Source: Vulcanimicrobiota bacterium
GTDB lineage: Bacteria > Vulcanimicrobiota > Xenobia > Xenobiales > JADMJV01
Assembly: GCA_023447635.1 (NCBI GenBank)
Contig: JAEXNA010000219.1
Location: forward strand, 27,678 to 91,677
Direction: 5' to 3'
DNA length: 64,000 nt
This document shows, one piece after another, positions 1 through 64,000 of this stretch. Below the pieces are notes generated by a model. That model worked only from the letters and a program-made list of their open reading frames with translations. It did no database searches and had not been told where the DNA came from. Position 1 is the first letter of the stretch. Each line of letters opens with the position of its first letter. A program made the position numbers and the translations under genes.

Positions 1-1357
1 GTTCGACCGCCTCTCCCTCGGGCCGAGGGTTGTTCAGCCAGAGCACGTAGCCCGGTTCGCCGATCTCGACGAAACGGTCACCGATGCGCAGGCTAAATTC
101 GACGTAGCCTTCCTTCTTCGGCTCGTTGAAGAAGTGCTCGGTGCTTTGCAGATAGCCGCCCATCGCGACCAACCATTCGCGCAGGGTAGTGACGTGCTTC
201 TCGAACTCGACCTTGCAGACTTCCGGGTCCTCTAGCTCTCCGTAACCGGGTTCGAGTTGGCACCAGCCCGACAGCTGTCCGTTGAGGGCTAGAATCTCGG
301 TGTGCCAACGCGGCACGAACTCGAACAGTTCGTTGCGCCGGTAGAAGATGTTGATCACCGTCTTGGCAGCCAGGGAATCCGGCATACGACGCAGCGACTC
401 GAGACAGACGTTGAGCAGCTTTTCCGAGGCCGAGATCGACTGGTCGTTGTCGATGTAAGGCAGCGCCGACTTGGGCAGGGTGCCCAGCTCTTCGCAGACT
501 TTGGCGGTAACGCCGGCAAAGTAGCGAATCAAAAACTCCAGAGCGTTGCGTAGCTCGAGGCAGCCGGCCACCGCATTTTCGGCCTGCATGGCCGAAGCCA
601 AACGGTCGAGGATGGCGGTCAGATAGCTGGGCGCCTTCTGGGGAACGAAAAAGTAGAGGGGCCGTTCATACAGCGAGACGGGTACATCGATCTCTTTGTC
701 CGGAATACAGAGAGGGCAGGACGAGACCTCGATGCGCTTCCCCGCCGTCAGCGTCTGGTTACCCAGTTGGACTTTCAGGCTCTGATGCCCGTCCTGGGTG
801 GTCCTTTCGGAAACGATGGCCGCGTGGGTGAAAAGGGCCGCCGAAGACTCCAGCCATTCCCGCAGGTAAGGGATGTAATGGCGAACCTCTTCCACGCACT
901 TCTTGCGGATCGGGATCTGGGCCGCCATGAACTTGTCCAGCGACATCGTGCCGCGGCGAGGCTTGCCACCGATCTCTAGCAGGCGAGCAAACTTCTTGGG
1001 AGCGCCCCCTTCAAAGAAGCAGTCGATCAGGGCGCGGACTTCTGGCAGGTCCGCGGGAGCGTCGTGCTGCAAGAACTCGACGCCCTTGCGGATCGCCTCG
1101 ACCGCCTCGGCGGTGTCGCCCCGATCGCGGTAGTTGAACTTCAGCTCGCCAAAGACCGACGCCACGCCCTCGACCAGGTCGGCCGTGTAGGCCGCCAGGA
1201 AAGCAAACGCCTTCTTCAGGACGCGGAGAGATGTTCCCGGAGCGTCCTGATCCAAAGAGTCGTTGAGCTCATCGAGAATATGCTCGAGATGTGAAGGGGA
1301 GCCTGGAGGCAAGCTTCGCACACCAAGCTCTTTTGCTGTTAATACAACCTCAGCCAT
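1..1357 (-). CDS. partial CDS (3' end lies beyond window start): paralog of the N-terminal ~450 aa of the 1023-aa protein at 4935..8006
   Basis: Absent from the ORF track because it runs off the window edge. My translation from ATG ~1357 (MAEVVLTAKELGVRSLPPGSPSHLEHILDELNDSLDQDAPGTSLRVLKKAFAFLAAYTADLVEGVASVFGELKF...WHTEILALNGQLSGWCQLEPGYGELEDPEVCK...) stays open to position 1. It aligns colinearly with residues 1-~450 of 4935..8006. DNA of ~1-1357 is visibly similar to ~6650-8006. Confidence 0.6.
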   Translation of the reverse strand, partial: MAEVVLTAKELGVRSLPPGSPSHLEHILDELNDSLDQDAPGTSLRVLKKAFAFLAAYTADLVEGVASVFGELKFNYRDRGDTAEAVEAIRKGVEFLQHDAPADLPEVRALIDCFFEGGAPKKFARLLEIGGKPRRGTMSLDKFMAAQIPIRKKCVEEVRHYIPYLREWLESSAALFTHAAIVSERTTQDGHQSLKVQLGNQTLTAGKRIEVSSCPLCIPDKEIDVPVSLYERPLYFFVPQKAPSYLTAILDRLASAMQAENAVAGCLELRNALEFLIRYFAGVTAKVCEELGTLPKSALPYIDNDQSISASEKLLNVCLESLRRMPDSLAAKTVINIFYRRNELFEFVPRWHTEILALNGQLSGWCQLEPGYGELEDPEVCKVEFEKHVTTLREWLVAMGGYLQSTEHFFNEPKKEGYVEFSLRIGDRFVEIGEPGYVLWLNNPRPEGEAVE

Positions 1358-1475
1358 CGTAAAAGGCACGCCACAGACGGCGTGGCTGACCTACCGCTTT
1401 CTCGATACCCCGGAAAAGAAACCCACTAAAGACGGCGGTTCTCCTCGCGCGGAGCGAATCCCCCTAAAATAAGGG

Positions 1476-2459
1476 CTAGTGCTGGAACTGTTGCTCGAAG
1501 GGAGAATAGGGATCGACTACCGGGGTATATCCCAGTCGTTGGCGGGCTTGCTCGATCGAGTAGGTGTGCGAGCACCCTAGTTGCAGGGCGGAAAAGCGAG
1601 TCAGCCGCGGCTCGCCGGAAAGGCGGAGAAGTCGGTAGAGCCACTGCAGTCCGGTTCCCAACAGCACGGCCTTACGAAGGCCCAGGGAAAGTCGAACTCC
1701 TGGCAGCCCTTTCCAGGCCAGCACCTGCTCCAACCAGTCCCATAACAGGACCGGTTGGCCCGAGGTGATGAAATAGGGGCGCCCCCAGATTTCGGCGTCC
1801 TCGCGCCGGTCGAGAGCGGCCAGATGAGCGGCCACCGTATCGGCGATATGGGTGACGTCGACCCGGTTGAGCCCGTCGCCCACCCGAATCAAACCCGAAC
1901 GTGACGCCGCCGCCTCGAACACTCGAGGGAGCAGATGGGGGTCTCCCGGTCCGTAGATAAGATGCGGGCGCAGCGCCAGCGTTTGCAAAGCCCCGTCTCC
2001 GTGAGCAGCCAGCACGGCTTTTTCCGACAAGATCTTCGTCATGCAGTACGGGTTCAGCGGCGCTCGAGAATAGGGGGTGGTCTCATCGATGTCGACTTCC
2101 GAGTGCCCTGAGAAGGTGACCGACGGGGACGAGGTGTGAACGAAATATCGAACCGTGTTCTGCCGTGCCGACGCAAGCAGATTCTCCGTGGCCACCACGT
2201 TGGCGTCGTGATAGTCGCTGTAGGCGCCCCAAATTCCGGCTTTCGCGGCGGTGTGAAAGATCAGGTCGACCCCTTCGCCCAGAGGCAGAACCGCCTCCCG
2301 GTCTCGCAAGTCGACCCGGGCCACGGTCACCCCCAGCGCTTCCAGGTCGGGGGCCGGGCGACGGGCCGTCGCGATCACCTCGTGGCCTCCCCTCTCGACC
2401 AGGGCCCTGGTCAGAGCCCCGCCCAGGAACCCCTGACCTCCGCTGACCAGGATCCTCAA
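1476..2459 (-). CDS. oleD: OleD-like NAD(P)H-dependent reductase (3-beta-HSD / NAD-dependent epimerase-dehydratase family)
   Basis: N-terminal Rossmann motif MRILVSGGQGFLGGAL, YxxxK catalytic motif (PYCMTKILSEK), ~327 aa. Its start overlaps the oleC-like stop by 4 nt (2456..2459). It follows oleB- and oleC-like genes, i.e. the canonical oleBCD order. Confidence 0.8.
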   Translation of the reverse strand: MRILVSGGQGFLGGALTRALVERGGHEVIATARRPAPDLEALGVTVARVDLRDREAVLPLGEGVDLIFHTAAKAGIWGAYSDYHDANVVATENLLASARQNTVRYFVHTSSPSVTFSGHSEVDIDETTPYSRAPLNPYCMTKILSEKAVLAAHGDGALQTLALRPHLIYGPGDPHLLPRVFEAAASRSGLIRVGDGLNRVDVTHIADTVAAHLAALDRREDAEIWGRPYFITSGQPVLLWDWLEQVLAWKGLPGVRLSLGLRKAVLLGTGLQWLYRLLRLSGEPRLTRFSALQLGCSHTYSIEQARQRLGYTPVVDPYSPFEQQFQH

Positions 2460-4039
2460 GACCGATGTCTCTTGGCCCAGACGCTGAGCTCTTCTCGGTG
2501 AATCTTGGCGTTATGACGCGGGTCCACCGGCAGAGCCGGGTGGAACATGACCTGGGTGATCCCCGCGTAGGTAGGCACCTGATGGAGTAGCGCCAGGCAC
2601 TCCCGCGCCAGAACTTCGTCCCGCGAGCGGGAGCCCGCTCGCTTTTCAACCACCAGGACAGGGCGTTCACGGCCGTCGACTAAGGCGACGCGTTCGACTT
2701 CGGGGTGGGGCAGGACCAGCGCCTCGCCGGGAAGCGGATAGATCGGCTCTAAACCGGGACGTATAGGCGGCACCGTATGACTTTTTCGGCCGACCAGCCA
2801 GAGGCGTCCGAGGTCATCAAAGTAGGCCAGGTCGCCCATCAGATGCCAGACCCCTTGCTCGCTGATCACTTTGCTTACCGCCGTCGCCTCGGGCTTGCGG
2901 AAATAAGCTTCGGTCACGACCGGTCCCCGCACCGCGACTTCTCCTACTGCCCCGGCCGGCAGCGGTTCGACGCTGCGGTTTTCCGGGTCGCCGCCCTCGC
3001 TGTCGACCACCCGGACCTCGTTGAGGTTCAGCGGTCGGCCCACGCAAAGCCCCGCTCCCTGGTGGTTGCGAGCGGTTTTGGTCGTCAGCAGTTCGGACGC
3101 CTCGATGTCCGTCACGGGAAGCGCCTCGGTGGCCCCGTACGGAGTGTGGATCTTGGCGTTAGGCGCAATCTGCTGCCAGCTTTCGATAAAATCGAACGGG
3201 ATCGGCGCCCCGAAAGTGATCAAACGACGAACCGTGGGAAGCGTGATCTTCCGACGCAGGCATTCGGCGGCCACGCGTTTCCAGATGGCCGGGGAGCCTT
3301 GCAGAGAGGTCACTCCGTGCTCATGGATCTGAGCCACCAGTTCGCCCGGGCGGCACTGCGCCGGTCGACTCGGGTCCAGTGCGGGGACGACTCCGGTGAC
3401 TCCGAGCGCGGCCGAGAAAAGTCCGAACAGAGGGAAGCCGGGCAGATCGATATCGTCGTCACGGAACTGATAGACGTCCCGCAAAACTTCCACCTGGCGA
3501 CAGAAAATGCCGTGGGTGTAAACCACCCCTTTGGCCGGTCCCGTGCTGCCCGAGGTAAAGAGCACCGCCGCCATACCCGAAGCCGACGCCTCGGCAACGG
3601 GAACCTGAGCGTCCAGGCTGCCCCGACGCAGGTCGGGCACTTCGGGGAAGTGCCCCCAGCAAGCCATCACCTTGACGGTACGAAACGGCTTCGGCGCCAG
3701 TCGGCGCAGAGCGAAAGCGCGAGGGATCCCGAGCAGCGCTTCGGGCTTGACCTCGTCCACTACCTTGAGAAATCGGCCCAGCCCCATACCAGGGTCGATC
3801 AGAATCGGCACCACTCCGATCTTGAAAAGGGCAAACACGCTGGCCACGAATTCTGCCGAGTTCCGCATCAACACCAAACAGGTGACGCCTGGCTCGAAGC
3901 CGATTTTGCGAAGGCGACATGCCTGCCGGTCGACCTCGCCCCAAAGCCGGGCGAAGGTGAAGCGTCGGGACTTATCGACCAGCGCCAGGCTGTTGGTTCG
4001 AGAACGCGCGGTCTGTTCGAAGATCTCGACGATATTCAA
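2456..4039 (-). CDS. oleC: OleC-like AMP-dependent synthetase/ligase (beta-lactone synthetase family)
   Basis: AMP-binding signature LFTSGSTGPAKGVVYTHG, 527 aa. 4-nt overlaps with the oleB-like gene upstream and the oleD-like gene downstream. Confidence 0.8.
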   Translation of the reverse strand: MNIVEIFEQTARSRTNSLALVDKSRRFTFARLWGEVDRQACRLRKIGFEPGVTCLVLMRNSAEFVASVFALFKIGVVPILIDPGMGLGRFLKVVDEVKPEALLGIPRAFALRRLAPKPFRTVKVMACWGHFPEVPDLRRGSLDAQVPVAEASASGMAAVLFTSGSTGPAKGVVYTHGIFCRQVEVLRDVYQFRDDDIDLPGFPLFGLFSAALGVTGVVPALDPSRPAQCRPGELVAQIHEHGVTSLQGSPAIWKRVAAECLRRKITLPTVRRLITFGAPIPFDFIESWQQIAPNAKIHTPYGATEALPVTDIEASELLTTKTARNHQGAGLCVGRPLNLNEVRVVDSEGGDPENRSVEPLPAGAVGEVAVRGPVVTEAYFRKPEATAVSKVISEQGVWHLMGDLAYFDDLGRLWLVGRKSHTVPPIRPGLEPIYPLPGEALVLPHPEVERVALVDGRERPVLVVEKRAGSRSRDEVLARECLALLHQVPTYAGITQVMFHPALPVDPRHNAKIHREELSVWAKRHRS

Positions 4040-4938
4040 GGAAAGGCGGCCTCGATCTCGGCGATCACGCGCTCCGGCGCTTCCTCCGTCAGCAGATGGC
4101 CGCAGTCAGGATAGCTGCGCCCCCGAGCGTGGGGGAAGAAGTCGAAGAAGCGGGTCATGAAGTGAGGGGTGAAGACCCAGTCCTTCTCGCCCCAGAGCAG
4201 CAGGGTGGGAAGCTCTTTGAGCTTCTCCAGGTTTTCCTCGACCCGGGTCAGTTCGGCATAGGAGGGGTGCGCTTCGTCGAGCGGGATGTCGGCCACGAAA
4301 CGATAGGTGGCGATGCGACTGGCCCATGAATCGTAAGGTAACAGGAAGCCTTGCTTGGCCGCCGGGGTGATCCGGTCGGGATCGGCCGCGCCCAGGGTCG
4401 GGGTCAGCCCCGCAAAAGCGTTGAAGCCGCGAATCAGCAGTTGGCCCACGCTGGCCGTCCGCGCGACCTTGAGCAACCAGGGCATCCGCTGGCTGCGGAA
4501 GGCCGCCGTGTTGCCGATCACCAGTTGAGAGAAACGCTCCGGATGGCGCCCAGCGACGCCCAGGCCGATGGCCCCGCCCCAATCGTGCACCATCAGACGG
4601 ATGTTCTTCAGGTCGAGATGGAGCACCAACTCTTCGAGATGGTCGATATGCTGCTCCAGGCGATACTCGAAGTCCTGAGGCTTATCCGAGAGACCACAGC
4701 CGATGTGGTCACAGGCGACGGTTCGCATGCGATCGGAAAAATGGGCCAGCGGCTTTCGGTAGTAAAACGACCAGGTCGGGTTGCCGTGCACGAAGAGAAA
4801 CGGCTGACCTTCTCCCTGGTCGACATAATGCATGGTGTGTCCCGAACGCAGCCGATAGAACTTGGACTCGAAGGGGTACTCTTCTCTGACGGCCGGAGGC
4901 AGAGTGGAGGCAGCGCCTCCCGGGTTAGTAACGGTCAC
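4036..4938 (-). CDS. oleB: OleB-like alpha/beta-hydrolase (haloalkane-dehalogenase-like)
   Basis: HGNPTWSFYYR motif (the haloalkane-dehalogenase/OleB HGNPT signature), nucleophile elbow VHDWGGAIG, 300 aa. Its GTG start overlaps the TGA of the upstream 1023-aa gene (GTGA). Confidence 0.8.
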   Translation of the reverse strand: MTVTNPGGAASTLPPAVREEYPFESKFYRLRSGHTMHYVDQGEGQPFLFVHGNPTWSFYYRKPLAHFSDRMRTVACDHIGCGLSDKPQDFEYRLEQHIDHLEELVLHLDLKNIRLMVHDWGGAIGLGVAGRHPERFSQLVIGNTAAFRSQRMPWLLKVARTASVGQLLIRGFNAFAGLTPTLGAADPDRITPAAKQGFLLPYDSWASRIATYRFVADIPLDEAHPSYAELTRVEENLEKLKELPTLLLWGEKDWVFTPHFMTRFFDFFPHARGRSYPDCGHLLTEEAPERVIAEIEAAFP

Positions 4939-7900
4939 GCGGAAACTCCCAGCAAAATGGTTGTAAAGAAGATGAACCAGGCCGCCACGGTGATGCTCTT
5001 GCGAACGGTGGGGTTAAGGAAAAGATCGTCGAGTTTTTGAGTCAACGACATCTCCTGATAATACGTCGCGCCGAAGTTCAGGCCAATAAAATATAGGTAC
5101 AGCCCGTAAAAGTCCATCCCTGGGAAGTCGGAAGACGAGGAAAAGAAGTTCGAGAGCACCGGGGTAAACATACAGACGCCAACAAAAATCGAGGGAAGGA
5201 TCATCATGACTACCCGCCGCTTTTCGAGCAGCTCCTGGGTGCTCGGCGGCATCCGACGATAGGCTCGCGCCACCAGAATCGGGACCAGGCCGGCTATCGC
5301 CAGATAGAGGTAGCCCACCAACTGGGAAGGCGCGACCACCCTGCCGTAAGCGTCGGGAGCGTCTTGAATGAGGCGTAGGGTTTCGTAGCCTCGCCCCAGC
5401 ATTTCGGTCAAGGCTCCGTTCATCCATGCCGAAGCAGCATGGAAAGCCGTGACCAGTGCCGACAGCAGCACCAGGTTGGGGATCAGCAGTTTGAACACCC
5501 CAAAACCTTTGCTGACCGGACGCGCCTTGGCCTGACCGATCATCTCATAAACCGAGATCGTGCGCTCTTCGTGCGCCGTTTTGAGCAAAATGAAGACTTC
5601 GTGGGTGTCGGGCAGTTCGTCGGTGTCGACCCAGTACGACAGCTGCACCTTGTTACCACGGAAGCGCGCCGGCTCGACCTCGATGCAGTCGTCGGTCGTG
5701 GTGGCCGCCCCCGACAGCGTGCCTCCTCCGGCGTTGGTCAGCACGATGTAGCCCGCCGCGCACGTTTTGCCCTTCGAGTTGGGCCGATCGCCGATCAGAT
5801 CGACGCGATGGACCAGGAAAGGACGCTCTTTCTCTCTTTCCTCCGGCGTCTTCTTACGGGTGGGAACGTCGACCAGGTCTTCATCGAAAGCGAGGTCGGG
5901 CGGGGGCAGTTCTGGCGCCTCGATGTCCGGCACCTGATCCGCTCCGGGGCGGATGTAAAAGGTGTAGTCCGGCGCCACCAGTTCCAGATAGATATCCGAG
6001 TATTCGATGACCAACTCGGTGCGCCCCGTCTTATCCGGCGGCTCTTCGTGGTGCTGGCACTCCCGGAAGAACGGTCCGGCCATGGCCATCCAGTCCTGCA
6101 AGGTCGGCATGAAGCGCTCGAGCTCTCGCTTGGCTCGTGCCGGGCTCGAGAGCACACCAACGCCTGCCACCAACGAGCAGAACTGAGCCAGATTCTGCAT
6201 CTTGCTCGACGGATCCGCATCGAGGGCTAGCAGTCGCGCGTGCGCGCCCGTCGGCTTCTCTTCGTGGGAGAGCTCTTCTTCGTAGTAGAAGACGTTGCGG
6301 ACGGCGTGCCCTAACTTCTCTTCCCCCTCACGTCCGATCGAGCGAAGCGCCAGGATCAGCAGCTTCTCGCAGTCGTGGATGGACAGCGAGGATTCGGCCA
6401 GCTTCTCGGCCTCGGGCGGCAGAGTACCCAAACGGCGGAACGCCGCCGCGGCCACACCCGCAAAATATCGGGTCAAGTAGTCCAGCGAATCGCGCAGCGA
6501 GGCGCACGACTCGACCGGGTCGCCCAGCCGCAGATAGAGGTCCATGCGGGTGAGAATTCGCTCTAAAACCTTGGGGCAGTGGGGCGGAATCTCCAGCGAT
6601 TCGCGGATCAGCGGCTTAGCCGCGACAACTTCCCCTTCGCTCTCCTCGATGACCCCCTCACCTTCCGGGCGAGGGTTGTTCAGCCAGAGCAAGTATCCGG
6701 GCTCGCCTACCTCGACGAAACGGTCGCCGATGCGTAGGGAGAACTCGACACTGCCGTCCGGTCGCGGCTCGTTGAAGAAGTGTTCGGTGCTTTGCAGGTA
6801 GCCGCCCAGCGCGACCAGCCACTCTCGCAGAGTGGGGACGTGCTTTTCGAACTCGAGTTTGCAGACCTCGGGGTCTTCGAGCTCACCGTAGCCAGGCTCG
6901 AGTTGGCACCAGCCGGCAAGCTGACCGTGCAGGGCTAGAATCTGGGTGTGCCAGCGAGGGACGAAGGCAAAGTGCTCGTTACGCCGGTAGAAGATACCGG
7001 TCAGCGTCTTGGCGGCCAGCGAGTCGGGCATCCGTCGCAAAGCCTCGAGGCTATAGTTCAATAGCGCTTCCGACGACGACACCGAGGCGCTGTTATCGAG
7101 CAGCGGTACGGCCGCTCGAGGCAAGGTGTTCAGGTCCTCGCACACCTTGGAGGCGACGCCCGCGAAGTAGCGGATAAGGAACTCCAGGGCGTTGCGAAGT
7201 TCAAGACAGCCAGCCACCGCGTCCTTGGCCCTCATGGCTTCGTCCAGCCGGTCCAAAATGGTGGAAAGAAACTTCGGCGCCTTCTGAGGGACAAAGAAGT
7301 AGACCGGACGCTCGTAGAGCGAAAGCGGGACGTCGATCTCCTTCTCCGGGATACAGAGCGGGCAGGACGACACCTCGATCCGCTTGCCCGCCACGATCGT
7401 CTGCTTGCCCAGCTCGACCCGGATCGACTGATGCCCTTGCAGCGAAGTCCGCTCCGAGATGATGCGAGCGGCAGAAAACAGCGGAGTCAGGTTCTCCAGC
7501 CACTCGCGCAAGTAAGGCGTGTAGTGGCGAACTTCTTGAACGCACTTCTTACGCACCGGGATCGGCGCTTCCAGAAACCGGTCCAACGCCATCGTGCCAC
7601 GTCGGGGCTTGCCGCCGATCTCGAGCAGCCTGGCGAACTTCTTCGGAGTCCCCGCGTCATAGAAGCAGTCGACCAGAGCGCGAACTTCGGGCAGTTCTCC
7701 CGGCGCGTCGGCCTGCAGGAAAGCCAACCCCCGACGTAAGGTATCGACCGTCTCTTCGATATCGCCGCGCTTCTTGAACTTGAACTTCAGCTCGCCAAAA
7801 ACCGAGGCGACGCCTTCCACCAGGTCGGCCAGGTAGCAAGAGATAAACCCCAAAGTGCGCTTGAGCACCCGCAGCGAGGTGCCGGGAGCATCCAGGTCCA

Positions 7901-8006
7901 GCGATTCGTTGAGCTCGTCGAGCAGATGCTCGAGATGTGCCGGGGCGCCCGGATAAAGCGTGGGGACGCCCAGCTCCCTGGCTGTCAGAGCCTCCTCTAC
8001 CGCCAC
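4935..8006 (-). CDS. large hypothetical protein: internally duplicated N-terminal modules, a beta-rich middle segment, and a C-terminal ~5-TM membrane anchor; no family recognised
   Basis: 1023-aa ORF with SD-like GAGAGGA ~12 nt upstream of the ATG. Residues ~230-300 (LSTILDRLDEAMRAKDAVAGCLELRNALEFLIRYFAGVASKV) recur at ~490-560 (CPKVLERILTRMDLYLRLGDPVESCASLRDSLDYLTRYFAGVAAAAF). Residues ~395-450 recur at ~640-700. C-terminal hydrophobic helices include FKLLIPNLVLLSALVTAF, LVGYLYLAIAGLVPILV, VVMMILPSIFVGVCMF, YGLYLYFIGLNFG, ITVAAWFIFFTTILLGV. Translationally coupled to oleB. Confidence 0.7.
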   Translation of the reverse strand: MAVEEALTARELGVPTLYPGAPAHLEHLLDELNESLDLDAPGTSLRVLKRTLGFISCYLADLVEGVASVFGELKFKFKKRGDIEETVDTLRRGLAFLQADAPGELPEVRALVDCFYDAGTPKKFARLLEIGGKPRRGTMALDRFLEAPIPVRKKCVQEVRHYTPYLREWLENLTPLFSAARIISERTSLQGHQSIRVELGKQTIVAGKRIEVSSCPLCIPEKEIDVPLSLYERPVYFFVPQKAPKFLSTILDRLDEAMRAKDAVAGCLELRNALEFLIRYFAGVASKVCEDLNTLPRAAVPLLDNSASVSSSEALLNYSLEALRRMPDSLAAKTLTGIFYRRNEHFAFVPRWHTQILALHGQLAGWCQLEPGYGELEDPEVCKLEFEKHVPTLREWLVALGGYLQSTEHFFNEPRPDGSVEFSLRIGDRFVEVGEPGYLLWLNNPRPEGEGVIEESEGEVVAAKPLIRESLEIPPHCPKVLERILTRMDLYLRLGDPVESCASLRDSLDYLTRYFAGVAAAAFRRLGTLPPEAEKLAESSLSIHDCEKLLILALRSIGREGEEKLGHAVRNVFYYEEELSHEEKPTGAHARLLALDADPSSKMQNLAQFCSLVAGVGVLSSPARAKRELERFMPTLQDWMAMAGPFFRECQHHEEPPDKTGRTELVIEYSDIYLELVAPDYTFYIRPGADQVPDIEAPELPPPDLAFDEDLVDVPTRKKTPEEREKERPFLVHRVDLIGDRPNSKGKTCAAGYIVLTNAGGGTLSGAATTTDDCIEVEPARFRGNKVQLSYWVDTDELPDTHEVFILLKTAHEERTISVYEMIGQAKARPVSKGFGVFKLLIPNLVLLSALVTAFHAASAWMNGALTEMLGRGYETLRLIQDAPDAYGRVVAPSQLVGYLYLAIAGLVPILVARAYRRMPPSTQELLEKRRVVMMILPSIFVGVCMFTPVLSNFFSSSSDFPGMDFYGLYLYFIGLNFGATYYQEMSLTQKLDDLFLNPTVRKSITVAAWFIFFTTILLGVSA

Positions 8007-8263
8007 GCTCGAAATCCTCTCACAGCCTTCTCAGGCCGTCCTGAAGGGACGGAGTACGAAGCTTCTCTGAGACAACTCTGCTGCACCACGATATATTGAA
8101 CTCCCCCGGGCGAGATTTGCTCCGCTCTGACCGAACGCCACCGGCCAGGGGCACAACCCCGGGTTAGTGGCTTCTCCTCAGAGAAAGGGATTCCCCCGAC
8201 GCTAGTAGTTAGATACCGTTCGCCGGGAGAGGTATCAGCCGTTTAGACTGTTCTCGGAGTAGC

Positions 8264-11200
8264 CTAGCGCGGTACCAGGCGAAGCCCAAAATCGGTCATC
8301 TCGTAGATCGGGATCCCGTCGACGCGCAGGAACCCGGCGCCCAGCAGGATCGGTTCCGCGCCGCCTTCACGGCGAGTGATCGAGACGTCCACCGTCACCT
8401 TTTTGTTCTTCGGAATCACCTGTCCGCGGTAGGCCCAGGTGTGGGGCAAACCGACCGCAACCGGCTCGAAGCGGTGGGTGTCCAGACACTCCGGCCAGTA
8501 CTGCAGAGCGGCGTATTTCAGCAGCTGCAAAAACGCCTCCAAACCTAGCGATCCGGGCCATACGGGGTCCTCGAAGAAGTGAGCTTTGAAGAACCATTCG
8601 TCCGGGTCGACGATCTTGCTGCCCTGCACGTAGCCCAGCCCCTTGAGGCCGCTTTCGGGCAAGAACAGGTCGACCTGATCCATCATCAAGAGCGCCTTGG
8701 CCGGCATACACGCGCTGGGTCCGGCGTCAAGCTGAGGGTCTTCGGGCGAGAGCGGATGGAACAGGGTGAAGGTGGTGGGACGGGCCGAAGCGGTCTCGGC
8801 CTGGCTGGGGGTATAGGTCCGACGAGCCGCATCGCGGACCCCGAGCTGGTTGGCCAGAGCGGCCGCCGAGAAGAAGCCGAAGTAGGTCGTACCCTCATAG
8901 TACAACTCATCGCCGACCCACATCTGCATAGCGAAGTTTTCGATGATCATGCCGCCCGCTTCGGACACTTCGGTCATCTTGACGCGCATCCGAACGGTGC
9001 CCACGCCGGGGAAGAACTCCTTGTGCAGGGTAGCCGTTCCGCCCAGGTTGCGGAACTTGACGTCGGTCTCCGAGCGCAGCGCCGAACCCAGGTAGCCGGC
9101 CAGCCAGCCGCAGGGTTGGAGGGCGGCTTCGAGCAGAATGCAGTAAGCCATGGAGTCCTGGCGGTTGGCCGCGAAGTACCACTCGTCGGGCGGCACGTCG
9201 TAGTGCGCCTCGATCCAGTCGCCGGCCTGCAGCACGAACTTGGGCTGGTTGACTTCGACCACCCGGTCCATGAACTGGTAGGGCGGCCCGGGCAGGCGAG
9301 CGATCTTGCGCTCATTGTCGAACACCGTGTACTCGGGACCGAAGGCCAGCGAGGGGCGGCCGTTCGAGTACTGCATGATGCTCTCTTTGTCGTAGAGCAC
9401 CTCGTAGGTGGGGGCCGGACTCTCGACCGCCGGAGAGGCAGCCGCGCGGCCGGCCCAGATGCTGTCGACGTCGTGCTGGGTAAGACCGGTCAACTGCATC
9501 GACATGTCGACAAAGCGCACGATCGGCTTGCCGTCGCCAAACATCAGCGCATCGGCCAGCACGTAGGGCTCCGGCCCGAAGCCGATCTCCTTGATGTCGA
9601 CCTGGTAGAGCACCTTCTTGGTCTTCACGGTGACCGGACCACGGCACTTCAACGCGGCCGGCACTTCGAGTTTCGGCTCGAAGGCCACCCGGGACTCTTC
9701 CGAGAGCCAGCCCATTCGCGCCAGCAAGAAGCGCAGGGTATGAGCGCAGCACTCATACATCAGGGTGCCGGGCATCACCATGTCGTCGGTGAAGTGGCAG
9801 GTCAGGAACCAGTCGTCGGGATGGATGTCGGCCTCGGCCTCGATCTGGCCCAGCCCGAAGCGGCCGCCGTCGGCCTTCAGCGAAGTGACGCGGTCGAACA
9901 GCTTCATCCGCCCCTCGGGCAGACCGTAGGGGCGCTGCAGCGGCAGACCGGCGAACCCATCGCCGAAGCAGCCCACCAGGTCGCGGCGACGGAAGGCGGC
10001 GACCTGAGCGTCCGAGTAGGACTCGACGGCGCCTAACCCGCGAGGGAACGGCGCCTTGGGAGCCCAACCGGCAGGGGCCTTACCGGGAACCGGCTCCTTA
10101 TCGCGCTTGGTCAGCACGATACCACCGGAAGCTTCGATCTCGGCGTAGGTGTGGAAGCCCGCGCAGCCTTTGCGCATGGTGATCAGCGGCTGACCGTCGA
10201 TGGTGCCGTCGAACTCGAAGAAGAACAGATAGACTTCGCCCTGCTGGACGAACCGGTTGATGCGAATGTCGTACACGATCACCTCACCGGGTTGGGGCAG
10301 CCCGCGATGGAACTGTACGGTGGCGTCGAGCAGACGGTAGGCCCGGTCGGGAGAGGTCACCAGGTCGATGCCCAGGTAGGAGGAGAGGAAAAGGTCGGCT
10401 TGTCCGGCCTCGACCGAGATGCAGACGGGAGCGCGGTCGTGGTCCAGGTACCAGGCCTCGGGGAAAACGTCGTGCTCGGTGATCAGCCGTCCGCCGGTCA
10501 TCGAGCCCGGCTCGCCTTCCACGCCCATCATCCGGTCGCACAGCATCAGCGGCTCGTCAGGCAGGCGTACCCGAACGGAACGCTTGTCCACGGAAGCGAA
10601 CTGAGGGCCCAGAACTTTCTCGACCGAACCGATGGCGAACTCCATACAGGCGGCGCGGTTCAGCCACGCTTGACCGTCGCGGTGGCGTTCGCCCCGCATG
10701 ATCGGGTTGGGAGAGTTCGGGTCGATTTTGGCCCAGGGGCTCTCCTCCTCGACCTGACGCAGGTGCACCGGCGCCAGAGGAAGGACCGTCGCCTGAGCCG
10801 CCGAGTCGCCCCCGGGCAGCGCGCCGCCCAGCAGGCTCTCGATGCGCTGACGAGTCTGCTCCATCAGTTCCAGGTAGGCCTCGTGAGCCAGCGAGGTCTG
10901 GCGGGTGCTCTCTACGATAGAGGCAGCCAGACGAGCGGCCGGGTCCCCGGCGTAGTCGGGGTGCAGGCCGATGACCGGGCTCAACTCGTGTCCGGGCGTG
11001 GTGGGGGGCGTCATAATCTGTCCATCCTTTGTCAGTGTCTTGGGTCGAGAAGCTTGAGGTCCGCTCCACACCAGCGCCCTCTTCGGGGCCCCGGTGGGGT
11101 GGGAGGGAGGCGGGGTGGGAGCCGGAGCGGCTACGGTGGAGGGGGCAGCGGTCGGCGTGGGAGCGCTCCGGGCCACCACGGGAGTGGGCGCAGGCCGGCT

Positions 11201-14200
11201 CACCGCGGGAACGGGCGCCGGAGCGGGGGTCGCTGAGCGGGCCGGCGCCGGAACCTGAGCCGCCACGGGAGCAACCCCAGGGGTAGCGGGCGCAGGAGCG
11301 GCGGGTCGCGCCGGAGCGGGAGCGGGGGAAGCTGCGGCAGGGGCCGGGGGAGCTTTGCGGGTTACCGGGCTGGCCAGTCGGCGGGCCAGGCCCGAACCCG
11401 AGCCCACCGCGATGCTGGGACGGCTGCCCCGACGCGCACCCTCACGGGCCGCCGGATAGAGCGCCCCGAGGTCGACCTTGCCGCCGTGCACGTAGGTCGA
11501 GGCCAGCAGGCGCAGCAGCGCCATCGCCTCGCCCGTCTTGGGCAGCGAGAGCGAGCGGCTCCAGAACTCTTCGCCCTGCAGGATCGAGCGAATCATGCGA
11601 GCGCACGAGCCGCCCGGACCGATCTCGATGAAGTGGCGCACGCCGTCGCGGTGAGCTGCCTGGACCAGCGCCGGGAAGGAGAAGCCGTGCAGGGCGTTTT
11701 CGGTGATCGACTCGGCCGCGCTTTCCCGATCGGGAACGTAAGCCCGCTGGCGAAATCCGTTGTAGAAACGCACCCCTTCGGGCGGCGTGGTGGGCAAGCG
11801 GTGCAGTTCGCGATAGCTTTCGGCCACCGGGTGCATCAGCGCGCAGTGCACGGTGGGCACCCCGTCGAGGGCGAACAGGTCGCATTTCAGGCGGTCCGCC
11901 ACCTCGTCGAGCGCCTCGGCGGCTCCGCCGATCACGCACTCCTCGGGCGTGTTGACGATGAGCAGGAAGACATCGCCCCGCTCCCGTCCCGCGATCGCCT
12001 CGCGCACCTCGGCTTCGGGCTTGTTGACCACCGCTACCCGCCAGTCGAACGGCTGGTCGGCGGCGAGGCCGAGCACCTCGCGAGCGGTCTGATAGCCGGC
12101 GCGCAGTTGGCTCAGGAAGAGCGGCGAAGCCATGGTCTTTTCGAACATCTCGTCGCGAGCCTGCCAGGCGCCCATCGAGAACAGCGCGGCCGTCTCGCCC
12201 AAGGAATAACCGATGGCGGCCTGGGGCGGCTCCAGGAACAGCCCGAGCACTCGTGAGGCCAGGATGGCAAAGGTAACTTGACTGAAGATCGGGGCCAGCG
12301 GGTCGTTGTCGATGGCGGCCAGCGCCTCGGCCTCCCACCCGTCTCCCCTCTCCGAGGCAAACGGCTGAGTCAACCAGGGGGTGAAATGCTGGTACGACGT
12401 GGCGGCCTCGGAGGAGACCTGAGCGGCCACCTCGGGGAACAGCACGGCCAGTTCGCGGCCCATGCCCAGATAGTGATTGCCCGAGCCGGGAAACACCCAG
12501 GCGGTTTCGCCCGGGGTCGGCGCGGCCTGGAAGAACACTCCGGCCTGCCCATCTAAAGCGGGCGTCTCGCCCCGAGCGCAGCGCTCGAGCAGGTCCAGTC
12601 CGGCCAGAAGTTCGCTTGCGTTACGGGCGACCACGGCGCCGCGAGGACCGGCCACGTTGGCCTCCTGCGAGGTCGACCAGTCGCGTGCCAGCGCCTCGAA
12701 GGGGCCGGGCTCCCCCGCCGCCGAGCGCAGAGCGCCCAGGGAGGCGATGGGCAGCAGGAACAGCTGAGCCGGCAGGGCTCGCGAGCGAACTCCGGCTTCC
12801 GCCAGGCCTCCCCCCTTACCGCCTTCGCGCAGCAGTACGGCGTGGCTGTCGCGACCGGACGAATGGCCCACGCTGACCGCGCGACGCGGCCCCTGACGGT
12901 CGTCGTGCCACCAGAACGAAGCCTCGCGAGGCAGATAGGTACCCACTGGCGTGGGCAGCGGCTGTTGCAGTCCGACCACGCCCGGCAGCACCTTGCTATC
13001 GAGCGCGGTGGCTGCCGAGATCACCGAGAGCAGTCCGCCCAGGGCGCCGCCCTGGCCAAAGCTGCCCACCTGAGTTCCGAAGGCGGTCGGCCGGGCTCCC
13101 CCGGCGGGAGCGGGGAAATGGTGGCCGTAATGCTTCAAGAAACGAGCGTCGTCTTCGGGGTCGGCCCAGCTGAGCACGTCGACAAAGCCGGGAGCCTCGC
13201 CGTCCAGCTTCCTCGAGAGCGCTTCGAGATTGCGGATCAGCGCCCGCGGCCCCGAAGTGGCGAACACCTCATCGAGCACGGCCAGGATGCGATCGCCGTC
13301 GGCCTCGGCCGCGGCCCGGCTCTTGAGCACCAGCGCCACCGCCCCCTCGGCCACCGTAGCGCCCTGACCCTGAGGGTCGAAGGGTCGGGCCACGCCGCCC
13401 CTGGCCAACCGTTTGCCTCGGTCCTCGGCCCAGACACAGCGCGGGTCGCCGGCCAGGTCGATGGCGCCGATCAGGCAGCTGTCCATCTCTCCGTTCTGGA
13501 TGGCGCGCATTCCGATCTCCAGGGCGCGCACTCCGGACAGCTCTCCGCAAGAGATAGCGTAGGACGGCCCACCCAGAGAGAATTCGCGAGCGGCTCGAGA
13601 GGCCGCGATGCTGCCCAGAGCGCCCAGGGTACGAGTGCTGTCCAGCGGACGCGAGAGGGTCGCGCGCAGCCGCTCCCGTGCGGCATCGTCCAACTCTTCG
13701 GGGCGGACGCCCAGTCGAGAAAGCATGCGCGGCAGGGCCCAGCGCAGGTGGAAGTTGGTCGTCTCCATATCCAGGCTGATGCCGATCAGGGCGCCGCTGC
13801 GACGGCAGCGCTCCTTGGGGCCCAGCGTGCTGCGCTCGGTGGCCTGGTGGGCCGCCGCCAGCAGCAGCGACTGCTGCAGCAAGATGTCGGGCAGGTCCAT
13901 CGGAGGCACCCGGAACTCGCCTGCCTCGACGTGAAGCGCTTCGAGGTAGCTGCCCCAGACCTCTTCTAGCGAGGCCATCGAACCTTCCAGCCGGTCGGGC
14001 CAGCGGTTCTCGGGACGCGGCGTGGCGGCGCTACGTCCCAGCAGGCGGTCGACCAGGAAACGCTCGAAGTCGTGCTCCTGCCCGATCTTGACCGCCACCG
14101 AAGTGATCACCACCTCGTCCACCGGCGCGGGCTGCCCCACGGTCTCGGGCCCAAACCCCGGCTCTTCGACCAGAACGTGTCCGTTGATGCCGCCGAAGCC

Positions 14201-15466
14201 GAAAGCGGAAACGCCCGCCCGCAGCGGGTCGCTCGACTGCCAGGCCTCGGGCTTAGTGAGCACGCGGAACGGGGTGTCCTGGAAATCGATCCCCTTCGAG
14301 GGGCTCTCGAAGTTGTTCATCGGGGGCAAGGTGCGAGTCTCGATCGCCTTGATCACCTTGATCAGGCCGGCCACGCCCGCGCCGGTCAGAAGGTGACCAA
14401 TCTGCGATTTCACCGAACCCAGTACGGTGCCGGGAGCGTCAGAGCGCTCTTCTTGCCAGAACTTGCGCAGCGAGTTGAACTCGATCTTATCGCCCTTGGG
14501 CGTGCCGGTACCGTGGCACTCGACCAGACCCACCTGGTCGGCCCTCCAACCGGCCTGACGGTAGGCCTCGTTCAGAGCGCGAAGTTGGCCCTCGGTGTCG
14601 GGTGCCAGCAAGCTGCCCCCGACATCGTTGGAAAGGCCGATACCGCGAATCACAGCGTAGACTCGGTCGCCCTGAGCCAGCGCGTCCGGCAGGCGTTTGA
14701 GCAGCAAGAAGCCCGCTCCCTCTCCCACCACCAGGCCGTCGCCTTTGTGGTCGAAGGGCGAACAGCGGCCGCTCGGACTCAAAGCGCCCAGAGCGGTGAA
14801 GCCCGCCTGGGTGTAAAGGTTGTCGGCGCGATTGGCGCCGCCCGCCAGCACCGCGTCGGCACGTCCGTCGGTCAGGGCGTCACAGGCTAGCTTCACCGAA
14901 TACAGCGAGGAGGCGCAAGCCGCATCCAGGGTCAAGGTGAAGCCGCCCAGCCCCAGGGCGTCAGCCACCACTTCAGCCGGACGCCCGGTGACCTGACGGT
15001 CCAACGGTCGAGACAGCGGTTCCGGCGTTTCCGGGCGAGGACTCAGGCTCTGGGCCAGGGTGTCCAGGAAAAACTCCTCGGACAGGCGCGACGACTCCAT
15101 CGTGGGCAGTGCGATCGAAGCCAGGATAGTCGCCACGCGAGAGCGGTCCTCGAGCTTGCCCCGGGCGTCATCGAGGGTCATCTCGGCGGCCACCAGGGAC
15201 AGACGACTGAGATCGTCCAAGCCTTCACCGCTCACGCTGCGCGGCTGCGGAATCGCATCCATCAAACAGGCGCGCAGCGAACCGACGCCGTCAGCGCCCG
15301 TGCCGTTCTTGGCGAACCAGTTCGGGTCGGCGGGCCAGCGCTCGGCCGGCACCTCGCGAGAGGCGTCGTAGCCGCTCAGGATGTTGTTCCAGAAAGCCGG
15401 CACGTCGGGGGCCGAAGGAAATACTCCGCCCATCCCCACGACAGCGATGGCATAAGGTCTTTTCAC
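8264..15466 (-). CDS. pfaC: PUFA-synthase-type PKS subunit, KS-CLF-AT-(Pro/Ala linker)-DH-DH (PfaB/PfaC-like fusion)
   Basis: KS active-site DAACASSLYSVKLACDAL and ECHGTGTPKGD. A second KS-like (CLF) domain follows. AT motif GYSLGETAALFSMGAW. Long Pro/Ala-rich linker. Two FabA-like hot-dog DH domains (HFTDDMVMPGTLMYE; FFEDPVWPGSLGLEAF). GTG start with AAGGA 8 nt upstream. Confidence 0.9.
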   Translation of the reverse strand: MKRPYAIAVVGMGGVFPSAPDVPAFWNNILSGYDASREVPAERWPADPNWFAKNGTGADGVGSLRACLMDAIPQPRSVSGEGLDDLSRLSLVAAEMTLDDARGKLEDRSRVATILASIALPTMESSRLSEEFFLDTLAQSLSPRPETPEPLSRPLDRQVTGRPAEVVADALGLGGFTLTLDAACASSLYSVKLACDALTDGRADAVLAGGANRADNLYTQAGFTALGALSPSGRCSPFDHKGDGLVVGEGAGFLLLKRLPDALAQGDRVYAVIRGIGLSNDVGGSLLAPDTEGQLRALNEAYRQAGWRADQVGLVECHGTGTPKGDKIEFNSLRKFWQEERSDAPGTVLGSVKSQIGHLLTGAGVAGLIKVIKAIETRTLPPMNNFESPSKGIDFQDTPFRVLTKPEAWQSSDPLRAGVSAFGFGGINGHVLVEEPGFGPETVGQPAPVDEVVITSVAVKIGQEHDFERFLVDRLLGRSAATPRPENRWPDRLEGSMASLEEVWGSYLEALHVEAGEFRVPPMDLPDILLQQSLLLAAAHQATERSTLGPKERCRRSGALIGISLDMETTNFHLRWALPRMLSRLGVRPEELDDAARERLRATLSRPLDSTRTLGALGSIAASRAAREFSLGGPSYAISCGELSGVRALEIGMRAIQNGEMDSCLIGAIDLAGDPRCVWAEDRGKRLARGGVARPFDPQGQGATVAEGAVALVLKSRAAAEADGDRILAVLDEVFATSGPRALIRNLEALSRKLDGEAPGFVDVLSWADPEDDARFLKHYGHHFPAPAGGARPTAFGTQVGSFGQGGALGGLLSVISAATALDSKVLPGVVGLQQPLPTPVGTYLPREASFWWHDDRQGPRRAVSVGHSSGRDSHAVLLREGGKGGGLAEAGVRSRALPAQLFLLPIASLGALRSAAGEPGPFEALARDWSTSQEANVAGPRGAVVARNASELLAGLDLLERCARGETPALDGQAGVFFQAAPTPGETAWVFPGSGNHYLGMGRELAVLFPEVAAQVSSEAATSYQHFTPWLTQPFASERGDGWEAEALAAIDNDPLAPIFSQVTFAILASRVLGLFLEPPQAAIGYSLGETAALFSMGAWQARDEMFEKTMASPLFLSQLRAGYQTAREVLGLAADQPFDWRVAVVNKPEAEVREAIAGRERGDVFLLIVNTPEECVIGGAAEALDEVADRLKCDLFALDGVPTVHCALMHPVAESYRELHRLPTTPPEGVRFYNGFRQRAYVPDRESAAESITENALHGFSFPALVQAAHRDGVRHFIEIGPGGSCARMIRSILQGEEFWSRSLSLPKTGEAMALLRLLASTYVHGGKVDLGALYPAAREGARRGSRPSIAVGSGSGLARRLASPVTRKAPPAPAAASPAPAPARPAAPAPATPGVAPVAAQVPAPARSATPAPAPVPAVSRPAPTPVVARSAPTPTAAPSTVAAPAPTPPPSHPTGAPKRALVWSGPQASRPKTLTKDGQIMTPPTTPGHELSPVIGLHPDYAGDPAARLAASIVESTRQTSLAHEAYLELMEQTRQRIESLLGGALPGGDSAAQATVLPLAPVHLRQVEEESPWAKIDPNSPNPIMRGERHRDGQAWLNRAACMEFAIGSVEKVLGPQFASVDKRSVRVRLPDEPLMLCDRMMGVEGEPGSMTGGRLITEHDVFPEAWYLDHDRAPVCISVEAGQADLFLSSYLGIDLVTSPDRAYRLLDATVQFHRGLPQPGEVIVYDIRINRFVQQGEVYLFFFEFDGTIDGQPLITMRKGCAGFHTYAEIEASGGIVLTKRDKEPVPGKAPAGWAPKAPFPRGLGAVESYSDAQVAAFRRRDLVGCFGDGFAGLPLQRPYGLPEGRMKLFDRVTSLKADGGRFGLGQIEAEADIHPDDWFLTCHFTDDMVMPGTLMYECCAHTLRFLLARMGWLSEESRVAFEPKLEVPAALKCRGPVTVKTKKVLYQVDIKEIGFGPEPYVLADALMFGDGKPIVRFVDMSMQLTGLTQHDVDSIWAGRAAASPAVESPAPTYEVLYDKESIMQYSNGRPSLAFGPEYTVFDNERKIARLPGPPYQFMDRVVEVNQPKFVLQAGDWIEAHYDVPPDEWYFAANRQDSMAYCILLEAALQPCGWLAGYLGSALRSETDVKFRNLGGTATLHKEFFPGVGTVRMRVKMTEVSEAGGMIIENFAMQMWVGDELYYEGTTYFGFFSAAALANQLGVRDAARRTYTPSQAETASARPTTFTLFHPLSPEDPQLDAGPSACMPAKALLMMDQVDLFLPESGLKGLGYVQGSKIVDPDEWFFKAHFFEDPVWPGSLGLEAFLQLLKYAALQYWPECLDTHRFEPVAVGLPHTWAYRGQVIPKNKKVTVDVSITRREGGAEPILLGAGFLRVDGIPIYEMTDFGLRLVPR

Positions 15467-15480
15467 GATGGGTCCTTTGT

Positions 15481-15519
15481 CTTGTCAGGAAAAACAAGCC
15501 CGGGCCCCGCGGGGCCCGG
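15481..15519 (-). terminator. intrinsic-terminator-like element between pfaA stop and pfaC start (GC hairpin plus U-tract)
   Basis: On the minus (sense) strand, a perfect 20-nt palindrome CCGGGCCCCGCGGGGCCCGG lies 7 nt after the pfaA TAA. It is followed by GCTTGTTTTTCC. A second small hairpin (CTTGT...ACAAG) sits beside it. Confidence 0.35.
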
Positions 15520-15526
15520 ACCGGGG

Positions 15527-18500
15527 TTAGCGAGCGAGGGCGCCGCTCAGACCGAAGGCGGCCTTCAGGGCGTCGTCGGCGGTCCACTCGAGCCGCTCGA
15601 AGCGGCCCAGCAGGTTGCCCTTGGCGTCAATCAGGTCGCAGTCGGCCACCAGGGCGCGGTCGCTGTGGCTGACCACCTTCAGGACGGCCTTCACGCCGCT
15701 CTTCGGGTAGCGGTTGACGAACTGGCGATAGTGGGCGAAGCCGTTCGGCAGCGAAGGCTTGCCCAGACCGTCCCAGCACCAGAGAATGCCAAGCTGCAGC
15801 ACTCCGTCGACCACTAGCGGTTCGGTGGCCCAGTCCGAGCGCAGCGGATCTCGTTCCCACTCGGCGGGTTTCCCGGCCGACTTCAGTTCGGCCACCAGGC
15901 CGCCTTCGGAGATGCCCGACACCCCGCTCACGGCGTGGAAATCCGGCCCGTGGAAGAGCAGTTCCGAGTAGATGGCGTCGGGCGAGTGGCTATAGCTGCG
16001 CGTGCTCAGAGGGGCGGGATCGAACGGCGCGGGGGCGCTGTCCTGAGCGTCGCCCAGGACCACGGTCGCCCGAGCGTGCAGCGCGTTGCGGCCGGTGTCC
16101 TTGAGCTCTAACGTCGCGTGGGTGCGACCGTCGACGACCTTCGTCGAGACCACGCTCACGGCAAGCGTCGGCTCGACCCCACCGCTTACGGTGACGCCGC
16201 GGAACACCCGCAGATCATCGAGGCCCACCAGGCGCATTCCGGCGCCCGAGAGCAGGGCGCCCTGAGTGAACCATTCCATCATGAAAGCCATCGGTAGCAC
16301 CGGCTGACCTTTGAGCTTGTGCGAATCGAGGAACGGCAGTGCGCTGACCGAGATCGCCTTCTGCAGGAGCTGCTCTCCCCCACCGCTCTGCCCCTCGCTC
16401 GAGGACGAGGTGCGCGGCTTGGGAGAGACCGGCTCGGGGAAGCCGTCGCCGAACAGCACTTCGGCCTGGCCGGCACCGTGGTGCGACAGTTCATCAACCA
16501 CGGCCTGAGCGCCGGCTTCGAGCGGGATCAAGCCCACGCCGATCCGCTCGAACTCTCGAGCCAGGGCGGGAGTGACCATTCCGCCCGCCCAGGGACCCCA
16601 GCCCATGGCGACCATGGTGCAGCGGGGGCGGCGGCGCGATTCTAGCTGGGCGAACTTATTGAGCACCTCGTTGGCCATGCAGTAGTCGACCTGACCGGGC
16701 CGTCCGAAGCGGGCGGTCACGGACGAGAAGAACAGCATGGTCTTCAAGTCGGGCAGCAGTTCGTTGAGGATGAGCAAGCTGTCGATCTTGGTCGAGAAGA
16801 CGCTCTGGAACATCTCGTCGGTCTTGTCTTCGATCTTGCGGTCGGCCAGCACGCCGGCGCCGTGGATCAGGGTGGTGATGGCCCCGAGCTGCTTCTGCAC
16901 TTCGGCCAGGCCGGCTTTCAGACCGTCCTTATCGCGCACATCGCAAGCCAGGTAAACAGCTTCCACTCCGGCCTCAGCGAAGGCGGCCAGAGTTCCCTGC
17001 ATCTCACGCTGAGCGGCGACCTTGTTGGCCACGCCCTGGAGGTCCTTCGGCGTCGCTTTGCCGCCGAACTGGCGCTGCATGATCTCGCGCTTGAGAGCGC
17101 CTTCATCCTCGATACCGGGATAGAGGTCGAAGTCGGGTCCTTCCAGCGGGGTGCGTCCCAGCAGGACGAACTTGCTGCCGTAGGCGCGAGCGGTGGCGAT
17201 AGCGCAGGCTGCGGTCACGCCGCGAGCGCCACCGGTCACCAGCACGACGTCCTTCTTGCCCAGGCGAGGAGCTCCCGCACTGGCCTGAGCCGTCGCGGTG
17301 ACCAGGGTCTCGCGACGACCGGGGCTTAGCGCGACTTCAACCGGGCCGTCTTTCATCAGCTCTTCGAGCACCGTTTCCACGGTGATCTCCGGATGACGAT
17401 CGATGGCGCGGGTGAACACCTCGGGCCACTCGTGAGCTACCGTCTTGGGCAAGCCGGCCAGACCGCCGATGAAGGGGTCGAACGCCTTGCCCTTGAGGCC
17501 GAAGCTGCCGTCCAGGGTGGTTACGGTGAACAGCGCGCCGCCGCTCTTACGCAGAGCCGGCGCCGCTTCGCGGGTGCGCTGGAAAGCGGTCATCAGGAAC
17601 TCGCGCGAACGCTGTCCGTCGCCGCCGTTGCCGACCAGCACCAGAGCGCCCAGGTTGGCCGGGAGGGCGCTGCCCGCCTCGACCTTCTCCACCTCCACGC
17701 CGCGCGACTGCAGGGCACCGACCAGTTCGTCGCCGAGGCCGGGGGTGTCCTCGAGCACGGCCAGAACCGCGCCCTCAGGCAGGGGCAGGCCGCTGGCCTG
17801 TCCCGGGCCCAGGTCGATCAGCTGCAGGCACTGACGGCTGATGGTACGAGCTGCGGGGGGAGCTGCCACAACGGTCGGAGCGACCACATGCGCGGCCGCA
17901 GCCCCACCAGCCGGAGTCATCGCGACCACGATTTCTCCCAGGGTGCGCAGGCTGCCGAGGCGGTCAGCGTCGACCTTGGGAAGGCCGGGCATGACTTCCT
18001 CGACGGAGGCCAGAATTTCCACCCGCTTGATGCTGTCGATGCCCAGGTCGGACTCCAGGTCCATCTCCAGGTTCAGCATCTCCTGCGGATAGCCGGTCTT
18101 CTCGGCCACCACGGCCAGCAGAGCGGCGGTCACGCCCGAGGCGTCCCCTCCACCGGAAGCGGCCGGAGCAGCAGGGGCGGCGGGGGCAGCCGCTGCAGGA
18201 GCGATCCCTTTGGGAGTCATCGCTTCCACGATCTCGCCCAGGGTGTGCAGACTGCCCAGACGGTCGCTGTCGACCTTGGGCAGACCGGGCAGCGCTTCTT
18301 CTACCGAAGCCAGGATCTCGACCCGCTTGATGCTGTCGATCCCCAGGTCGGACTCCAGGTCCATCTCCAGCGTCAGCATGTCCACGGGGTAGCCGGTCTT
18401 CTCGGCCACCACGACCATCAGCGCTTTGGCCACGCCGGGGTCGGTCGCGGGAACGCCCGTCGCAGGAGCGGCGTGGGCGGTCAACTGGGGCTGCAGGTCG

Positions 18501-21500
18501 CCGGCCGGGGTCATCGCTTCCACGATTTCGCCCAGGGTGTGCAAGCTGCCGAGACGGTCGCTGTCCACCTTGGGAAGGCCGGGCATGGCTTCTTCCACGG
18601 AGGCCAGGATTTCAACCCGCTTGATGCTGTCGATCCCCAGGTCGGACTCCAGGTCCATCTCCAGGGTCAGCATATCCACCGGGTAACCGGTTTTCTCGGC
18701 CACCACGTTCATCAGGGCGCGGGCCACTCCGGTGGCACCAAGGCCCATGGCGGGGGCAGAGTGGGAGGCGGCGGCGGGCGCCGAAGCGGTGGAAGCGGGA
18801 ACGCCTGCGGCCGGGGTCATCGCGGCCACGATCTCGCCCAGCGTGCGCAGGCTGCCGAGACGGTCGCTGTCCACCTTGGGAAGACCGGGAACGGCTTCTT
18901 CCACGGCGGCCAGAATCTCGACGCGCTTGATGCTGTCGATCCCCAGGTCGGCTTCGAGATCCATCTCCAGGTTGAGCATCTCGGCCGGGTAGCCGGTCTT
19001 GTCGGCGACCACCTTGAGCAGTGCGCCGGAGACGGCTCCGGAGGGAGCTGCGGAGGAGGCGGTGGGAGCGGAAGCGGTGGGAGCGGAAGCGGGAAGTCCG
19101 CCGGCCGGAGTCATCGCGGTGACGATCTCGCCCAGCGTGCGCAGGCTACCGAGGCGGTCGCTGTCCACCTTGGGCAGCCCGGGAACGGCTTCCTCGACGG
19201 CGGCCAGGATCTCGACGCGCTTGATGCTATCGATACCGAGGTCGGCCTCCAGGTCCATCTCCAGATTCAGCATCTCTACGGGGTAGCCGGTTTTGTCGGC
19301 CACCACCTTGAGCAGAGCGCTCGAAACCGCTCCAGAGGGAGCCGCAGAGGCAGCGGGAGCAGCAACGGGAGCGGCCGCTTTGGGTAGTCCGCCGGCCGGG
19401 GTCATCGCGGTCACGATCTCGCCCAGCGTGCGCAGAGCGCCCAGACGGTCGCTGTCCACCTTGGGAAGGCCGGGAACGGCTTCTTCGACGGCGGCCAGGA
19501 TCTCGACCCGCTTGATGCTGTCGATGCCCAGGTCGGCTTCGAGATCCATCTCTAGATTCAGCATCTCCTGGGGGTAGCCGGTCTTGTCGGCGACGACCTT
19601 GAGCAGCGCCTTCGAGACCGAATCGTCGGCCACGCCGCTGCCCAGCACCTGGTCGACCGGCGAGGCCACCGAGGCGATAGCGGGGGTGTGAACCTTCACC
19701 GGTGCCGGTGCCGGTGCCGGTGCCGGGCGGGCCGCCACAGGGGCGGGAGCCGCAGCGGCCGGGCGTGCCGGAGGGGCAACGGGAGCCGGCGCGATGGGGC
19801 GCGCGGGCGCCGCAACGACGGGAGCCGAAGACACGGGAGCCGGAGCTACGGGGCGAGCCGGGGCGGCAGGAGCAGCGGCGTGCTGCGCGGCCTGACCGGC
19901 CAGCAGCGCACCCAGAGCGCTCTGAGCCGCTTCCTGGCTTTTCAGGAACTGCTGATGGACCTGAGCCGTCTGGCGTGTCAGCTCTTGCAGCGCCTCGAGG
20001 TGAGGCAGCAGGCTGTCCAGAGCCGCCGGAGCGGCCACGGGAGCGACAGGGCGCTGAGGCGCCGGGGCCTGGGCAGGAGCCTTGGCTGCAGCTACAGAGG
20101 ACGGAGTCGGAGCAGCTGGAGCGGGAGCCGCCGGACGAGCCGGAGGGGTCGCTGGCAGGCTGACCGTAGCTTTGGCTACCGCAGGAGCGCTGTGAGCCGC
20201 CGGAAGAGCCGCCTTTACGACGGGAGCTGCAGCGGGAGCGGCGCTCTTGACGCCAACCGAATTGGGCTCGCGCACGGGCGGCTTCTTGCCGTTGCCCGAG
20301 CGGTAGTTGGCGCCCGAGATCGGCACCGTCATGCGGCGCTTGGCTTCGGCGGCGGGCTTCTCTTCCCACTGCGCCAGCTCGACCGGTAGACCGGCGGCCG
20401 CCAGTTCGGCAAGAGCCGTGGCAAGGTCCAGCAGTCCGCTTTTCTTGCCTACCGAGCGGTCCATCGGAACCACCTTGATGTCGCTCTTGTCTTTGAGGAT
20501 CGCCTTGACCAGACCGGTCAGCACCGTCTTCGGGCCCACCTCGATGAAGGTGCGGAATCCGTCGGCGTACATCTTCTCGATCAGGCCCACGAAGTTGACC
20601 TGGTGCACCAGCTGGTCGGCCAGCAGAGCCCGGGCGGTCTTGCCGCTGGCGGGATACAGCTCGGCGGTCTTGTTGGCGTAAACCGGGATTTCGGACTTGT
20701 TGAACTTGACCTTACCGGCCACCTTGTGGAACGGGTCGCGAGCGCCCGCTACGAAAGAGCTGTGGAAGGCGGCGCCGACTTTGAGCGGCACGCCGCGCAG
20801 GCCGGCCTTCTTCAGCTCGGGGGCCAGCGCTTCGAGGTCCTTGGCGGAGCCGCTCAGCACGCACTGGTCCGGAGAGTTACGGTTGGCCAGAACCACGGGA
20901 GTCTTGGTCTCGGCCAGAACCTGCTCGACCTTGTCCAGGGTGCCCTTGACGGCCATCATGGTGCCCAGGTCGTCGCCCTGCGAGGCCATCAGGCGGCCGC
21001 GCTCGCGGGACAGCTCGACCAGGCCCTCCCCGTCCAGGACGCCGGCGGCGTACAGGGCGGACAGCTCGCCGTAAGAGTGACCGGCGGTGCCTTCCGGCTT
21101 GAGGCCGAAGCGCTCGAGCAGGTGGAAGTAGCCGCGCTCCATCACGCCCAGAGCGGGCTGGGCGCGGTCGGTGGCGGTCAGGAAGTCGCCCTGGGCGGCT
21201 TCTTCGGCCTTGTCGAACACGGGCACCGGGTAGATGGCGTGAGCGATGTCGCGACCGGTGGCCTCCAGCGACTCGAGCAGTTCGGGGAAGGCGCAAGCCA
21301 GGTCCACGCCCATGTTCACATACTGCGAACCCTGACCGGGGAAGAGGAAGGCGACCTTGCCGTTGTCGGCGCTGCCCGACGAGGAAAACTCGGAGGCTTC
21401 GCCCTTCTTTAGCTTGTCCAGAGCGGCCGTCAGCGCGCTCGCGAAGTCGTCGGACAGCGCCGGCACCACCAGGCGGTGAGCATCGGCGCGGTTGAACGAC

Positions 21501-23047
21501 TGGCGGGATTCCCAGGCGATCAGCGAGGAGTGGCGGCTGTCGTCGAGGGCGCCCTGCACCTTCTTGATCAGCTCGTCCTTGGATCCGGCCGAGAAGGCGG
21601 CCAGTTCGACGCTGCCGTCCCAGGCCGTATCCTTACGCTGAGCGCCGTACTCTTCGAGCACCAGATGGAAGTTGCTGCCGCCGAAGCCGAAAGAAGACAG
21701 TCCGGCCCGGCGAGGGTGATCGGGGTGCGAGACCCAGGGGCGGCTGATGGTGTTCAGATAGAACGCGCTGTCTTCGATGCCCAGCTTGGGGTTCGGCTTG
21801 GTGATGTTGATGGTGGGCGGGAAGATCTTGTAGTGCAGCGCGAGAGCCGCCTTGATCAAGCCAGCCGAACCGGCGGCGGCTTTGGTGTGCCCGATCTGGG
21901 ACTTCACCGAACCCATGGCGCACCAGTTTTTGTCGCTGGAAACCTCGCCATAGACGGTCTTGAGCCCTTCGAACTCGACCACGTCACCGACCTTGGTTCC
22001 GGTACCGTGGGCTTCCACCAGCTCTACCGTGCGGGGCGAAACTTCGGCGTTCTCGTAAGCGCGGCGCAAGGCGCGAGCCTGTCCGTGCGACATCGGAGCG
22101 TAGACCGCGCCGCCTTTCCCGTCGCTGGCCGTTCCGACGCCGCGGATCACGGCGTAGATCTTGTCGCCGTCACGCTCGGCGTCGGCCAGGCGCTTGAGTA
22201 CGACCATGCCCAGGCCTTCACCCAGCATGGTGCCGTCGCTTTCGGCGTCGAACGGACGGATCTTCCCGGAGGCTGACAGGGCGGGCGTCTTCGAGAAGCA
22301 CATGAACATGAAGATGTCGTTGAAAGTGTCGGTACCGCCGGTGATCACCATGTCGGCCTGACCGGTCTGCAGTTCCAGGAACGCCAGGTGAGCCGCCGAC
22401 AGGGTCGAGGCGCAGGCCGCATCGACCACGCAGTTGGTCCCGTGCAGGTCCAGGCGGTTGGCGATACGTCCGGCGACCACGTTACCAAGCAGACCGGGGA
22501 ACGAGTTCTCCTGCCAGGGCACGTAGTCGGCCGAGATGCGCTGCATGACCTCTTCCACCAGCTCCGGGCCCAGGCCCGACTCTTGCAGCGCCTTCTTCCA
22601 GTAGGGGTGGCCCAGGCGAGCGCCCAGCGGAACCACCAGTTCGAGAGTGCCGGTGACACCCAGGATGACCGAGGTGGTGCTGCGGTCGAACTCGCGGTCC
22701 GGTCCATAACCGGCGTCTTCCAGGGCCGCCTTGGCAGCGACCAGACCCAGCAGCTGCGAGGTGTCGGTCGCCTCCAGCGCGGTGGGCGGCATGGAGAACT
22801 CTGTGGGGTCGAAAGGATAGGGATCCAGGAAGCCGCCGCGGCGACAGTAGGTCATATCCGACGCCTTCTGGTTGGCGTCGAAGTAGTCGTCCGGACTCCA
22901 ATGGGTGTCCGGGATCTCCGAAATGGTGTCAGTGCCGAGTCGAAGGATCTTCCAGAAAGACTTCAGGTTGTTGGCCTTCGGATAGAGGGCCGACATGCCC
23001 ACGATGGCGATGTCGGTTCTCTGGGACTGAGCGGGAGCGTTCTTCAT
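15527..23047 (-). CDS. pfaA: PUFA-synthase-type PKS subunit PfaA-like: KS-MAT-6xACP-KR-DH
   Basis: KS (DAACASTLSAAHLAF, EAHGTGTKVGD, GHTKAAAG). MAT (FLFPGQGSQYVNMG, GHSYGELSALYAAG). Six tandem ACPs, each with the LGIDSIKRVEIL phosphopantetheine-site motif. KR (VVLVTGGARGVTAACAIA). C-terminal PKS-type DH. Confidence 0.9.
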   Translation of the reverse strand: MKNAPAQSQRTDIAIVGMSALYPKANNLKSFWKILRLGTDTISEIPDTHWSPDDYFDANQKASDMTYCRRGGFLDPYPFDPTEFSMPPTALEATDTSQLLGLVAAKAALEDAGYGPDREFDRSTTSVILGVTGTLELVVPLGARLGHPYWKKALQESGLGPELVEEVMQRISADYVPWQENSFPGLLGNVVAGRIANRLDLHGTNCVVDAACASTLSAAHLAFLELQTGQADMVITGGTDTFNDIFMFMCFSKTPALSASGKIRPFDAESDGTMLGEGLGMVVLKRLADAERDGDKIYAVIRGVGTASDGKGGAVYAPMSHGQARALRRAYENAEVSPRTVELVEAHGTGTKVGDVVEFEGLKTVYGEVSSDKNWCAMGSVKSQIGHTKAAAGSAGLIKAALALHYKIFPPTINITKPNPKLGIEDSAFYLNTISRPWVSHPDHPRRAGLSSFGFGGSNFHLVLEEYGAQRKDTAWDGSVELAAFSAGSKDELIKKVQGALDDSRHSSLIAWESRQSFNRADAHRLVVPALSDDFASALTAALDKLKKGEASEFSSSGSADNGKVAFLFPGQGSQYVNMGVDLACAFPELLESLEATGRDIAHAIYPVPVFDKAEEAAQGDFLTATDRAQPALGVMERGYFHLLERFGLKPEGTAGHSYGELSALYAAGVLDGEGLVELSRERGRLMASQGDDLGTMMAVKGTLDKVEQVLAETKTPVVLANRNSPDQCVLSGSAKDLEALAPELKKAGLRGVPLKVGAAFHSSFVAGARDPFHKVAGKVKFNKSEIPVYANKTAELYPASGKTARALLADQLVHQVNFVGLIEKMYADGFRTFIEVGPKTVLTGLVKAILKDKSDIKVVPMDRSVGKKSGLLDLATALAELAAAGLPVELAQWEEKPAAEAKRRMTVPISGANYRSGNGKKPPVREPNSVGVKSAAPAAAPVVKAALPAAHSAPAVAKATVSLPATPPARPAAPAPAAPTPSSVAAAKAPAQAPAPQRPVAPVAAPAALDSLLPHLEALQELTRQTAQVHQQFLKSQEAAQSALGALLAGQAAQHAAAPAAPARPVAPAPVSSAPVVAAPARPIAPAPVAPPARPAAAAPAPVAARPAPAPAPAPVKVHTPAIASVASPVDQVLGSGVADDSVSKALLKVVADKTGYPQEMLNLEMDLEADLGIDSIKRVEILAAVEEAVPGLPKVDSDRLGALRTLGEIVTAMTPAGGLPKAAAPVAAPAASAAPSGAVSSALLKVVADKTGYPVEMLNLEMDLEADLGIDSIKRVEILAAVEEAVPGLPKVDSDRLGSLRTLGEIVTAMTPAGGLPASAPTASAPTASSAAPSGAVSGALLKVVADKTGYPAEMLNLEMDLEADLGIDSIKRVEILAAVEEAVPGLPKVDSDRLGSLRTLGEIVAAMTPAAGVPASTASAPAAASHSAPAMGLGATGVARALMNVVAEKTGYPVDMLTLEMDLESDLGIDSIKRVEILASVEEAMPGLPKVDSDRLGSLHTLGEIVEAMTPAGDLQPQLTAHAAPATGVPATDPGVAKALMVVVAEKTGYPVDMLTLEMDLESDLGIDSIKRVEILASVEEALPGLPKVDSDRLGSLHTLGEIVEAMTPKGIAPAAAAPAAPAAPAASGGGDASGVTAALLAVVAEKTGYPQEMLNLEMDLESDLGIDSIKRVEILASVEEVMPGLPKVDADRLGSLRTLGEIVVAMTPAGGAAAAHVVAPTVVAAPPAARTISRQCLQLIDLGPGQASGLPLPEGAVLAVLEDTPGLGDELVGALQSRGVEVEKVEAGSALPANLGALVLVGNGGDGQRSREFLMTAFQRTREAAPALRKSGGALFTVTTLDGSFGLKGKAFDPFIGGLAGLPKTVAHEWPEVFTRAIDRHPEITVETVLEELMKDGPVEVALSPGRRETLVTATAQASAGAPRLGKKDVVLVTGGARGVTAACAIATARAYGSKFVLLGRTPLEGPDFDLYPGIEDEGALKREIMQRQFGGKATPKDLQGVANKVAAQREMQGTLAAFAEAGVEAVYLACDVRDKDGLKAGLAEVQKQLGAITTLIHGAGVLADRKIEDKTDEMFQSVFSTKIDSLLILNELLPDLKTMLFFSSVTARFGRPGQVDYCMANEVLNKFAQLESRRRPRCTMVAMGWGPWAGGMVTPALAREFERIGVGLIPLEAGAQAVVDELSHHGAGQAEVLFGDGFPEPVSPKPRTSSSSEGQSGGGEQLLQKAISVSALPFLDSHKLKGQPVLPMAFMMEWFTQGALLSGAGMRLVGLDDLRVFRGVTVSGGVEPTLAVSVVSTKVVDGRTHATLELKDTGRNALHARATVVLGDAQDSAPAPFDPAPLSTRSYSHSPDAIYSELLFHGPDFHAVSGVSGISEGGLVAELKSAGKPAEWERDPLRSDWATEPLVVDGVLQLGILWCWDGLGKPSLPNGFAHYRQFVNRYPKSGVKAVLKVVSHSDRALVADCDLIDAKGNLLGRFERLEWTADDALKAAFGLSGALAR
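17890..19630 (-). repeat. six tandem ~290-bp ACP-encoding repeats within pfaA
   Basis: The peptide xxALLKVVADKTGYPxEMLNLEMDLEADLGIDSIKRVEILAAVEEAVPGLPKVDSDRLGSLRTLGEIV recurs six times. The repeats also show up as a ladder of near-identical spurious plus-strand ORFs (17841.., 18210.., 18426.., 18732.., 18999.., 19293..). Confidence 0.85.
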
Positions 23048-23092
23048 GGATCTCTGGTTCCTCTTATGGATTTCGATGGTAAGGGACGGCGG

Positions 23093-24727
23093 TTACGAGA
23101 AGTAGGGCGCGAGTTCGGCGTCCGTTTTGGGGCGGAACTCCTGCAGCTCGTGACTCAACGGCACGCCCTGCTGACGCAAGGCGTGGACCCGGCCCAGATA
23201 AGCGGCGCCGGCGAGAATATTACGGGCGACCACGCCCGCTTGGCGAGCCTTCGGCTCGGCCAGATAGCTGTCGCCGACCCACTGGTTGAAGGCGCCCATG
23301 GCGGGACCGCACCAAACCTGGTAGTCGACCTTGCGGTCGGCGATACCCGAGTTGGCCCAGCCCGAGGCGCGGCCGAGGTAGGAGCGGAAGACCAGTGCCA
23401 TCTTGTGTTTGGGGTCGGCGGCGGCGCGCTGGTTCTGGCGCGGGTCGCGACCTTCGAAGAATTTGTGGGTGTCGGCCCAGACTTCGTCGAGGGTCTGACG
23501 GAAGAAGGTCTTCTCCAGCACGGCGCGCTCGGAGGCGGGCAGCTCTTCCATAGAGCCGTAGTCGCGGTAAAGCTGATACAGCTTCTTGGCGCGCACGGGG
23601 AACATAGTGCCCCACTTCAGCACCTGGACCTGAACGCCCATTTCGAACATATCGGCGGCAGGCGCCATCGCCATGTCGGCTTGTCCGGCTTTGCACAGCA
23701 TCTCGCGCACGATATCAGAGCTTCCCGACTCGAGGCAGGACTGGTTGACGCTTCCGGTCAGAATGTAAGAAGCGCCCATCGCAAAGGCGGCACAGGCCGA
23801 GGCCGGGGTCGAGATACCGCCGGCAGCGCCAACCCGCAGCACCACGCCGCGGTCGCCGTACAGCTTCTGCTTCTCGTCGCGCAGAGCGATCATGGTAGGA
23901 AGCAGAGCCAGAGCCGGGCGGTTATCGGTATGTCCGCCGGAATCGGCTTCGGCCGTCAGGTCTTCGACCACCGGCATCAAGGCGGCAAGTTCCGCCTGTT
24001 CGGGGGTCAGGTCGCCGCGCTGCACCAGTTCGCGCAGCATCTTCTCGGGCGGCGGAGCGAAAAACTTCTCGGCCACCTCGACGCGAGACACCTTGCCCAG
24101 CACCTGCTGGCGCATCACGATCTCGCCGTTGTCGTTGCGCGAGATGCCGTGGAAACGGTACTTCAAGAGCGGGAGCGTCAGACCCAGGTAGGCCGAGGCG
24201 CTGACCCGCTTGACCCCTTTGCGAAGGTAGAGATCGACGATCCCCTCTTCCAGGTCGGGCTCGTTGGGCGAGTGGATCAAGTTCGAGCCGAACGGCTTGT
24301 CGCCCAGGCTCGCTTGCAGGCGGTCGATCGATTTCTCGACCACGTGCAGCGGAAGTCCGGCGGCGCCGAACACGCCCAGCGTGTTGGCCTCGGCGGCGGC
24401 CTGGACCAGTTCGACCGAGGTGATGCCGTTGGCCATCGCCCCGACCACATAGGAGTAGTCGACTCCGTGGGCCTTCCGGAACGAGGCGTCGCCCAACCCC
24501 GCGGGGGTCAGTGAAGGCAAGAAGCCGGCAAAGGTCCAGCCGTCTCCATCGCCTGCGCCCAGTTCGCCCTTGTCCACAGGGGCCAGCGCGATCTCATCGC
24601 CCTTGCGCACCACGAAATAGGATTCGCCCAGAGACTGCAGCCCCTGTCCTAAACCCTCTTGTCCTTGTAGCAGAGCGCTCGTGTCGCCCCTCCAACCCAA
24701 CTTCGCCGTCATACTCAAAACGTCCAT
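23093..24727 (-). CDS. pfaD: PfaD-like FMN-dependent trans-acting enoyl reductase (2-nitropropane-dioxygenase-like)
   Basis: PfaD hallmarks: ...LGWRGD... near the N-terminus, VGAMANGITSVELVQAAAEANTLGVFGAAGL, and a TIM-barrel ER core. The track ORF extends to 24817, but the first ~30 aa look arbitrary. ATG at ~24727 (MDVLSMTAKLGW) or ~24712 gives the usual ~540-aa length. Confidence 0.85.
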   Translation of the reverse strand: MDVLSMTAKLGWRGDTSALLQGQEGLGQGLQSLGESYFVVRKGDEIALAPVDKGELGAGDGDGWTFAGFLPSLTPAGLGDASFRKAHGVDYSYVVGAMANGITSVELVQAAAEANTLGVFGAAGLPLHVVEKSIDRLQASLGDKPFGSNLIHSPNEPDLEEGIVDLYLRKGVKRVSASAYLGLTLPLLKYRFHGISRNDNGEIVMRQQVLGKVSRVEVAEKFFAPPPEKMLRELVQRGDLTPEQAELAALMPVVEDLTAEADSGGHTDNRPALALLPTMIALRDEKQKLYGDRGVVLRVGAAGGISTPASACAAFAMGASYILTGSVNQSCLESGSSDIVREMLCKAGQADMAMAPAADMFEMGVQVQVLKWGTMFPVRAKKLYQLYRDYGSMEELPASERAVLEKTFFRQTLDEVWADTHKFFEGRDPRQNQRAAADPKHKMALVFRSYLGRASGWANSGIADRKVDYQVWCGPAMGAFNQWVGDSYLAEPKARQAGVVARNILAGAAYLGRVHALRQQGVPLSHELQEFRPKTDAELAPYFS

Positions 24728-24817
24728 TCCACCGCCACGATTCCTAGCGACAGACCTCGCGAAGCGGCATGAAGCCGCGCCCAGGTCCATGCCGTTCCCT
24801 TTTGGGGAGGTCGGCAC

Positions 24818-25028
24818 TTCGAAGCGCGGCTTGACAGGTTGGCCGCTTCCCTTGCGATGTCTCGCAGTCGCTGATTTCTGCCCCTATAACGCGCGTCGAT
24901 GGCGCTTTATTGCGCCGCCCCGGAAAAAATGAGGAGAATTCCAAGACTCATTTTCCGAAGCGTCAACCCCCTCGCTTCCCCCCGCCGCGCCAGGAGGAGG
25001 TTGAGCGCGCATCGGAAAGGCCCCGCTC
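24818..25028. promoter_or_regulatory. divergent intergenic region between pfaD and an HTH gene, carrying two AT-rich palindromes (likely operator/promoter region)
   Basis: GGCGC-TTTATT-GCGCC at ~24901-24916. AAAATGAG-N13-CTCATTTT at ~24926-24954. These are AT-rich islands in a ~67% GC genome, 75-125 bp upstream of the 25029 start. A TTGACA hexamer lies at ~24829. Confidence 0.3.
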
Positions 25029-25622
25029 ATGCCTACGCCGCGCGACGATAGCCATTTTCTGGCCGCCCTTCGGGCCAAACTGCACAGCTCTCAGGTGGAC
25101 AGCGGCCGCTCCTTTTCGGAGCTGGCCGACCTCCTGGAGGTGGAGTCGGTCGAGAGGCTACGCGACTATTTCAGCGGTAAGGCCGAAATGCCGGTGCCCC
25201 TTCTCTATCATTACGGCCAGCTGGTAGGACGTCCGATCTGGTGGTTCTTTGGCGAACAGCCCGCCACCATCTCGGTGGAAGGCGCGGAGACCGCCATCGG
25301 TAACATTTCTCGTCTGCGTCTGTACATCGACGCCCTGGAAACCGAGTTTCGGCAGGTTCTCGAAGGCGGCCGGTCGCCGCTGGACCGCCCCTCGCGCGGC
25401 GCCGCTTCGACCTCGGAAGCTCGCCCCGACGGTCCCGTCGTGGTCGACTTCGCCCCGTACCTTTCCCGCGCTCGCGCCATTCTCGAGCGGGAAGCCGACT
25501 TCCACGAGGACTCCGAAGAGGTCTTCGAAGAGTCGGTGGAAATGATCGCTCACAGTCTTTACTCTATCGAGATGGCTCAGCATCCGTCCCGCGAGTATCA
25601 CCCCACCCCCACGGAGTCTTAA
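25029..25622 (+). CDS. hypothetical protein, probable XRE/Cro-type HTH transcriptional regulator
   Basis: RSFSELADLLEVESVERLRDYFSGKAEMPVPLLYHYGQLVGRPIWWFF resembles an HTH_XRE helix-turn-helix. SD-like GGAAAGG ~10 nt upstream. Divergent from the pfa operon. Confidence 0.5.
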   Translation: MPTPRDDSHFLAALRAKLHSSQVDSGRSFSELADLLEVESVERLRDYFSGKAEMPVPLLYHYGQLVGRPIWWFFGEQPATISVEGAETAIGNISRLRLYIDALETEFRQVLEGGRSPLDRPSRGAASTSEARPDGPVVVDFAPYLSRARAILEREADFHEDSEEVFEESVEMIAHSLYSIEMAQHPSREYHPTPTES

Positions 25623-25632
25623 CCCTTTCGGC

Positions 25633-26724
25633 ATGCCAAATCCCGACGTCGTCATCATCGGCGGTGGACCAGCGGGGCTGCTCGCGGCTTACCTGTTGAC
25701 CCAGCTTCGCATTTCTAACGTTGTGCTAGAGGCCGGGGGCCGGGTCGGCCACTCCTTCCACACCATGCCTCGCGCCTTTCATCTGGGGCCCTGGCTCAAC
25801 AACTATCTGCCCGGCGCCATCGTCAGCCCTTCTCACATCCTTCGTCGTCCTCGCTGCCGCGAGTACGGAGTGTATCTAGAGCGCTATGCGCGCAAATACA
25901 AACTGAAAGTGGCCCTCAACCGCCCCGCTCAATCGCTGGAGGTGATCGAGGACAACGGACAGACCCTCTATCAGGTCACCACTCCGGAAGAGACCTTCCG
26001 CGCCCCGATTGTGATCAACGCCACCGGATTCTATCGATATCCTCTGAACCCGGAGTACCCCGGCCTCAAGACCACCGAGGTCAGGACGGTTCACGCCCAC
26101 GACTACCAGGAGCCGGAAGACCTGGCCGCCTCCCTCGGCAAGCACGCCCGGATCCTGATCGTCGGCAAGCGGGTGACGGCAGGAGAACTCCTGATCGACC
26201 TTTCCCGCCACGACTTTGGGCTGGCCCTGAGTCACCGAGGCAAACTGGTCTTCGGACCGACCCCCTTCTGGCAAGGGATCAACTCGCCGTTCGTGCTGGG
26301 CTTCGAGTGGGTGATCGCCCAACTGGGGATCAAGGCCAACTCCTACCCTCGGATGGCCGGCGGCAAGACCCGAGAAATGATCCAGCGCGGCCGGGTGGAG
26401 CTGTTCCCCGACATCGCCCGTTTCGAGCGGGATACCGTGGTCTTCACCAACGGCAAAGAGGAGAAGTTCGACCTGGTCGTCTTCGCCACCGGCTACAAGA
26501 CCGATTGGAACCACCTCAAACCGGTGGTCGGCGACGAGCCGATCGCCCCGCGCAAACTGCGCAAAGGCGAGCACCCGAAGCACGACGGGCTATTCTTCCT
26601 GGGGTTCGACAACCAGTTCTCTATCCGCAGCCGCTACCTTCGCGGCATTCGCGAGGATGCGCCCCGAGTCGTGCAGCAGGTCTGCAAGCGGTTGGTGCAG
26701 TGGCACCGCGCCGTCTGGCACTAG
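25633..26724 (+). CDS. FAD/NAD(P)-binding oxidoreductase (flavin-containing-monooxygenase-like)
   Basis: Dinucleotide-binding VVIIGGGPAGLLAAY at the N-terminus. A second GxGxxG-like ILIVGKRVTAGE. FMO-type FATGY motif (VVFATGYKTDW). Lies 11 bp after the HTH gene. Confidence 0.75.
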   Translation: MPNPDVVIIGGGPAGLLAAYLLTQLRISNVVLEAGGRVGHSFHTMPRAFHLGPWLNNYLPGAIVSPSHILRRPRCREYGVYLERYARKYKLKVALNRPAQSLEVIEDNGQTLYQVTTPEETFRAPIVINATGFYRYPLNPEYPGLKTTEVRTVHAHDYQEPEDLAASLGKHARILIVGKRVTAGELLIDLSRHDFGLALSHRGKLVFGPTPFWQGINSPFVLGFEWVIAQLGIKANSYPRMAGGKTREMIQRGRVELFPDIARFERDTVVFTNGKEEKFDLVVFATGYKTDWNHLKPVVGDEPIAPRKLRKGEHPKHDGLFFLGFDNQFSIRSRYLRGIREDAPRVVQQVCKRLVQWHRAVWH

Positions 26725-26915
26725 GGCTCGGGGGCCAACGCACCCTCTAGCGCTCTTTGACCTTGATGGGGTGGCGAGTGGGGCCGGGGCGGAGCTGGCC
26801 GTTGGTCCAGAGGTAGGGGATCAGGTCGTAGTCGCCGGGCAGAGGGGGGTCACAGCGGCGGCGGGGCCGGCTCGCTTTTCAGCGTTCTTTCAAGGGAGAA
26901 AGCTATCTTGAGCCT

Positions 26916-28121
26916 ATGAACATCCTCAACTCGGTACCCGGACTGAACATCATGCGCGGCAAGCAGGTCTCCCGTCGCGACCGCTACCGCTCCGAGTTGA
27001 AGGTCTCCGAGCAAGACCGTAAGGACCATCTGGCCATCGACTGGAACGCCGCCCAGACCCCGTCGCAACTGGTGAAACGTGAGGGCGACAAATACACGCT
27101 TTCGAATTTCCGCTGGGGCTTCAACGAAGATCCCAAGGTCAAGTCGACCGATTGGGCCCCGATCCACGCTGAAACCACCATCGACGCCTCGAAGGTCAAA
27201 GAGGTGTACTTGGCGCTCGAACCCTTCGAGCCCGAGATCGTGGCTGGCCACGGCCTGCTAGTGTTCGAGATGGAAGACGGCAGCGCGGTCCAGAGCGCCG
27301 ACGGACGCGAGGACTTCGGATTCGCGCTCTCCATCGAAGCTCGCCTGCCCAAAGGACAGGAGTACGGCCTGTTCACCGGGATGAAAAAGAACTTTGGAAT
27401 GCTCTACCAGATGGGCTCGCTTTCGGACCAGCTGCAGAAAGTCAGCCGCCAGCGTGGACACAAACTGATCATGCACCGCCTGGAGCTGGACAAAGAGCAG
27501 AAAGAGAAGCTGGTGCACGACGGCCTGAACGCGGCCACCGAAGACCGCCTGGGTGAGTGGTACCACACCTTGACCAACTCGTGCTACACCGGCGGGGTCG
27601 ACCTGATCAACGACGTGGTGCCGGAATCCCAAAAGATGGCTCGCTGGAGCAAACATCTGAAGTTTGCCCGCCTGGCCACCGCTCTGCCCGTGCTGGAAGG
27701 CGCCACCCTCAAGCAAAAGGGCCTGCTGGCCGACGAGCCGATCCTCTCGCTACAGCCGAACGCCGAACTTTACCCTGACGAACAGACCAAAGTGAGCAGC
27801 CTGCAGGCCAACCTGGCCGAAGTCAGTCGCTCGGGCTTCTTCAAACCGGGCCTGCAGTTGGCCGGAGCGGGAGTTGGGGGGGTGGCCGGATACGCTATCG
27901 GCAACAGCTTTGGCTCCGTAGGCGCCCTGATCGGCGCGGGAGCCGGCGCCTTGACCGGATTGTGGGCCGGCGACCGCACCGCCGACATCGTGGCTACCAA
28001 GGCCGACCAGAAGCCGGTCGACGCTCAAGCCTGGTACGCCGCCAAAGGCGGACTGAGCCTGGAAGAAGCGACCGCCCGCCTGAGCAACTCGTCGGCGCCG
28101 GTCGCCTTGATGGCCTCCTGA
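26916..28121 (+). CDS. hypothetical protein with C-terminal glycine-zipper segment
   Basis: 401-aa ORF with SD-like AGGGAGAAAG upstream. C-terminal AGAGVGGVAGYAIGNSFGSVGALIGAGAGALTGLWAG is a glycine-zipper-type membrane segment. The motif HTLTNSCYTGG is present. No confident family. Confidence 0.55.
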   Translation: MNILNSVPGLNIMRGKQVSRRDRYRSELKVSEQDRKDHLAIDWNAAQTPSQLVKREGDKYTLSNFRWGFNEDPKVKSTDWAPIHAETTIDASKVKEVYLALEPFEPEIVAGHGLLVFEMEDGSAVQSADGREDFGFALSIEARLPKGQEYGLFTGMKKNFGMLYQMGSLSDQLQKVSRQRGHKLIMHRLELDKEQKEKLVHDGLNAATEDRLGEWYHTLTNSCYTGGVDLINDVVPESQKMARWSKHLKFARLATALPVLEGATLKQKGLLADEPILSLQPNAELYPDEQTKVSSLQANLAEVSRSGFFKPGLQLAGAGVGGVAGYAIGNSFGSVGALIGAGAGALTGLWAGDRTADIVATKADQKPVDAQAWYAAKGGLSLEEATARLSNSSAPVALMAS

Positions 28122-28194
28122 TCCTCCAACAGGCCTTCCCTCCCCTCCCCCTGAAGTGGAGGGGAATCTCCCCAGAGACGAAAGGCCGCCCGCC

Positions 28195-30921
28195 ATGTCG
28201 GGAATGATGGCTCAGCTCGTCCTCTGGCTGTGGCTTACCATAGCTGGCTTCCTGCTGACCCGCGTCGTTTTACGCGCGAGCAGCCCCTGGATCGTCTTCG
28301 GGTCCGCCCTGCCGGTGGTGATGGTCACCCTGCTAGGGTTGGCGTTTCCGATGGCTCGGCTAGCCGGTCACCCCAGGGGCTGGATGATCGCCGTCCTGAT
28401 CCTGTTCGTGACGACCGTGACGCTGTACGTCAAGCGAGATCGGCTGATCACGACCACGCTCGACGACTTCGGCTTCTCCCCGATCCAGTGGGCCTGCTTC
28501 ATGACCTTGCTCAGCACTGCCTCGCTGGTCATGCACACGCGCGAGGCGCTAGGCCCCGAAGACGACTACTGGATCCACTTCCCTCTGATCTCGCTGCTCC
28601 ATCGGGGCGAGTTTCCCCCTCCCAACCCGTTCTTCTACGACCTGGCTCTGCACGGCCATTTTGGCCGCGACTATCTGATCGCCGTGCTAGGCTGGCTGTC
28701 GGGCGGCGGACTGGCGCTGCTGTCGGGCACCTGGATCTTCAACCATACCCTGCAGGCCAGCGCCTTCTTCCTGGCCTTCGGCCTGGGCAAGCGCGAGGGC
28801 GGGAACGCGGGCGGCTTTTTGATGGCATCGCTGCTCTTTTTCGGCATCTCGGTCGGCAGTCGGGTGGGCCTGATGGACACCTACGACAACAACAACCTGC
28901 TGGTCTACGTGCTGCTGCTCTTGTTTGTGGCCATCGAGTCCGAGCGGTCGCCTGGTCGACCTGCGGACATCTTCCTAACTCTGGCGCTGGGGGTCTACGG
29001 CATCATCTATGAGACCCACATGCTGCTGTTCTTGCTGGTGCTGTGGGCCGGGCCGCTGCTGTGGAGAAAAAGCGGCCCGCTTCACCCTCGAAACTGGAGT
29101 CGCCCGCTGACGCTTTCCCTGGGCAGCCTGGTGGTCGCAGCCCTGTTGGGGGGGCCGATCCAGGACCTGGCCTTGAGGATGGTTGGAGGCAAAGAGGCTC
29201 GCGTCGACCACGCCGCTACCTACCAGGAGCAGCGCGTCCAGATCAGCTTCCCCAAAGCCAACCTGTTCCAGATTCTGGTTGGCCCCGAACGCTACCGACG
29301 TCTGTCTTACGTCTATCAGGGCAAGGCGTTCAGCGGCTTACAGAACGACGGGGTGGGAGAAGGCGAAGACGCTCGTCAGAACTTCCGCTACGCGTTTATC
29401 CTGGGACCGGACGTGCTCTTGATGCACTGGCTGGCTCTTTACCTGGGCCTGCCCGCCGGACTGTGGCTGATCAGGAAGGGCAGCCGGGAGGGCGCGCTGC
29501 TGTGGACTTTCGGCCTGGCCTCGTTCCTGGTTCCGGCCCTGGTCGACTTCGGTCCGGTGCACGAACGGGAGTATTTCCGCTGGGAGTTCGCCGCCGGCTT
29601 CGGTTTCGCCGGCGCCCTGGCCGTGGCCCTGGCTTACCTCTGGCCGCGCGGCAAGGTCGCCAAACTCGTGGTCGTGCTGCTGGCCGTCGCGGTCACTCTG
29701 GGGGGAGAGCGGAAGGTCAACCGCACCTTGATCGAAATCGAGAAGATGCCGGACGACCGCCGCGCCCTGGCCGCCACGCCTTTCTACCCTTCGCCGGAAC
29801 GCTGGGTGCTGGGCAGCAAAGAGCTGCGCATGGATCCCGATCTGCTGGCGGCTTCGCTAGAGCTCAAGAAGCGCTCGCGACCCGAAGACCGGATGCTCAC
29901 GGACCTGGACGCAAGAGCTCACTGGGACATCTTCCGCGAGTCGACGGTGTGCGGACTGGCCGGGCTGCGCTCGGTTGGGCACGTCTCGCCTCCGCCCTGG
30001 ATGCAGGACGGCATCGCTCCGTTTTTCCGCAGTGCGGGCTGGAACTATCTTTGGCAGACCGGCGACCTTCGCGTGCTGCCCTCCCTGGGAGCCCGCTGGC
30101 TGCTGGTGCGCGAGCCGGAGCACCGCGAAATGCTGCGCAAAGCCGCCGCGACTCATCCCGATCTGCTCAAAGAGGTTAGTCAGGTCGGAGAGGTGACTCT
30201 GTGGCGCTACACGGGAACCTTCCTCGGCGAGCCGTCCAACTCGGACCCCGACGCACCCCAACCGGGACTGGTCGCCGTCGAACGCGAGCCCCAGGAAGAA
30301 CTTCAGAGCGAGACGGTCCAGTCCATGACGTTGGTCTTCGACCAGCCTTTGCCCCCGCAGGCCGAAGTGTCGGTCCTGTGGCAACCCGAACCGGGCACCG
30401 ATCCCGGCGGCCCGATCGAGCCCCTGGTGCTTCGCGGGGGCGGTCAAGCTGGAAAAGACGGCTACCGCTTCCCTGGGGCGCTGGTGCCGCCCCTGGTCGA
30501 AGGAAAATACCGCCTGATCGTGTCGACCGTAGACGGCGAGGTCGCTGCCGGGACGCCCGAGGCGCAGAAGGCGCTGACGGTGCAGTTCGACTGGACCCAA
30601 CAGGCCCGCCAGGCCAGCCTCGTTCGCCTGGGCGACGACAAAGCCCGATTCGAGCCCAACGACGGAAAGCTTCAACCGCCCCTGACTCTGGGGATGCGCT
30701 TGTTCCGACTCGACGAGAACCGCTACAACCAGCCGTTCGGCTTCGAGGCGAAAGCCGTCTGGACCGGTCAGCCCGAAGTCACCTTCGTACCCACCGACAA
30801 GGAGTTTAGCTTCCCCATGCCCGACGGTCAGCGCCCCGACTACTTCCTGCTCGACCGCAGCGGCCGGGAAGTTCCCCTGAAGACGGACGAAGGTCGCCGG
30901 GCCGACTCGGGAGAACCCTAA
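28195..30921 (+). CDS. polytopic membrane protein, GT-C-like putative glycosyltransferase with periplasmic C-terminal beta-domain (paralog 1 of 4)
   Basis: ~12-13 TM helices, then ~400 aa soluble. EDDYWIHFPLISLLHRGEFPPPNPFFYDLALHGHFGRD in the first loop (an Asp-rich motif as in GT-C enzymes). DTYDNNNLLVYVLL, YETHMLLFLL, REYFRWEFAAGFGFAGAL. ATG at 28195 (MSGMMAQL...) preferred over the track's 28156. Confidence 0.7.
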   Translation: MSGMMAQLVLWLWLTIAGFLLTRVVLRASSPWIVFGSALPVVMVTLLGLAFPMARLAGHPRGWMIAVLILFVTTVTLYVKRDRLITTTLDDFGFSPIQWACFMTLLSTASLVMHTREALGPEDDYWIHFPLISLLHRGEFPPPNPFFYDLALHGHFGRDYLIAVLGWLSGGGLALLSGTWIFNHTLQASAFFLAFGLGKREGGNAGGFLMASLLFFGISVGSRVGLMDTYDNNNLLVYVLLLLFVAIESERSPGRPADIFLTLALGVYGIIYETHMLLFLLVLWAGPLLWRKSGPLHPRNWSRPLTLSLGSLVVAALLGGPIQDLALRMVGGKEARVDHAATYQEQRVQISFPKANLFQILVGPERYRRLSYVYQGKAFSGLQNDGVGEGEDARQNFRYAFILGPDVLLMHWLALYLGLPAGLWLIRKGSREGALLWTFGLASFLVPALVDFGPVHEREYFRWEFAAGFGFAGALAVALAYLWPRGKVAKLVVVLLAVAVTLGGERKVNRTLIEIEKMPDDRRALAATPFYPSPERWVLGSKELRMDPDLLAASLELKKRSRPEDRMLTDLDARAHWDIFRESTVCGLAGLRSVGHVSPPPWMQDGIAPFFRSAGWNYLWQTGDLRVLPSLGARWLLVREPEHREMLRKAAATHPDLLKEVSQVGEVTLWRYTGTFLGEPSNSDPDAPQPGLVAVEREPQEELQSETVQSMTLVFDQPLPPQAEVSVLWQPEPGTDPGGPIEPLVLRGGGQAGKDGYRFPGALVPPLVEGKYRLIVSTVDGEVAAGTPEAQKALTVQFDWTQQARQASLVRLGDDKARFEPNDGKLQPPLTLGMRLFRLDENRYNQPFGFEAKAVWTGQPEVTFVPTDKEFSFPMPDGQRPDYFLLDRSGREVPLKTDEGRRADSGEP

Positions 30922-30928
30922 GCGACCC

Positions 30929-31858
30929 ATGAGTGATGAAGAAGACGAGGACGAAGGCGGAAGACGGCGGCGAGCGCCGCTATCCCGCTCCCGTCGGCTA
31001 AGCTCCCGCCGCCGTCGCAAATCCGGAGACGAAGACGAAGAAGAAGGCGCAGAAGAGGAAGGTGGAGGCTCGGAGGCCGCCGAGGAAGAGCCGCTTCCTT
31101 CCGCCGTCCCAGAGCCAACGGCTGCGGACGACGAGCCCGAGTTTACCCGCGCCGTCAGCCTGCCCTCGGCGCCCGTTGGCGGCGGCTCGGACTTCCCCAT
31201 GGAGGGCCCTCCGGCGGCCGAACGTTGGGCCGGCTTCGCCGGTGCGGCGCGTCGCTTCGGCGCCAACTTCTCGCATTTTCTGTTCGGCCTGGGCCGCTCG
31301 GCCCAGGAGCAGGGACAGACCTTTGGCCGCGAGGTGGTCAAGCCGTTCTCCAGCGCTCTGCTGGAAGCCGCCATCTCGCTGGCGCTGCTGTTCGTGATGG
31401 TCGCCGTGGGCGTCTACTCGGGCCGCTATTTGAAGCTGGCTTCGGTGGGCAAGACCTCGCTAGCCCAACTCGAGCATAAGGTCACGCAGTCCGACGCCCA
31501 ACTCGACGTATCGGCCTTCTCGGAAGGGTTTGACACCAAAGACCTGCACGCCAAGGCGAACCGGGTGCTGATCAACTATCTCAAAGCGCTGCAAGACCAG
31601 GACTACCGGGCCGCCTACGACATGCTCAGCCCGGAATGGCGCCAGGAGCTAGCGTTCGAAGATTTCCAGGCCGGCTACCAAACCACGAGCGTGCTGACCT
31701 ACGATATCGGGCAGGCAGAAACGGTGGACGCTCGTCACGTGCGGATCAAAGCCGAAGTCGAAGTCGAAGAAGGCGGCCAGAAAAAGATTCTCGAGGCGCT
31801 GTACCTGGCCGTGCTCTCGCCCCAGGGCTGGCGACTCGACGGCAGCACCTACCGCTAA
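30929..31858 (+). CDS. hypothetical single-pass membrane protein with charge-segregated low-complexity N-terminus
   Basis: N-terminus MSDEEDEDEGGRRRRAPLSRSRRLSSRRRRKSGDEDEEEGAEEEGGGSEAAEEE. One TM helix (AISLALLFVMVAVGVYSG). ~150-aa C-terminal domain. Starts 7 nt after GT-C-like paralog 1. Confidence 0.55.
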   Translation: MSDEEDEDEGGRRRRAPLSRSRRLSSRRRRKSGDEDEEEGAEEEGGGSEAAEEEPLPSAVPEPTAADDEPEFTRAVSLPSAPVGGGSDFPMEGPPAAERWAGFAGAARRFGANFSHFLFGLGRSAQEQGQTFGREVVKPFSSALLEAAISLALLFVMVAVGVYSGRYLKLASVGKTSLAQLEHKVTQSDAQLDVSAFSEGFDTKDLHAKANRVLINYLKALQDQDYRAAYDMLSPEWRQELAFEDFQAGYQTTSVLTYDIGQAETVDARHVRIKAEVEVEEGGQKKILEALYLAVLSPQGWRLDGSTYR

Positions 31859-31861
31859 CTC

Positions 31862-31900
31862 CGAGTCTTCAGAATACCGGGAATTAGGGCTTCCCGTTGG
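31862..31900. terminator. possible bidirectional hairpin in the 46-bp convergent gap
   Basis: TAGGGC-ttcccgttggg-GCCCTA inverted repeat between convergent genes 30929..31858 (+) and 31905..32795 (-). No U-tract. Confidence 0.2.
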
Positions 31901-31904
31901 GGCC

Positions 31905-32795
31905 CTAGAGCTTACGCGCTAGCACGCGGTAGGAGCCTAGCACCGGCAAGCGGAGCGGAATATCCGCCAGTGAGGTGCGCAGCAGCGGCTTCAACCAGAC
32001 GTGCCCGGTGTGGTGGTAGACACTGGACAGGCTCATCCACTGGGACTCCGTTTCCATTTCGAGCGTCTCGAAGCCGTGTTCGGCCAGCAGCGACGTCACG
32101 TGCTCGGCGTTCATAAAGTACAGGGCGTTAGGGGTCTTCTTGAATCGCCCTTTGAGATAGCGCGCCCAGTGGTCGTAGGCGTGGAAGTTCATCGCTAAAA
32201 GCCCGCCCGGAGCGAGCCACTGGGCCGAGCGAGCGAAAGTCTGGCGGGGGTTGTCGAAGTTCGAGTCGCAGCCCCAGGCGGCCAAACCGTGAAAACCGGT
32301 CCCTTCAAACTCGGCGTCTTCGACGAACCCCTGCCGCACCTTGACCCGCCCCGAAAACTTGCTGTCCGTTAGACGAGCCATCGACTGGGAAAGCTCCAGC
32401 CCTTCGGCCGCCACCTGCTGATCAGCCAACGCCTCGAGGAAGTAGCCCGCGGCCGAGCCGACTTCGAGCACGCGAAGAGTCTCGTCCCTATGGTATCGCC
32501 GAAGATGACCCACCAGCCAGGCCGCTCGGGCTTGCGCCGTTTTGCGACGCCAGGTTTCGTCGGCCAGATAGTCGCGGTAACCGCTTTCCCCCTGCCAATA
32601 GCTGACCGAGTCGTAGAGCGCCGAGAGGGCATGGGCGGAAGGGCGCGGGTCCAGATACACCAGAGAACAGTCCGTACAGCGAACCCAGCGCAGGTGCAGT
32701 TCCCCCAGGCCGGTTCCGACCTCTTGCTCGGTCCGCCGACGATCGCTACCACAGAGATAGCAGCAGCGCTGATCGACAAACTGGGCGCCGTTCAT
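31905..32795 (-). CDS. class I SAM-dependent methyltransferase with N-terminal Cys4 zinc ribbon
   Basis: CxxC...CxxC (CYLCGSD...CTDCS), then motif I VLEVGSAAGYFLEAL and motif II/III-like GGLLAMNF. 4-nt overlap with the downstream GT-C-like paralog 2 (32792..32795). Confidence 0.75.
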   Translation of the reverse strand: MNGAQFVDQRCCYLCGSDRRRTEQEVGTGLGELHLRWVRCTDCSLVYLDPRPSAHALSALYDSVSYWQGESGYRDYLADETWRRKTAQARAAWLVGHLRRYHRDETLRVLEVGSAAGYFLEALADQQVAAEGLELSQSMARLTDSKFSGRVKVRQGFVEDAEFEGTGFHGLAAWGCDSNFDNPRQTFARSAQWLAPGGLLAMNFHAYDHWARYLKGRFKKTPNALYFMNAEHVTSLLAEHGFETLEMETESQWMSLSSVYHHTGHVWLKPLLRTSLADIPLRLPVLGSYRVLARKL

Positions 32796-35689
32796 CCACG
32801 CCCCTCGACCACGGTAATACGTGAGGAAGGCAGCTTCAGCGGCACACGCGCCCCGGTGGCTTTGTCGAAAATTTCCAACTCCAGATCATAGGTGCCCAGT
32901 CGCCAGGGCGCGGTGATGTTCCACCGAAGACCCTGGGTCCCTCCCTGATCCAATCGTAAAAGTAGGGGGGTCGAGACACGGTCGAGTTCCCACACATAGT
33001 CCGCGTCGACCTGACGAATTCGGGTCAGCAGTTCCAACTCTCCCTGGCTGTCCACCGCCTGTTCCGAGTTCAAGGTCAGACGCAGCGGCACGAAGCCCTT
33101 CGGAGGCACATCGCCGGGAGTCTCCAGCGTCGCCACCAGTCCCTCTAACCGCTTCTGCAGCGAAAGGTTCAGGGGGAAATCGAAAATCTTTTCTCCCCCG
33201 GCCGGCCCGGTCATCAACTCGCCCACGACCCGGAAGTCGCCTTCCACGATGGGAGTCACGAAGACCACGTCGTGCAGGTCTCCGGTTCGGGAGGGTAGCG
33301 GGTTCACCCCGAGCAGGTAGAACAGCGGATCGGTAGCGTCGCGTCCGTCCCCGTCGACCACCCGAATCCGCAGCCAGCCCAGGCGCGCCGATCGGTCCCG
33401 CGGGTTGAAAGCCGAAACTCGAAGGCCGTAAGGCTGACCACAGCGCCACTCCCGCGAGCCCAGAGCGGCTAACGGGCGAGTCTTGCCGGCCTCCAAAAAC
33501 AGCGTTTGGGTGCGAAAAGGCGGTTGAGAAGCCAGCCGGGAGACGGCCAGCGAAGGCGGGGGGTCCAGTCGCCACAGTTCGCGGGTTCGTCCGTCCGGGT
33601 CGACCTCTCGGCCCGCCAACAGGGCGTGGGGCGAGCGCACCAGCGCCTCGTCGAGAGCGCTACCCTTGGGGTCCAGAGTCAGCCAGTCGATCTCGCTGTT
33701 CCAAAGCAGATCGGGTCGCCCGCTCGCCGTCAACGCTTTTTCCAGACTGGACCGGTGGTAGTTGGGATGGGCGTGCAGTCGCCGTCCCTCCGGGGGATGA
33801 GCCCGACCCGCCATGCGCGCTCCGGTCAGCGCTGACACTACACAGTCGGGCCAGAGACCAAGGGGCGACTCCGAGCCCAGGTTGGTCAACACGGTCTCGC
33901 CGGGCAAGATCTGACCCGCCAGTCGATGAGCCAGACGCAGGTCGGCGGGACCGACCCCCAACTCGGGTCGGGCCGCCCGCCAGTCATCGGCGTAGAACGA
34001 AGGCCAACCGTGCTTTTGAATCTCGATGATCGCGCCGTTGACCATTTTCTCACCCGGCCAGAGCGCAAAAAACAGCAGCGTCCAGCCCAGAGCGACCAGG
34101 GCCGCCTTGCGGGTCAGGGTAACCTCTAAAGCGCCTTCGTCCGTTCTGCGCAGGCGACCCCATCCCGGCGTCTCGATCAGACTGCCGCAGAATAGACCCA
34201 GCGGGACCGCCAGGGCGAAGCCGGCGGCGAACTCCCAGCGGAAGTACTCCCATTCGTAAACCGGACCGAAATCGATCAAGCCCGGAACCAGATACGCGCA
34301 AGCTCCGAAAGCCCAGAAAGCCAGCCCCGGCCAATGCCGCCGCCGAAGACACCAGGCCAGGGTCAGGGGGGCCAGAAAAACCGGCAGCCAGTGGGTGGCC
34401 AGCAGAGCCGGCGAGAAGATGTTGACGTACCCTTCCCCTTCGATCGAAGGGGTCAGGTCCCGGAACGGGTCGAGCCGAAAGCCGGGCGAGATACGAGTGT
34501 ACTCGGCGGCAGTCGCCAGCACGCAGAACAGGTCCTTCTTGGGAAACTTCATGCTGACGTGCTGACCCTTGTTGGTGTCGGACTGCGAGGCCGCCCCCGT
34601 CGTCCGACGAGAGCGAACCATATCGGTGATCGGACCGCCTTCCGTGCAGGCCAGCAGCAGCGCTACACCGACCGTGACGGCAACGCTTGTCAGCAGTCGC
34701 CTGCGGTTCTTGCTGACCTGCCAGGCCGGAATCAGCAAGACCAGGCCAGTCAGCAGAAACAGACCGAAGTGGGTCTCATAGACCAGCTGATACGTCCCTA
34801 GCAGATACCCAGCCACGCAGCCCAGCCCCACGGGGTTGCCCGGCCGCTCGGTGGGCAGCAGGTCGAAAACACGGAGCATCACGTAAAAGAGCAGAACCGC
34901 CAGGACATAAACCAGCCCGTTGTTGCCGTCAAAACAGTCGGCCAGACCGATCCGGAAACCGACGCAAGCGCCAAAAAACGGCATGGCCAGAGCGGCCAGC
35001 GTGCTTGCCGCGCCGTCCCCCCAGCGCCGAAAGATAGCCAGCAAGACGCCGCAGCAGCTCAGGGCTAGCAAGGGGTTCAGCCACCATACCGGGAGCAGAG
35101 GGTCCCAGCCCCTGGGAAGCAAGGTTCCGATCAGGAGATCGCGACCGTAGTGGCCATGCATCTCGACCTCGGGAAAAAACGGGTGAACGGGCGGGAAGAT
35201 GCCCAGGGTGTAGCCGGCGATCAGCGGTTCGTGAATCCAGTTGTCGGTGTCGAGCAAAAAAAGCTGGGCGAAGACTACATAGCCCACCACCGCGACCACC
35301 AGGAGCGCCAGCGTGAACAGCCAGGCCCGCCCCGGCATCCGCCTTGACCCCGAGGAAGCCACCTCTGGCGTCGCTTCACCGCCCCCGTCTATCGCGGCGG
35401 CTCCTTCGAGCGGCGATCCTTCCGGTTTGTCGCCGCCGCCAGGTCGGCCGCGACGAAGCGCAGACCAGTCGAGCAGCAAGAGCAGACCTAGCCCACCCGA
35501 CAGGAACAGTGTGGGCCAGCGCCCCTGAACCGGCCCCCAAAGGTTGGCGCCGCCGATGATCACCAGGCAGGCGATCAGAGGAGCCAGACTTATCGCCTCC
35601 CAGGCGCGCTGGGCGCCCAGGAATCGGCGACTGACTCCGTAGCCAAAAAGGACCGCGGAAGCAAAGAGAAGGAGCGAGACAGGCATGGG
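32792..35689 (-). CDS. polytopic membrane protein, GT-C-like putative glycosyltransferase with periplasmic C-terminal domain (paralog 2 of 4)
   Basis: DNWIHEPLIAGYTLGIFPPVHPFFPEVEMHGHYGRD, DCFDGNNGLVYVLAVLL, YETHFGLFLL, WEYFRWEFAAGFALAV. ~500-aa C-terminal soluble region. The track start at 35773 adds 28 non-hydrophobic residues. ATG at ~35689 (MPVSLLLFASAVLF) looks more natural. Confidence 0.7.
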   Translation of the reverse strand, partial: PMPVSLLLFASAVLFGYGVSRRFLGAQRAWEAISLAPLIACLVIIGGANLWGPVQGRWPTLFLSGGLGLLLLLDWSALRRGRPGGGDKPEGSPLEGAAAIDGGGEATPEVASSGSRRMPGRAWLFTLALLVVAVVGYVVFAQLFLLDTDNWIHEPLIAGYTLGIFPPVHPFFPEVEMHGHYGRDLLIGTLLPRGWDPLLPVWWLNPLLALSCCGVLLAIFRRWGDGAASTLAALAMPFFGACVGFRIGLADCFDGNNGLVYVLAVLLFYVMLRVFDLLPTERPGNPVGLGCVAGYLLGTYQLVYETHFGLFLLTGLVLLIPAWQVSKNRRRLLTSVAVTVGVALLLACTEGGPITDMVRSRRTTGAASQSDTNKGQHVSMKFPKKDLFCVLATAAEYTRISPGFRLDPFRDLTPSIEGEGYVNIFSPALLATHWLPVFLAPLTLAWCLRRRHWPGLAFWAFGACAYLVPGLIDFGPVYEWEYFRWEFAAGFALAVPLGLFCGSLIETPGWGRLRRTDEGALEVTLTRKAALVALGWTLLFFALWPGEKMVNGAIIEIQKHGWPSFYADDWRAARPELGVGPADLRLAHRLAGQILPGETVLTNLGSESPLGLWPDCVVSALTGARMAGRAHPPEGRRLHAHPNYHRSSLEKALTASGRPDLLWNSEIDWLTLDPKGSALDEALVRSPHALLAGREVDPDGRTRELWRLDPPPSLAVSRLASQPPFRTQTLFLEAGKTRPLAALGSREWRCGQPYGLRVSAFNPRDRSARLGWLRIRVVDGDGRDATDPLFYLLGVNPLPSRTGDLHDVVFVTPIVEGDFRVVGELMTGPAGGEKIFDFPLNLSLQKRLEGLVATLETPGDVPPKGFVPLRLTLNSEQAVDSQGELELLTRIRQVDADYVWELDRVSTPLLLRLDQGGTQGLRWNITAPWRLGTYDLELEIFDKATGARVPLKLPSSRITVVEGRG

Positions 35690-35846
35690 TACCCCGGCCG
35701 GTTCTGTTCCGCCCTTCTCGCCCCTGCTTCCACCCTCAATCCCCTGGCACGCACCTGTACGGCGAGGGGGCATACCGCAGGCCTACCCGGGTGGGGAATT
35801 CCCGAGCGGGGCGAGGAAGCTTCCGGAGGTTGGAGAATGTCGCCAT

Positions 35847-37004
35847 GTGGCGAAAGAGAGAACTCGGCAGGAACGGTTTGCCCGGCGCGATGTGACTCTA
35901 TCCCCCGTCGATGAACTGAAGCTTCAGCTTCAAGCGTTCGTCGGCAAGGGCGAGCGGCGCTATAAGGTTTCCGGGGAAGAGCTAACGATCTTCACCCGCC
36001 AGTTGGCCACCATGCTCGGGTCCGGCATCGCCCTTCACCAGGCGCTGCTCTACTACGGAGAGACCAGCGAGGGCGACCTGCCGCTGATCATCCGCAAAGT
36101 CGCGCTCGATGTCGCCAGTGGACATACCTTCTCGAACGCCATGCGGGCGTTCCCCCTGGTCTTCTCGCCGATCTACATCGCCCTGGCCGAAATGGGCGAA
36201 CAGTCCGGCCAGATCGTTTCCGCCTATCGCCGTCTGGCCGATCTGATGGAGCGACAGACCAACATGCGCAAGAAGGTCGTTTCCGCCCTGACCTACCCTT
36301 GCGTGCTGATGGTCGTGTCGATGAGCGCCATTGTGGGGTTCGTCTACTTCGTGCTGCCGATGATGACACCGATGTTCGAAAACATGGGGGTCGAGTTACC
36401 GCTTCCTACCCGGATGTTACTCTCCACCCGGGTCGTCGTGCCGACCTTGAGCATCCTGGCCGTACTGGCCCTGTTCGGGATGTGGCTGGCCAAGCCGTGG
36501 ATCAAAATCTACTTGCACAGCCATCCCGACAAACTACGACAGGTGCACGCGCTGCCGTTCTATCTCCCGGTGATCAGCGGCATCTATTCCAAACTGGCCA
36601 CCGCCCGCATCCTGTACTCCATGGCCACTATGCTCGACGCCGGCCTGACCATGACGGCCACCATGAAACGAGCCGCCATGGCGTCCGGCAACCAGTTCAT
36701 CGCTTTTCGCCTGAACAAAGCCACCGAGAGCGTCATGGAAGGCGCCTCGCTGGCCGAAGCGCTCTCGATCTACGAGGTCTTTCCCAACACCGCCATCCAG
36801 ATGCTGGCCGTGGGCGAGGAGTCGGCCAACCTGTCGAACATGGTAACCCACATCGCCAATCTCTACGATTCGGAAGTCGAGGTCGCCCTCAACGATATCG
36901 CCTCGGTGATCGAGCCGATTATCATGATCGTCATGGGCGGCGTCGTCGGCTTCATCGTGCTGGCCGCCGTCTTGCCGACCGTCCAGCTGATCCAGAACCT
37001 GTAG
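35847..37004 (+). CDS. type II secretion / type IV pilus platform protein family (GspF/PilC-like, two T2SSF domains)
   Basis: ELTIFTRQLATMLGSGIALHQAL...PLVFSPIYIALAEMGEQSGQI and a second repeat TARILYSMATMLDAGLTMTATM...FPNTAIQMLAVGEESANLSNM, with 3 TM segments. The track ORF (35685) overlaps the divergent upstream gene. The in-frame GTG at ~35847 lies after a GGAGG, though spacing is long; the true start is uncertain. Confidence 0.75.
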   Translation: MAKERTRQERFARRDVTLSPVDELKLQLQAFVGKGERRYKVSGEELTIFTRQLATMLGSGIALHQALLYYGETSEGDLPLIIRKVALDVASGHTFSNAMRAFPLVFSPIYIALAEMGEQSGQIVSAYRRLADLMERQTNMRKKVVSALTYPCVLMVVSMSAIVGFVYFVLPMMTPMFENMGVELPLPTRMLLSTRVVVPTLSILAVLALFGMWLAKPWIKIYLHSHPDKLRQVHALPFYLPVISGIYSKLATARILYSMATMLDAGLTMTATMKRAAMASGNQFIAFRLNKATESVMEGASLAEALSIYEVFPNTAIQMLAVGEESANLSNMVTHIANLYDSEVEVALNDIASVIEPIIMIVMGGVVGFIVLAAVLPTVQLIQNL

Positions 37005-37010
37005 ACCAAC

Positions 37011-39173
37011 CTAGGGGGTGACGGTCAGCGTCCCGAAGTCGTCCCAGCCGTGCTCCGGCGACAGACGCGCCTTGACCCGGTATTCCCCCGTGACGTAAGG
37101 AGCGATGAAGACCATCTGGGCCCGTGCCGTAGCCTTCTGCTCGTTCTCGTCAGCTAGAAACTCTTGTTCCCCCAGCGGCTCGAAGCGAAGTTCGAAAAGG
37201 CATGGAGTCGGCCCGTTATAGAGCAGGGTCAGAGGGCGACCCGCCGCCGCAGCCCTTTCGAAACGGATCCCGAAAGGGCCGTCGCCCGGCGCCGGCAGAG
37301 GCGGCACATTGGCCACCCGGTAGACTCTGGCGCCGGCGGTCTGGTAGTCCGCCCGACCAAAGCTGGCTTCGCCTCGACTGACCAGCAGCCAATCCACCTT
37401 CGGGTCCAGCCGCTGGAGATCTCCCGTAGCCCAAAAACCGCGCTGCTGCAGGTTGGTCTGGTAGCTGTTGACACTGCGAGACCACCAGGGCGGGGTGGCT
37501 TCCATAGCCGGCAAAAGACCGGTGGCGCCGATCAAGGTCCCTCGAGCGTTAGCGGGCAGGTCCCAGCTGTCGCACAAGAAGTATTCGCCCCGTTTCGAGT
37601 GATCCCGGATCCAGTCGGCCGCTTCGAGGACCGCCGGAGAGATTCCGTAATGATAGCTCAGCGCCAATTGGGGGTTGGGAAGGATCCCCTGACCTGGAGG
37701 CAGCCCCGGGCGCCCGATAGGTAGAGGCGTTCCTGGATGACGATACGCCCCGAGCATGTCCCGCAGAGCGAGCTGAAGACCAACCGAATTCAGAGCCACC
37801 AGCAGCACCGTAACGACGACGGCCGGGCGACGCCAGAGCCGACAACAGGTGGCCAGGGTCAGCCCCAGGGCGACGGCCGACCCTAGCGCCGTGACCACCA
37901 GCCAGCGAGCCGACTCCGGTTCGAAAAAGCCAAAATCCGCCAGCGCCGGCGTCAGCAAACTGAACCAACCCAGCAAGCACCACCAGACGCCTACCGGAGA
38001 TCGGCTCCGCCGCCAGGCGGCCCAGGCCAGGAAGGCTGTCGAAAGAGGGAAGAGCCACAGCGGGTACCAGAAAGTGTCCAGAATGTCGCTGCTCCAGATC
38101 GGTCGATAGTCCGACGAGGGGGCAAAATCCGCTCTCCAGGGCCTCGCTCTGGTCTCGAAAGCGCGGCTGGGCCGCAGATTGTCAGAACGGATCTGAAACA
38201 GCTCCTTTTTGAACAGTCGAACCCGAATCGTCTGCTCCGCCCCGCTCTCCTTGGCTCCGCGCGCTGTCGAACGCATCACGCCGCTGAGCAGCGCCGCGCT
38301 GAGTAACGCCAGAAGACCGATCGTCAGCATCGCCCGGGGTCGACGCCAGAAGACCAGCAAGCTTAGCCCAAGCACCCCAAAATGGTTCTCATACAGCAGA
38401 GCGTCGAGCCCTAACAGCAGCCCCGCCGCCAGCCACACCCGAGGACCCAGACGGAACGCTCGAAACACCGCCCAACCCACCACGATCAGCAGAGAAAAGG
38501 CGGCCGGGTTGTTGTTGGCCAACAGTTCGGAAAGCCCACAGTAGGCCGAGAAGTTCATCCCGAAGAAAGCAAACCCGCCCCCCAGCACCCCCGCCAGGTC
38601 ATCTCCTAACTCTCTCCGCAGCCACAGCGTCAGGACCAGGAAAGAGAGAAGCTGCCAGACCGTGGTCAGGAGCCACTCGCTGGTCAGCGGGCTCAGGCCG
38701 GTGTCGCGGACGCAGATCGCTATCGCCAGATCCCGACCGTAGTGCCCGTTCATAGGGACTCCCAGGAATGGGTTGACGGGAGGCAGGTAGCCGCGGGAGA
38801 AAAGCCCGATGTTGGCTCCGTGAATAAAGAAGTCGCCGTCCACCACCATTCCGACCGACTGATGGAACCAGCAGAGCAGCAGAACCAGAGCCGACCCCAG
38901 GAGCAGATAAAGGCGCAGCCAGCGGCCGGGAGCAGGGTAGCTCACCGAGGGCGAAGGCTGTCGACGCAACCACACGCCCCCCCCAACGAAGCCAAGACCC
39001 GTCAGCACCATCCAGGGGATCCAGGGAACGGCCCTGAGCAGCAACCCGCCCGAGAGCAAAGCCGCGAACAGCCCCAGCAAAGGAGCCAGGGCCAGGCTTA
39101 GCCAGCGGCACGGTTCGGCAAAAAGGCGGCGAGCCGCCGCGTACCCGCACAGCGTGCCCAGCAGGGCGAGCAT
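37011..39173 (-). CDS. polytopic membrane protein, GT-C-like putative glycosyltransferase (paralog 3 of 4; shortest)
   Basis: DGDFFIHGANIGLFSRGYLPPVNPFLGVPMNGHYGRD, ELLANNNPAAFSLLIV, YENHFGVLGL. C-terminal soluble domain ~250 aa. Confidence 0.7.
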   Translation of the reverse strand: MLALLGTLCGYAAARRLFAEPCRWLSLALAPLLGLFAALLSGGLLLRAVPWIPWMVLTGLGFVGGGVWLRRQPSPSVSYPAPGRWLRLYLLLGSALVLLLCWFHQSVGMVVDGDFFIHGANIGLFSRGYLPPVNPFLGVPMNGHYGRDLAIAICVRDTGLSPLTSEWLLTTVWQLLSFLVLTLWLRRELGDDLAGVLGGGFAFFGMNFSAYCGLSELLANNNPAAFSLLIVVGWAVFRAFRLGPRVWLAAGLLLGLDALLYENHFGVLGLSLLVFWRRPRAMLTIGLLALLSAALLSGVMRSTARGAKESGAEQTIRVRLFKKELFQIRSDNLRPSRAFETRARPWRADFAPSSDYRPIWSSDILDTFWYPLWLFPLSTAFLAWAAWRRSRSPVGVWWCLLGWFSLLTPALADFGFFEPESARWLVVTALGSAVALGLTLATCCRLWRRPAVVVTVLLVALNSVGLQLALRDMLGAYRHPGTPLPIGRPGLPPGQGILPNPQLALSYHYGISPAVLEAADWIRDHSKRGEYFLCDSWDLPANARGTLIGATGLLPAMEATPPWWSRSVNSYQTNLQQRGFWATGDLQRLDPKVDWLLVSRGEASFGRADYQTAGARVYRVANVPPLPAPGDGPFGIRFERAAAAGRPLTLLYNGPTPCLFELRFEPLGEQEFLADENEQKATARAQMVFIAPYVTGEYRVKARLSPEHGWDDFGTLTVTP

Positions 39174-39442
39174 CTCTAGGCCTGACCGTTCCTGGCCGCC
39201 AGCGCCGCGATGGTCCGGAACGCGCCGAGCAACATCTCCATCGGCTCCAACCTCTCTCCCCCCGGTGAAGCCAGGAGAGTTGGGGAAAATTTCCGCAATT
39301 ATAGTCGCCGCCTTCCGCGAGCGTCAACCAAGGCAAGGCAGGCCCCGAGCGGCTTTGCCAGGCGGGAAGATCGCGTCCCCGTTCTGCGACGGGGCGATGA
39401 CCAGGCAGGAAAGACACCCTGCCGGAGGGAGAAAGGTCTCAT

Positions 39443-39850
39443 ATGAAGAGAAAATTCCAAACCCTGATCACCCTGACCCTGATGCTCTCCCTGTTTGGCG
39501 CCGCCCTTGCCGCCTTGCCGCCGCTGTCTCCCGAAGCGCAGGAGCAGATGGCCAGCGACATCGTCGTCGCCACCGTCGGCAAAGTGGAAAAGAGCACGAT
39601 CTCGGTCCCCGGTGGCACGGACACCCTTTTCACGATGCAACTCGAGGTGGGCCAGGTCGAAAAGGGCGCGCTGAAAGCCGGACAGTCCATCACCGCGACC
39701 TGTCAGAAAACCGCCCAGCGTCCTGAAGGGATGGTCGGCCCCCAGGGGCAGAACCAGATCCCGGCCGAAGGGGATAAAGCCACTTTCTATCTGACCCGTG
39801 ACGGCGAAGGGCCCTATAAGCTGCTGCAGCCGAACGGCTGGTCGAAATAG
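39443..39850 (+). CDS. small secreted hypothetical protein (signal peptide)
   Basis: GGAGGGAGAAAGG SD 6-8 nt before ATG. N-terminal MKRKFQTLITLTLMLSLFGAALAALPP is a Sec signal peptide. 135 aa. Confidence 0.6.
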   Translation: MKRKFQTLITLTLMLSLFGAALAALPPLSPEAQEQMASDIVVATVGKVEKSTISVPGGTDTLFTMQLEVGQVEKGALKAGQSITATCQKTAQRPEGMVGPQGQNQIPAEGDKATFYLTRDGEGPYKLLQPNGWSK

Positions 39851-39911
39851 CCGTAGACCTACATTTCGTCAATTCCCAGGAGACCTAAGCCCGGCATGGA
39901 AGGCGGCAGCG

Positions 39912-42707
39912 GTGCTACCGCTGCTAGCCATACCGCTCCTGCTGGGCTACCTGTGCGCTCGTCGAGGTTTAGGTCGAGCCATCTGGCCGGCGGTGGCGGG
40001 GGAAACCGCCGCCCTTGCCGGGGTGCTGACCCTGATCGGCGTGAACGGCGTCTATCGACTGCTGGGCTCGCGCAGCTTCGACGGCTGGACCGCCCTGGAG
40101 GTCTCCGTAGCCGTGACGCTGGGCGTCGAACTTCTCGTCGCGCTGCTGCTGCTGTGGAAGGCGCCTCGCGGCCCTAACTGGCGCCGCCTGCCGTCGGCCA
40201 CCACGGTCTGGATACTGGCCTTGAGCGCTCTGGTTCTGTTCTATACGAACGCCCAGCAGATCGCCAACCCCGACGACGACTACTGGATCCACGCCCCGTT
40301 GCAGGGGCTGATGCGCCACGGCAATTTTCCCCCCTTCAACCCGTTCTTTTCCGACATCGCCATGAACGGCCACTACGGTCGTAACCTGAGCATCGTCGTA
40401 TTCTCCCTTCTTTCGGGCACCGACGTCTTCATGAGCCAGCACCTGCTGACCAGTGTCGTCCAGGTGGTGACCCTCTGGCTCTTCTTCTCGGCTTTCTGGC
40501 GCTCGTCGGGAAGCTGGCAGGCCGGCCTGGTCGGAACCGTCTTCGTCTTCTTCGGAATCAACGCCGGGGGGCGAGGCGGGCTGATCGACACCATGCAGAA
40601 CAACAACGCCTTCGTGCACCTGTACCTGGCCTTGCTGCTCTCCCTGATGGTGGACGTCTGGAAATGGCAGGGGAAGAGCGCGGCCGTGCTGGCAGGCTTG
40701 ACCCTGGGCTCCTACGCCATCGTTTACGAAACCCACTTCGGCCTGGTCTTCTTGACCGTGCTTAGCCTGACCCCGATCTTCTGGCTGCGCAAGATGATTA
40801 CGGGGAAAGCCGCTCTGCTCTCTGCCCTGGCGCTAGCTCTCTCTCTGCCTCTGGCCTTCACTCAGGGCGGCCCCCTGACCGACTTACTTCATCGGAAGCA
40901 GCAAGGCATCGAACATACCCAGGCCGAGACTCTGTCCCGCGGGATGCAAAACCAGGCTCAGGTCGTCAAGGTCACCTTCCCCAAGAAGGAGCTGTTCCAG
41001 ATCCTTCTCGAGACCGGCGAGTACCAGAGAGTGGCTCAGATCTACACGCTGGACACGCCGCTCAAAGGGCTGCACACCCCGTCGGTCGAGCGTGGCTACG
41101 CCTATGTCTGGTCCTGGGACGTCCTGAAGATCCACTTCTTGCCCCTCTACCTGTTTCCACTCTCGCTCGGAATCCTGTGGCGACGAAAGAACCTGGCGGG
41201 CCATTTTATGGGCGCTTTTGGCGTCATAGCCTTTCTGACGCCCGCGCTGGTGCATTTCGGACCGATCTATGAATCGGAATACTACCGCTGGGAATTTGCG
41301 GCCTCCCTCGGCTTCGCCGGAGCGCTGGGGCTGACGGTCGCAGCTTTAGCCGAAAAGAAGCCTGGCCTCACCGCCCCCCCCTTCAGCTGGAGAGCCCCCT
41401 ACCTGCGCGTCGAGCGCCGAGGCGCTCGGCTCCTGCTGCTGGGCGCCCTGACCTTGCTCAACAGTTGGGCCTGCCTGACCTTTGTCAGTGGGCGCCTCTC
41501 CGCGGCCCTGAGCGGCTCGCCGATGAACTGGCTGCTTTTCCCCTCGACCGAGACCTGGCTGCAGAAACACCAGGTGCTCGACTTTGACGAACTGGACTAC
41601 CAGGCCGCCGAATGGTTAGCCGCCCAGGTCCGCCCTGGCGATCGCTTGCTGACCAACTTCGCCGAAGAGAACAACTTCTCTATTCTTTTCGAGTCGACCC
41701 TGACCGGCCTGACCGGCGCCCGCTGCGTGGGACACGCCCTTCCCCTCGAGGACGAAAAGATCGGGACGACGCCGTTCCGACGCTCTCCCGCCGCCGTCGC
41801 TTTCTGGGCAACCTACAAGGGCGACCCACTGAGTCAGCTCAAAGCCAACTGGGTTTACTACCGCAACGATCAGGGCGAGGAGCTTCCTCCCCTGCCCGGA
41901 GCGAAGCTGGCTCATCGCGTCCAGGATGGCCCCAGACTGCGCCTGGTCTACGCCATCGACCCCTCGGCCCTGCCCGATGTGAACCCTTCGGAAGAGCCAG
42001 CTACCGACGGGCTGCCCGGCGCAGAAGCCCGTCTGACTGGCCAGCCCGCCTCGCTGCGCGGGGGGCGTCCGGTCGATCTCACGCTGACGTCGGCCAGCCA
42101 GGCGTTCCGCGGGGTGCTCGAGTTCGCCACCGTCCGACGCTCGGACGGACTGGTATCTTCGCCGTCCGAGAACCTGCGCTGGAGGCTTGACGGTAGCCAG
42201 GGTCGACCGCTCGAAGTGCCGTTCGTGCCGCCCTACGACCCCGGCCTCTACCAGTTGACGGCTCGCTGGTATCCTGACCCGGACACCCCTCCCCTCGAAA
42301 TTGCGGCTCCCGACATCGACGTCGCCTTCGCCGAGTTGCTCGGCAAGGTGCGCATCGCCGATGTGAGCTACCCTCAGGGAAGCTGGGGTCGGCAAAAGAG
42401 CTGGCCGAGCCGCTCGCTGATCACACCCCAGGTCCGGCTCGACCTTCCTTCTGCCTGGCCTACCGAGGGCAACGACGTTCTGGCCTGCTGGGCTTTCTAT
42501 TCCGGCGAGCGCAAGGAGTTCGACCTTCTGCCCGCAGTGAACATGCGAAGGGTGACTCTGAACGAGAAGCCGCTCGAACTTCCTCTGGTGACCCCGCAAC
42601 GCCCGGGCCTCTACCGTTTGGCTCTTTACCTGTCCGCAGGCCAGGGCCAGTTGGTCCGAGTCCCGTTAGGCCAGGTCGAAGTCGTCTCTGACGGAGCAGC
42701 GCCGTGA
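39912..42707 (+). CDS. polytopic membrane protein, GT-C-like putative glycosyltransferase with periplasmic C-terminal domain (paralog 4 of 4)
   Basis: DDDYWIHAPLQGLMRHGNFPPFNPFFSDIAMNGHYGRN, DTMQNNNAFVHLYLALLL, YETHFGLVFL, ESEYYRWEFAASLGFAGAL. The track start 39798 overlaps the previous gene. In-frame GTG at 39912 has GGAAGG 8 nt upstream and begins a hydrophobic helix (VLPLLAIPLLLGYL). Confidence 0.7.
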   Translation: MLPLLAIPLLLGYLCARRGLGRAIWPAVAGETAALAGVLTLIGVNGVYRLLGSRSFDGWTALEVSVAVTLGVELLVALLLLWKAPRGPNWRRLPSATTVWILALSALVLFYTNAQQIANPDDDYWIHAPLQGLMRHGNFPPFNPFFSDIAMNGHYGRNLSIVVFSLLSGTDVFMSQHLLTSVVQVVTLWLFFSAFWRSSGSWQAGLVGTVFVFFGINAGGRGGLIDTMQNNNAFVHLYLALLLSLMVDVWKWQGKSAAVLAGLTLGSYAIVYETHFGLVFLTVLSLTPIFWLRKMITGKAALLSALALALSLPLAFTQGGPLTDLLHRKQQGIEHTQAETLSRGMQNQAQVVKVTFPKKELFQILLETGEYQRVAQIYTLDTPLKGLHTPSVERGYAYVWSWDVLKIHFLPLYLFPLSLGILWRRKNLAGHFMGAFGVIAFLTPALVHFGPIYESEYYRWEFAASLGFAGALGLTVAALAEKKPGLTAPPFSWRAPYLRVERRGARLLLLGALTLLNSWACLTFVSGRLSAALSGSPMNWLLFPSTETWLQKHQVLDFDELDYQAAEWLAAQVRPGDRLLTNFAEENNFSILFESTLTGLTGARCVGHALPLEDEKIGTTPFRRSPAAVAFWATYKGDPLSQLKANWVYYRNDQGEELPPLPGAKLAHRVQDGPRLRLVYAIDPSALPDVNPSEEPATDGLPGAEARLTGQPASLRGGRPVDLTLTSASQAFRGVLEFATVRRSDGLVSSPSENLRWRLDGSQGRPLEVPFVPPYDPGLYQLTARWYPDPDTPPLEIAAPDIDVAFAELLGKVRIADVSYPQGSWGRQKSWPSRSLITPQVRLDLPSAWPTEGNDVLACWAFYSGERKEFDLLPAVNMRRVTLNEKPLELPLVTPQRPGLYRLALYLSAGQGQLVRVPLGQVEVVSDGAAP

Positions 42708-44704
42708 TCGGGCGAATGGGCAAACTGTGGTGGGGCTTCCTGTTCGTTCTGCTGGTGGTGGCCGTCTGGCTGACCGGGACCGGGCACATCTTACTTCATG
42801 GCGTGCCGCTCGAGGTGCTCGAGGGGCTGGCGCGGGGTCAGGGACTGGTCCCCCCTCCCGAACGCCCCCCCACCTTCGACGGCCTGGCCCTGCTGGGCCG
42901 CCTGCCGGGAGACAGCGTGGCCTGGGCCAGCGGCTTGACTTCGACGCTGAACTGCCTGGCCGCCGTCCTTCTCTACCTGGCCTGTCGACGCTCCTGGCAA
43001 AATCCGATCAGTCCCGTGCTGGCGGTAGGAGCTGCCTTCTTTGGCGCCACGACCATGTGGGTCGAAAGCTTGACCCCCGCCGACTCGCTGCTGCACCTTT
43101 GGCTTTGCCTGGGCTTAGCCGCCCTGATGGCCGGAGCCGTCCCGCTGATGGCCTGTCTGGTGCTGGCCGTGGCGACCTTCGCGCCCGGTGAAGCGCTCTC
43201 GCTGTACCTGGCCCTGGCCTACCTTGGCTACCGCCGGCAAGCGGCCTACGGACTAACCATCCCCACCGTCGCTGTGTTTGGTGTAGGATGCCTGATGATC
43301 CCTATGGCGGGAGGGTATCGCATGGAGCCGGGCCTGGGAGGCTGGTACCTGTGGTCTCTGCTTCCTCTGGCGCTGGCCTTCATCCCTTCGCAACTTCGCG
43401 AGGCCCGACAGGGCATCTACCTCAGTCTCCTGCTGGGCTCGGCCCTGACGGGATGCGGAGAGCTAGCCTCGATTCTGGCCCTGGGCGATCTGGCGTTCGT
43501 AGCGCTGCAGGCTTGCCGCTCCACCACCGAGACGGAGCAAGGCGAGGCTCCGGTCGAACCTGCCGAACCTGTCGGGCCGGCCGAGCCCACCGGGGCGCTC
43601 CGGCTTTCGGCAGTGAGCCTCGGAGGGCTTTTTGCCACCCTGATTCTGGTCGCGGTGGTGCTGCCAGGCGAGCGCTACCTCAACAGCACGGTGCTGATCG
43701 CGGCTCACAAGAAAAAAGTGCCGGTGCCGCAGCTCTTCCGCGTTCTGTCCCTGGACCAGCACGCCCGTCGTTTTGCCCAGGACCCCTGGAGGGCGAGAGC
43801 CCCGGTCGCGGGCCTGAGCGCCGCCGACTGCGAGTTGGCCCTGCGTTTGGCGGATGAGGGGGCGCCGTCCGGAATCTGCCCCCTAACCCTGGACGGATGG
43901 GCGGAACGGCGAGATATCGCCCTGGTCTACAGCCTGCTGTCCCGCCAAAAGCTGGTGGGATGGGACAATCCTGGCTCCCTGGCCCCTCCGCTTCTGCTGA
44001 GCAAGCTGCAGGGGAAAAATCTTCTTAGCCGCGGTCCAGCGGTCATTCTGCGCCAGGGCGACAGCGCCCAGATCGCTCCCCCACCGACGGCTCCGCGCTC
44101 GCCGGCCCCCCTGGATTTCCGCCATCTGATGGCGGTGCCCTATCTGCCTCAGACGGTCAGCAAGACCCCCGGCGCCGGCTATTTTTGGGTCAGTGCGGGG
44201 CAGAGCTACGAGGTCTCCTTTCCCAACGACCGCGCCGTGGTGATGGTTTCCGATCACGAAGGTGAAGTGCGACTGGCTTCTTTGAAAGCGGGAGGCGCCC
44301 GCCGCCACCTGGAGGTGGCTCCCACCGAGTGGATTCTGGCCGGGCTGCCCAGCCAGACGTCCTTGCCCAGCCGGAGCCTGGTGCCGATCACCTTGACCTT
44401 GAGCAACCAGGGACAGGGGCCGTTGAGTTCTCGGATGATCGCCGGATGGCGGTTCGAGATCGTCGGTGGAGAGAGCTGGAACTCGTTCGGGCAAGAGAAC
44501 CCCAAAGAGTTCCTTCTCTTCCCCGGAGAGGCGACCGATCTCGAATTCCAGCTTTCGACCCCGGAGGGCGAGGGGGTGTTCCCCGTGCGAGCGGTGGCCT
44601 TGACGGTCGAGGGGAAAGAGCTAGAGGTTCCCCTGGCCGGCCCTTCCCGGATCCGCACCTGGAGACGAACCCCGCCCGTAGGCACCTGGGTGGAGGAACC
44701 TTAG
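42704..44704 (+). CDS. large integral membrane protein with C-terminal soluble domain (glycan-assembly locus member, family unassigned)
   Basis: GTGA overlap with the previous gene. ~8 TM helices in the first ~280 aa, then a P/E-rich linker and a ~350-aa soluble region. Confidence 0.6.
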   Translation: MIGRMGKLWWGFLFVLLVVAVWLTGTGHILLHGVPLEVLEGLARGQGLVPPPERPPTFDGLALLGRLPGDSVAWASGLTSTLNCLAAVLLYLACRRSWQNPISPVLAVGAAFFGATTMWVESLTPADSLLHLWLCLGLAALMAGAVPLMACLVLAVATFAPGEALSLYLALAYLGYRRQAAYGLTIPTVAVFGVGCLMIPMAGGYRMEPGLGGWYLWSLLPLALAFIPSQLREARQGIYLSLLLGSALTGCGELASILALGDLAFVALQACRSTTETEQGEAPVEPAEPVGPAEPTGALRLSAVSLGGLFATLILVAVVLPGERYLNSTVLIAAHKKKVPVPQLFRVLSLDQHARRFAQDPWRARAPVAGLSAADCELALRLADEGAPSGICPLTLDGWAERRDIALVYSLLSRQKLVGWDNPGSLAPPLLLSKLQGKNLLSRGPAVILRQGDSAQIAPPPTAPRSPAPLDFRHLMAVPYLPQTVSKTPGAGYFWVSAGQSYEVSFPNDRAVVMVSDHEGEVRLASLKAGGARRHLEVAPTEWILAGLPSQTSLPSRSLVPITLTLSNQGQGPLSSRMIAGWRFEIVGGESWNSFGQENPKEFLLFPGEATDLEFQLSTPEGEGVFPVRAVALTVEGKELEVPLAGPSRIRTWRRTPPVGTWVEEP

Positions 44705-44726
44705 AAGGCCAGAAGAACGGCCGCCC

Positions 44727-46082
44727 ATGACCTTCATGGAGCGCCTTCGCTCGCCGCGCCTGGCCCATCTCCTGGACTTTGGCCTGGTTCTCGGCGGAAC
44801 CGCCTTCGCCACCGGCGCGGGGTTCCTGATCAAGGTGTTCCTTGGTCGACTGCTGGGGGCGGACAAACTGGGGATCTTCGGCGCCTGCTACGCCTTCCTT
44901 ACCGTCGTTTCGGTATTGGCCGACCTGGGAGTCCGCTACAGCCTGGTCAACCTGGCTTCCCGGGAGGACGGAGGCCACTCCGAACGAGCCAAGCGACTGG
45001 TGGTCGGGGGGCTGTTCCTGAAGCTCCTGGGCAGTTTCCTAGTCGCCCTGACCGGCTGGCTTTTGGGTCCAGCTATCGCGGTAAGCCTGCTGCATAAGCC
45101 GGAACTGGCTCCCTACCTGCAGATCACTTCGATCGGTGTGTGTATCTGGGCGCTCTGGGACGGTCTGGAAGGCTCGCTGCACGTGCGGCAAAAGTTCTCC
45201 TGGGGCGCCGCCTGCCGTATCCTGTTCGAAGGGACCCGGCTACTGTCGTTCGCGACCCTATGGGCCTATCAGGGCGGAAGCTACCTAACCCTGGACCGCT
45301 ACATGTGGCTGTACTTTCTGGCCCCGGTGCTGTCGCTGGCGGTGGGCGCGCTGATGCTCAACAAGCTTTATCATCCCGGCGAACACCGGGAGCCGCTCCT
45401 TCAGCGAACCGAACTCGTCGAACTGGTCCGCTTCTCTCGCGGCATCTTCTTTTTCCGCTCGGCTTCGGGCACCCTGATGTTCCTGGACTCGCTGATGCTG
45501 ACCCGCTACGGCCAACTGACCGAGGTAGGACTTTACGAGGCCGCCAAAGGGCTGGCCTTCGCGCTTTTGCTGGTCAGCGAGTCGCTGCAGATGGTGCTGC
45601 TACCCAAGGTCAACCAGATCAAGACCCTGGTCGAGATCAAGACCCTGGTCAAACGAAGCGGGCGCTACTTTGCCGTCCTGTTCCTGTCAGCCATGCTGTG
45701 GATGGTGATGGCCGCCCCGTTCCTGGGGCTGTTCGGTGAGGCGTTTGCCGAACCCGAAGTCGCGCAAACTTTCTACTTGATGGTAGCGGTCACGCTGTTC
45801 ACCATCCCCTCGGCCATTTTCAGCACCGTACTGCTGACCCTGGATAAGCCGATCACGTTGGGCTGCATCGCCTTGAGCCAGGTCGTGCTGGGGCTGTTCA
45901 TCTACCCCCACACTATCACCGCCGGCGGACCGATCGGAACCGCCTCGACGGCGCTTGGGCTGCAGATCTACGGAGCCTGCGCCTACGCCCTGGCGTTGCG
46001 CAACGAAGTCCGAGGGCGAGAGCGGCAGGGCCGAGAGCGAACGGGGAGCGACGACGCCCCCCGCTCGCCAGACAAAGCCTAG
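44727..46082 (+). CDS. Wzx-like polysaccharide/oligosaccharide flippase (MOP/PST family)
   Basis: 451 aa, ~12-14 TM helices. Typical PST-family layout, N-terminal GLVLGGTAFATGAGFLIKVFLGRLLGADKLGIFGACYAFLTVVSVLADLG. Confidence 0.7.
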   Translation: MTFMERLRSPRLAHLLDFGLVLGGTAFATGAGFLIKVFLGRLLGADKLGIFGACYAFLTVVSVLADLGVRYSLVNLASREDGGHSERAKRLVVGGLFLKLLGSFLVALTGWLLGPAIAVSLLHKPELAPYLQITSIGVCIWALWDGLEGSLHVRQKFSWGAACRILFEGTRLLSFATLWAYQGGSYLTLDRYMWLYFLAPVLSLAVGALMLNKLYHPGEHREPLLQRTELVELVRFSRGIFFFRSASGTLMFLDSLMLTRYGQLTEVGLYEAAKGLAFALLLVSESLQMVLLPKVNQIKTLVEIKTLVKRSGRYFAVLFLSAMLWMVMAAPFLGLFGEAFAEPEVAQTFYLMVAVTLFTIPSAIFSTVLLTLDKPITLGCIALSQVVLGLFIYPHTITAGGPIGTASTALGLQIYGACAYALALRNEVRGRERQGRERTGSDDAPRSPDKA

Positions 46083-46084
46083 CT

Positions 46085-46525
46085 CTAGCTCTCTTCGTAG
46101 AGGTCGAGGCTGTCGATCAGCGCCTGCAGGTCGGCCGGGCTTAGCCCCACACCACGGAAGGCGTGATAGTAAGCGGCGCCTTCTTCTTCCGGGAACCAGT
46201 CGCTGGCCACTTCGGCTCGTTCGTCCTCGCGAAAGCTGTGCAGGATGAACTGGCCAAAGGCCGGATGCTCGACCACTTTTTGCATGTGGTCGGTCTCGCC
46301 CGGGATAGTGTCGCCCAGTCCGCCGTCCGTCGTCATCACCGACCAACGAGCGTCCTCGGGGCCTTGAAATGGGATCTCGACCGAGGTGTCTCCGTCGTCG
46401 ATGTCGTGGTAGGTCTCGAAAGGCTGGAGGCTCCAGCCGGGGGGCAGCTGCTGAGGTAAGGCGACAGGAAAAGGGAGCTGCCGAAGCTGCTCCCTTGCTC
46501 CGTCGCTGAGATAACTAAAACTCAT
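46085..46525 (-). CDS. hypothetical acidic protein (possible immunity/partner of the upstream CHAP-like protein)
   Basis: 146-aa ORF, 24 bp downstream of the Met-rich/CHAP-like gene on the same strand. No motif recognised. Confidence 0.45.
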   Translation of the reverse strand: MSFSYLSDGAREQLRQLPFPVALPQQLPPGWSLQPFETYHDIDDGDTSVEIPFQGPEDARWSVMTTDGGLGDTIPGETDHMQKVVEHPAFGQFILHSFREDERAEVASDWFPEEEGAAYYHAFRGVGLSPADLQALIDSLDLYEES

Positions 46526-46549
46526 AGCGACGTTCTTTGTGAAATCTCT

Positions 46550-47338
46550 TTACCGTCCCTGGGCACCAGGGGTGTCTTTAGGGATAAACACGCGGTAGCG
46601 CGGACCGTAGTTGGTCATCTGGTTGCGAGGCTTGTCGGAGAACTCGTGCCCGTTGCCGTCAGCGATCGAGATGTGACCGTGCTGCTTGCCGCCGCGTCCA
46701 CGGTTGGACGGATCGCGGTCCCACACGACGACGGCGCCGGCCGGCAGGCTACGCAGCTGGTCGCGGCTGACCCGCACTTCGCGGAAGCGGGGGTTGTTGG
46801 CCAGCTGATCGGCGGCCTGATAGGCCGATCCGCCCTGAAGGTTGACGCCGACCTGACGCAGGTGGTGCTTTACGCCGCGGTAGCAGTAGCCGGGGCAGCA
46901 GCCGGGGGGCACGGGAGAGTTGCGCATCGACTGGAGCAGACGCTGTCCGGTGGGACCAGCGCCGCGCATCGAACCGATATCGGTCATCGGGCCGTTGGAC
47001 ATCGGCCAGCTTCCACCGAATCCGCCACCGCCCATATCGTAACCGCCGCCTCCGGGGAAGGGCATAGGCATCGGCATCGGCATCATTCCGGGCATGCTGG
47101 GCATCCCCATACCGAAACCCTGGCCCATGCCCTGTCCACATCCGCAGTTCCCGGCGTGGTCCATGCCGTTAGGCATCACGCCGCCCATGCCGTTCATTCC
47201 GCCCATCATCATCTGCATCATTTGCATCATCTGCATCATCTGCATCATCATGAACATACTGCTCATCATGTTGCCGCCGCCGCCCATCATCATGGGGCCG
47301 GCCATCATCATCATGGGGTTGAACTGCATAGCTGCCAT
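46550..47338 (-). CDS. Met/Gly/Pro-rich low-complexity protein with Cys-rich segment and C-terminal CHAP/NlpC-like domain
   Basis: N-terminal 130 aa are ~35% Met (MMQMMQMMQMMQMMMGG, MPMPMPMPFPGGGG). Then CGCGQG...CCPGYCYRGVKHHL, LPAGAVVVWDRDP and GHISIADGNGHEFSD. This spacing is like the Cys...hydrophobic strand...GH(V/I)xI of CHAP amidases. No signal peptide. Confidence 0.55.
   Translation of the reverse strand: MAAMQFNPMMMMAGPMMMGGGGNMMSSMFMMMQMMQMMQMMQMMMGGMNGMGGVMPNGMDHAGNCGCGQGMGQGFGMGMPSMPGMMPMPMPMPFPGGGGYDMGGGGFGGSWPMSNGPMTDIGSMRGAGPTGQRLLQSMRNSPVPPGCCPGYCYRGVKHHLRQVGVNLQGGSAYQAADQLANNPRFREVRVSRDQLRSLPAGAVVVWDRDPSNRGRGGKQHGHISIADGNGHEFSDKPRNQMTNYGPRYRVFIPKDTPGAQGR
47205..47250 (-). 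repeat. tandem 9-bp repeat (CATCATCTG)n encoding (MMQ)n
   Basis: Plus strand reads catcatcatctgcatcatttgcatcatctgcatcatctgcatcatcat, ~5 units with one variant (TTG). Confidence 0.8.
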
Positions 47339-47422
47339 GGAACGCTCCTCGAGGAATCTTTTAGTCTGTCGTACAGTGGTGTAGTCTGGTGATTATAGCT
47401 TATCTCCCACCTGTGTCGCATC

Positions 47423-48757
47423 ATGACAAGGGGTCTCGTCAAAGTTTTCGAAAAAATGTTTACAAGCATGCTCCACGACCGCGCCAACGCCTTTGCCGTC
47501 AAGGATTTCGCCTCCGAGATCAAGCAGATCGACCAACTGCTCGAACACCTCGAGGACGGAACCGGGACGGCCTATCTGCAACCTCTGTTCGAAGAGATCG
47601 ACCATATCTTGGGTCAGCTCTATGCGATCTACCTCAACGAGCTTCAGTTTCTGGCTGCCGGAGAGCCGCAGAACGTCGCGGCCAATCAGATCGCTCGCGA
47701 CTTCACCGAAGTGCGACCAGTGATCGCGCAGCTCCGCAACGAGCTAAGCTTGGGCGAAGGCGACCGCTGCCTGGACACGACGCGAGAGCTCAAGACCGTG
47801 GTTGGTCGACTTTTCGGCTCTTTCGCCGATCTGCGCTCCCAGGCCCAGCAAGGGCCTCGCTATTCCGAGCTTCCGTTCACTCAGGAGCTGCTGCGGGTGG
47901 TGCACCACTACCTGGACGGCAACCTGGGCGTCAACGCGGTACAAGAGCGACTGGACGCTTTCTGTAACTATCACGACAACCTGGAACTGTCGTTCGAGCA
48001 GATGATCCCGACCGACGCCGAGGCGCCCATCCTGGAAGCCCGGCAAGAGGATCTGGAAGAGGCGCTGGCGCTGCAGTTGCAAGGGATCGAAGACCTGGAT
48101 GTCGCCCTCGAGCGACGCTCGGACAAAGCCGTGATCAAGGCCGCCGAAGCGCTGAAAGTGGCAGCGGAAACTCTGCACGAAATCTATCTGGAACTCCAGG
48201 CCGCCGAAAACGAGCCCGACACCGTCTCTTGCTTCCGCTGCGGGGCCAGCAACCGGGCGGACCAGCGACTTTGTTCCGGCTGCGGCGCGGTGCTCCCCCG
48301 CTTCGACGCCAGTGACAAGCGGGCCCCTTCTATCGAGATCAAAGAAGGCACCGCCCCCAGCGCCGCCGGCAAGCCCGATGAGCTTCTCAAGCTAGAGCGG
48401 GCTGTCGAAGTTGCGCTTCGCAACGGCGATAACGCTTCATTGCACGACGCTTTAGACGGATTCGAAAGCCGCCTCAAAGGGGTCGAGAAACGGCTGGGAG
48501 GGCTCAAAGAGCCGCCTTCGGACATCCCCGCCGACCATCTGGATCTGCTGCGCGAAGGACGCTCTCGTTTCGAGGAGGCGGTCGAGATGCTGGCGGAAGG
48601 TCACGCTATCCTGCGCGATGGAGCCGACGGGCTGGACGCCAACACCTTACGTCGAGGTCTCGACGAAATCGAGGCGGGGTATCAATCGCTGTTCGACTTT
48701 GGCGAACTGTACGAGCAGGCGGAAAAGGTCTCGCCCCCCGTAGGTAAGCGGACCTAA
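47423..48757 (+). CDS. hypothetical helical protein with internal zinc-ribbon (CxxC...CxxC)
   Basis: 444-aa ORF. Mostly predicted helical/coiled. CFRCGASNRADQRLCSGCG zinc ribbon near residue 285. Confidence 0.55.
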   Translation: MTRGLVKVFEKMFTSMLHDRANAFAVKDFASEIKQIDQLLEHLEDGTGTAYLQPLFEEIDHILGQLYAIYLNELQFLAAGEPQNVAANQIARDFTEVRPVIAQLRNELSLGEGDRCLDTTRELKTVVGRLFGSFADLRSQAQQGPRYSELPFTQELLRVVHHYLDGNLGVNAVQERLDAFCNYHDNLELSFEQMIPTDAEAPILEARQEDLEEALALQLQGIEDLDVALERRSDKAVIKAAEALKVAAETLHEIYLELQAAENEPDTVSCFRCGASNRADQRLCSGCGAVLPRFDASDKRAPSIEIKEGTAPSAAGKPDELLKLERAVEVALRNGDNASLHDALDGFESRLKGVEKRLGGLKEPPSDIPADHLDLLREGRSRFEEAVEMLAEGHAILRDGADGLDANTLRRGLDEIEAGYQSLFDFGELYEQAEKVSPPVGKRT

Positions 48758-48777
48758 CAGGCAACACGAACGCCGTA

Positions 48778-49770
48778 CTACCGGTCGCTGGCTGTCCAGG
48801 TTCGCCCGTTGGCAGGCGTCGGTTCTTTATCGAGACGCAGCACCACGCTAACCGGGTCGTGGTCGCTGGTGGGCCGGCCAGCGTTTTGCCAGACACGAGG
48901 GTCTTCCATTCGGGGAACGGCGTCCCGGCTGACCAGAATGTGGTCGAGCGCCGAAGCGCCTCGACGGGAACGGTGAGTCGCCCGCATCGCTTCGGGCCAG
49001 TCCGCGTAGATGTCCGTGTAGGCGTTCATCAGCGGCTCCAGCGACCAGCTTTCCGGTCGGTCGTTGAGGTCTCCCATGACTACCTCGACCCCGTTGGGCA
49101 GTTCGCGGGCCGTCGTTTCGGCGATTTCGACCACGGCCTGGGCTTGCACTCGTCGCTTGGCCGCCGACGACTTCTTGCTGCCCAACTGGCTCTTGAAGTG
49201 GTTCACGAAAAGCGTGGTGGGCGGCGAGGTGGCCAGTCGCACCTCGAGACAGTCGCGGGAGAACTTGTAGTTACGGGAGACCCCTGGCGCGTCCGGCAGG
49301 TCGTGGTCTTTGTGACTGATCACCGAAGCGACGGGGAGTCGGCTAAGAAACGCTACGTCGATGCCGCGGTCCCGGTCGTTGCCCTCGATTAACCCGAACT
49401 GGGGGTAGGGCTTATCGAGGGCAGCGTTGAGGGCCCGCAGGCAGTCGATGTTCTCGACCTCGACCAGGCCCACGAAGTCCGCATCGAGTCCTGCCAGCAC
49501 TCCGGCCACCTCTTTCACCTTCTTGTCGTACTGGGCCCGGGTCAACACGGTGTCGTTTCCGGGGTGGTCCACGTCATCAAAAAAGTTGGCCACGTTCCAG
49601 GCCGCCAGTCGAACGGGCGCCTTCTTCCCCGCTGGCGCGGCTTGGCGCGGTGAACCGTCGGCGACCGGCGACCGACTCTCCCTGGCCAACGGCGGCGGCG
49701 AAGCCGGGACAGCGCAGGCCAGCAGACCGAGCAGAGCAGCAAGAAAAAAGGCACGGACGGAGAGTCTCAT
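48778..49770 (-). CDS. secreted endonuclease/exonuclease/phosphatase (EEP) family protein
   Basis: Signal peptide MRLSVRAFFLAALLGLLACA. EEP motifs AAWNVANFF, VGLVEVEN, GDLNDRPES, SDHDPVSVVL. Confidence 0.75.
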   Translation of the reverse strand: MRLSVRAFFLAALLGLLACAVPASPPPLARESRSPVADGSPRQAAPAGKKAPVRLAAWNVANFFDDVDHPGNDTVLTRAQYDKKVKEVAGVLAGLDADFVGLVEVENIDCLRALNAALDKPYPQFGLIEGNDRDRGIDVAFLSRLPVASVISHKDHDLPDAPGVSRNYKFSRDCLEVRLATSPPTTLFVNHFKSQLGSKKSSAAKRRVQAQAVVEIAETTARELPNGVEVVMGDLNDRPESWSLEPLMNAYTDIYADWPEAMRATHRSRRGASALDHILVSRDAVPRMEDPRVWQNAGRPTSDHDPVSVVLRLDKEPTPANGRTWTASDR

Positions 49771-49848
49771 GCCTTCAGTTTACACCTGCTCCCCGGATTC
49801 TCCGGCGAACAGCGGGTTAAACTTTTGTTGCTCGGGTCTATTCCGAAC

Positions 49849-51549
49849 TTAGGAGCGGACCAGTTCGGCCCGGGGGAAGGCCGAGTTGGCATCGGTGACC
49901 CGAAGTTCGACCAGGTCGCCGACCCGGTCGCCCAGGTTGATCGCCTCGACCAGGTTGCCCGCAATCACGGCCAGGGCGCTGCGCGAGTTGGTGCCGAAGC
50001 CCTCTTGCAGATAGACGCGTTCCCGCTGCCCCTGGTTCAGCTTCTCTACCCGTCGAGCCATGTCTTTACGACGGCCGAACTTGACGGTGTAGTCCTCTTG
50101 ATGCAGGTCCTCGTCGACGCGCACGAAGATGGGCAGACGGATCTGCTGAGACAGAGCGTCCAGTTCTTCCCCGTCGATGCCGAGGAACTCCATCCCGACG
50201 CGAGGGTGCATCTGGGCAAACACGGCCTCTTCCTGAGAGTTGGAAGCGCGGCGCAGAATCTCGCGGCGGATGCGAAGAGCCACGGTTTTCGGCGACAGCA
50301 GACGACCGCGACCCGAGCAGTAAGGACACTCCTCACGCAGAACCAGGTCAAGGTCTTTGCCCTCGCGCTTGCGGGTCAACTGAACCAGACCAAGTTCGGT
50401 CATACCGACCAGATGAGTCCTGGTGCGGTCCTTCTTTAGCTCCTCGACCAGATGGGACAGGAGTTTACGGCGGTCGCTGGTCGACTCCATGTCGATAAAG
50501 TCGACGATGATGATGCCGCCGATGTCGCGCAAGCGCAACTGGCGACAGATCTCGCCCACCGCCTCGAGATTGGTCTTGAGAATGGTGTCAGCCAGCGACG
50601 CGGTCTTACCGGTGTATTTTCCGGTGTTGACGTCGATGGCCCAGAGCGCCTCGGTGCGGTCGATGATCAGATAGCCGCCCGACTCGAGCCAGACCTTGCG
50701 ATCCAGCGCCTGCTCGATCTCCTGGTCGATGCCGTGGAATTCGAACAGCGGAACGTTATGGCTGTAGTGGAAGACGCGCTCGAGCAGTCGGGGGGCGGTG
50801 GCTTCGAGTCGCTCGACCACCTTGGCGTACTCTTCGGCGTTGTCAATGATCAGACGGTTGACGTCGCTGTGCAGGATATCGCGCAGGATCTTGTCGATCA
50901 GCGCCAACTCTTGATGGACGATAGCGGGAGCGCGACGGCGCTTGGAAGCCTTCTGCACCCGCTGCCACGATTTGACCAGGAAGCTCAGTTCGGCTTCCAA
51001 CTCTTCGAAAGAGCGTCCGGTGGCCGAGGTGCGGAGAATCAAGCCCATTCCTTCCGGTTTGATCTTGTCGGCGATCTGGCGCAAGCGCGAACGTTCGCCT
51101 TCGTCCTCGATGCGGCGAGAGACGCCGGTGTAGTTAGCGGCGGGAATCAAGACCAGATAGCGACCCGGCATCGTCACGAAGGTGGTGATGCGGGCGCCCT
51201 TGGTGCCCACCGCCTCCTTGACCACCTGGACCAGCACTTCCTGATCGACTTTGATCATGTCGCTAATGTTGGCTTTACGCAGGCTGGCGGAGGCCTCTTC
51301 TCCCAGATGGGCGGCAGCGTCGTCGGCGCACAGAAATCCGTTACGCTCTAACCCGATGTCCACAAAGGCGGCGTTCATGCCCGGCAGCACGTTGGCGACC
51401 CGACCTTTATAGATCGAACCGACCTGGCGCTCTTCGCGGGCGATGAGGAACTCCGAAAGGACTCCGTCTTCCAGAACGGCGGCGCGGCCTTCGCGCTCGT
51501 CCCGGGTAATAAGAATTTCTTTAAACATACCGGCGCCGAATTCTCCCAC
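49849..51549 (-). CDS. rng: ribonuclease G/E family (Rne/Rng catalytic domain only)
   Basis: S1 domain VGSIYKGRVANVLPGMNAAFVDIGLERNGFL is closely like E. coli RNase G VGNIYKGRVSRVLPGMQAAFVDIGL. 566 aa with no long C-terminal scaffold. Confidence 0.85.
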   Translation of the reverse strand: MGEFGAGMFKEILITRDEREGRAAVLEDGVLSEFLIAREERQVGSIYKGRVANVLPGMNAAFVDIGLERNGFLCADDAAAHLGEEASASLRKANISDMIKVDQEVLVQVVKEAVGTKGARITTFVTMPGRYLVLIPAANYTGVSRRIEDEGERSRLRQIADKIKPEGMGLILRTSATGRSFEELEAELSFLVKSWQRVQKASKRRRAPAIVHQELALIDKILRDILHSDVNRLIIDNAEEYAKVVERLEATAPRLLERVFHYSHNVPLFEFHGIDQEIEQALDRKVWLESGGYLIIDRTEALWAIDVNTGKYTGKTASLADTILKTNLEAVGEICRQLRLRDIGGIIIVDFIDMESTSDRRKLLSHLVEELKKDRTRTHLVGMTELGLVQLTRKREGKDLDLVLREECPYCSGRGRLLSPKTVALRIRREILRRASNSQEEAVFAQMHPRVGMEFLGIDGEELDALSQQIRLPIFVRVDEDLHQEDYTVKFGRRKDMARRVEKLNQGQRERVYLQEGFGTNSRSALAVIAGNLVEAINLGDRVGDLVELRVTDANSAFPRAELVRS

Positions 51550-51656
51550 CCCGACCAGAGTTCCTGGCCCCTCCCCCTGCCCTGAGCCAGGACGAGGGGG
51601 GAAGCGCGAAATCCCCCTCTGGGGGGAAACCGTAGGGGGGCGAAGAACCCTCGGGA

Positions 51657-52688
51657 ATGACCCTGAGTGTGCGTCTGGGATGGGGGGGGACCCAAAGGGC
51701 GGCGGCGGCCGCCATGCTGTTATGTGGACTGTCCGGTTGCACCGGCTCTCCCCTCGCCTCCCCCGACATCAGTTCTACCCCTGTAGCCACCCCGATCGTG
51801 GTCAACAGCACCCCGGCCTCGGCCACTCCCACCCCTCCCCGAGGGGAAGACCCCAAGACAGCGGAGACCCGACGGAAAGCCGTTCGAGCGATCATTGAAA
51901 AGGCCAGGGCCGCCTATCCGGGGCACACCGCCGTGATTTTTTCCGACCTGGATAAGGACACCCGGGTCGAGTTCGAACCCGAGGCCAGGTTTGAATCCGC
52001 CTCCCTGGTCAAACTCCCGATCCTGGCGGAACTGTACCGCCAGTTCGAGATGGGCGAGCACACCCCTGAGGAGACCCTGGTCCTGCTGGAAAGTCAGAAA
52101 AAGGGCGGTTCTGGCAAACTCAAGGACGCCCCGGAAGGCTCCCAGCACACCCTGGCTGCCCTGGGCGAAGCGATGGTCACGGAAAGTGACAACACCGCGA
52201 CCCAGATGCTGACCGATCTTCTGAGCAAGGAGAAGGTCCAGACCGGGGCGACGGCCATGGGAATGAAGGGCACGACGGTACAGCGCGATATCTTCGACTT
52301 CGAAGCGATCGACGCGGGCAAGGATAACTATATCACCGCTAAAGACGCGGCGCTGTTCCTGGAGCAGTTGGCCCGCCAAGAGCTTCCCGGATCGCCGGCG
52401 ATGAGCGAGATTCTCGAGCGCCAGAAGCGCAAAGACATGATCGGCAAGGGGTTCCCTGCCGAGGTCCGAGTTGCCCATAAGACCGGCGAACTCGACGGCA
52501 TTCTGCACGACGCCGGTATCGTCTACGCCCCTCGAGGGAACTTCATCCTGGTCTGTCTCAGCGATCAGGTCTCGGACAAAGAGGCGGCCAAGAAAGTCTG
52601 GTCCGCGATGGCCTCGGACCTGCTAAAACTTTACTCTCAACCGGCGACGCCAGCAACTCCAACCCCTTCCCCCTCTTCCGCCTCCTGA
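51657..52688 (+). CDS. class A beta-lactamase-like serine hydrolase, probable lipoprotein
   Basis: Lipobox LLCGLSGC. SxxK (SLVK), SDN (ESDNTATQML) and KTG (AHKTGEL) motifs. P/T/A-rich C-terminal tail. Confidence 0.7.
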   Translation: MTLSVRLGWGGTQRAAAAAMLLCGLSGCTGSPLASPDISSTPVATPIVVNSTPASATPTPPRGEDPKTAETRRKAVRAIIEKARAAYPGHTAVIFSDLDKDTRVEFEPEARFESASLVKLPILAELYRQFEMGEHTPEETLVLLESQKKGGSGKLKDAPEGSQHTLAALGEAMVTESDNTATQMLTDLLSKEKVQTGATAMGMKGTTVQRDIFDFEAIDAGKDNYITAKDAALFLEQLARQELPGSPAMSEILERQKRKDMIGKGFPAEVRVAHKTGELDGILHDAGIVYAPRGNFILVCLSDQVSDKEAAKKVWSAMASDLLKLYSQPATPATPTPSPSSAS

Positions 52689-52891
52689 GGCGTCCTCTCC
52701 CCTATCCTCTACTCCCCTCGGATGGGCCCTGCCCAAAGTCCTGGAGGGGGTGCCGAGGGATATCCCGTGATAGCCTGCAGGGGTGGAGAGGAGGGCCCTA
52801 CGGTGGTTCTTTGGCAGAAAAAACGCAAATCCAGGGGGCTTCTCGCTATCCTGACCAAGAGTAGGACCATGTTGCCTACGAGGAAGCCCGC

Positions 52892-54475
52892 GTGACTCCG
52901 ATGGCCGCCCAGCGGCTTCGCAGCGTTCTGATCGTCGACGATTCCCGCGCCGACCGCCTGGCAGTTCGTCGCAGCCTCGGACGCCACTCGGATCGCGAGC
53001 TGACGTTCTGGGAAGCCCACAGCGGAAGCGACGCCCTGCGGTTGGTGGAGGAAGTCGCCGTCGATCTGATGGTCGTCGACATGCACATGACGGATACCAC
53101 GGCCCTGCAACTGCTCGAACAACTTAAGGACGACACCGGGCTGTTGCCGTTTGCCTGTGTCGTCGTCACCGGTTCGACGACGGAAGATCTGGGAGAGAGC
53201 TGCCTGCAGGCCGGAGCGCACGACTACATCGACAAAGCCCGCCTGGGCGAGCCCACCTTCTGGAGAGCCGTCAGCTATGCGCTTTCACGTTTTTCCATCG
53301 CGCGAGAGCTTCATCAGCGGTCGACCGAACTACGCCGGCTCAACCAGGAGCTAGAACGCAAGCACGCCCTGCAGTCGATGTTCCTGGCCAACGCCACCCA
53401 CGAACTCCGTACCCCCGTTTCCGCGATCGCGGGCCTGGTCGAACTGGTAGAGCGTGAGCCGCTGAGCCCCATCGTGGACGACTACGTTCGCACGATCAAA
53501 AGCTGCTGCCAGGCGCTGCACGCCTCGATTAGCGATGTGCTGGACTTGAACCGAATCGAAGCCGGAGAGCTCATTTTCGAGACGACGTCGATCGATCTGA
53601 CGAAGGTTGTTGAAGAGACGGTAGCCGTCTTGAGCCGTGCGGCCGGCCTTAAAGGGCTGCAGGTCGAGCTGCGAACCGACGGCCTACCGCGACGCGTCCA
53701 GGGCGACGGCCGCCGTATCCATCAGCTTCTCCTGAACCTGGGGGGCAACGCCATCAAATTCACCTCGGAAGGCGGGTTAGAGATTCGGGTCCAGCGAGGC
53801 GCCGACGGTCTCTATCGATTCGAGGTTCAAGACAGCGGAATCGGCATCCCGAAAGACGAGCAAGAGAAGGTTTTCGAGCGCTACTTCCAGGCCACCAACT
53901 CCCGATTGGGAGAGCGCGGCACCGGCCTGGGCCTTTCTATCGCGCGCGAGATTGTGCAGACCATGGGCGGGCAGATGGGCTGCTACAGCGAGGCCGACCA
54001 GGGCAGCACCTTCTGGTTCACCTTGCCGTTACCGGAATGCGGCGAGCCGCTCGAGGCGGAGGTCGCCGAAGGAGGCGACATTGTGGTGCCGGTGCAGCGT
54101 CGGGTTCTGGTGGCCGAAGACAATCCGATCCTGGCTCACATCCTGACCCAACAGCTGCACGGGCTGAACCAGCAGGTCACGGTGGTGACCAACGGGGCCC
54201 TGGCCATCGACGAGTTCCATCCCGAACGGTACGACCTGGCCATTTTCGACGCCCGGATGCCGGTCCTGGACGGCATCAGTGCCTGTCGCGAACTGCGTCA
54301 GCGATACCCCGACACTGTTCGCCCGATCTTCATCCTGACCGCCGACTCGATGCTCAACGAGCAGCAGCGTCAGGAGTGTGGAGCAACCGCCATCTTCGTC
54401 AAACCGATCTCCGCCGCCGAACTGTCGCGTCTGGTGTTGAGCGGCGAAGCGGGGTCGTCGAACTCGCGTGCCTGA
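52892..54475 (+). CDS. hybrid sensor histidine kinase with receiver domains at both ends (REC-HisKA-HATPase_c-REC)
   Basis: N-terminal REC (VLIVDDSRADRL...DLMVVDMHMTD). H-box LANATHELRTPVSAIAGL. N/G boxes (GGNAIKFT, DSGIGIP, GTGLGLSIAREIV). C-terminal REC (VLVAEDNPILAH...DLAIFDARMPVLDG...KP). Confidence 0.8.
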   Translation: MTPMAAQRLRSVLIVDDSRADRLAVRRSLGRHSDRELTFWEAHSGSDALRLVEEVAVDLMVVDMHMTDTTALQLLEQLKDDTGLLPFACVVVTGSTTEDLGESCLQAGAHDYIDKARLGEPTFWRAVSYALSRFSIARELHQRSTELRRLNQELERKHALQSMFLANATHELRTPVSAIAGLVELVEREPLSPIVDDYVRTIKSCCQALHASISDVLDLNRIEAGELIFETTSIDLTKVVEETVAVLSRAAGLKGLQVELRTDGLPRRVQGDGRRIHQLLLNLGGNAIKFTSEGGLEIRVQRGADGLYRFEVQDSGIGIPKDEQEKVFERYFQATNSRLGERGTGLGLSIAREIVQTMGGQMGCYSEADQGSTFWFTLPLPECGEPLEAEVAEGGDIVVPVQRRVLVAEDNPILAHILTQQLHGLNQQVTVVTNGALAIDEFHPERYDLAIFDARMPVLDGISACRELRQRYPDTVRPIFILTADSMLNEQQRQECGATAIFVKPISAAELSRLVLSGEAGSSNSRA

Positions 54476-55274
54476 AGGGCCAGAAATCCGGCGTTCCGCC
54501 GACAGCCTGGCCCGTGTGCTGCAAGGGCGCGAGGTGTTGCAGGTGAACTTCGCCTTCCCTCATCTCCAGGAGTACGAGGCGCGCCTGCAGGGGCAGCCGA
54601 TCACTCTGGTAGAGAGCCGAGGCAAGGCGATGCTGATCCATTTCGCCGACGGTTTGCGGATCTACAGCCACAACCAGCTTTACGGACGCTGGGTGACTCA
54701 TAAGGACAGCTCGGCGCCCGTGACCAACCGGCAGATCCGGTTGTCGCTGGTTACCCCCAGGGGCAGCGCCTGGCTGCTGAGCGCAAGCGACATCGAGGTG
54801 CTGGAGAGCGAGGCGTCCCACCCCTATCTAAGCAAGTTGGGCCCCGACCCCCTGCGTCCAGAAACCGACGCGACGACCTTACTCGAACACTGGGCTGGAC
54901 CGTCCTACTCGCGGCGCGGGGTCGCCGCTTTGTTCCTGGACCAGAACTTCCTGGCCGGGGTGGGCAACTATCTGCGCAGCGAGATCCTGTTCGTGGCTGG
55001 CGTCGATCCGCACGGACGGCTGCCTCAGGATCGGACGGCGCTGGCCCACACCTCGATAGAGCTGTTCCGACGGTCGCACAAGACCGGCGGGCAGACCAAC
55101 GACCCCGACCTGGTGGCCCAACTCAAGGCTCGCCGATGGCGGCGTCGCGACTACCGGCACTGGGTGTTCAGCCGTCAGGGACAGGACTGCCACCGCTGCG
55201 GGGGCGAGATCGTGAAAACCGTGCTGGCCGGGCGGCGGTTGTACTACTGCCCGACCTGTCAGGCCCCAGGCTAA
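54468..55274 (+). CDS. nei: Fpg/Nei family DNA glycosylase (endonuclease VIII-like)
   Basis: N-terminal MPEGPEIRR catalytic Pro. C-terminal zinc finger CHRCGGEIVKTVLAGRRLYYCPTCQ. Overlaps the kinase stop by 8 nt. Confidence 0.85.
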   Translation: MPEGPEIRRSADSLARVLQGREVLQVNFAFPHLQEYEARLQGQPITLVESRGKAMLIHFADGLRIYSHNQLYGRWVTHKDSSAPVTNRQIRLSLVTPRGSAWLLSASDIEVLESEASHPYLSKLGPDPLRPETDATTLLEHWAGPSYSRRGVAALFLDQNFLAGVGNYLRSEILFVAGVDPHGRLPQDRTALAHTSIELFRRSHKTGGQTNDPDLVAQLKARRWRRRDYRHWVFSRQGQDCHRCGGEIVKTVLAGRRLYYCPTCQAPG

Positions 55275-55406
55275 GACTCGGGGCCTGACAGGTCGGGGTC
55301 GCTCCGGGAAGCTCTACGCCGGGGCATACCTACCTATACCCGATGATAGGGGGGGCTTGGGTGATCAGAGGTACGCGAAACTCTACAGGGGTTCTACACT
55401 AACAGT

Positions 55407-56381
55407 ATGCCGATGTCGCGTGCTCTATATCCGGTCCAAACGGCCCTGTACCGATTCGTTGCGGAAGGTTCGCCGCAGTCGGCGGCGGCGATGTCGTTCT
55501 ACGCGGTCATCTCGATCCCGCCGCTGCTGGTGGTGATCACCGCCATTCTGAGCATGGCGTTCAGCGGCCCCGAAGCGGCTGCCGAGTTGATGAAGCAGGT
55601 GACGACCCTGTTTGGAGAGAGCACGGCCGCCTCGATTGCCGAAATTCTAGCGCGTCGCTCCCAGGCCCCGAATGAAACCGCTGCTCTCACAGGGTCGTTT
55701 GTCCTTTTGCTAGGCGCCAGCGGCTTCTTCAGCCAGATGCAGGCCTCCCTGAATCAGGTCTGGGGGGTCGAGGCCAAGCCCAGCGTGGCCTGGAGGATGC
55801 TCCTGGTCAAGCGTATGATCAGTATGACGGCGGTGCTCGGGACGGGGTTCTTGCTGCTAGTTTCCCTGGTCCTGACGGCTCTGCTGGCCGCCGCCAGCGA
55901 CTGGCTGAGGGCTCGCCTGGGGTGGAGTCCGGCTACCGCCGGTGTCACCGAGGCGGCGGTGGCGATGATCACCTTGACCTTGCTGTTCGCCTTTATCTTT
56001 CGCGTGCTGCCCGACGTGCGTGTCCCCTGGAAATCCGTTTGGCGCGGGGCTATCATCACTTCTCTGCTGTTCTTCGTGGGCAAGTACGCTCTGGGCTGGT
56101 ACCTGGGTCACACCAACTTCGAGGCCGACTACGGCAGCGCGGGGGCCCTGGTACTTATCCTGTTCTGGGTGTATTACACCAGTCTGATCATGCTCTTCGG
56201 AGCCCAGTTGACCCATGCCCAGACCGTGGCCAGCGGCGAGCCGATCGTGCCGGAACCGTACGCCGAGCGGGTTCGGGTGGTGCGAGAGACCGACGTGCTG
56301 GCGGCGGCTCGCCGTCCAGCCTCGGCGCTGGCCCTTTTGGGGCCGAATCCCACGCGCCGTCGGAGAGGATTACGCTCTTAG
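55407..56381 (+). CDS. YihY/BrkB family inner-membrane protein
   Basis: FYAVISIPPLLVVITAILS...; 6 TM layout and ~320 aa typical of the YihY family. Confidence 0.7.
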   Translation: MPMSRALYPVQTALYRFVAEGSPQSAAAMSFYAVISIPPLLVVITAILSMAFSGPEAAAELMKQVTTLFGESTAASIAEILARRSQAPNETAALTGSFVLLLGASGFFSQMQASLNQVWGVEAKPSVAWRMLLVKRMISMTAVLGTGFLLLVSLVLTALLAAASDWLRARLGWSPATAGVTEAAVAMITLTLLFAFIFRVLPDVRVPWKSVWRGAIITSLLFFVGKYALGWYLGHTNFEADYGSAGALVLILFWVYYTSLIMLFGAQLTHAQTVASGEPIVPEPYAERVRVVRETDVLAAARRPASALALLGPNPTRRRRGLRS

Positions 56382-56454
56382 CCGTGAAATCATAGCATGT
56401 TCAACCACCCTGTGGGCCTTCTGTCGCCGCCGGGAATCCCTGGAGGAGATAGCT

Positions 56455-58671
56455 ATGTCCAGCACTATCAACAGTTCATCCTCGACCGTCCCGTCCACTT
56501 CGATCCGCCCGCAGGCTCGCCCCGAGACCGCCGGCGCCGCTGAAGTCGCCGCCGCGCCGCCTTCCGACGCCGTCGCCATCAGCGCGGACGCCGGCGGAGC
56601 CGCAGCGCCCAACCCGTATGAAGGGTTCTCTGAGCATTCGGTCTCGATGAAACCGGACTCCTGGACGAAGGACCGCACTCCGGGCGAAGGTCAGGTCGCG
56701 CGCAACGATCATCTCGAAGGGATGCTGCGCAATCAGGGCTACTCCGTCGAAGACATCTACAAGAAGGACGAAAACGGACAAAATCTGCTGCAGCGGGTGG
56801 CTGACGCCAACGGACTGAAAGATCCGAACCTGATCACGCCCGAGCAGTCGCTGACCCTGCCGACCAAGAATGCGCCTCCCGCCGATGCGGAGACCAAGGC
56901 CGACGAGGTCAAAGGGGAAACCGTCACCACCGAGGCTTACAACGAAGGGGAAGGCGCCAAAGCCAACGCCTCTACCGAGGTCGGTCGCGCTGAAGACTCC
57001 ACCCTGACCACCAGCGCCGAAACCCAAGGTGACGGCTCCGAGGCTAACGCCTCAACGAAGGTCGGTGAGTCAGAGAACTCTACCATCACCACCGAAGCGA
57101 AAGCCGAAGGGAAAGAAGCCACCGCCAACGCCTCGACCGAGGTTGGCAAGGCCAAGGATTCCGAGATTACCACCGTGGCCGCCGCCGAAGGCGAAGGCTC
57201 GCAAGCCAACGCCGGGACCGCCGTCGGCGAGGCGGAGAAATCCAAGATCACCACCGCGGCCGTGGCCACCGGCGATGGCGCGGAAGCCAACGCGGGCACC
57301 ACCGTCGGTGAAGCGAAAGAGTCAGAGGTCACCACCTCGGCCGCCGCCATCGGCGACGGAGCGCAAGCCAACGCCGGCACCGCCGTTGGCACGGCCGAAG
57401 ACTCTCCCGTCAAGACTGAGGCCGCCAGCGAAGGCGAAGGGTCGACGGCAGAGGCCGCCACCAGCGTAGCGGAAGCCAAAGATTCGACCGTAGAGACGAC
57501 TGCGGTGGCTGAAGGAAAAGATTCCCAGGCCGTAGCGATCGGTGAAGTCGCCAAAGCCGAAGATTCCACCGTGGCTTCTACGGCCGTCAGTGAAGGCGAA
57601 GGCTCCAACGCCGGCGCCGGCGCCTTCGTGACCGGAGCTGAAGGCAGCACTCTCGAGGCCTCGGCCTCATCCGACGGGGGCTCGGCCGAAGCGTACGTCG
57701 ACAACAGCGGCTACGATCAGAACGGTCGCGCCGAGGTCAGCGCTGCGGGCGCCGACGGCGCCCACGCCGAAGCCACCGGGGTCGAGCACGCCTCGGTCGC
57801 CGCGAATGGCGGCGCCGGGAACGCCGACGTCGTGGTCGACGCGAAGACCAGCGAGACGGCCGTGACGGGTGAAGGCGACGGAACGGTCGTGAACCAGGGG
57901 CGCGATAGCAAAGGCTCGTTCGACATCGACGTGGCCGGCGACGCCAGGATTCTCGACGAGGGCAACGACCCCACCATGTCGGGTACAAGCACCGGCAACT
58001 CCATCGAAGCTTCTGCTCGGGGTGAAGACCTGGAGGTTCGCACTTCGGACTCGAAGTCGGTCGACATCGCTTTCGAAGGTCGCGAAGGCGACAACTTCGT
58101 ACGGGGCAATCTGCCGCAGGGCGGCGAGTCGTCGCGGGTCGACCTGGGTCTGGGCGACGGGAACGACCGGGTCGAGATGCAGCGCGGCGCCAATGACGAC
58201 ACCATGATCATCAGCAAGACCGATGGCGAACTGGACCTGAACCTGCACACCGGGGTGGGAATGGACGACAACGGCTCGCAGACCACTCTGGTTGACGGCG
58301 GCAACGCTAAGATCAGCGGAAGTATCGGCGGCAGCGAGGGCGACGACACGGTAATGATCCAGGGCGGCGATTTTGGCGACCTGAAGGTCAGCGGCGGCAC
58401 CGGTGGCAACGACCAGCTGGTAATCGACCTGCCTGAAGGGGCGGCGATCCCTGCGATAGTCACCAAAGAAGCTGACTCGGGGTGGTTTGGCTGGGGCGCC
58501 ACCGAGGCCGAGGGGATACTGCCCGAAGGCTACAAGGAAGGCGACCAGGCGATCAGCGCCAACGGCTTCGAGAACATCGTCATCCGACAGGGCGGCAAGG
58601 TGGTAGGCCAGTACGGAGAGGGCGAACTGCCGCCGGAGTTCCAGCAGGCCGTGGAGCAAGCCCGCTCGTAG
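56455..58671 (+). CDS. LysM-domain protein with ~12 tandem 20-aa repeats and an RTX-like Gly/Asp-rich C-terminus
   Basis: GGAGGAG 8 nt before ATG at 56455 (track ORF extends to 56215). LysM-like YSVEDIYKKDENGQNLLQRVADANGLKDPNLITPEQSLTLP. Repeats of the form EGEGSxANAxTxVGEAxDSxxTTxA. C-terminal GGSEGDDTV / GGTGGNDQLVI nonapeptide-like units. Confidence 0.65.
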   Translation: MSSTINSSSSTVPSTSIRPQARPETAGAAEVAAAPPSDAVAISADAGGAAAPNPYEGFSEHSVSMKPDSWTKDRTPGEGQVARNDHLEGMLRNQGYSVEDIYKKDENGQNLLQRVADANGLKDPNLITPEQSLTLPTKNAPPADAETKADEVKGETVTTEAYNEGEGAKANASTEVGRAEDSTLTTSAETQGDGSEANASTKVGESENSTITTEAKAEGKEATANASTEVGKAKDSEITTVAAAEGEGSQANAGTAVGEAEKSKITTAAVATGDGAEANAGTTVGEAKESEVTTSAAAIGDGAQANAGTAVGTAEDSPVKTEAASEGEGSTAEAATSVAEAKDSTVETTAVAEGKDSQAVAIGEVAKAEDSTVASTAVSEGEGSNAGAGAFVTGAEGSTLEASASSDGGSAEAYVDNSGYDQNGRAEVSAAGADGAHAEATGVEHASVAANGGAGNADVVVDAKTSETAVTGEGDGTVVNQGRDSKGSFDIDVAGDARILDEGNDPTMSGTSTGNSIEASARGEDLEVRTSDSKSVDIAFEGREGDNFVRGNLPQGGESSRVDLGLGDGNDRVEMQRGANDDTMIISKTDGELDLNLHTGVGMDDNGSQTTLVDGGNAKISGSIGGSEGDDTVMIQGGDFGDLKVSGGTGGNDQLVIDLPEGAAIPAIVTKEADSGWFGWGATEAEGILPEGYKEGDQAISANGFENIVIRQGGKVVGQYGEGELPPEFQQAVEQARS
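56926..57660 (+). repeat. ~60-bp tandem coding repeats (x~12) inside the LysM protein gene
   Basis: Periodic gaaggcgaaggc...gccaacgcc...accgccgtcggcgaggcg...tccaccgtg pattern. The protein shows regular EGEGS...ANAGT...VGEA...DS...TT... units. Confidence 0.75.
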
Positions 58672-58679
58672 AGCGGTAA

Positions 58680-59852
58680 GTGCTCCCAAGACAACGACAA
58701 TTTCAAGACCCCCAGAGCGGCAAGCTCTGGGGGACTTTTTTTGATGGCTCGACCGTTCAGGTCGTCTCTGGCGCTCCCGGTAAGGAGAGGACGGTCGAGA
58801 AGCCCCAATCGGACCCGTTCAGCGCCTTTCGCTTTCTAGACAAAGAAGAAGGCGCTCGACTGCGCAAGGGGTTCATGCTGCGCAATCCCGAGGCGGGCCC
58901 AGGCGAGCCTCGCTTGCTGCGCCATCTGGGTCGCGGCTACACCGGCGCCCTGGTGGTAGCCGAACGTCAGGGCAAGCTGATCAGCAATCTGTTCGACGAG
59001 GCGACCGGCAGCGACGGACTCTGGGTCGTGAACAGTCAGGGAGAGGGCGAAGCGGTGCTCTCCCCCGGCGGCCTGGTCTGGGAGATGGGCCGAGGCAAGG
59101 CCAGCGTGCTGTTGCTGATCGACCATCAGGTAAAGGCGTGGAATCTTTCCACAAGCGATCTCAGCGAACTGACTCCTCGTCCCCGACACCCGGTCAGCTT
59201 CCTCTCCTGCTCTGGCTCGCTGGCCGCCTGGTACGACGAGCCCGAAGTGGTGGTGCGCGACCTGGCTGCGGGGCGCGACTTGCTGCGGGTCAAGGTCGAG
59301 CCCGAACTGGTCTCCGGCCATTCGCTGCAGCTTTCCGGCGCGCTGTCGCCCAGCGGCGACCGTCTGGCTTTTTCCGCCGGCCAGGGCGTGGTGGAACTCT
59401 ACGACGTGCGAAGCGGACACTGGCTGCGCACCATCTGCGCCGACTTTGCCATGACCGAGCGGATGGCGTTTAGCTCGGACGACCAGCGACTGCTGGCTAA
59501 GGAGAAGTACGGTCGCTGGCGCCTGCTGGACTTCGACCTGGAGGCGGGCGTCTTGAGAGACACCTTCGCCGGTCTTGGCGACCTGGGCAACGGCGATTTT
59601 GCCTTGGACGCTCACGGCGAACGGGTGGCGGTGGTGTCCGGTTCACGCCTACGGATGGTCGGGCTGGACGGCTCGCCCTTGCTCGAGTTTCGGCTGGACC
59701 AGACGGTAAAGCGGGCCGCTCTGGCCTGGACCGGCGACGGCCATCTGGCGGTGCGCACCGACCTGGGGTTGCTGGGCGTTTACGCCGTGCCGATGCTTGC
59801 CTCGCCCGCCGACCGGGGCTCGTGGACAGGGCCTGACACGCCGATCGCATAA
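58680..59852 (+). CDS. hypothetical protein (beta-propeller-like repeats likely)
   Basis: 390-aa ORF starting 9 nt after the LysM protein stop. Recurrent ...LSPxGDRLAFS..., ...GERVAVVSGS... strands suggest a WD/TolB-like propeller. Low confidence. Confidence 0.45.
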   Translation: MLPRQRQFQDPQSGKLWGTFFDGSTVQVVSGAPGKERTVEKPQSDPFSAFRFLDKEEGARLRKGFMLRNPEAGPGEPRLLRHLGRGYTGALVVAERQGKLISNLFDEATGSDGLWVVNSQGEGEAVLSPGGLVWEMGRGKASVLLLIDHQVKAWNLSTSDLSELTPRPRHPVSFLSCSGSLAAWYDEPEVVVRDLAAGRDLLRVKVEPELVSGHSLQLSGALSPSGDRLAFSAGQGVVELYDVRSGHWLRTICADFAMTERMAFSSDDQRLLAKEKYGRWRLLDFDLEAGVLRDTFAGLGDLGNGDFALDAHGERVAVVSGSRLRMVGLDGSPLLEFRLDQTVKRAALAWTGDGHLAVRTDLGLLGVYAVPMLASPADRGSWTGPDTPIA

Positions 59853-59909
59853 TGGCTTTCCATACCGGAGCATAAAGGGCGCTCTCTTACCCTCTGCGTA
59901 AGAAACGTT

Positions 59910-60683
59910 ATGAGCCATGCCAAAAAGCGACTCTCTTCCCTGGACTGTCGGCTGCCTCCGGGGCAACCGGTCGTGCTGCGTCACGCCGCAAACACCGCTT
60001 ACCTCGAGGGCGAGGACCGCGAGCTGTCGGTCGGAGGTCATTCGAAATGGTGGTGGAGGCTGGGAGCTTTGTGGCGAGGCTTTTTCCTGCTCTTCGCCGC
60101 TGTTTGGCTGACCTTTCTGGTCTACAACGGAACCTGGAACTCTCCGCTGGCAGCGGAGACGCCCGCCACCTCTCTCGAAGTCGTGGACGGGGGCGGGAAC
60201 CGGATGCTCGCCTATTCGTATCAGGTCGAAGGCGAGACTTACCAGCGCACGGAGTCGCCCGGATCGACCTGGAAGAGTTCCTGGGAATCCGGCGATCCCG
60301 ACGAGACGATCCGCTACCTGACCTTCTGGCCCTCTCGGGCGCACCTGGACTTTCGCGTCGAACGCTGGTCCTGGGGCGGCGCCATCTCGATCACTCTGTT
60401 TGTCTTCGCCCTGGCCTACGCCGGCCATCTGACGATGAAGACCCAGCGACATCTGGAGCGGATCGCCGAAGGCTGCACCCATATCGTCCCCGGCAGCGTG
60501 GTCCAGGTCATCCCATCGCAGAACTTCCGCTACGTTATCTACAGCGCGACCTCTCCTACCACCGGACAGGAGATCCGGGAGAAGGTGATGGTGGGAGAGG
60601 GAGAGGCGGTCAAAACCTCCCTTGTCGTGGGAGCCCCGGTCGCGGTGCTGTACCGAGACGACGAGTCGCACACCTTACTTTGA
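59910..60683 (+). CDS. hypothetical membrane protein (two TM helices flanking a beta-rich ectodomain)
   Basis: 257-aa ORF. TM helices WWRLGALWRGFFLLFAAVWLTFLVY and WGGAISITLFVFALAYAGHL. Confidence 0.45.
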   Translation: MSHAKKRLSSLDCRLPPGQPVVLRHAANTAYLEGEDRELSVGGHSKWWWRLGALWRGFFLLFAAVWLTFLVYNGTWNSPLAAETPATSLEVVDGGGNRMLAYSYQVEGETYQRTESPGSTWKSSWESGDPDETIRYLTFWPSRAHLDFRVERWSWGGAISITLFVFALAYAGHLTMKTQRHLERIAEGCTHIVPGSVVQVIPSQNFRYVIYSATSPTTGQEIREKVMVGEGEAVKTSLVVGAPVAVLYRDDESHTLL

Positions 60684-60746
60684 GGACTAAGGATTGTCAG
60701 GGGGCTCGCAAGGTAGGCCCCGCGAGCGGTCCGAAAGCCGGACGGT

Positions 60747-61823
60747 ATGATCACGACGTTGGTGGAGCGATGCTCCGAGGGTTTGGTCGAACGACGCTCG
60801 GTGGTGGAGGCGATCGTGCTGGCCGCCGTGGCGGGAGAGCACGTGCTGCTGATCGGACCGCCCGGCACGGCCAAAAGCGAGGCGGCTCGACGGGTCGCGA
60901 GAGGCCTGGGCGGACGCTACTTCGAGTATCTGCTGGGCAAGTTCTCCGAGCCTTCGGAGCTTTTTGGCCCTACCGATCTTCGCAAACTCAAGGACGGTCT
61001 GCTAGAGACGGCCACCGAGGGAATGCTGCCAGAGGCCGAGGTCGCTTTCCTCGACGAAGTGTTCGCCGGCTCGACGGCTATCCTGAACAGCCTGCTGACC
61101 TTGCTCAACGAGCGCACCTACCGGCGCGGGAACACGCGCCTGGTCTGCCCTCTGCGGGTCTGCATTGGGGCCAGCAACAGCCTGCCCGAAGACGAGAGTC
61201 TGGCCGCCTTCGCGGACCGCTTCCTGGTGCGCTGCTTTGTCGAGCCGGTGGCCGACAGCCTGCTGGAGGATCTGCTGGCGGGCGGTCGGGCCAGGGTCGC
61301 CGTAGACGGGAGCGACACCGGTTCACTAAGCGACCTTGATGCCTACGCTCGACGAGCTCGGGAGATCGATCTGAGCGAAGTTCAGCCGCTGCTGGCTCAG
61401 GCGCTTCGTCGCCTTCGCAAAGAGGGGATAGGGCTTTCCGATCGTCGCTCGGTCAGGGCCCAGAACCTGATCGCGGCGGCCGCAGCGATCAGCGGGCGAG
61501 ATAAGGCGACCTCGGCCGACCTGTGGCCACTGCTGCTGGCGGTGCCCACGGCGGCCGAGCAGCGCCTGGCCCGACGTTGTTTGGAGAGCCTGCTGGCCGA
61601 AAGCGACAGCGCCGCCCTGCACCACCTGGCCGAAGAGGTTTCGAGGGCGCCCGCCGTGCGAGCGCGCGGCCTGGCCGAGGCTGCTCAGAAGGCGCTGACT
61701 TCTCCGGTCGATCCGCTACGCGTCGAAGGCGTGCTGCGCGACATCGACGCCAATTTTGCCACCGAAGCGCTGCCCGAAGAGTTGGTTCGGCTGCGAGGGC
61801 AGCTGAAATCCGCCCTCTCATGA
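60747..61823 (+). CDS. RavA/MoxR-like AAA+ ATPase
   Basis: Walker A HVLLIGPPGTAKS, Walker B AFLDEV, sensor ILNSLLTLLNER. Colinear similarity to E. coli RavA N-terminus (FLLGPPGIAKS...FEYLMTRFSTPEEVFGP...IVFLDEI...ILNTLLTAINER). Confidence 0.8.
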   Translation: MITTLVERCSEGLVERRSVVEAIVLAAVAGEHVLLIGPPGTAKSEAARRVARGLGGRYFEYLLGKFSEPSELFGPTDLRKLKDGLLETATEGMLPEAEVAFLDEVFAGSTAILNSLLTLLNERTYRRGNTRLVCPLRVCIGASNSLPEDESLAAFADRFLVRCFVEPVADSLLEDLLAGGRARVAVDGSDTGSLSDLDAYARRAREIDLSEVQPLLAQALRRLRKEGIGLSDRRSVRAQNLIAAAAAISGRDKATSADLWPLLLAVPTAAEQRLARRCLESLLAESDSAALHHLAEEVSRAPAVRARGLAEAAQKALTSPVDPLRVEGVLRDIDANFATEALPEELVRLRGQLKSALS

Positions 61824-62167
61824 AGCTAGAATGGCTACCGCGCGAGCAGCCTCTGCCGGTCGAGGGATGCTGGGTCGAGGGGGCCGCAGCGGAGAGCCTG
61901 GGGAAACGGCTGCGGGACGGTCCCGCCGCGGGACTTCGGGTGGCCCTGGGCGAGGGGCGCCTGGTGGTGCTGGGGGCCGAGCCGCCCTGGATCGAAGGCG
62001 CGATCTTTCTGGGCCGGGACCAGGGGCTGTACCTTCCTACTCTGTGGCAGCCCAACGTCCCGATCGCCTGGATTCTCGCTCGGCTGCGTCAACTGGGCGA
62101 GCCGCCCTGGGCGCTGGTCCCGCCGGGGCGGGCGATGGGGCTAAGCCAGGCGACGGTGCTGACGTGA
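61820..62167 (+). CDS. small hypothetical protein, translationally coupled to the RavA-like gene (ATGA overlap)
   Basis: ATG at 61820 overlaps the TGA of the ATPase gene. 115 aa (MKLEWLPREQPLPVEGCWVEG...). It is the C-terminal part of track ORF 61523..62167. Confidence 0.4.
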   Translation: MKLEWLPREQPLPVEGCWVEGAAAESLGKRLRDGPAAGLRVALGEGRLVVLGAEPPWIEGAIFLGRDQGLYLPTLWQPNVPIAWILARLRQLGEPPWALVPPGRAMGLSQATVLT

Positions 62168-63495
62168 GCTCTTCCGTCGAGTCGCCGGCCTGGTGGGAGA
62201 GCTGGGACTTTCTGGCGCCGGACACTCGCCAGGACTTTGGGCGGCTGGTCGACCTGTTGGAACGGGGGCTAAGCAGCAGTGGGGCCGCCACGCTTCCGGA
62301 CGAGCCCGCGGGTTGGTCGGGATTAGCTCGACGCGGCCCCTGGGACCGCCTGGTCCCGTCCGAGTGGGCGCTGCTCGAAGTCGCCCCGGAAGAGTTCGCG
62401 CGTCGGGCCGACGAGGGCGAACTGGGCTTCTGGCAGATGGCGCGGGACGGCCGGGCGGCCAGCCGCTCGGTCTGGCTCTGGCTAGACGCAGGACCGGACC
62501 AGTTGGGCGCCTGCCGGGTAGTGCAGATCGCCCTGATGCTCTGGCTGCAGCGGGTCTGCCGGCGGACCGGCGGGAGCTTTCACTGGGGCGTGGTTCAAGC
62601 GCCGGAGGCCGGGTACGAGGGGTTCGGAGCCGAAGAGCTGACGAAGTTTCTCTCCCTGCGCTCGACCGACCCGCCGCGTCGCCCTCCGGAGCGGATGGAT
62701 GGGATGGTCACCTGGTGCGTCGGCTCAGAGGGCTGGATGAGCCAGGTCCCCTCGAGCTTTCAGCGGGTGACGCTAAGTCAGAACGGGCCGGAGAGCGTCG
62801 AGTTGCAGGCGATGGAGCGGCGGTTAGAGCTGCCGCTGCCAACAGGAGAGAGGGCGGTGCGACTACTGCGCGACCCTATGGTCTGGAAGGTGGTGAAACG
62901 AACCAACGCTCCGGTCCAACGCGCCAACCTGCCGCCGCTCGGAGAGGCGCTCGAAGACTATACCTTCTCTCTCTGTGGCAAGAAGCTGCTGCTGGCCTAT
63001 CGCGACCGGATCGTGGTCGCTCCGATCCCGTCTTCGGTCCGTGAAGAGCCGGGAAAAACTCGCAGCTATCCGCTGCGTTTCTCGGGTCCCGTGCTGGGCA
63101 TGAGCATGGAGGGCAGGGCCATCCGCGTGGTCCAGCAGGTCGGGGGCGAGTGGGTGTTCTACCGGCTGAATCCCGAACTCAGCGACCTGGACGAGATGGT
63201 GCGGGTCGGCGCCGACGATTCCAATGCTTTCGACATCGGAACTTGCTGGACGGTCGACGGCGGCTGGCGCCTCTGGATTGAAGACAAATTCTGGACGGTG
63301 AAGTCGGGTCAACTCCGACCCTGTCTAGGGGTACACGGCGGCTCCCCGCTGGGAGCTGGAAGCTACCTGATGCTGGCTTCGGGAATGTTGCTCGACGCCA
63401 GGGAGAAGCCGGTCTATGGCCTGGACCCGAAACCCGAGGGCGATGTCGTCATGGCTCGGAGCAAGCTGCATCAGCTTCGTCAGCAAGAGCGCTGA
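62164..63495 (+). CDS. hypothetical protein (~444 aa), translationally coupled (GTGA overlap)
   Basis: In-frame GTG at 62164 overlaps the stop of the small ORF. The upstream part of the track ORF (61831-62163) is Gly/Arg-rich junk overlapping the ATPase gene in another frame. No clear MIDAS (DxSxS) motif. Confidence 0.5.
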   Translation: MSSSVESPAWWESWDFLAPDTRQDFGRLVDLLERGLSSSGAATLPDEPAGWSGLARRGPWDRLVPSEWALLEVAPEEFARRADEGELGFWQMARDGRAASRSVWLWLDAGPDQLGACRVVQIALMLWLQRVCRRTGGSFHWGVVQAPEAGYEGFGAEELTKFLSLRSTDPPRRPPERMDGMVTWCVGSEGWMSQVPSSFQRVTLSQNGPESVELQAMERRLELPLPTGERAVRLLRDPMVWKVVKRTNAPVQRANLPPLGEALEDYTFSLCGKKLLLAYRDRIVVAPIPSSVREEPGKTRSYPLRFSGPVLGMSMEGRAIRVVQQVGGEWVFYRLNPELSDLDEMVRVGADDSNAFDIGTCWTVDGGWRLWIEDKFWTVKSGQLRPCLGVHGGSPLGAGSYLMLASGMLLDAREKPVYGLDPKPEGDVVMARSKLHQLRQQER

Positions 63496-63510
63496 GTCGG
63501 CGAGCTAGGC

Positions 63511-63828
63511 ATGGTGATGGCACATCCTATGCCGGGTCAGGGGTGGAAGGTTCTCTGGCAAGACAAGGAAGAGATCTTGCCTGTCAACGGCAGGGTGCTG
63601 GGGCTGGTTTGCGAGGACCACTACGGCCCCGCTCTGGTCGTGCAGAACGGCCAGGAGATCCGACTTCAGGGGAGCGGTTGGAGTGAGCAGCTCGACCTGC
63701 ATCCCGGCATGCGCTTTCGTTTTCATCCCAACGGCTTGATGGCCTACCTCCAGGAGGACGGCGACCTGGTCGTCTACGGCTTCGCCGATCGCTCTGTCCG
63801 CTGGAGCCGCTGGAGTCACGAAGGATGA
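63511..63828 (+). CDS. small hypothetical protein (105 aa)
   Basis: ATG 15 nt after the previous stop. Its stop overlaps the next ATG (ATGA at 63825). Confidence 0.4.
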   Translation: MVMAHPMPGQGWKVLWQDKEEILPVNGRVLGLVCEDHYGPALVVQNGQEIRLQGSGWSEQLDLHPGMRFRFHPNGLMAYLQEDGDLVVYGFADRSVRWSRWSHEG

Positions 63829-64000
63829 GGTGGCAGGGGCAGGTCGAGGCCTGGGCGCTCTGGTTCCCACCCGAGGCGGCCACCTCCCATCGGCTGGCGG
63901 GGGCGTGGCAGCCAGGCTCGCGACTGCTTCAGGCAGGCGGCGGGATGCTGCTCCTCCTCCCCTCCCCCCGACCGGTCCGGGCGGAGCTGTCCCTAGCGCT
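63825..64000 (+). CDS. partial CDS (5' end), hypothetical, continues beyond window
   Basis: Open frame MRWQGQVEAWALWFPPEAATSHRLAGAWQPGSRLL... from the ATGA overlap to the window end. Confidence 0.3.
   Translation, partial: MRWQGQVEAWALWFPPEAATSHRLAGAWQPGSRLLQAGGGMLLLLPSPRPVRAELSLA

Follow-up and report, generated by a model that had tools for sequence, protein, structure and literature searches.

The gene analysed here, which lies in the window (the whole 64,000-nucleotide stretch of DNA that was analysed), encodes a member of an uncharacterised protein family found only in uncultured bacteria. Its product consists of a short disordered leader, a divergent LysM-fold domain, tandem repeats and a conserved Gly/Asp-rich C-terminal region (Table 1), and the repeats are predicted to form a long rigid beta-solenoid rod with other domains closing both ends. 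The same architecture was seen in 11 aligned homologues and, by an exhaustive profile search, in about 16 full-length clusters at 50% identity, and one full-length relative sits in a Vulcanimicrobiota MAG. The protein, an identical copy of which is recorded as P0001, is very acidic (pI 4.1), contains no Cys and has no hydrophobic segment. Proteins that acquire their fold outside the cytoplasm, having been exported by a non-Sec route, typically show such an acidic pI and lack of Cys. We infer the surface location and the function of the protein from these and the following data, and the reading that we tentatively prefer, giving it somewhat less than an even chance, is a rod-shaped envelope or surface protein with a LysM-like glycan anchor, a solenoid spacer and an active C-terminus, which is exported by a non-Sec route.

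Table 1. Coordinates of the gene, its predicted domains and the flanking signals in the window
Feature	Position	Strand	Remarks
Shine–Dalgarno-like GGAGGAG	56442..56448	+	6 nt before ATG 56455; read from sequence
Whole gene	56455..58671	+	738 codons + stop
Disordered Ser/Ala/Pro-rich leader, residues 1–52	56455..56610	+	Not a signal peptide
Divergent LysM-fold domain, residues 53–138: NPYEG...NDHLEGMLRNQGY...RVADANGLKDPNLITPEQSLTLPT	56611..56868	+	
Linker and first degenerate rung, residues 139–163	56869..56943	+	27-residue register; model strands E144–153, E156–164
Nine in-phase 27-aa (81-bp) repeats, residues 164–406	56944..57672	+	
Degenerate solenoid continuation, residues 407–438	57673..57768	+	27-residue register; model strands
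Conserved Gly/Asp-rich all-beta C-terminal region, residues 439–738	57769..58668	+	
Terminator-like hairpin	58709..58743	+	10 bp, 8 G-C pairs, then seven T

Gene limits and downstream neighbours

The start codon at 56455, which had been assigned in the initial annotation, proved to be right. It is preceded by the GGAGGAG site, the AGGAGAT core of the ribosome-binding site is kept in the orthologue locus L011, and the equivalent Met is the first residue of every homologue (alignment A1). The reading frame could be extended upstream to 56215, but indels of 2 nt and 1 nt interrupt the 73-nt upstream spacer in the orthologue locus of 85% identity, thus this in-frame extension is non-coding. The absence of an N-terminal signal peptide was also confirmed, the maximum Kyte–Doolittle mean over 19 residues being 0.95, and no membrane segment was detected either. 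The next gene indeed begins 9 nt downstream, and synonymous substitutions in the orthologue back the frame of this ORF. The terminator-like hairpin is located 38 nt past the stop codon, within the 5′-end of the next ORF. It has a fold z-score of −3.2 and is unchanged in L011, while its flanks differ. The idea that the next gene starts later, with the hairpin as the boundary in front of it, was rejected, since the substitutions on both sides are mostly synonymous in the 58680 frame, and consequently the hairpin lies inside the coding sequence.

The next ORF is followed by genes matching bpMoxR (PF20030), bpX5, and bpX6, and this arrangement is repeated in the 85%-identical orthologue. The protein might thus be an accessory or effector of the downstream beta-propeller-type MoxR-vWA ternary conflict system, in favour of which it also counts that systems of this type have no recognisable effector (PMC7159879). 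However, we consider this very unlikely. Apart from the window, linkage to MoxR/vWA genes was seen only in the 85%-identical orthologue, and it is absent from five other family loci; the relatives P0003, P0005, P0006, P0008, and P0009 lie in unrelated neighbourhoods that contain no MoxR gene. The conserved terminator-like hairpin after the gene also speaks against such a role, and neither the protein nor any of the four neighbours downstream of it gave a defence-system match with PADLOC. As the linkage is not conserved, this explanation is largely refuted. Clustering of the neighbourhoods of 19 loci revealed no partner conserved for the solenoid subfamily.

Leader and divergent LysM-fold domain

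The disordered N-terminus had been estimated at about 100 aa, but it measures only about 52 aa, and the LysM-like domain spans residues 53–138. Residues 1–51 of the leader were modelled with pLDDT below 50. The leader includes a D-x-V-x-I-S motif (DAVAIS, residues 38–43), of which D38 and V40 are invariant in alignment A1, and this motif is enriched in the wider family, where it occurs in 35 of 100 leaders versus 5.1 expected. The D-x-V-x-L-S form of the motif suggested an FlgM-like export region. Nevertheless, the assumption of an FlgM-like export leader was dropped: no FlgM match was obtained at E ≤ 10, and the lack of flagella in the one cultivated Vulcanimicrobiota species (PMC9758169) was also counted against it.

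The following approximately 85 aa constitute a divergent LysM-fold domain. The LysM segment noticed in the initial annotation was upheld in its fold (beta-alpha-alpha-beta with two antiparallel strands) and as the best HMM match, but not by the Pfam cut-off: the gathering score of PF01476, 20.9 bits, was reached neither by the whole protein (11.8 bits) nor by the isolated domain (16.8 bits). LysM was the top HMM match in all 12 relatives, P0021, which has the same architecture, reached 23.2 bits, and 41 of the 106 wider relatives matched LysM at E ≤ 0.001. Compared with LysM domains of the PF01476 type (Ecp6, CEBiP, AtlA, and MltD), the alpha2-beta2 half of the domain matches LysM HMMs and PDB LysM chains, and canonical multi-LysM proteins were retrieved by the family profile. 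On the other hand, the beta1-alpha1 loop is long here (approximately 19 residues), an insertion of about 14 residues forms an additional short helix, the N-P-Y motif is invariant and the domain always has the disordered leader ahead of it, no signal peptide is present, and glycan binding is putative. The loop positions of the NDHL and N-x-L...LP signatures are invariant or nearly so in alignment A1.

The FimV/HubP polar landmark proteins likewise combine a LysM-type module with a very acidic region that is rich in repeats and varies in length. These proteins have a signal sequence and a membrane span, their LysM domain being periplasmic and their acidic region cytoplasmic. In contrast, the protein described here is without a membrane segment, and folded beta rungs are predicted for its repeats.

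Tandem repeats and the predicted solenoid

The presence of tandem repeats was corroborated, but the unit is 27 aa (81 bp) and not about 20 aa (60 bp) as previously noted. At a 27-aa lag, the BLOSUM autocorrelation reached 2.18, whereas 200 shuffles gave no more than 0.47; DNA identity was 0.63 at lag 81 versus 0.34 at lag 60, and TRF also gave a period of 81. The repeats comprise nine clean units with the consensus EGEGSQANAGTxVGEAEDSTITTxAxA and about three degenerate ones. Third codon positions show just 41% identity between the repeats, therefore the units are old and are maintained by selection on the protein.

Each rung is predicted to consist of two strands of 12 and 9 residues, separated by a 2-residue turn, and of a 4-residue GxGx arc, which corresponds to a two-sheet strand-arc-strand beta-solenoid with an interior of small residues (Ala/Thr/Val/Ile) and an acidic exterior, although the AlphaFold model rests on just 11 sequences and its confidence may be overestimated for repeats. 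The alternating pattern, with invariant small residues at the odd repeat positions, is visible directly in the sequence. Foldseek found no significant match to the model in the PDB (best E = 0.06). Designed “Pizza” beta-propellers, which appeared among the profile matches, were discarded as artefacts of repeats and composition, the segment matches being weak and the model being no propeller. An ice-binding surface was also rejected, as the outward rung positions are mixed with Glu and Lys and form no T-x-T array.

The size of the rungs is 27, 33 or 35 aa in different relatives and their number also varies. A spacer would be expected to vary in this way, which supports such a role; thus, the interpretation of the repeats as spacers holds in spirit, in the form of a predicted rigid beta-solenoid.

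The predicted two-sheet strand-arc-strand solenoid is of the type known from the curli protein CsgA (PF07012), and a curli-like functional amyloid subunit, which polymerises end to end into extracellular fibres, was considered accordingly. We regard it as extremely improbable. The identity with CsgA (8c50, the Pontibacter korlensis subunit) is 8%, no Curlin_rpt HMM match was obtained at E ≤ 10, and the N/Q ladder of the curlin kernel, N-x-hydrophobic-x-hydrophobic-x-Q (PMC10192328), is missing from the repeat profile, in which the rungs are 27 aa long compared with approximately 23 aa in CsgA. Neither a csg operon nor csgB/E/F/G-like neighbours nor a Sec signal were found. Furthermore, conserved domains close the predicted rod at both ends, hence the solenoid is not open-ended and amyloid fibres are unlikely.

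C-terminal region, export and distribution of the N-terminal module

The tail had been correctly recognised as Gly/Asp-rich: its C-terminal 298 aa contain 18% Gly and 10% Asp. The model of the C-terminal region, with pLDDT values mostly between 85 and 97, ends in a short helix (729–737), and invariant G/D columns were observed in alignments A1 and A7. HMM and profile searches found no Pfam or PDB-sequence relative of this region. It contains isolated GxGxD-type turns (GDGND at 567 and GGTGGND at 647–653) but no RTX repeats. The claim that it is rich in GGxGxD-like nonapeptides could not be maintained, as the protein has no strict GGxGxDxUx nonapeptide and its two GxGxD motifs are no significant excess over the 0.95 expected from shuffles (P = 0.24). 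The RTX beta-roll was likewise not supported: HemolysinCabind (PF00353) gave no match at E ≤ 10 in the protein and 10 relatives, and no RTX protein was among the matches of the C-terminal profile to PDB sequences. Similarly, the suggested T1SS export found no support, since ABC, MFP, and TolC genes were absent from seven neighbourhoods and from the Pfam-scanned ORFs of the window, all of which are genome fragments.

These results make it improbable that the protein is a T1SS-secreted RTX adhesin or S-layer protein with a Ca2+ beta-roll tail, a C-terminal secretion signal, and a LysM anchor, even though it is acidic, Cys-free, devoid of an N-terminal signal, and Gly/Asp-rich at the C terminus. 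Some relatives come closer to this type: both P0006 and P0007 contain a single exact GGDGNDVLV nonapeptide, placed where GG-x-G-ND is conserved, and the distant module carriers P0061 and P0094 have two strict nonapeptides each. The protein itself differs from RTX/T1SS adhesins and S-layer proteins (the MpIBP region IV antifreeze domain 3p4g, RsaA, and PF00353) in having no tandem nonapeptides. A surface or S-layer adhesin as such is plausible.

According to the model that we prefer, the protein would be a rigid rod that forms part of the cell envelope or surface and is attached by its LysM-like head to a GlcNAc-type glycan, such as peptidoglycan or another envelope polysaccharide. The solenoid would act as a spacer, the length of which may be tuned in evolution via the number and size of the rungs. 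The conserved C-terminal part would carry a specific activity, which may be binding or self-association, with cations perhaps held at the GxGxD turns, and export would take place by a route other than Sec or Tat. However, a signal peptide or membrane segment is absent in 102 of the 106 relatives with the N-terminal module, thus the path of the LysM-like head to peptidoglycan in a diderm cell is unexplained. It also counts against the envelope model that no secretion genes occur in the seven neighbourhoods inspected and that a zinc-ribbon protein, probably cytoplasmic, adjoins N-terminal-module genes in five other loci.

The lack of signal peptides and membrane segments across the N-module superfamily and the zinc-ribbon neighbour would rather fit a cytoplasmic scaffold or an ion- or ligand-binding protein, in which the LysM fold has a non-peptidoglycan role, as in Kbp or the phage baseplate “glue” proteins, and the acidic rod might serve as a scaffold or polyanion mimic. 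We judge this explanation to be unlikely, albeit of some weight. Wider relatives carry SLT lytic transglycosylase or anthrax-lethal-factor-type domains, and such domains are compatible with an extracytoplasmic or a delivered protein. The rod has its closest structural matches among surface or secreted proteins, and no conserved cytoplasmic partner lies beside the solenoid subfamily.

The N-terminal module, which is made up of the leader (about 50 aa, with a D-x-V-x-L-S motif), the N-P-Y motif and the LysM-like domain, was found in about 480 clusters (50% identity). The C-terminal regions that follow it are of at least 41 different kinds, which include the beta-solenoid rod, the SLT lytic transglycosylase, an anthrax-lethal-factor-like domain, GGxGxD runs, and a helical domain. 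Word-indexed searches with single domains retrieved one protein with the N-terminal domain and none with the C-terminal region, which reflects the limit of the word index. A phage origin was rejected, as there was no tblastn match in phage genomes and no relative on viral contigs.

Considering these results, the “LysM + RTX adhesin” assumed at first becomes a defined, uncharacterised family, in which the repeat unit is corrected, the RTX part is removed, and a predicted solenoid is added. The very regular 27-residue rung with its Ala/Thr/Val interior would represent a compact two-sheet solenoid outside the curli family, which may be of interest for protein design. The N-terminal module is widespread in uncultured bacteria, has many C-terminal partners and essentially lacks signal peptides. 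If the proteins containing it do reach the envelope, this would point to a hitherto undescribed way of export or targeting in these lineages. The module may even have a common trafficking or targeting role in a large polymorphic family, a doubtful proposition in our opinion. If it holds true, the module would mark the substrates of an export or delivery route that has so far gone unrecognised in little-studied bacterial phyla, and the zinc-ribbon protein next to it could have a dedicated chaperone or regulatory function.

Gene start, product and repeat unit

In the ORF list of the window, the target gene lies within an 818-codon open frame starting at 56215, which the initial annotation considered as a possible true start. 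However, ATG 56455 is the biologically sensible start: GGAGGAG (56442–56448) is located 6 nt before it, the upstream BrkB/YihY-family gene (PF03631) stops at 56381, and the equivalent Met-Ser/Ala is the N-terminus in all aligned homologues. The 73-nt spacer upstream of the ATG contains one 2-nt and one 1-nt indel relative to L011, where an 85%-identical orthologue is encoded, thus an extension upstream of 56455 cannot be conserved coding sequence. The 738-aa product has a pI of 4.1 (130 acidic vs 49 basic residues) and 0 cysteines. Its most hydrophobic 19-residue window reaches a Kyte–Doolittle value of only 0.95, consequently it has no signal peptide, as already noticed at the N-terminus, or membrane span.

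The repeats had been described as ~12 units of ~20 aa (60 bp), a length contradicted even by the 25-letter consensus proposed with it. Autocorrelation of the protein is highest at 27 residues (2.18 vs a shuffle maximum of 0.47), Tandem Repeats Finder detected an 81-bp period at 57124–57401, and DNA self-identity is 0.63 at lag 81 but only 0.34 at lag 60. The count itself is defensible, since nine clean units in perfect register without indels (residues 164–406, nt 56944–57672) are flanked by ~3 degenerate ones. Positions G2, A7, A9, V13, S19 and A25 are invariant, T11, A16, [LIV]21 and T23 nearly so, and even positions carry polar or charged residues; judged from the sequence, this alternation is as expected for two β-strands that would pack small side chains together. 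Identity between repeats is 0.61, 0.72 and 0.41 at codon positions 1, 2 and 3, therefore the units are old and kept by protein-level selection and did not arise by recent DNA amplification.

Domain assignment and predicted structure

The only match in the whole-protein Pfam scan was LysM, which covered the second half of the model and, with 11.8 bits (E 0.25), did not reach the cut-off of 20.9; NCBIfam gave no match for the protein. The LysM proposal was nevertheless borne out, as a divergent fold, by relatives and profiles. LysM was the top Pfam match in 12/12 aligned N-terminal domains (best E 4.9e-4), and P0021, a relative of the same architecture, exceeded the cut-off (23.2 bits). The domain profile picked LysM chains among PDB sequences (Ecp6, SafA, CVNH-LysM, LytN, CEBiP and 6q40), and the exhaustive profile search also retrieved canonical multi-LysM proteins via repeated α2-β2-half matches. 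Taken together, these matches identify the domain as a divergent LysM fold; its β1–α1 loop is long, though 9 residues are missing from it in more distant relatives, and a short helix is inserted.

The C-terminal region is Gly/Asp-rich, as described initially, with conserved isolated turns (e.g., GDGND at 567); the GG-T-GG-ND turn at 647–653 is an exact nonapeptide, GGDGNDVLV, in the relatives P0006 and P0007. The RTX β-roll, however, was not recovered: Pfam found no HemolysinCabind at E ≤ 10 in the target or in 10 further family members, the strict GGxGxDxUx had 0 matches in the target, GxGxD pentapeptides numbered 2 vs 0.95 expected from shuffles, and no RTX protein came up when the last 300 residues were run as a profile against the whole set of PDB sequences. 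The isolated turns do not amount to an RTX β-roll. T1SS components were not seen either, among the Pfam-scanned ORFs of the window or in the seven neighbourhoods inspected, and a secreted RTX protein exported by this route is quite improbable.

The structure was predicted with an 11-sequence family alignment (mean pLDDT 84.6, pTM 0.75). Residues 1–51 are disordered, the LysM-like domain is predicted with moderate confidence, and residues 144 to ~470 have pLDDT 93–99. In each 27-residue unit, a two-residue turn is predicted to join a first strand of 12 residues to a second of 9, which is followed by a GxGx arc of four residues; less regular β rungs extend to ~residue 720, followed by a short terminal helix. 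The model was compared with curli and also with generic right-handed β-helices. Curlin has ~23-residue rungs with an N-x-hydrophobic-x-hydrophobic-x-Q kernel, Sec plus CsgG export and an open-ended solenoid (PMC10192328), none of which is true of the target; the likeness of the model to curli is one of fold, not of family. A curli-like amyloid is very improbable because conserved domains close both solenoid ends, making end-to-end fibre stacking unlikely. The conserved architecture comprises four parts: the leader, the LysM-fold domain, the solenoid, which has other domains closing it at either end, and the conserved β C-terminal region.

Family and genomic context

A word-indexed search yielded 12 unnamed proteins, every one of metagenomic origin. 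In the exhaustive search, a profile of the N-terminal domain matched 483 clusters at E ≤ 1e-3, of which 107 reached E ≤ 1e-10. The full architecture is common to ~16 of these clusters, counted from one C-terminal BLAST cluster (the target P0001, P0016, P0021, P0023, P0025, P0027, P0028, P0049, P0070 and P0076) supplemented by P0003 to P0009. Relatives differ in rung length, which is 27 aa for P0001 to P0004 but 33 aa for P0009 and P0012 and 35 aa for P0008. Among 106 representatives of the N-terminal module, the preceding leader has a median of 51 aa, half lack cysteine and only four contain any stretch whose hydrophobicity would suffice for a signal or a membrane span; the motif [DEN]-x-[VIL]-x-[LIVM]-[STDN] occurs in 35/100 leaders vs 5.1 expected. 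What follows the module on its C-terminal side is diverse, 95 proteins giving 41 clusters with no relation to each other and single members matching SLT lytic transglycosylase, an anthrax-lethal-factor-type domain or EF-hands in Pfam; P0061 and P0094 have two strict GGxGxDxUx nonapeptides each. When species-representative genomes were scanned, a Vulcanimicrobiota MAG (L008) proved to encode a full-length relative, and shorter ones were present in MAGs whose bin assignments, as given, are Selenomonadaceae and Burkholderiales. The sole cultivated Vulcanimicrobiota species is diderm and has no flagella (PMC9758169).

Outside the window, one subfamily of the wider family (P0017, P0019, P0024, P0030 and P0033) has, besides its one or two LysM-like modules and a linker rich in Pro, a conserved helical domain of ~120 aa at the C-terminus (LEMGLMLDGV..NRFTR.EF.ALN...YG.MYARF), for which Pfam gave no match. 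At five distinct loci, a 150–170-aa protein is encoded directly beside genes with the module. It has a CxxC...CxxC zinc ribbon at its N-terminus, a body that is helical and a pair of Cys at its C-terminus; it matches no Pfam family and has no homologue in the window by tblastn.

Features in the window and neighbour genes at loci carrying relatives (L numbers)
Feature	Position	Strand	Remark
Acyl-CoA ligase, hydrolase, epimerase	1476–4938		near pfa-type cluster
PUFA-synthase-like (pfa-type) gene cluster	8264–24817	−	
2400-aa protein	8264–15466	−	two ketosynthase-type, three FabA-type matches
KS-AT-6xACP-KR-DH protein	15527–23047	−	2506 aa
Enoyl-reductase-type protein	23093–24817	−	NMO domain, FabD helical insert
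Six Pfam-less ORFs	4935–8006, 28156–30921, 32792–35773, 37011–39173, 39798–42707, 42704–44704		
T2SS/T4P platform gene (PF00482)	35685–37004		among Pfam-less large ORFs
β-propeller-type MoxR-vWA ternary conflict system	58680–64000	+	
β-propeller-like 390-aa protein	58680–59852	+	
Hairpin	58709–58743	+	
DUF3592 membrane protein	59910–60683	+	
bpMoxR	60747–61823	+	P-loop GPPGTAKS
bpX5	about 61820–62167	+	
Two genes without assignment	between bpX5 and bpX6	+	MoxR system
bpX6	from near 63825	+	runs past window end
150–170-aa neighbour protein	L008 4935–5420; L009 11413–11922; L010 7479–7988; L016 348–806; L018 7224–7736		L010 gene identical in L019 (4825–5334)

Upstream of the target are genes for a hybrid histidine kinase and an Fpg/Nei glycosylase as well as the BrkB/YihY gene. 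The 390-aa β-propeller-like protein, the DUF3592 membrane protein and the bpMoxR AAA+ ATPase (PF20030, E 2e-80) are encoded downstream, with genes matching bpX5 and bpX6 farther on; these constitute the β-propeller-type MoxR-vWA ternary conflict system described by Kaur et al. (PMC7159879). PADLOC had no model match in any of the five proteins scanned. The arrangement recurs only in L011, the genes around five other family members are unrelated, and clustering of all flanking ORFs at 19 loci gave no partner conserved with the target subfamily. Therefore, the linkage is most likely incidental, and an accessory function of the target in the MoxR system is hardly credible.

The strong hairpin (10 bp, 8 G-C pairs, then seven T) is located 38 nt after the target stop codon and is identical in L011. 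Substitutions in the codons to either side are mostly synonymous, thus it lies inside the coding 5′ end of the 390-aa ORF, where the T-rich run ACT TTT TTT GAT is in frame. This putative attenuator may act on read-through from the target gene into the MoxR operon. The T2SS/T4P platform gene is 20 kb from the target. The density of large uncharacterised proteins in the window is unusually high, six ORFs of 660–1020 aa having no Pfam match at E ≤ 0.001.

Possible role of the protein

Taken singly, the LysM fold and the β-solenoid repeat rod of the target are parts of known kinds. Pfam, NCBIfam, PADLOC and PDB contain no description of their combination, of a curli-like rung of 27 residues in a protein that is not a curli, or of a large N-module superfamily without signal peptide and with interchangeable C-terminal regions. 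We tentatively regard the target as a protein of the envelope or surface with the shape of a rod. The main weakness of this reading is topology, as neither the target nor the superfamily has a signal peptide; a cytoplasmic role, in line with the LysM folds found also in cytoplasmic Kbp and phage baseplates, is unlikely. A rather slim possibility is that some unrecognised route for export or targeting knows its substrates by the N-terminal module. As an envelope or surface rod, the protein would be anchored to glycan by its LysM-like head, the solenoid would serve as a spacer whose length can be tuned, and the specific function would reside in the C-terminal region.

Follow-up and report, generated by a model that had tools for sequence, protein, structure and literature searches.

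A probable copy of the MoxR-vWA-beta-propeller ternary system with an interrupted adaptor gene in a Vulcanimicrobiota bacterium

Gene content and conservation of the cassette

The window analysed here is a stretch of 64,000 nucleotides from a Vulcanimicrobiota bacterium, and the five open reading frames at its end, all on the forward strand, have the positions and junctions that an earlier, sequence-only reading had given them. The first encodes a bpMoxR-type AAA+ ATPase of 358 aa (60747..61823), assigned by Pfam and by homologue identity, and its stop overlaps the ATG of a 115-aa bpX5 accessory protein (61820..62167; ATGA). The bpX5 stop in turn overlaps the GTG of a longer frame (62164..63495; GTGA), which had been placed correctly but counted as 444 aa, its length being 443 aa plus the stop. 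After a spacer of 15 nt comes a 105-aa frame (63511..63828), the stop of which overlaps the ATG (ATGA) of a bpX6-domain gene that has its first 58 codons in the window (63825..64000) and continues beyond it. The same reading had listed four downstream genes with no recognisable product. Translation and homologue alignment reduce these to three, one of them interrupted by an in-frame TGA, and two of the products match named Pfam families, bpX5 and bpX6.

We consider it highly probable that the region represents a copy of the MoxR-vWA-beta-propeller ternary system, subsystem 4 of Kaur, Burroughs, Iyer and Aravind (2020), predicted by computer in their eLife paper to be a conflict or threat-sensing system (PMC7159879). 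Proposed earlier as undescribed, the module corresponds to a cassette type that is already known from that paper and has dedicated Pfam models, and the finding itself is not new. Our analysis establishes the family membership, the cryptic vWA-plus-propeller fold, the gene order across phyla and the split of the adaptor gene; apart from this last feature, an in-frame stop codon, the cassette is typical of its family. The conserved core comprises four genes, encoding the bpMoxR AAA+ ATPase, the small bpX5 protein, an adaptor with a divergent vWA domain and a 7-bladed beta-propeller, and a bpX6 protein of ~800 aa that continues into a helical repeat region and a beta-rich end.

The ATPase matches the Pfam model bpMoxR (PF20030) at 2e-80 (269 bits, cutoff 27), as well as AAA_5 and AAA_lid_8. 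Its Walker A motif GPPGTAKS (residues 37-44, nt 60855-60878) fits GxxxTAKS, the P-loop variant reported for the bp ternary subsystem (PMC7159879), and by eye the Walker B pair can be placed at D103-E104 (LDE), sensor-1 at N144 and the arginine finger at R158. Homologues are 55-79% identical and align from residue 1 onward, which favours the ATG at 60747 over the start of the 335-aa version proposed by the gene caller. The resemblance to RavA noted earlier is real, the Walker A and B motifs being directly readable and the NCBIfam RavA model NF010054 matching residues 2-262 at E=3e-49. At 168 bits this match stays well short of the equivalog cutoff of 681, and it spans only model positions 11-280 of 498, so the protein is not a RavA equivalog.

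The 115-aa protein matches Pfam bpX5 (PF19921) at 4e-10 (39.9 bits, cutoff 27), lies at the equivalent position in most related loci, and carries the invariant residues R8, G52, P56, W57, G65 and P73 (alignment A3). A profile search of PDB sequences found no significant relative of it. A kinship with the N-terminal domain of the bpX6 protein, suspected by eye, was rejected at an hhalign probability of 0.1. On the source contig the third component is complete at 796 aa (L001 11662-14052). Its bpX6 domain lies at the N-terminus, ahead of a conserved helical middle part and a C-terminus rich in beta structure. Pfam bpX6 (PF19922) matches the 58-aa window fragment at 5e-7 and the full protein at 2e-9; the bpMoxR, bpX5 and bpX6 matches are all above their gathering cutoffs. 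In the published description the component has a globular domain at its N-terminus and, after it, TPR and beta-propeller regions (PMC7159879); in the protein from this contig the TPR and propeller regions gave sub-threshold matches only (TPR_GEMI5, E=0.025; LST8, E=0.11), and a PDB profile search was without significant match. It is most variable at residues 641-760. Because a reverse-strand efflux gene follows the bpX6 gene, the cassette ends there; a promoter and terminator scan for the limits of the operon gave no signal above chance.

The order MoxR-bpX5-adaptor-bpX6 (~800 aa) is kept, between unrelated flanks, in about 60 loci from Vulcanimicrobiota, Myxococcota and Actinomycetota. Since more than 60 other genomes share it, this order goes well beyond a chance arrangement of reading frames. 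The view of a conserved, translationally tight cassette built on a MoxR-class ATPase holds. The family, with ~1,760 representatives at 50% clustering, extends over several phyla with a patchy distribution and without a known effector, and the same four genes have been reported in a region of genomic plasticity of Pseudomonas syringae (PMC9677677). Within the close clade the propeller blades are 18-43% identical, as against 55-79% for the ATPase across loci. Patchy distribution, variable flanks and fast-evolving propellers could be taken as indirect support for a conflict role.

The flanks on the source contig are ordinary genes, including Fpg, BrkB, LysR regulators and the efflux protein, and PADLOC-DB 2.0 reported no defence family, only noise-level P-loop matches (E 0.015 or weaker); a defence island is not borne out. 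The membrane protein preceding the ATPase had been put forward as a possible member. A tblastn search of this and the two genes before it (739-, 390- and 257-aa proteins) against 66 loci matched this organism's own contigs only, and all three were rejected as members. The 390-aa protein showed no similarity to the bpX6 protein, and the WGR-like and RTX-like character seen by eye in the upstream proteins was unsupported by Pfam at E <=10, where the sole match was half of a LysM (E=0.023). Less likely than the gene-fission reading of the adaptor given below is a role of these three lineage-specific genes (encoding a repeat, a propeller-like and a membrane protein) as a local module, for sensing or for output, that is coupled to the cassette.

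The vWA-propeller adaptor and its in-frame stop

The 443-aa fragment begins with a helical N-terminus (approximately residues 9-97). In its structural model a divergent vWA-like alpha/beta domain follows at about residues 100-236 (nt 62461-62871), and then propeller blades 1-4 at about residues 262-431; in the model of a full-length homologue a vWA is joined to a 7-bladed propeller. The earlier reading found no VWA partner for the ATPase. According to the model, such a domain is present in the 443-aa protein, cryptic and divergent, ahead of the propeller blades, which is the defining architecture of the subsystem. By sequence no vWA was found, either with Pfam on the 443-aa protein and 30 family members or in a PDB profile search, and the top 50 Foldseek matches of the 443-aa model in the PDB are propellers only, giving no independent confirmation of the vWA. 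The vWA of the bp system is thus invisible to sequence profiles and appears at the fold level only. An apparent MoxR ATPase without a vWA partner can be a bp ternary system, and the same trap will recur in genome scans.

The absence of DxSxS from this protein was rightly noted. In its place stands a degenerate MIDAS, D108-A-G110-P-D112 (62485..62499), located by a 31-sequence alignment and by the strands of the model, in which DAGPD immediately follows the opening beta strand of the vWA-like domain. All 31 sequences have D108 and G110, 30 of them have P111 and 29 have D112. After strand 4 the family as a whole has no conserved Asp, the consensus there being W-C-x-G-S-P. The adaptor therefore keeps one of the two MIDAS aspartates, as an invariant residue, and lacks the other family-wide, with DxGPD instead of DxSxS, in line with the statement that the vWA of this subsystem may lack one or both (PMC7159879). 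A canonical VWA domain here would have made the locus an ordinary RavA-ViaA pair; what we find is a non-canonical vWA next to an ATPase that is not a RavA equivalog.

The 443-aa and 105-aa frames are two in-frame pieces of one adaptor gene. They share a reading frame and are separated by one TGA (63493..63495), identified by translation and by alignment with 30 homologues, and by five further codons (63496-63510). These read VGELG where homologues have VKGLG or VKRLG. The homologues are single proteins of ~530 aa, with whose C-terminal ~100 aa the 105-aa frame (blades 5-7) aligns. The stop is part of a lineage-specific insertion of 7 codons and corresponds, in the homologue P0003, to a point between residues 423 and 424, in the loop between model strands 413-418 and 429-434, which in the full-length homologue model lies between blades 4 and 5; the next strand begins at the residue with which Met1 of the 105-aa frame aligns. 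Three ENA assemblies carry the TGA, with 12 SNPs over 10.6 kb setting one of them apart. The origin of the insertion did not emerge from a nucleotide alignment of this region, the three homologous loci compared being too diverged. Selenocysteine or another recoding RNA at the TGA was rejected, Rfam being blank in the window and the position of the stop being an insertion rather than a conserved Cys.

Three fates of the adaptor come into question in this organism: synthesis as two chains (vWA plus blades 1-4, and blades 5-7), a full-length form obtained only by read-through of the TGA, or recent inactivation. With its adaptor gene interrupted, the cassette may be non-functional here. If the TGA is a recent nonsense mutation, the adaptor would be truncated after blade 4, the 105-aa frame would be an untranslated remnant and the system would be decaying and inactive. 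We regard this as a serious possibility, if not one that we would call probable. The interruption is unique: the adaptor frame is continuous in each of 63 related loci from other organisms, and the window protein is the sole one below 500 aa among the best 150 family representatives. The three stop-bearing assemblies are at least 99.89% identical, which would allow for a very recent stop. Among 20 sequences the back/front identity ratio is lowest for the 105-aa piece (0.694, mean 0.754), but this value is within one standard deviation of the mean (sd 0.089). Moreover, the other three genes are intact with all stop/start overlaps kept, including the ATGA into bpX6, and a stop in an inter-blade loop within an insertion, followed by an ATG at the first residue of the next strand, is tidier than expected of a random nonsense mutation.

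These positions at the blade 4/5 boundary also fit a functional split, which we hold to be possible but doubtful, in which two polypeptides would reassemble into a 4 + 3-blade propeller, or a full-length form would arise by low-level UGA read-through or by termination-reinitiation. Either route could tune the amount of adaptor. The 105-aa frame is intact and keeps its ATGA coupling to bpX6, the VGELG spacer still resembles that of homologues, and a predicted hairpin pairing the AUG of this frame (z = -2.38) would fit a restart by terminating ribosomes. However, the hairpin is of modest significance, being equalled by 3 of 200 shuffles, intact frames of 105 codons are not rare at 66% GC, and by eye there is no clear Shine-Dalgarno upstream of the ATG. 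Rfam detected no SECIS or other recoding RNA in the window, nor is there a second, independent split among the 63 related loci or the best 150 of the ~1,760 representatives. The more specific proposal, that the TGA is a natural point of gene fission or recoding at the blade 4/5 boundary, yielding a two-chain 4+3 propeller or a full-length form rationed by read-through or reinitiation, strikes us as rather unlikely; if true, it would add a new mode of regulation to an uncharacterised MoxR-vWA system for threat sensing. The split adaptor is also a small natural experiment on whether a propeller can assemble from two chains and whether its last three blades are needed.

Comparison with other MoxR systems and proposed function

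The likeness to the bp ternary system (bpMoxR PF20030, bpX0-bpX6) extends to the GxxxTAKS bpMoxR, the divergent vWA with a C-terminal propeller, bpX5 and bpX6, the lack of a conventional effector, and the occurrence in Myxococcota, Actinomycetota and similar groups. Several features depart from the published description. Only in this lineage does an in-frame TGA split the adaptor gene, and the propeller is seven-bladed in the model, whereas the paper speaks of "about four" blades. The third component, which the paper provides with a membrane segment, has no TM segment in this clade. The most variable parts here are the propeller blades and not the N-terminus, and the closest relatives are Vulcanimicrobiota (Eremiobacterota-type) MAGs, a phylum unnamed in the paper's description of the subsystem. 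With RavA-ViaA of E. coli the cassette shares the MoxR-class AAA+ core (3e-49) and a downstream partner of vWA fold in the same operon. Yet its ATPase has 358 aa against ~498 aa in RavA, reaches 168 bits against 681, and leaves the C-terminal, LARA-containing region of the RavA model unmatched, while the partner, unlike ViaA, bears a propeller and shows DxGPD in place of DxSxS; bpX5 and bpX6 come as two further conserved genes. NorQ-NorD and CbbQ-CbbO likewise combine a MoxR AAA+ hexamer with a vWA adaptor that remodels a client, but there a client enzyme is known and encoded close by and the MIDAS is intact, in contrast to the present locus with its degenerate MIDAS and no gene for a client.

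By analogy with RavA-ViaA, NorQ-NorD, CbbQ-CbbO and midasin, and following Kaur et al., a mechanism can be put forward. The ATPase would probably be hexameric, and the vWA-propeller adaptor might hold the bpX6 protein, and perhaps bpX5, through the propeller or the altered MIDAS face. ATP hydrolysis would then remodel or release the held partner. In this way the cassette could serve a conflict or threat-sensing pathway as a threshold switch, in which the fast-evolving surfaces of the propeller would do the recognising. The conflict or threat-sensing role of the cassette is a prediction of the source paper, whose authors call the subsystem enigmatic on account of its missing effector (PMC7159879), and a literature search found no experiment on it. 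In its conflict or defence sense, the "maturation or defence-type module" of the earlier reading agrees with what the existing literature on the cassette predicts (PMC7159879).

The alternative to a conflict system would be a MoxR chaperone module of the ordinary kind, comparable to RavA-ViaA, NorQD or CoxDE, that serves the assembly or maturation of a cellular complex. All characterised MoxR-vWA pairs are assembly or maturation chaperones (PMC7159879), Pfam detects no enzymatic effector domain in the cassette, PADLOC finds no match, and the neighbours are of housekeeping type. Nevertheless, the cassette has no conserved candidate client gene beside it, its flanks differ in every locus examined, and it is patchy across phyla, lying in a plasticity region in P. 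syringae (PMC9677677). In addition, the partners diverge far more rapidly than the ATPase, an unusual pattern for a housekeeping chaperone and its client, and the ATPase falls below the RavA equivalog cutoff and is without the C-terminal part of RavA. We therefore judge a plain chaperone module to be quite improbable.

Like the cassette described here, the Esr pathway of oral Actinobacteria (bioRxiv 10.64898/2026.09.08.750141) combines MoxR, vWA and a beta-propeller, the latter sequence-diverse and proposed as the sensor. The study offers the first experimental support for an Aravind-type MoxR-vWA system in threat sensing, and it suggests that MoxR-vWA-propeller modules of this type sense external threats. 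Esr clusters further contain a Ser/Thr kinase, a phosphatase, FHA, a transglutaminase and the secreted filamentous EsrA, with no bpX5 or bpX6, and on our source contig neither an EsrA nor Pfam families of the kinase, phosphatase, FHA or transglutaminase type occur within 10 kb on either side. In the related MAG locus L005, WXG100 and FtsK/SpoIIIE genes lie directly upstream of the cassette.

Gene order and family identity of the cassette

The cassette belongs to an already-described, computationally predicted MoxR-vWA-beta-propeller system, and not to an undescribed module, a possibility raised in the sequence-only reading. In Pfam, the ATPase falls in bpMoxR (PF20030, 2e-80), the 115-aa protein in bpX5 (PF19921, 4e-10) and the incomplete last ORF in bpX6 (PF19922, 5e-7), families derived from the "MoxR-vWA-beta-propeller ternary systems" of Kaur, Burroughs, Iyer and Aravind (eLife 2020, PMC7159879). 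The MoxR of this subsystem has an unusual P-loop, GxxxTAKS, its divergent vWA component always bears a C-terminal beta-propeller, its third component combines a globular N-terminus with subsequent TPR and propeller regions, and extra linked genes of unknown fold also occur (Kaur et al., PMC7159879). The P-loop of the window ATPase is GPPGTAKS (nt 60855-60878). Kaur et al. (PMC7159879) call the system enigmatic, since it has no conventional effector; our literature search for bpX5, bpX6 and the MoxR-vWA-beta-propeller subsystem found no study.

The anatomy of the cassette had been described accurately, and the ORFs and junctions are as then claimed, all on the forward strand. Direct ORF reading gives an ATPase of 358 aa (60747-61823), whose stop overlaps the start of the 115-aa ORF (61820-62167) in ATGA; the stop of the latter overlaps the next ORF (62164-63495) in GTGA. 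That ORF had been correctly positioned and given as 444 aa; with its TGA at 63493-63495 it encodes 443. A 15-nt spacer separates it from the 105-aa ORF (63511-63828), whose stop overlaps in ATGA the last ORF, which starts at 63825 and leaves the window. The perceived likeness of the ATPase to RavA was borne out by the NCBIfam RavA model (3e-49, residues 2-262), of which the AAA+ core alone is matched, at 168 bits versus an equivalog cutoff of 681. The gene caller used on the public contigs picks a start 23 codons downstream (60816 instead of 60747), yielding 335 aa. Since conservation among homologues begins at residue 1 of the 358-aa form (tblastn against related loci), the longer form appears more likely from these alignments.

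Three ENA metagenome contigs encode the 443-aa protein. On one of 125 kb, identical to the window across 11.8 kb, the last ORF encodes 796 aa, with a bpX6 domain at the N-terminus. An efflux-family gene on the reverse strand comes after it, and so the cassette ends at the bpX6 gene. The flanks of this contig hold a beta-lactamase-like gene, a hybrid histidine kinase, Fpg, BrkB, LysR regulators and a peptidoglycan-binding protein, which is not the defence island whose presence had been raised; a PADLOC search gave no match. In three Actinomycetota bpX6 proteins (loci L061, L062 and L058) a TM-like hydrophobic segment follows the bpX6 domain (residues ~133-210), and no such segment was found in the bpX6 proteins of the window's clade or of Myxococcota. 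Membrane anchoring of the system may thus be limited to some lineages.

The vWA-like domain and the divided adaptor gene

The earlier reading found no vWA partner for the ATPase. Neither Pfam, applied to the 443-aa query and all 30 family members, nor a PDB sequence-profile search retrieved a vWA domain. Modelled with AlphaFold2 (mean pLDDT 79; >90 across residues 100-240), the 443-aa protein comprises N-terminal helices, an alpha/beta domain at approximately residues 100-236 and some sixteen beta strands past it. The names given with the alpha/beta domain are vWF A2 and A1, the LFA-1 and CD11b I domains, BatB, RPN10, Ku80, CMG2, complement factor B, collagen VI, INTS13 and INTS14; the partner held to be missing is therefore the 443-aa protein that carries this domain. 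The absence of DxSxS had been rightly noted: D108-A-G110-P-D112 stands in its place, directly after the first strand, with D108 and G110 invariant and D112 present in 29 of 31 sequences. The alignment of these 31 sequences shows no conserved Asp after strand 4. This agrees with a published remark on the subsystem, whose vWA domains are said to lack one or both MIDAS aspartates (Kaur et al., PMC7159879).

The sole unusual feature of the window cassette is that its adaptor gene is split at a blade boundary. A homologue search returned 30 relatives (28-53% identity), nearly all of 500-565 aa, with whose C-terminal ~100 residues the 105-aa ORF aligns. The 443-aa and 105-aa ORFs share one frame (63511 - 62164 = 1347 = 449 codons) and are separated solely by the TGA and five codons (VGELG) still resembling the homologous VKGLG/VKRLG. 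Judged from frame and alignment, they are one gene. The stop lies within a 7-codon insertion specific to the window lineage. On P0003, a full-length homologue modelled as a seven-bladed propeller, it maps between residues 423 and 424, in the loop joining strands 413-418 and 429-434; the second of these strands opens with F429, the residue to which Met1 of the 105-aa ORF aligns. The 443-aa ORF thus comprises the vWA domain and blades 1-4, and the 105-aa ORF blades 5-7.

A single uninterrupted ORF, ending at the bpX6 start, is found in 63 related loci from other organisms, and among the best 150 of 1,760 family representatives from an exhaustive profile search (1,041 at E of 1e-30 or better) the window protein alone is under 500 aa. 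An assembly error was rejected as the cause, because a second contig, with 12 SNPs over 10.6 kb, carries the same stop; this divergence is too small to bear on long-term retention. The split adaptor could be a recent pseudogene, a reading to which we give somewhat less than an even chance. A functional two-chain propeller or read-through, taken jointly, is given a slightly lower chance, and the rest falls to other possibilities. Regarding relaxed constraint, the back/front identity ratio is 0.694 in the window versus 0.754 +/- 0.089 in intact homologues, a difference of less than one standard deviation. Just downstream of the in-frame TGA, a predicted RNA hairpin (63508-63533, forward strand; z = -2.38, with 3 of 200 shuffles folding as well) pairs the AUG of the 105-aa ORF, and may be relevant to reinitiation or a coincidence. 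No recoding RNA was found in the window.

Distribution and proposed working

When genomes were scanned at one per species, 61 loci were identified, the closest (46-47% identity) in Vulcanimicrobiota/Eremiobacterota-type MAGs, more distant ones in Myxococcota (Myxococcus, Corallococcus, Archangium, Hyalangium, Pyxidicoccus) and others in Actinomycetota (Lentzea, Kribbella, Actinocrispum). When every window protein was compared with these loci by tblastn, the order MoxR-bpX5-adaptor-bpX6 proved to be kept nearly everywhere, and the upstream 739-aa repeat, 390-aa propeller-like and 257-aa membrane proteins to be confined to this organism's contigs. The membrane protein, proposed earlier as a possible member, is thus not in the conserved module: it adjoins the cassette in none of 60+ other loci. 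The flanks of L004 and L005, two of the related loci, are unrelated. Some Myxococcota loci carry ~3 kb of extra genes between MoxR and bpX5. In Archangium gephyra (L020, 2170-5400) these span ~3.4 kb and include a TsiV-family protein (PF11876), which confers immunity to a type VI VRR-NUC toxin. The same four genes have been reported in a region of genomic plasticity of P. syringae (PMC9677677). Identity of the ATPase across loci is 55-79%, as against 54-66% for the adaptor's vWA part and 18-43% for the propeller blades in the close clade. Variability of the bpX6 protein is highest at residues 641-760, in the beta-rich C-terminus.

In characterised MoxR-vWA pairs, an ATPase ring remodels a bound protein via the vWA adaptor (summarised in Kaur et al., PMC7159879). 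By analogy, and in line with Kaur et al., the target of the bpMoxR hexamer is probably the vWA-propeller adaptor, to which the bpX6 protein, and perhaps bpX5, would be bound; ATP hydrolysis would switch this complex. Given that the propeller faces evolve fast, that the distribution is patchy and island-like and that no conserved client gene accompanies the cassette, a role in conflict or threat sensing is a better fit than one as a dedicated housekeeping chaperone. A related architecture has its first experimental precedent in oral Actinobacteria, whose Esr pathway unites MoxR and vWA with a diverse propeller sensor (bioRxiv 10.64898/2026.09.08.750141). The kinase, FHA and transglutaminase parts of Esr are absent within 10 kb either side on the contig of the window cassette. 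At L005 (3318-8360), in a related MAG, and also at L007, another related locus, a WXG100-like gene and a 1,109-aa FtsK/SpoIIIE ATPase, hallmarks of type VII secretion, lie directly upstream of bpMoxR. The arrangement at L005 recalls the Esr-Esx linkage of the 2026 preprint.

Other elements in the window

Upstream of the cassette, a 739-aa acidic Thr/Ala/Glu-rich protein (56452-58671, forward strand) has no family match, its single hit being a sub-threshold half-LysM (E=0.023), and contains 81-nt (27-aa) tandem repeats at 57124-57401. Eight nucleotides later begins the 390-aa protein (58680-59852, forward), with sub-threshold WD40/propeller matches only; it shows no similarity to the propeller proteins of the cassette and is not beside the cassette in related loci. 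A strong terminator-like hairpin (58709-58743, forward), with 10 bp of which 8 are GC and a T-run after them, lies in the first 20 codons of this ORF, and the terminator count across the region is no more than expected by chance. The 257-aa membrane protein (59910-60683, forward) has a sub-cutoff DUF3592 match (E=4.5e-4). On the reverse strand, 8264-23047 holds two giant ORFs of 2,399 and 2,505 aa that make up a PUFA-synthase-like polyketide or fatty-acid synthase, with KS-AT-6xACP-KR-DH in one and KS domains plus three FabA-like dehydratases in the other.
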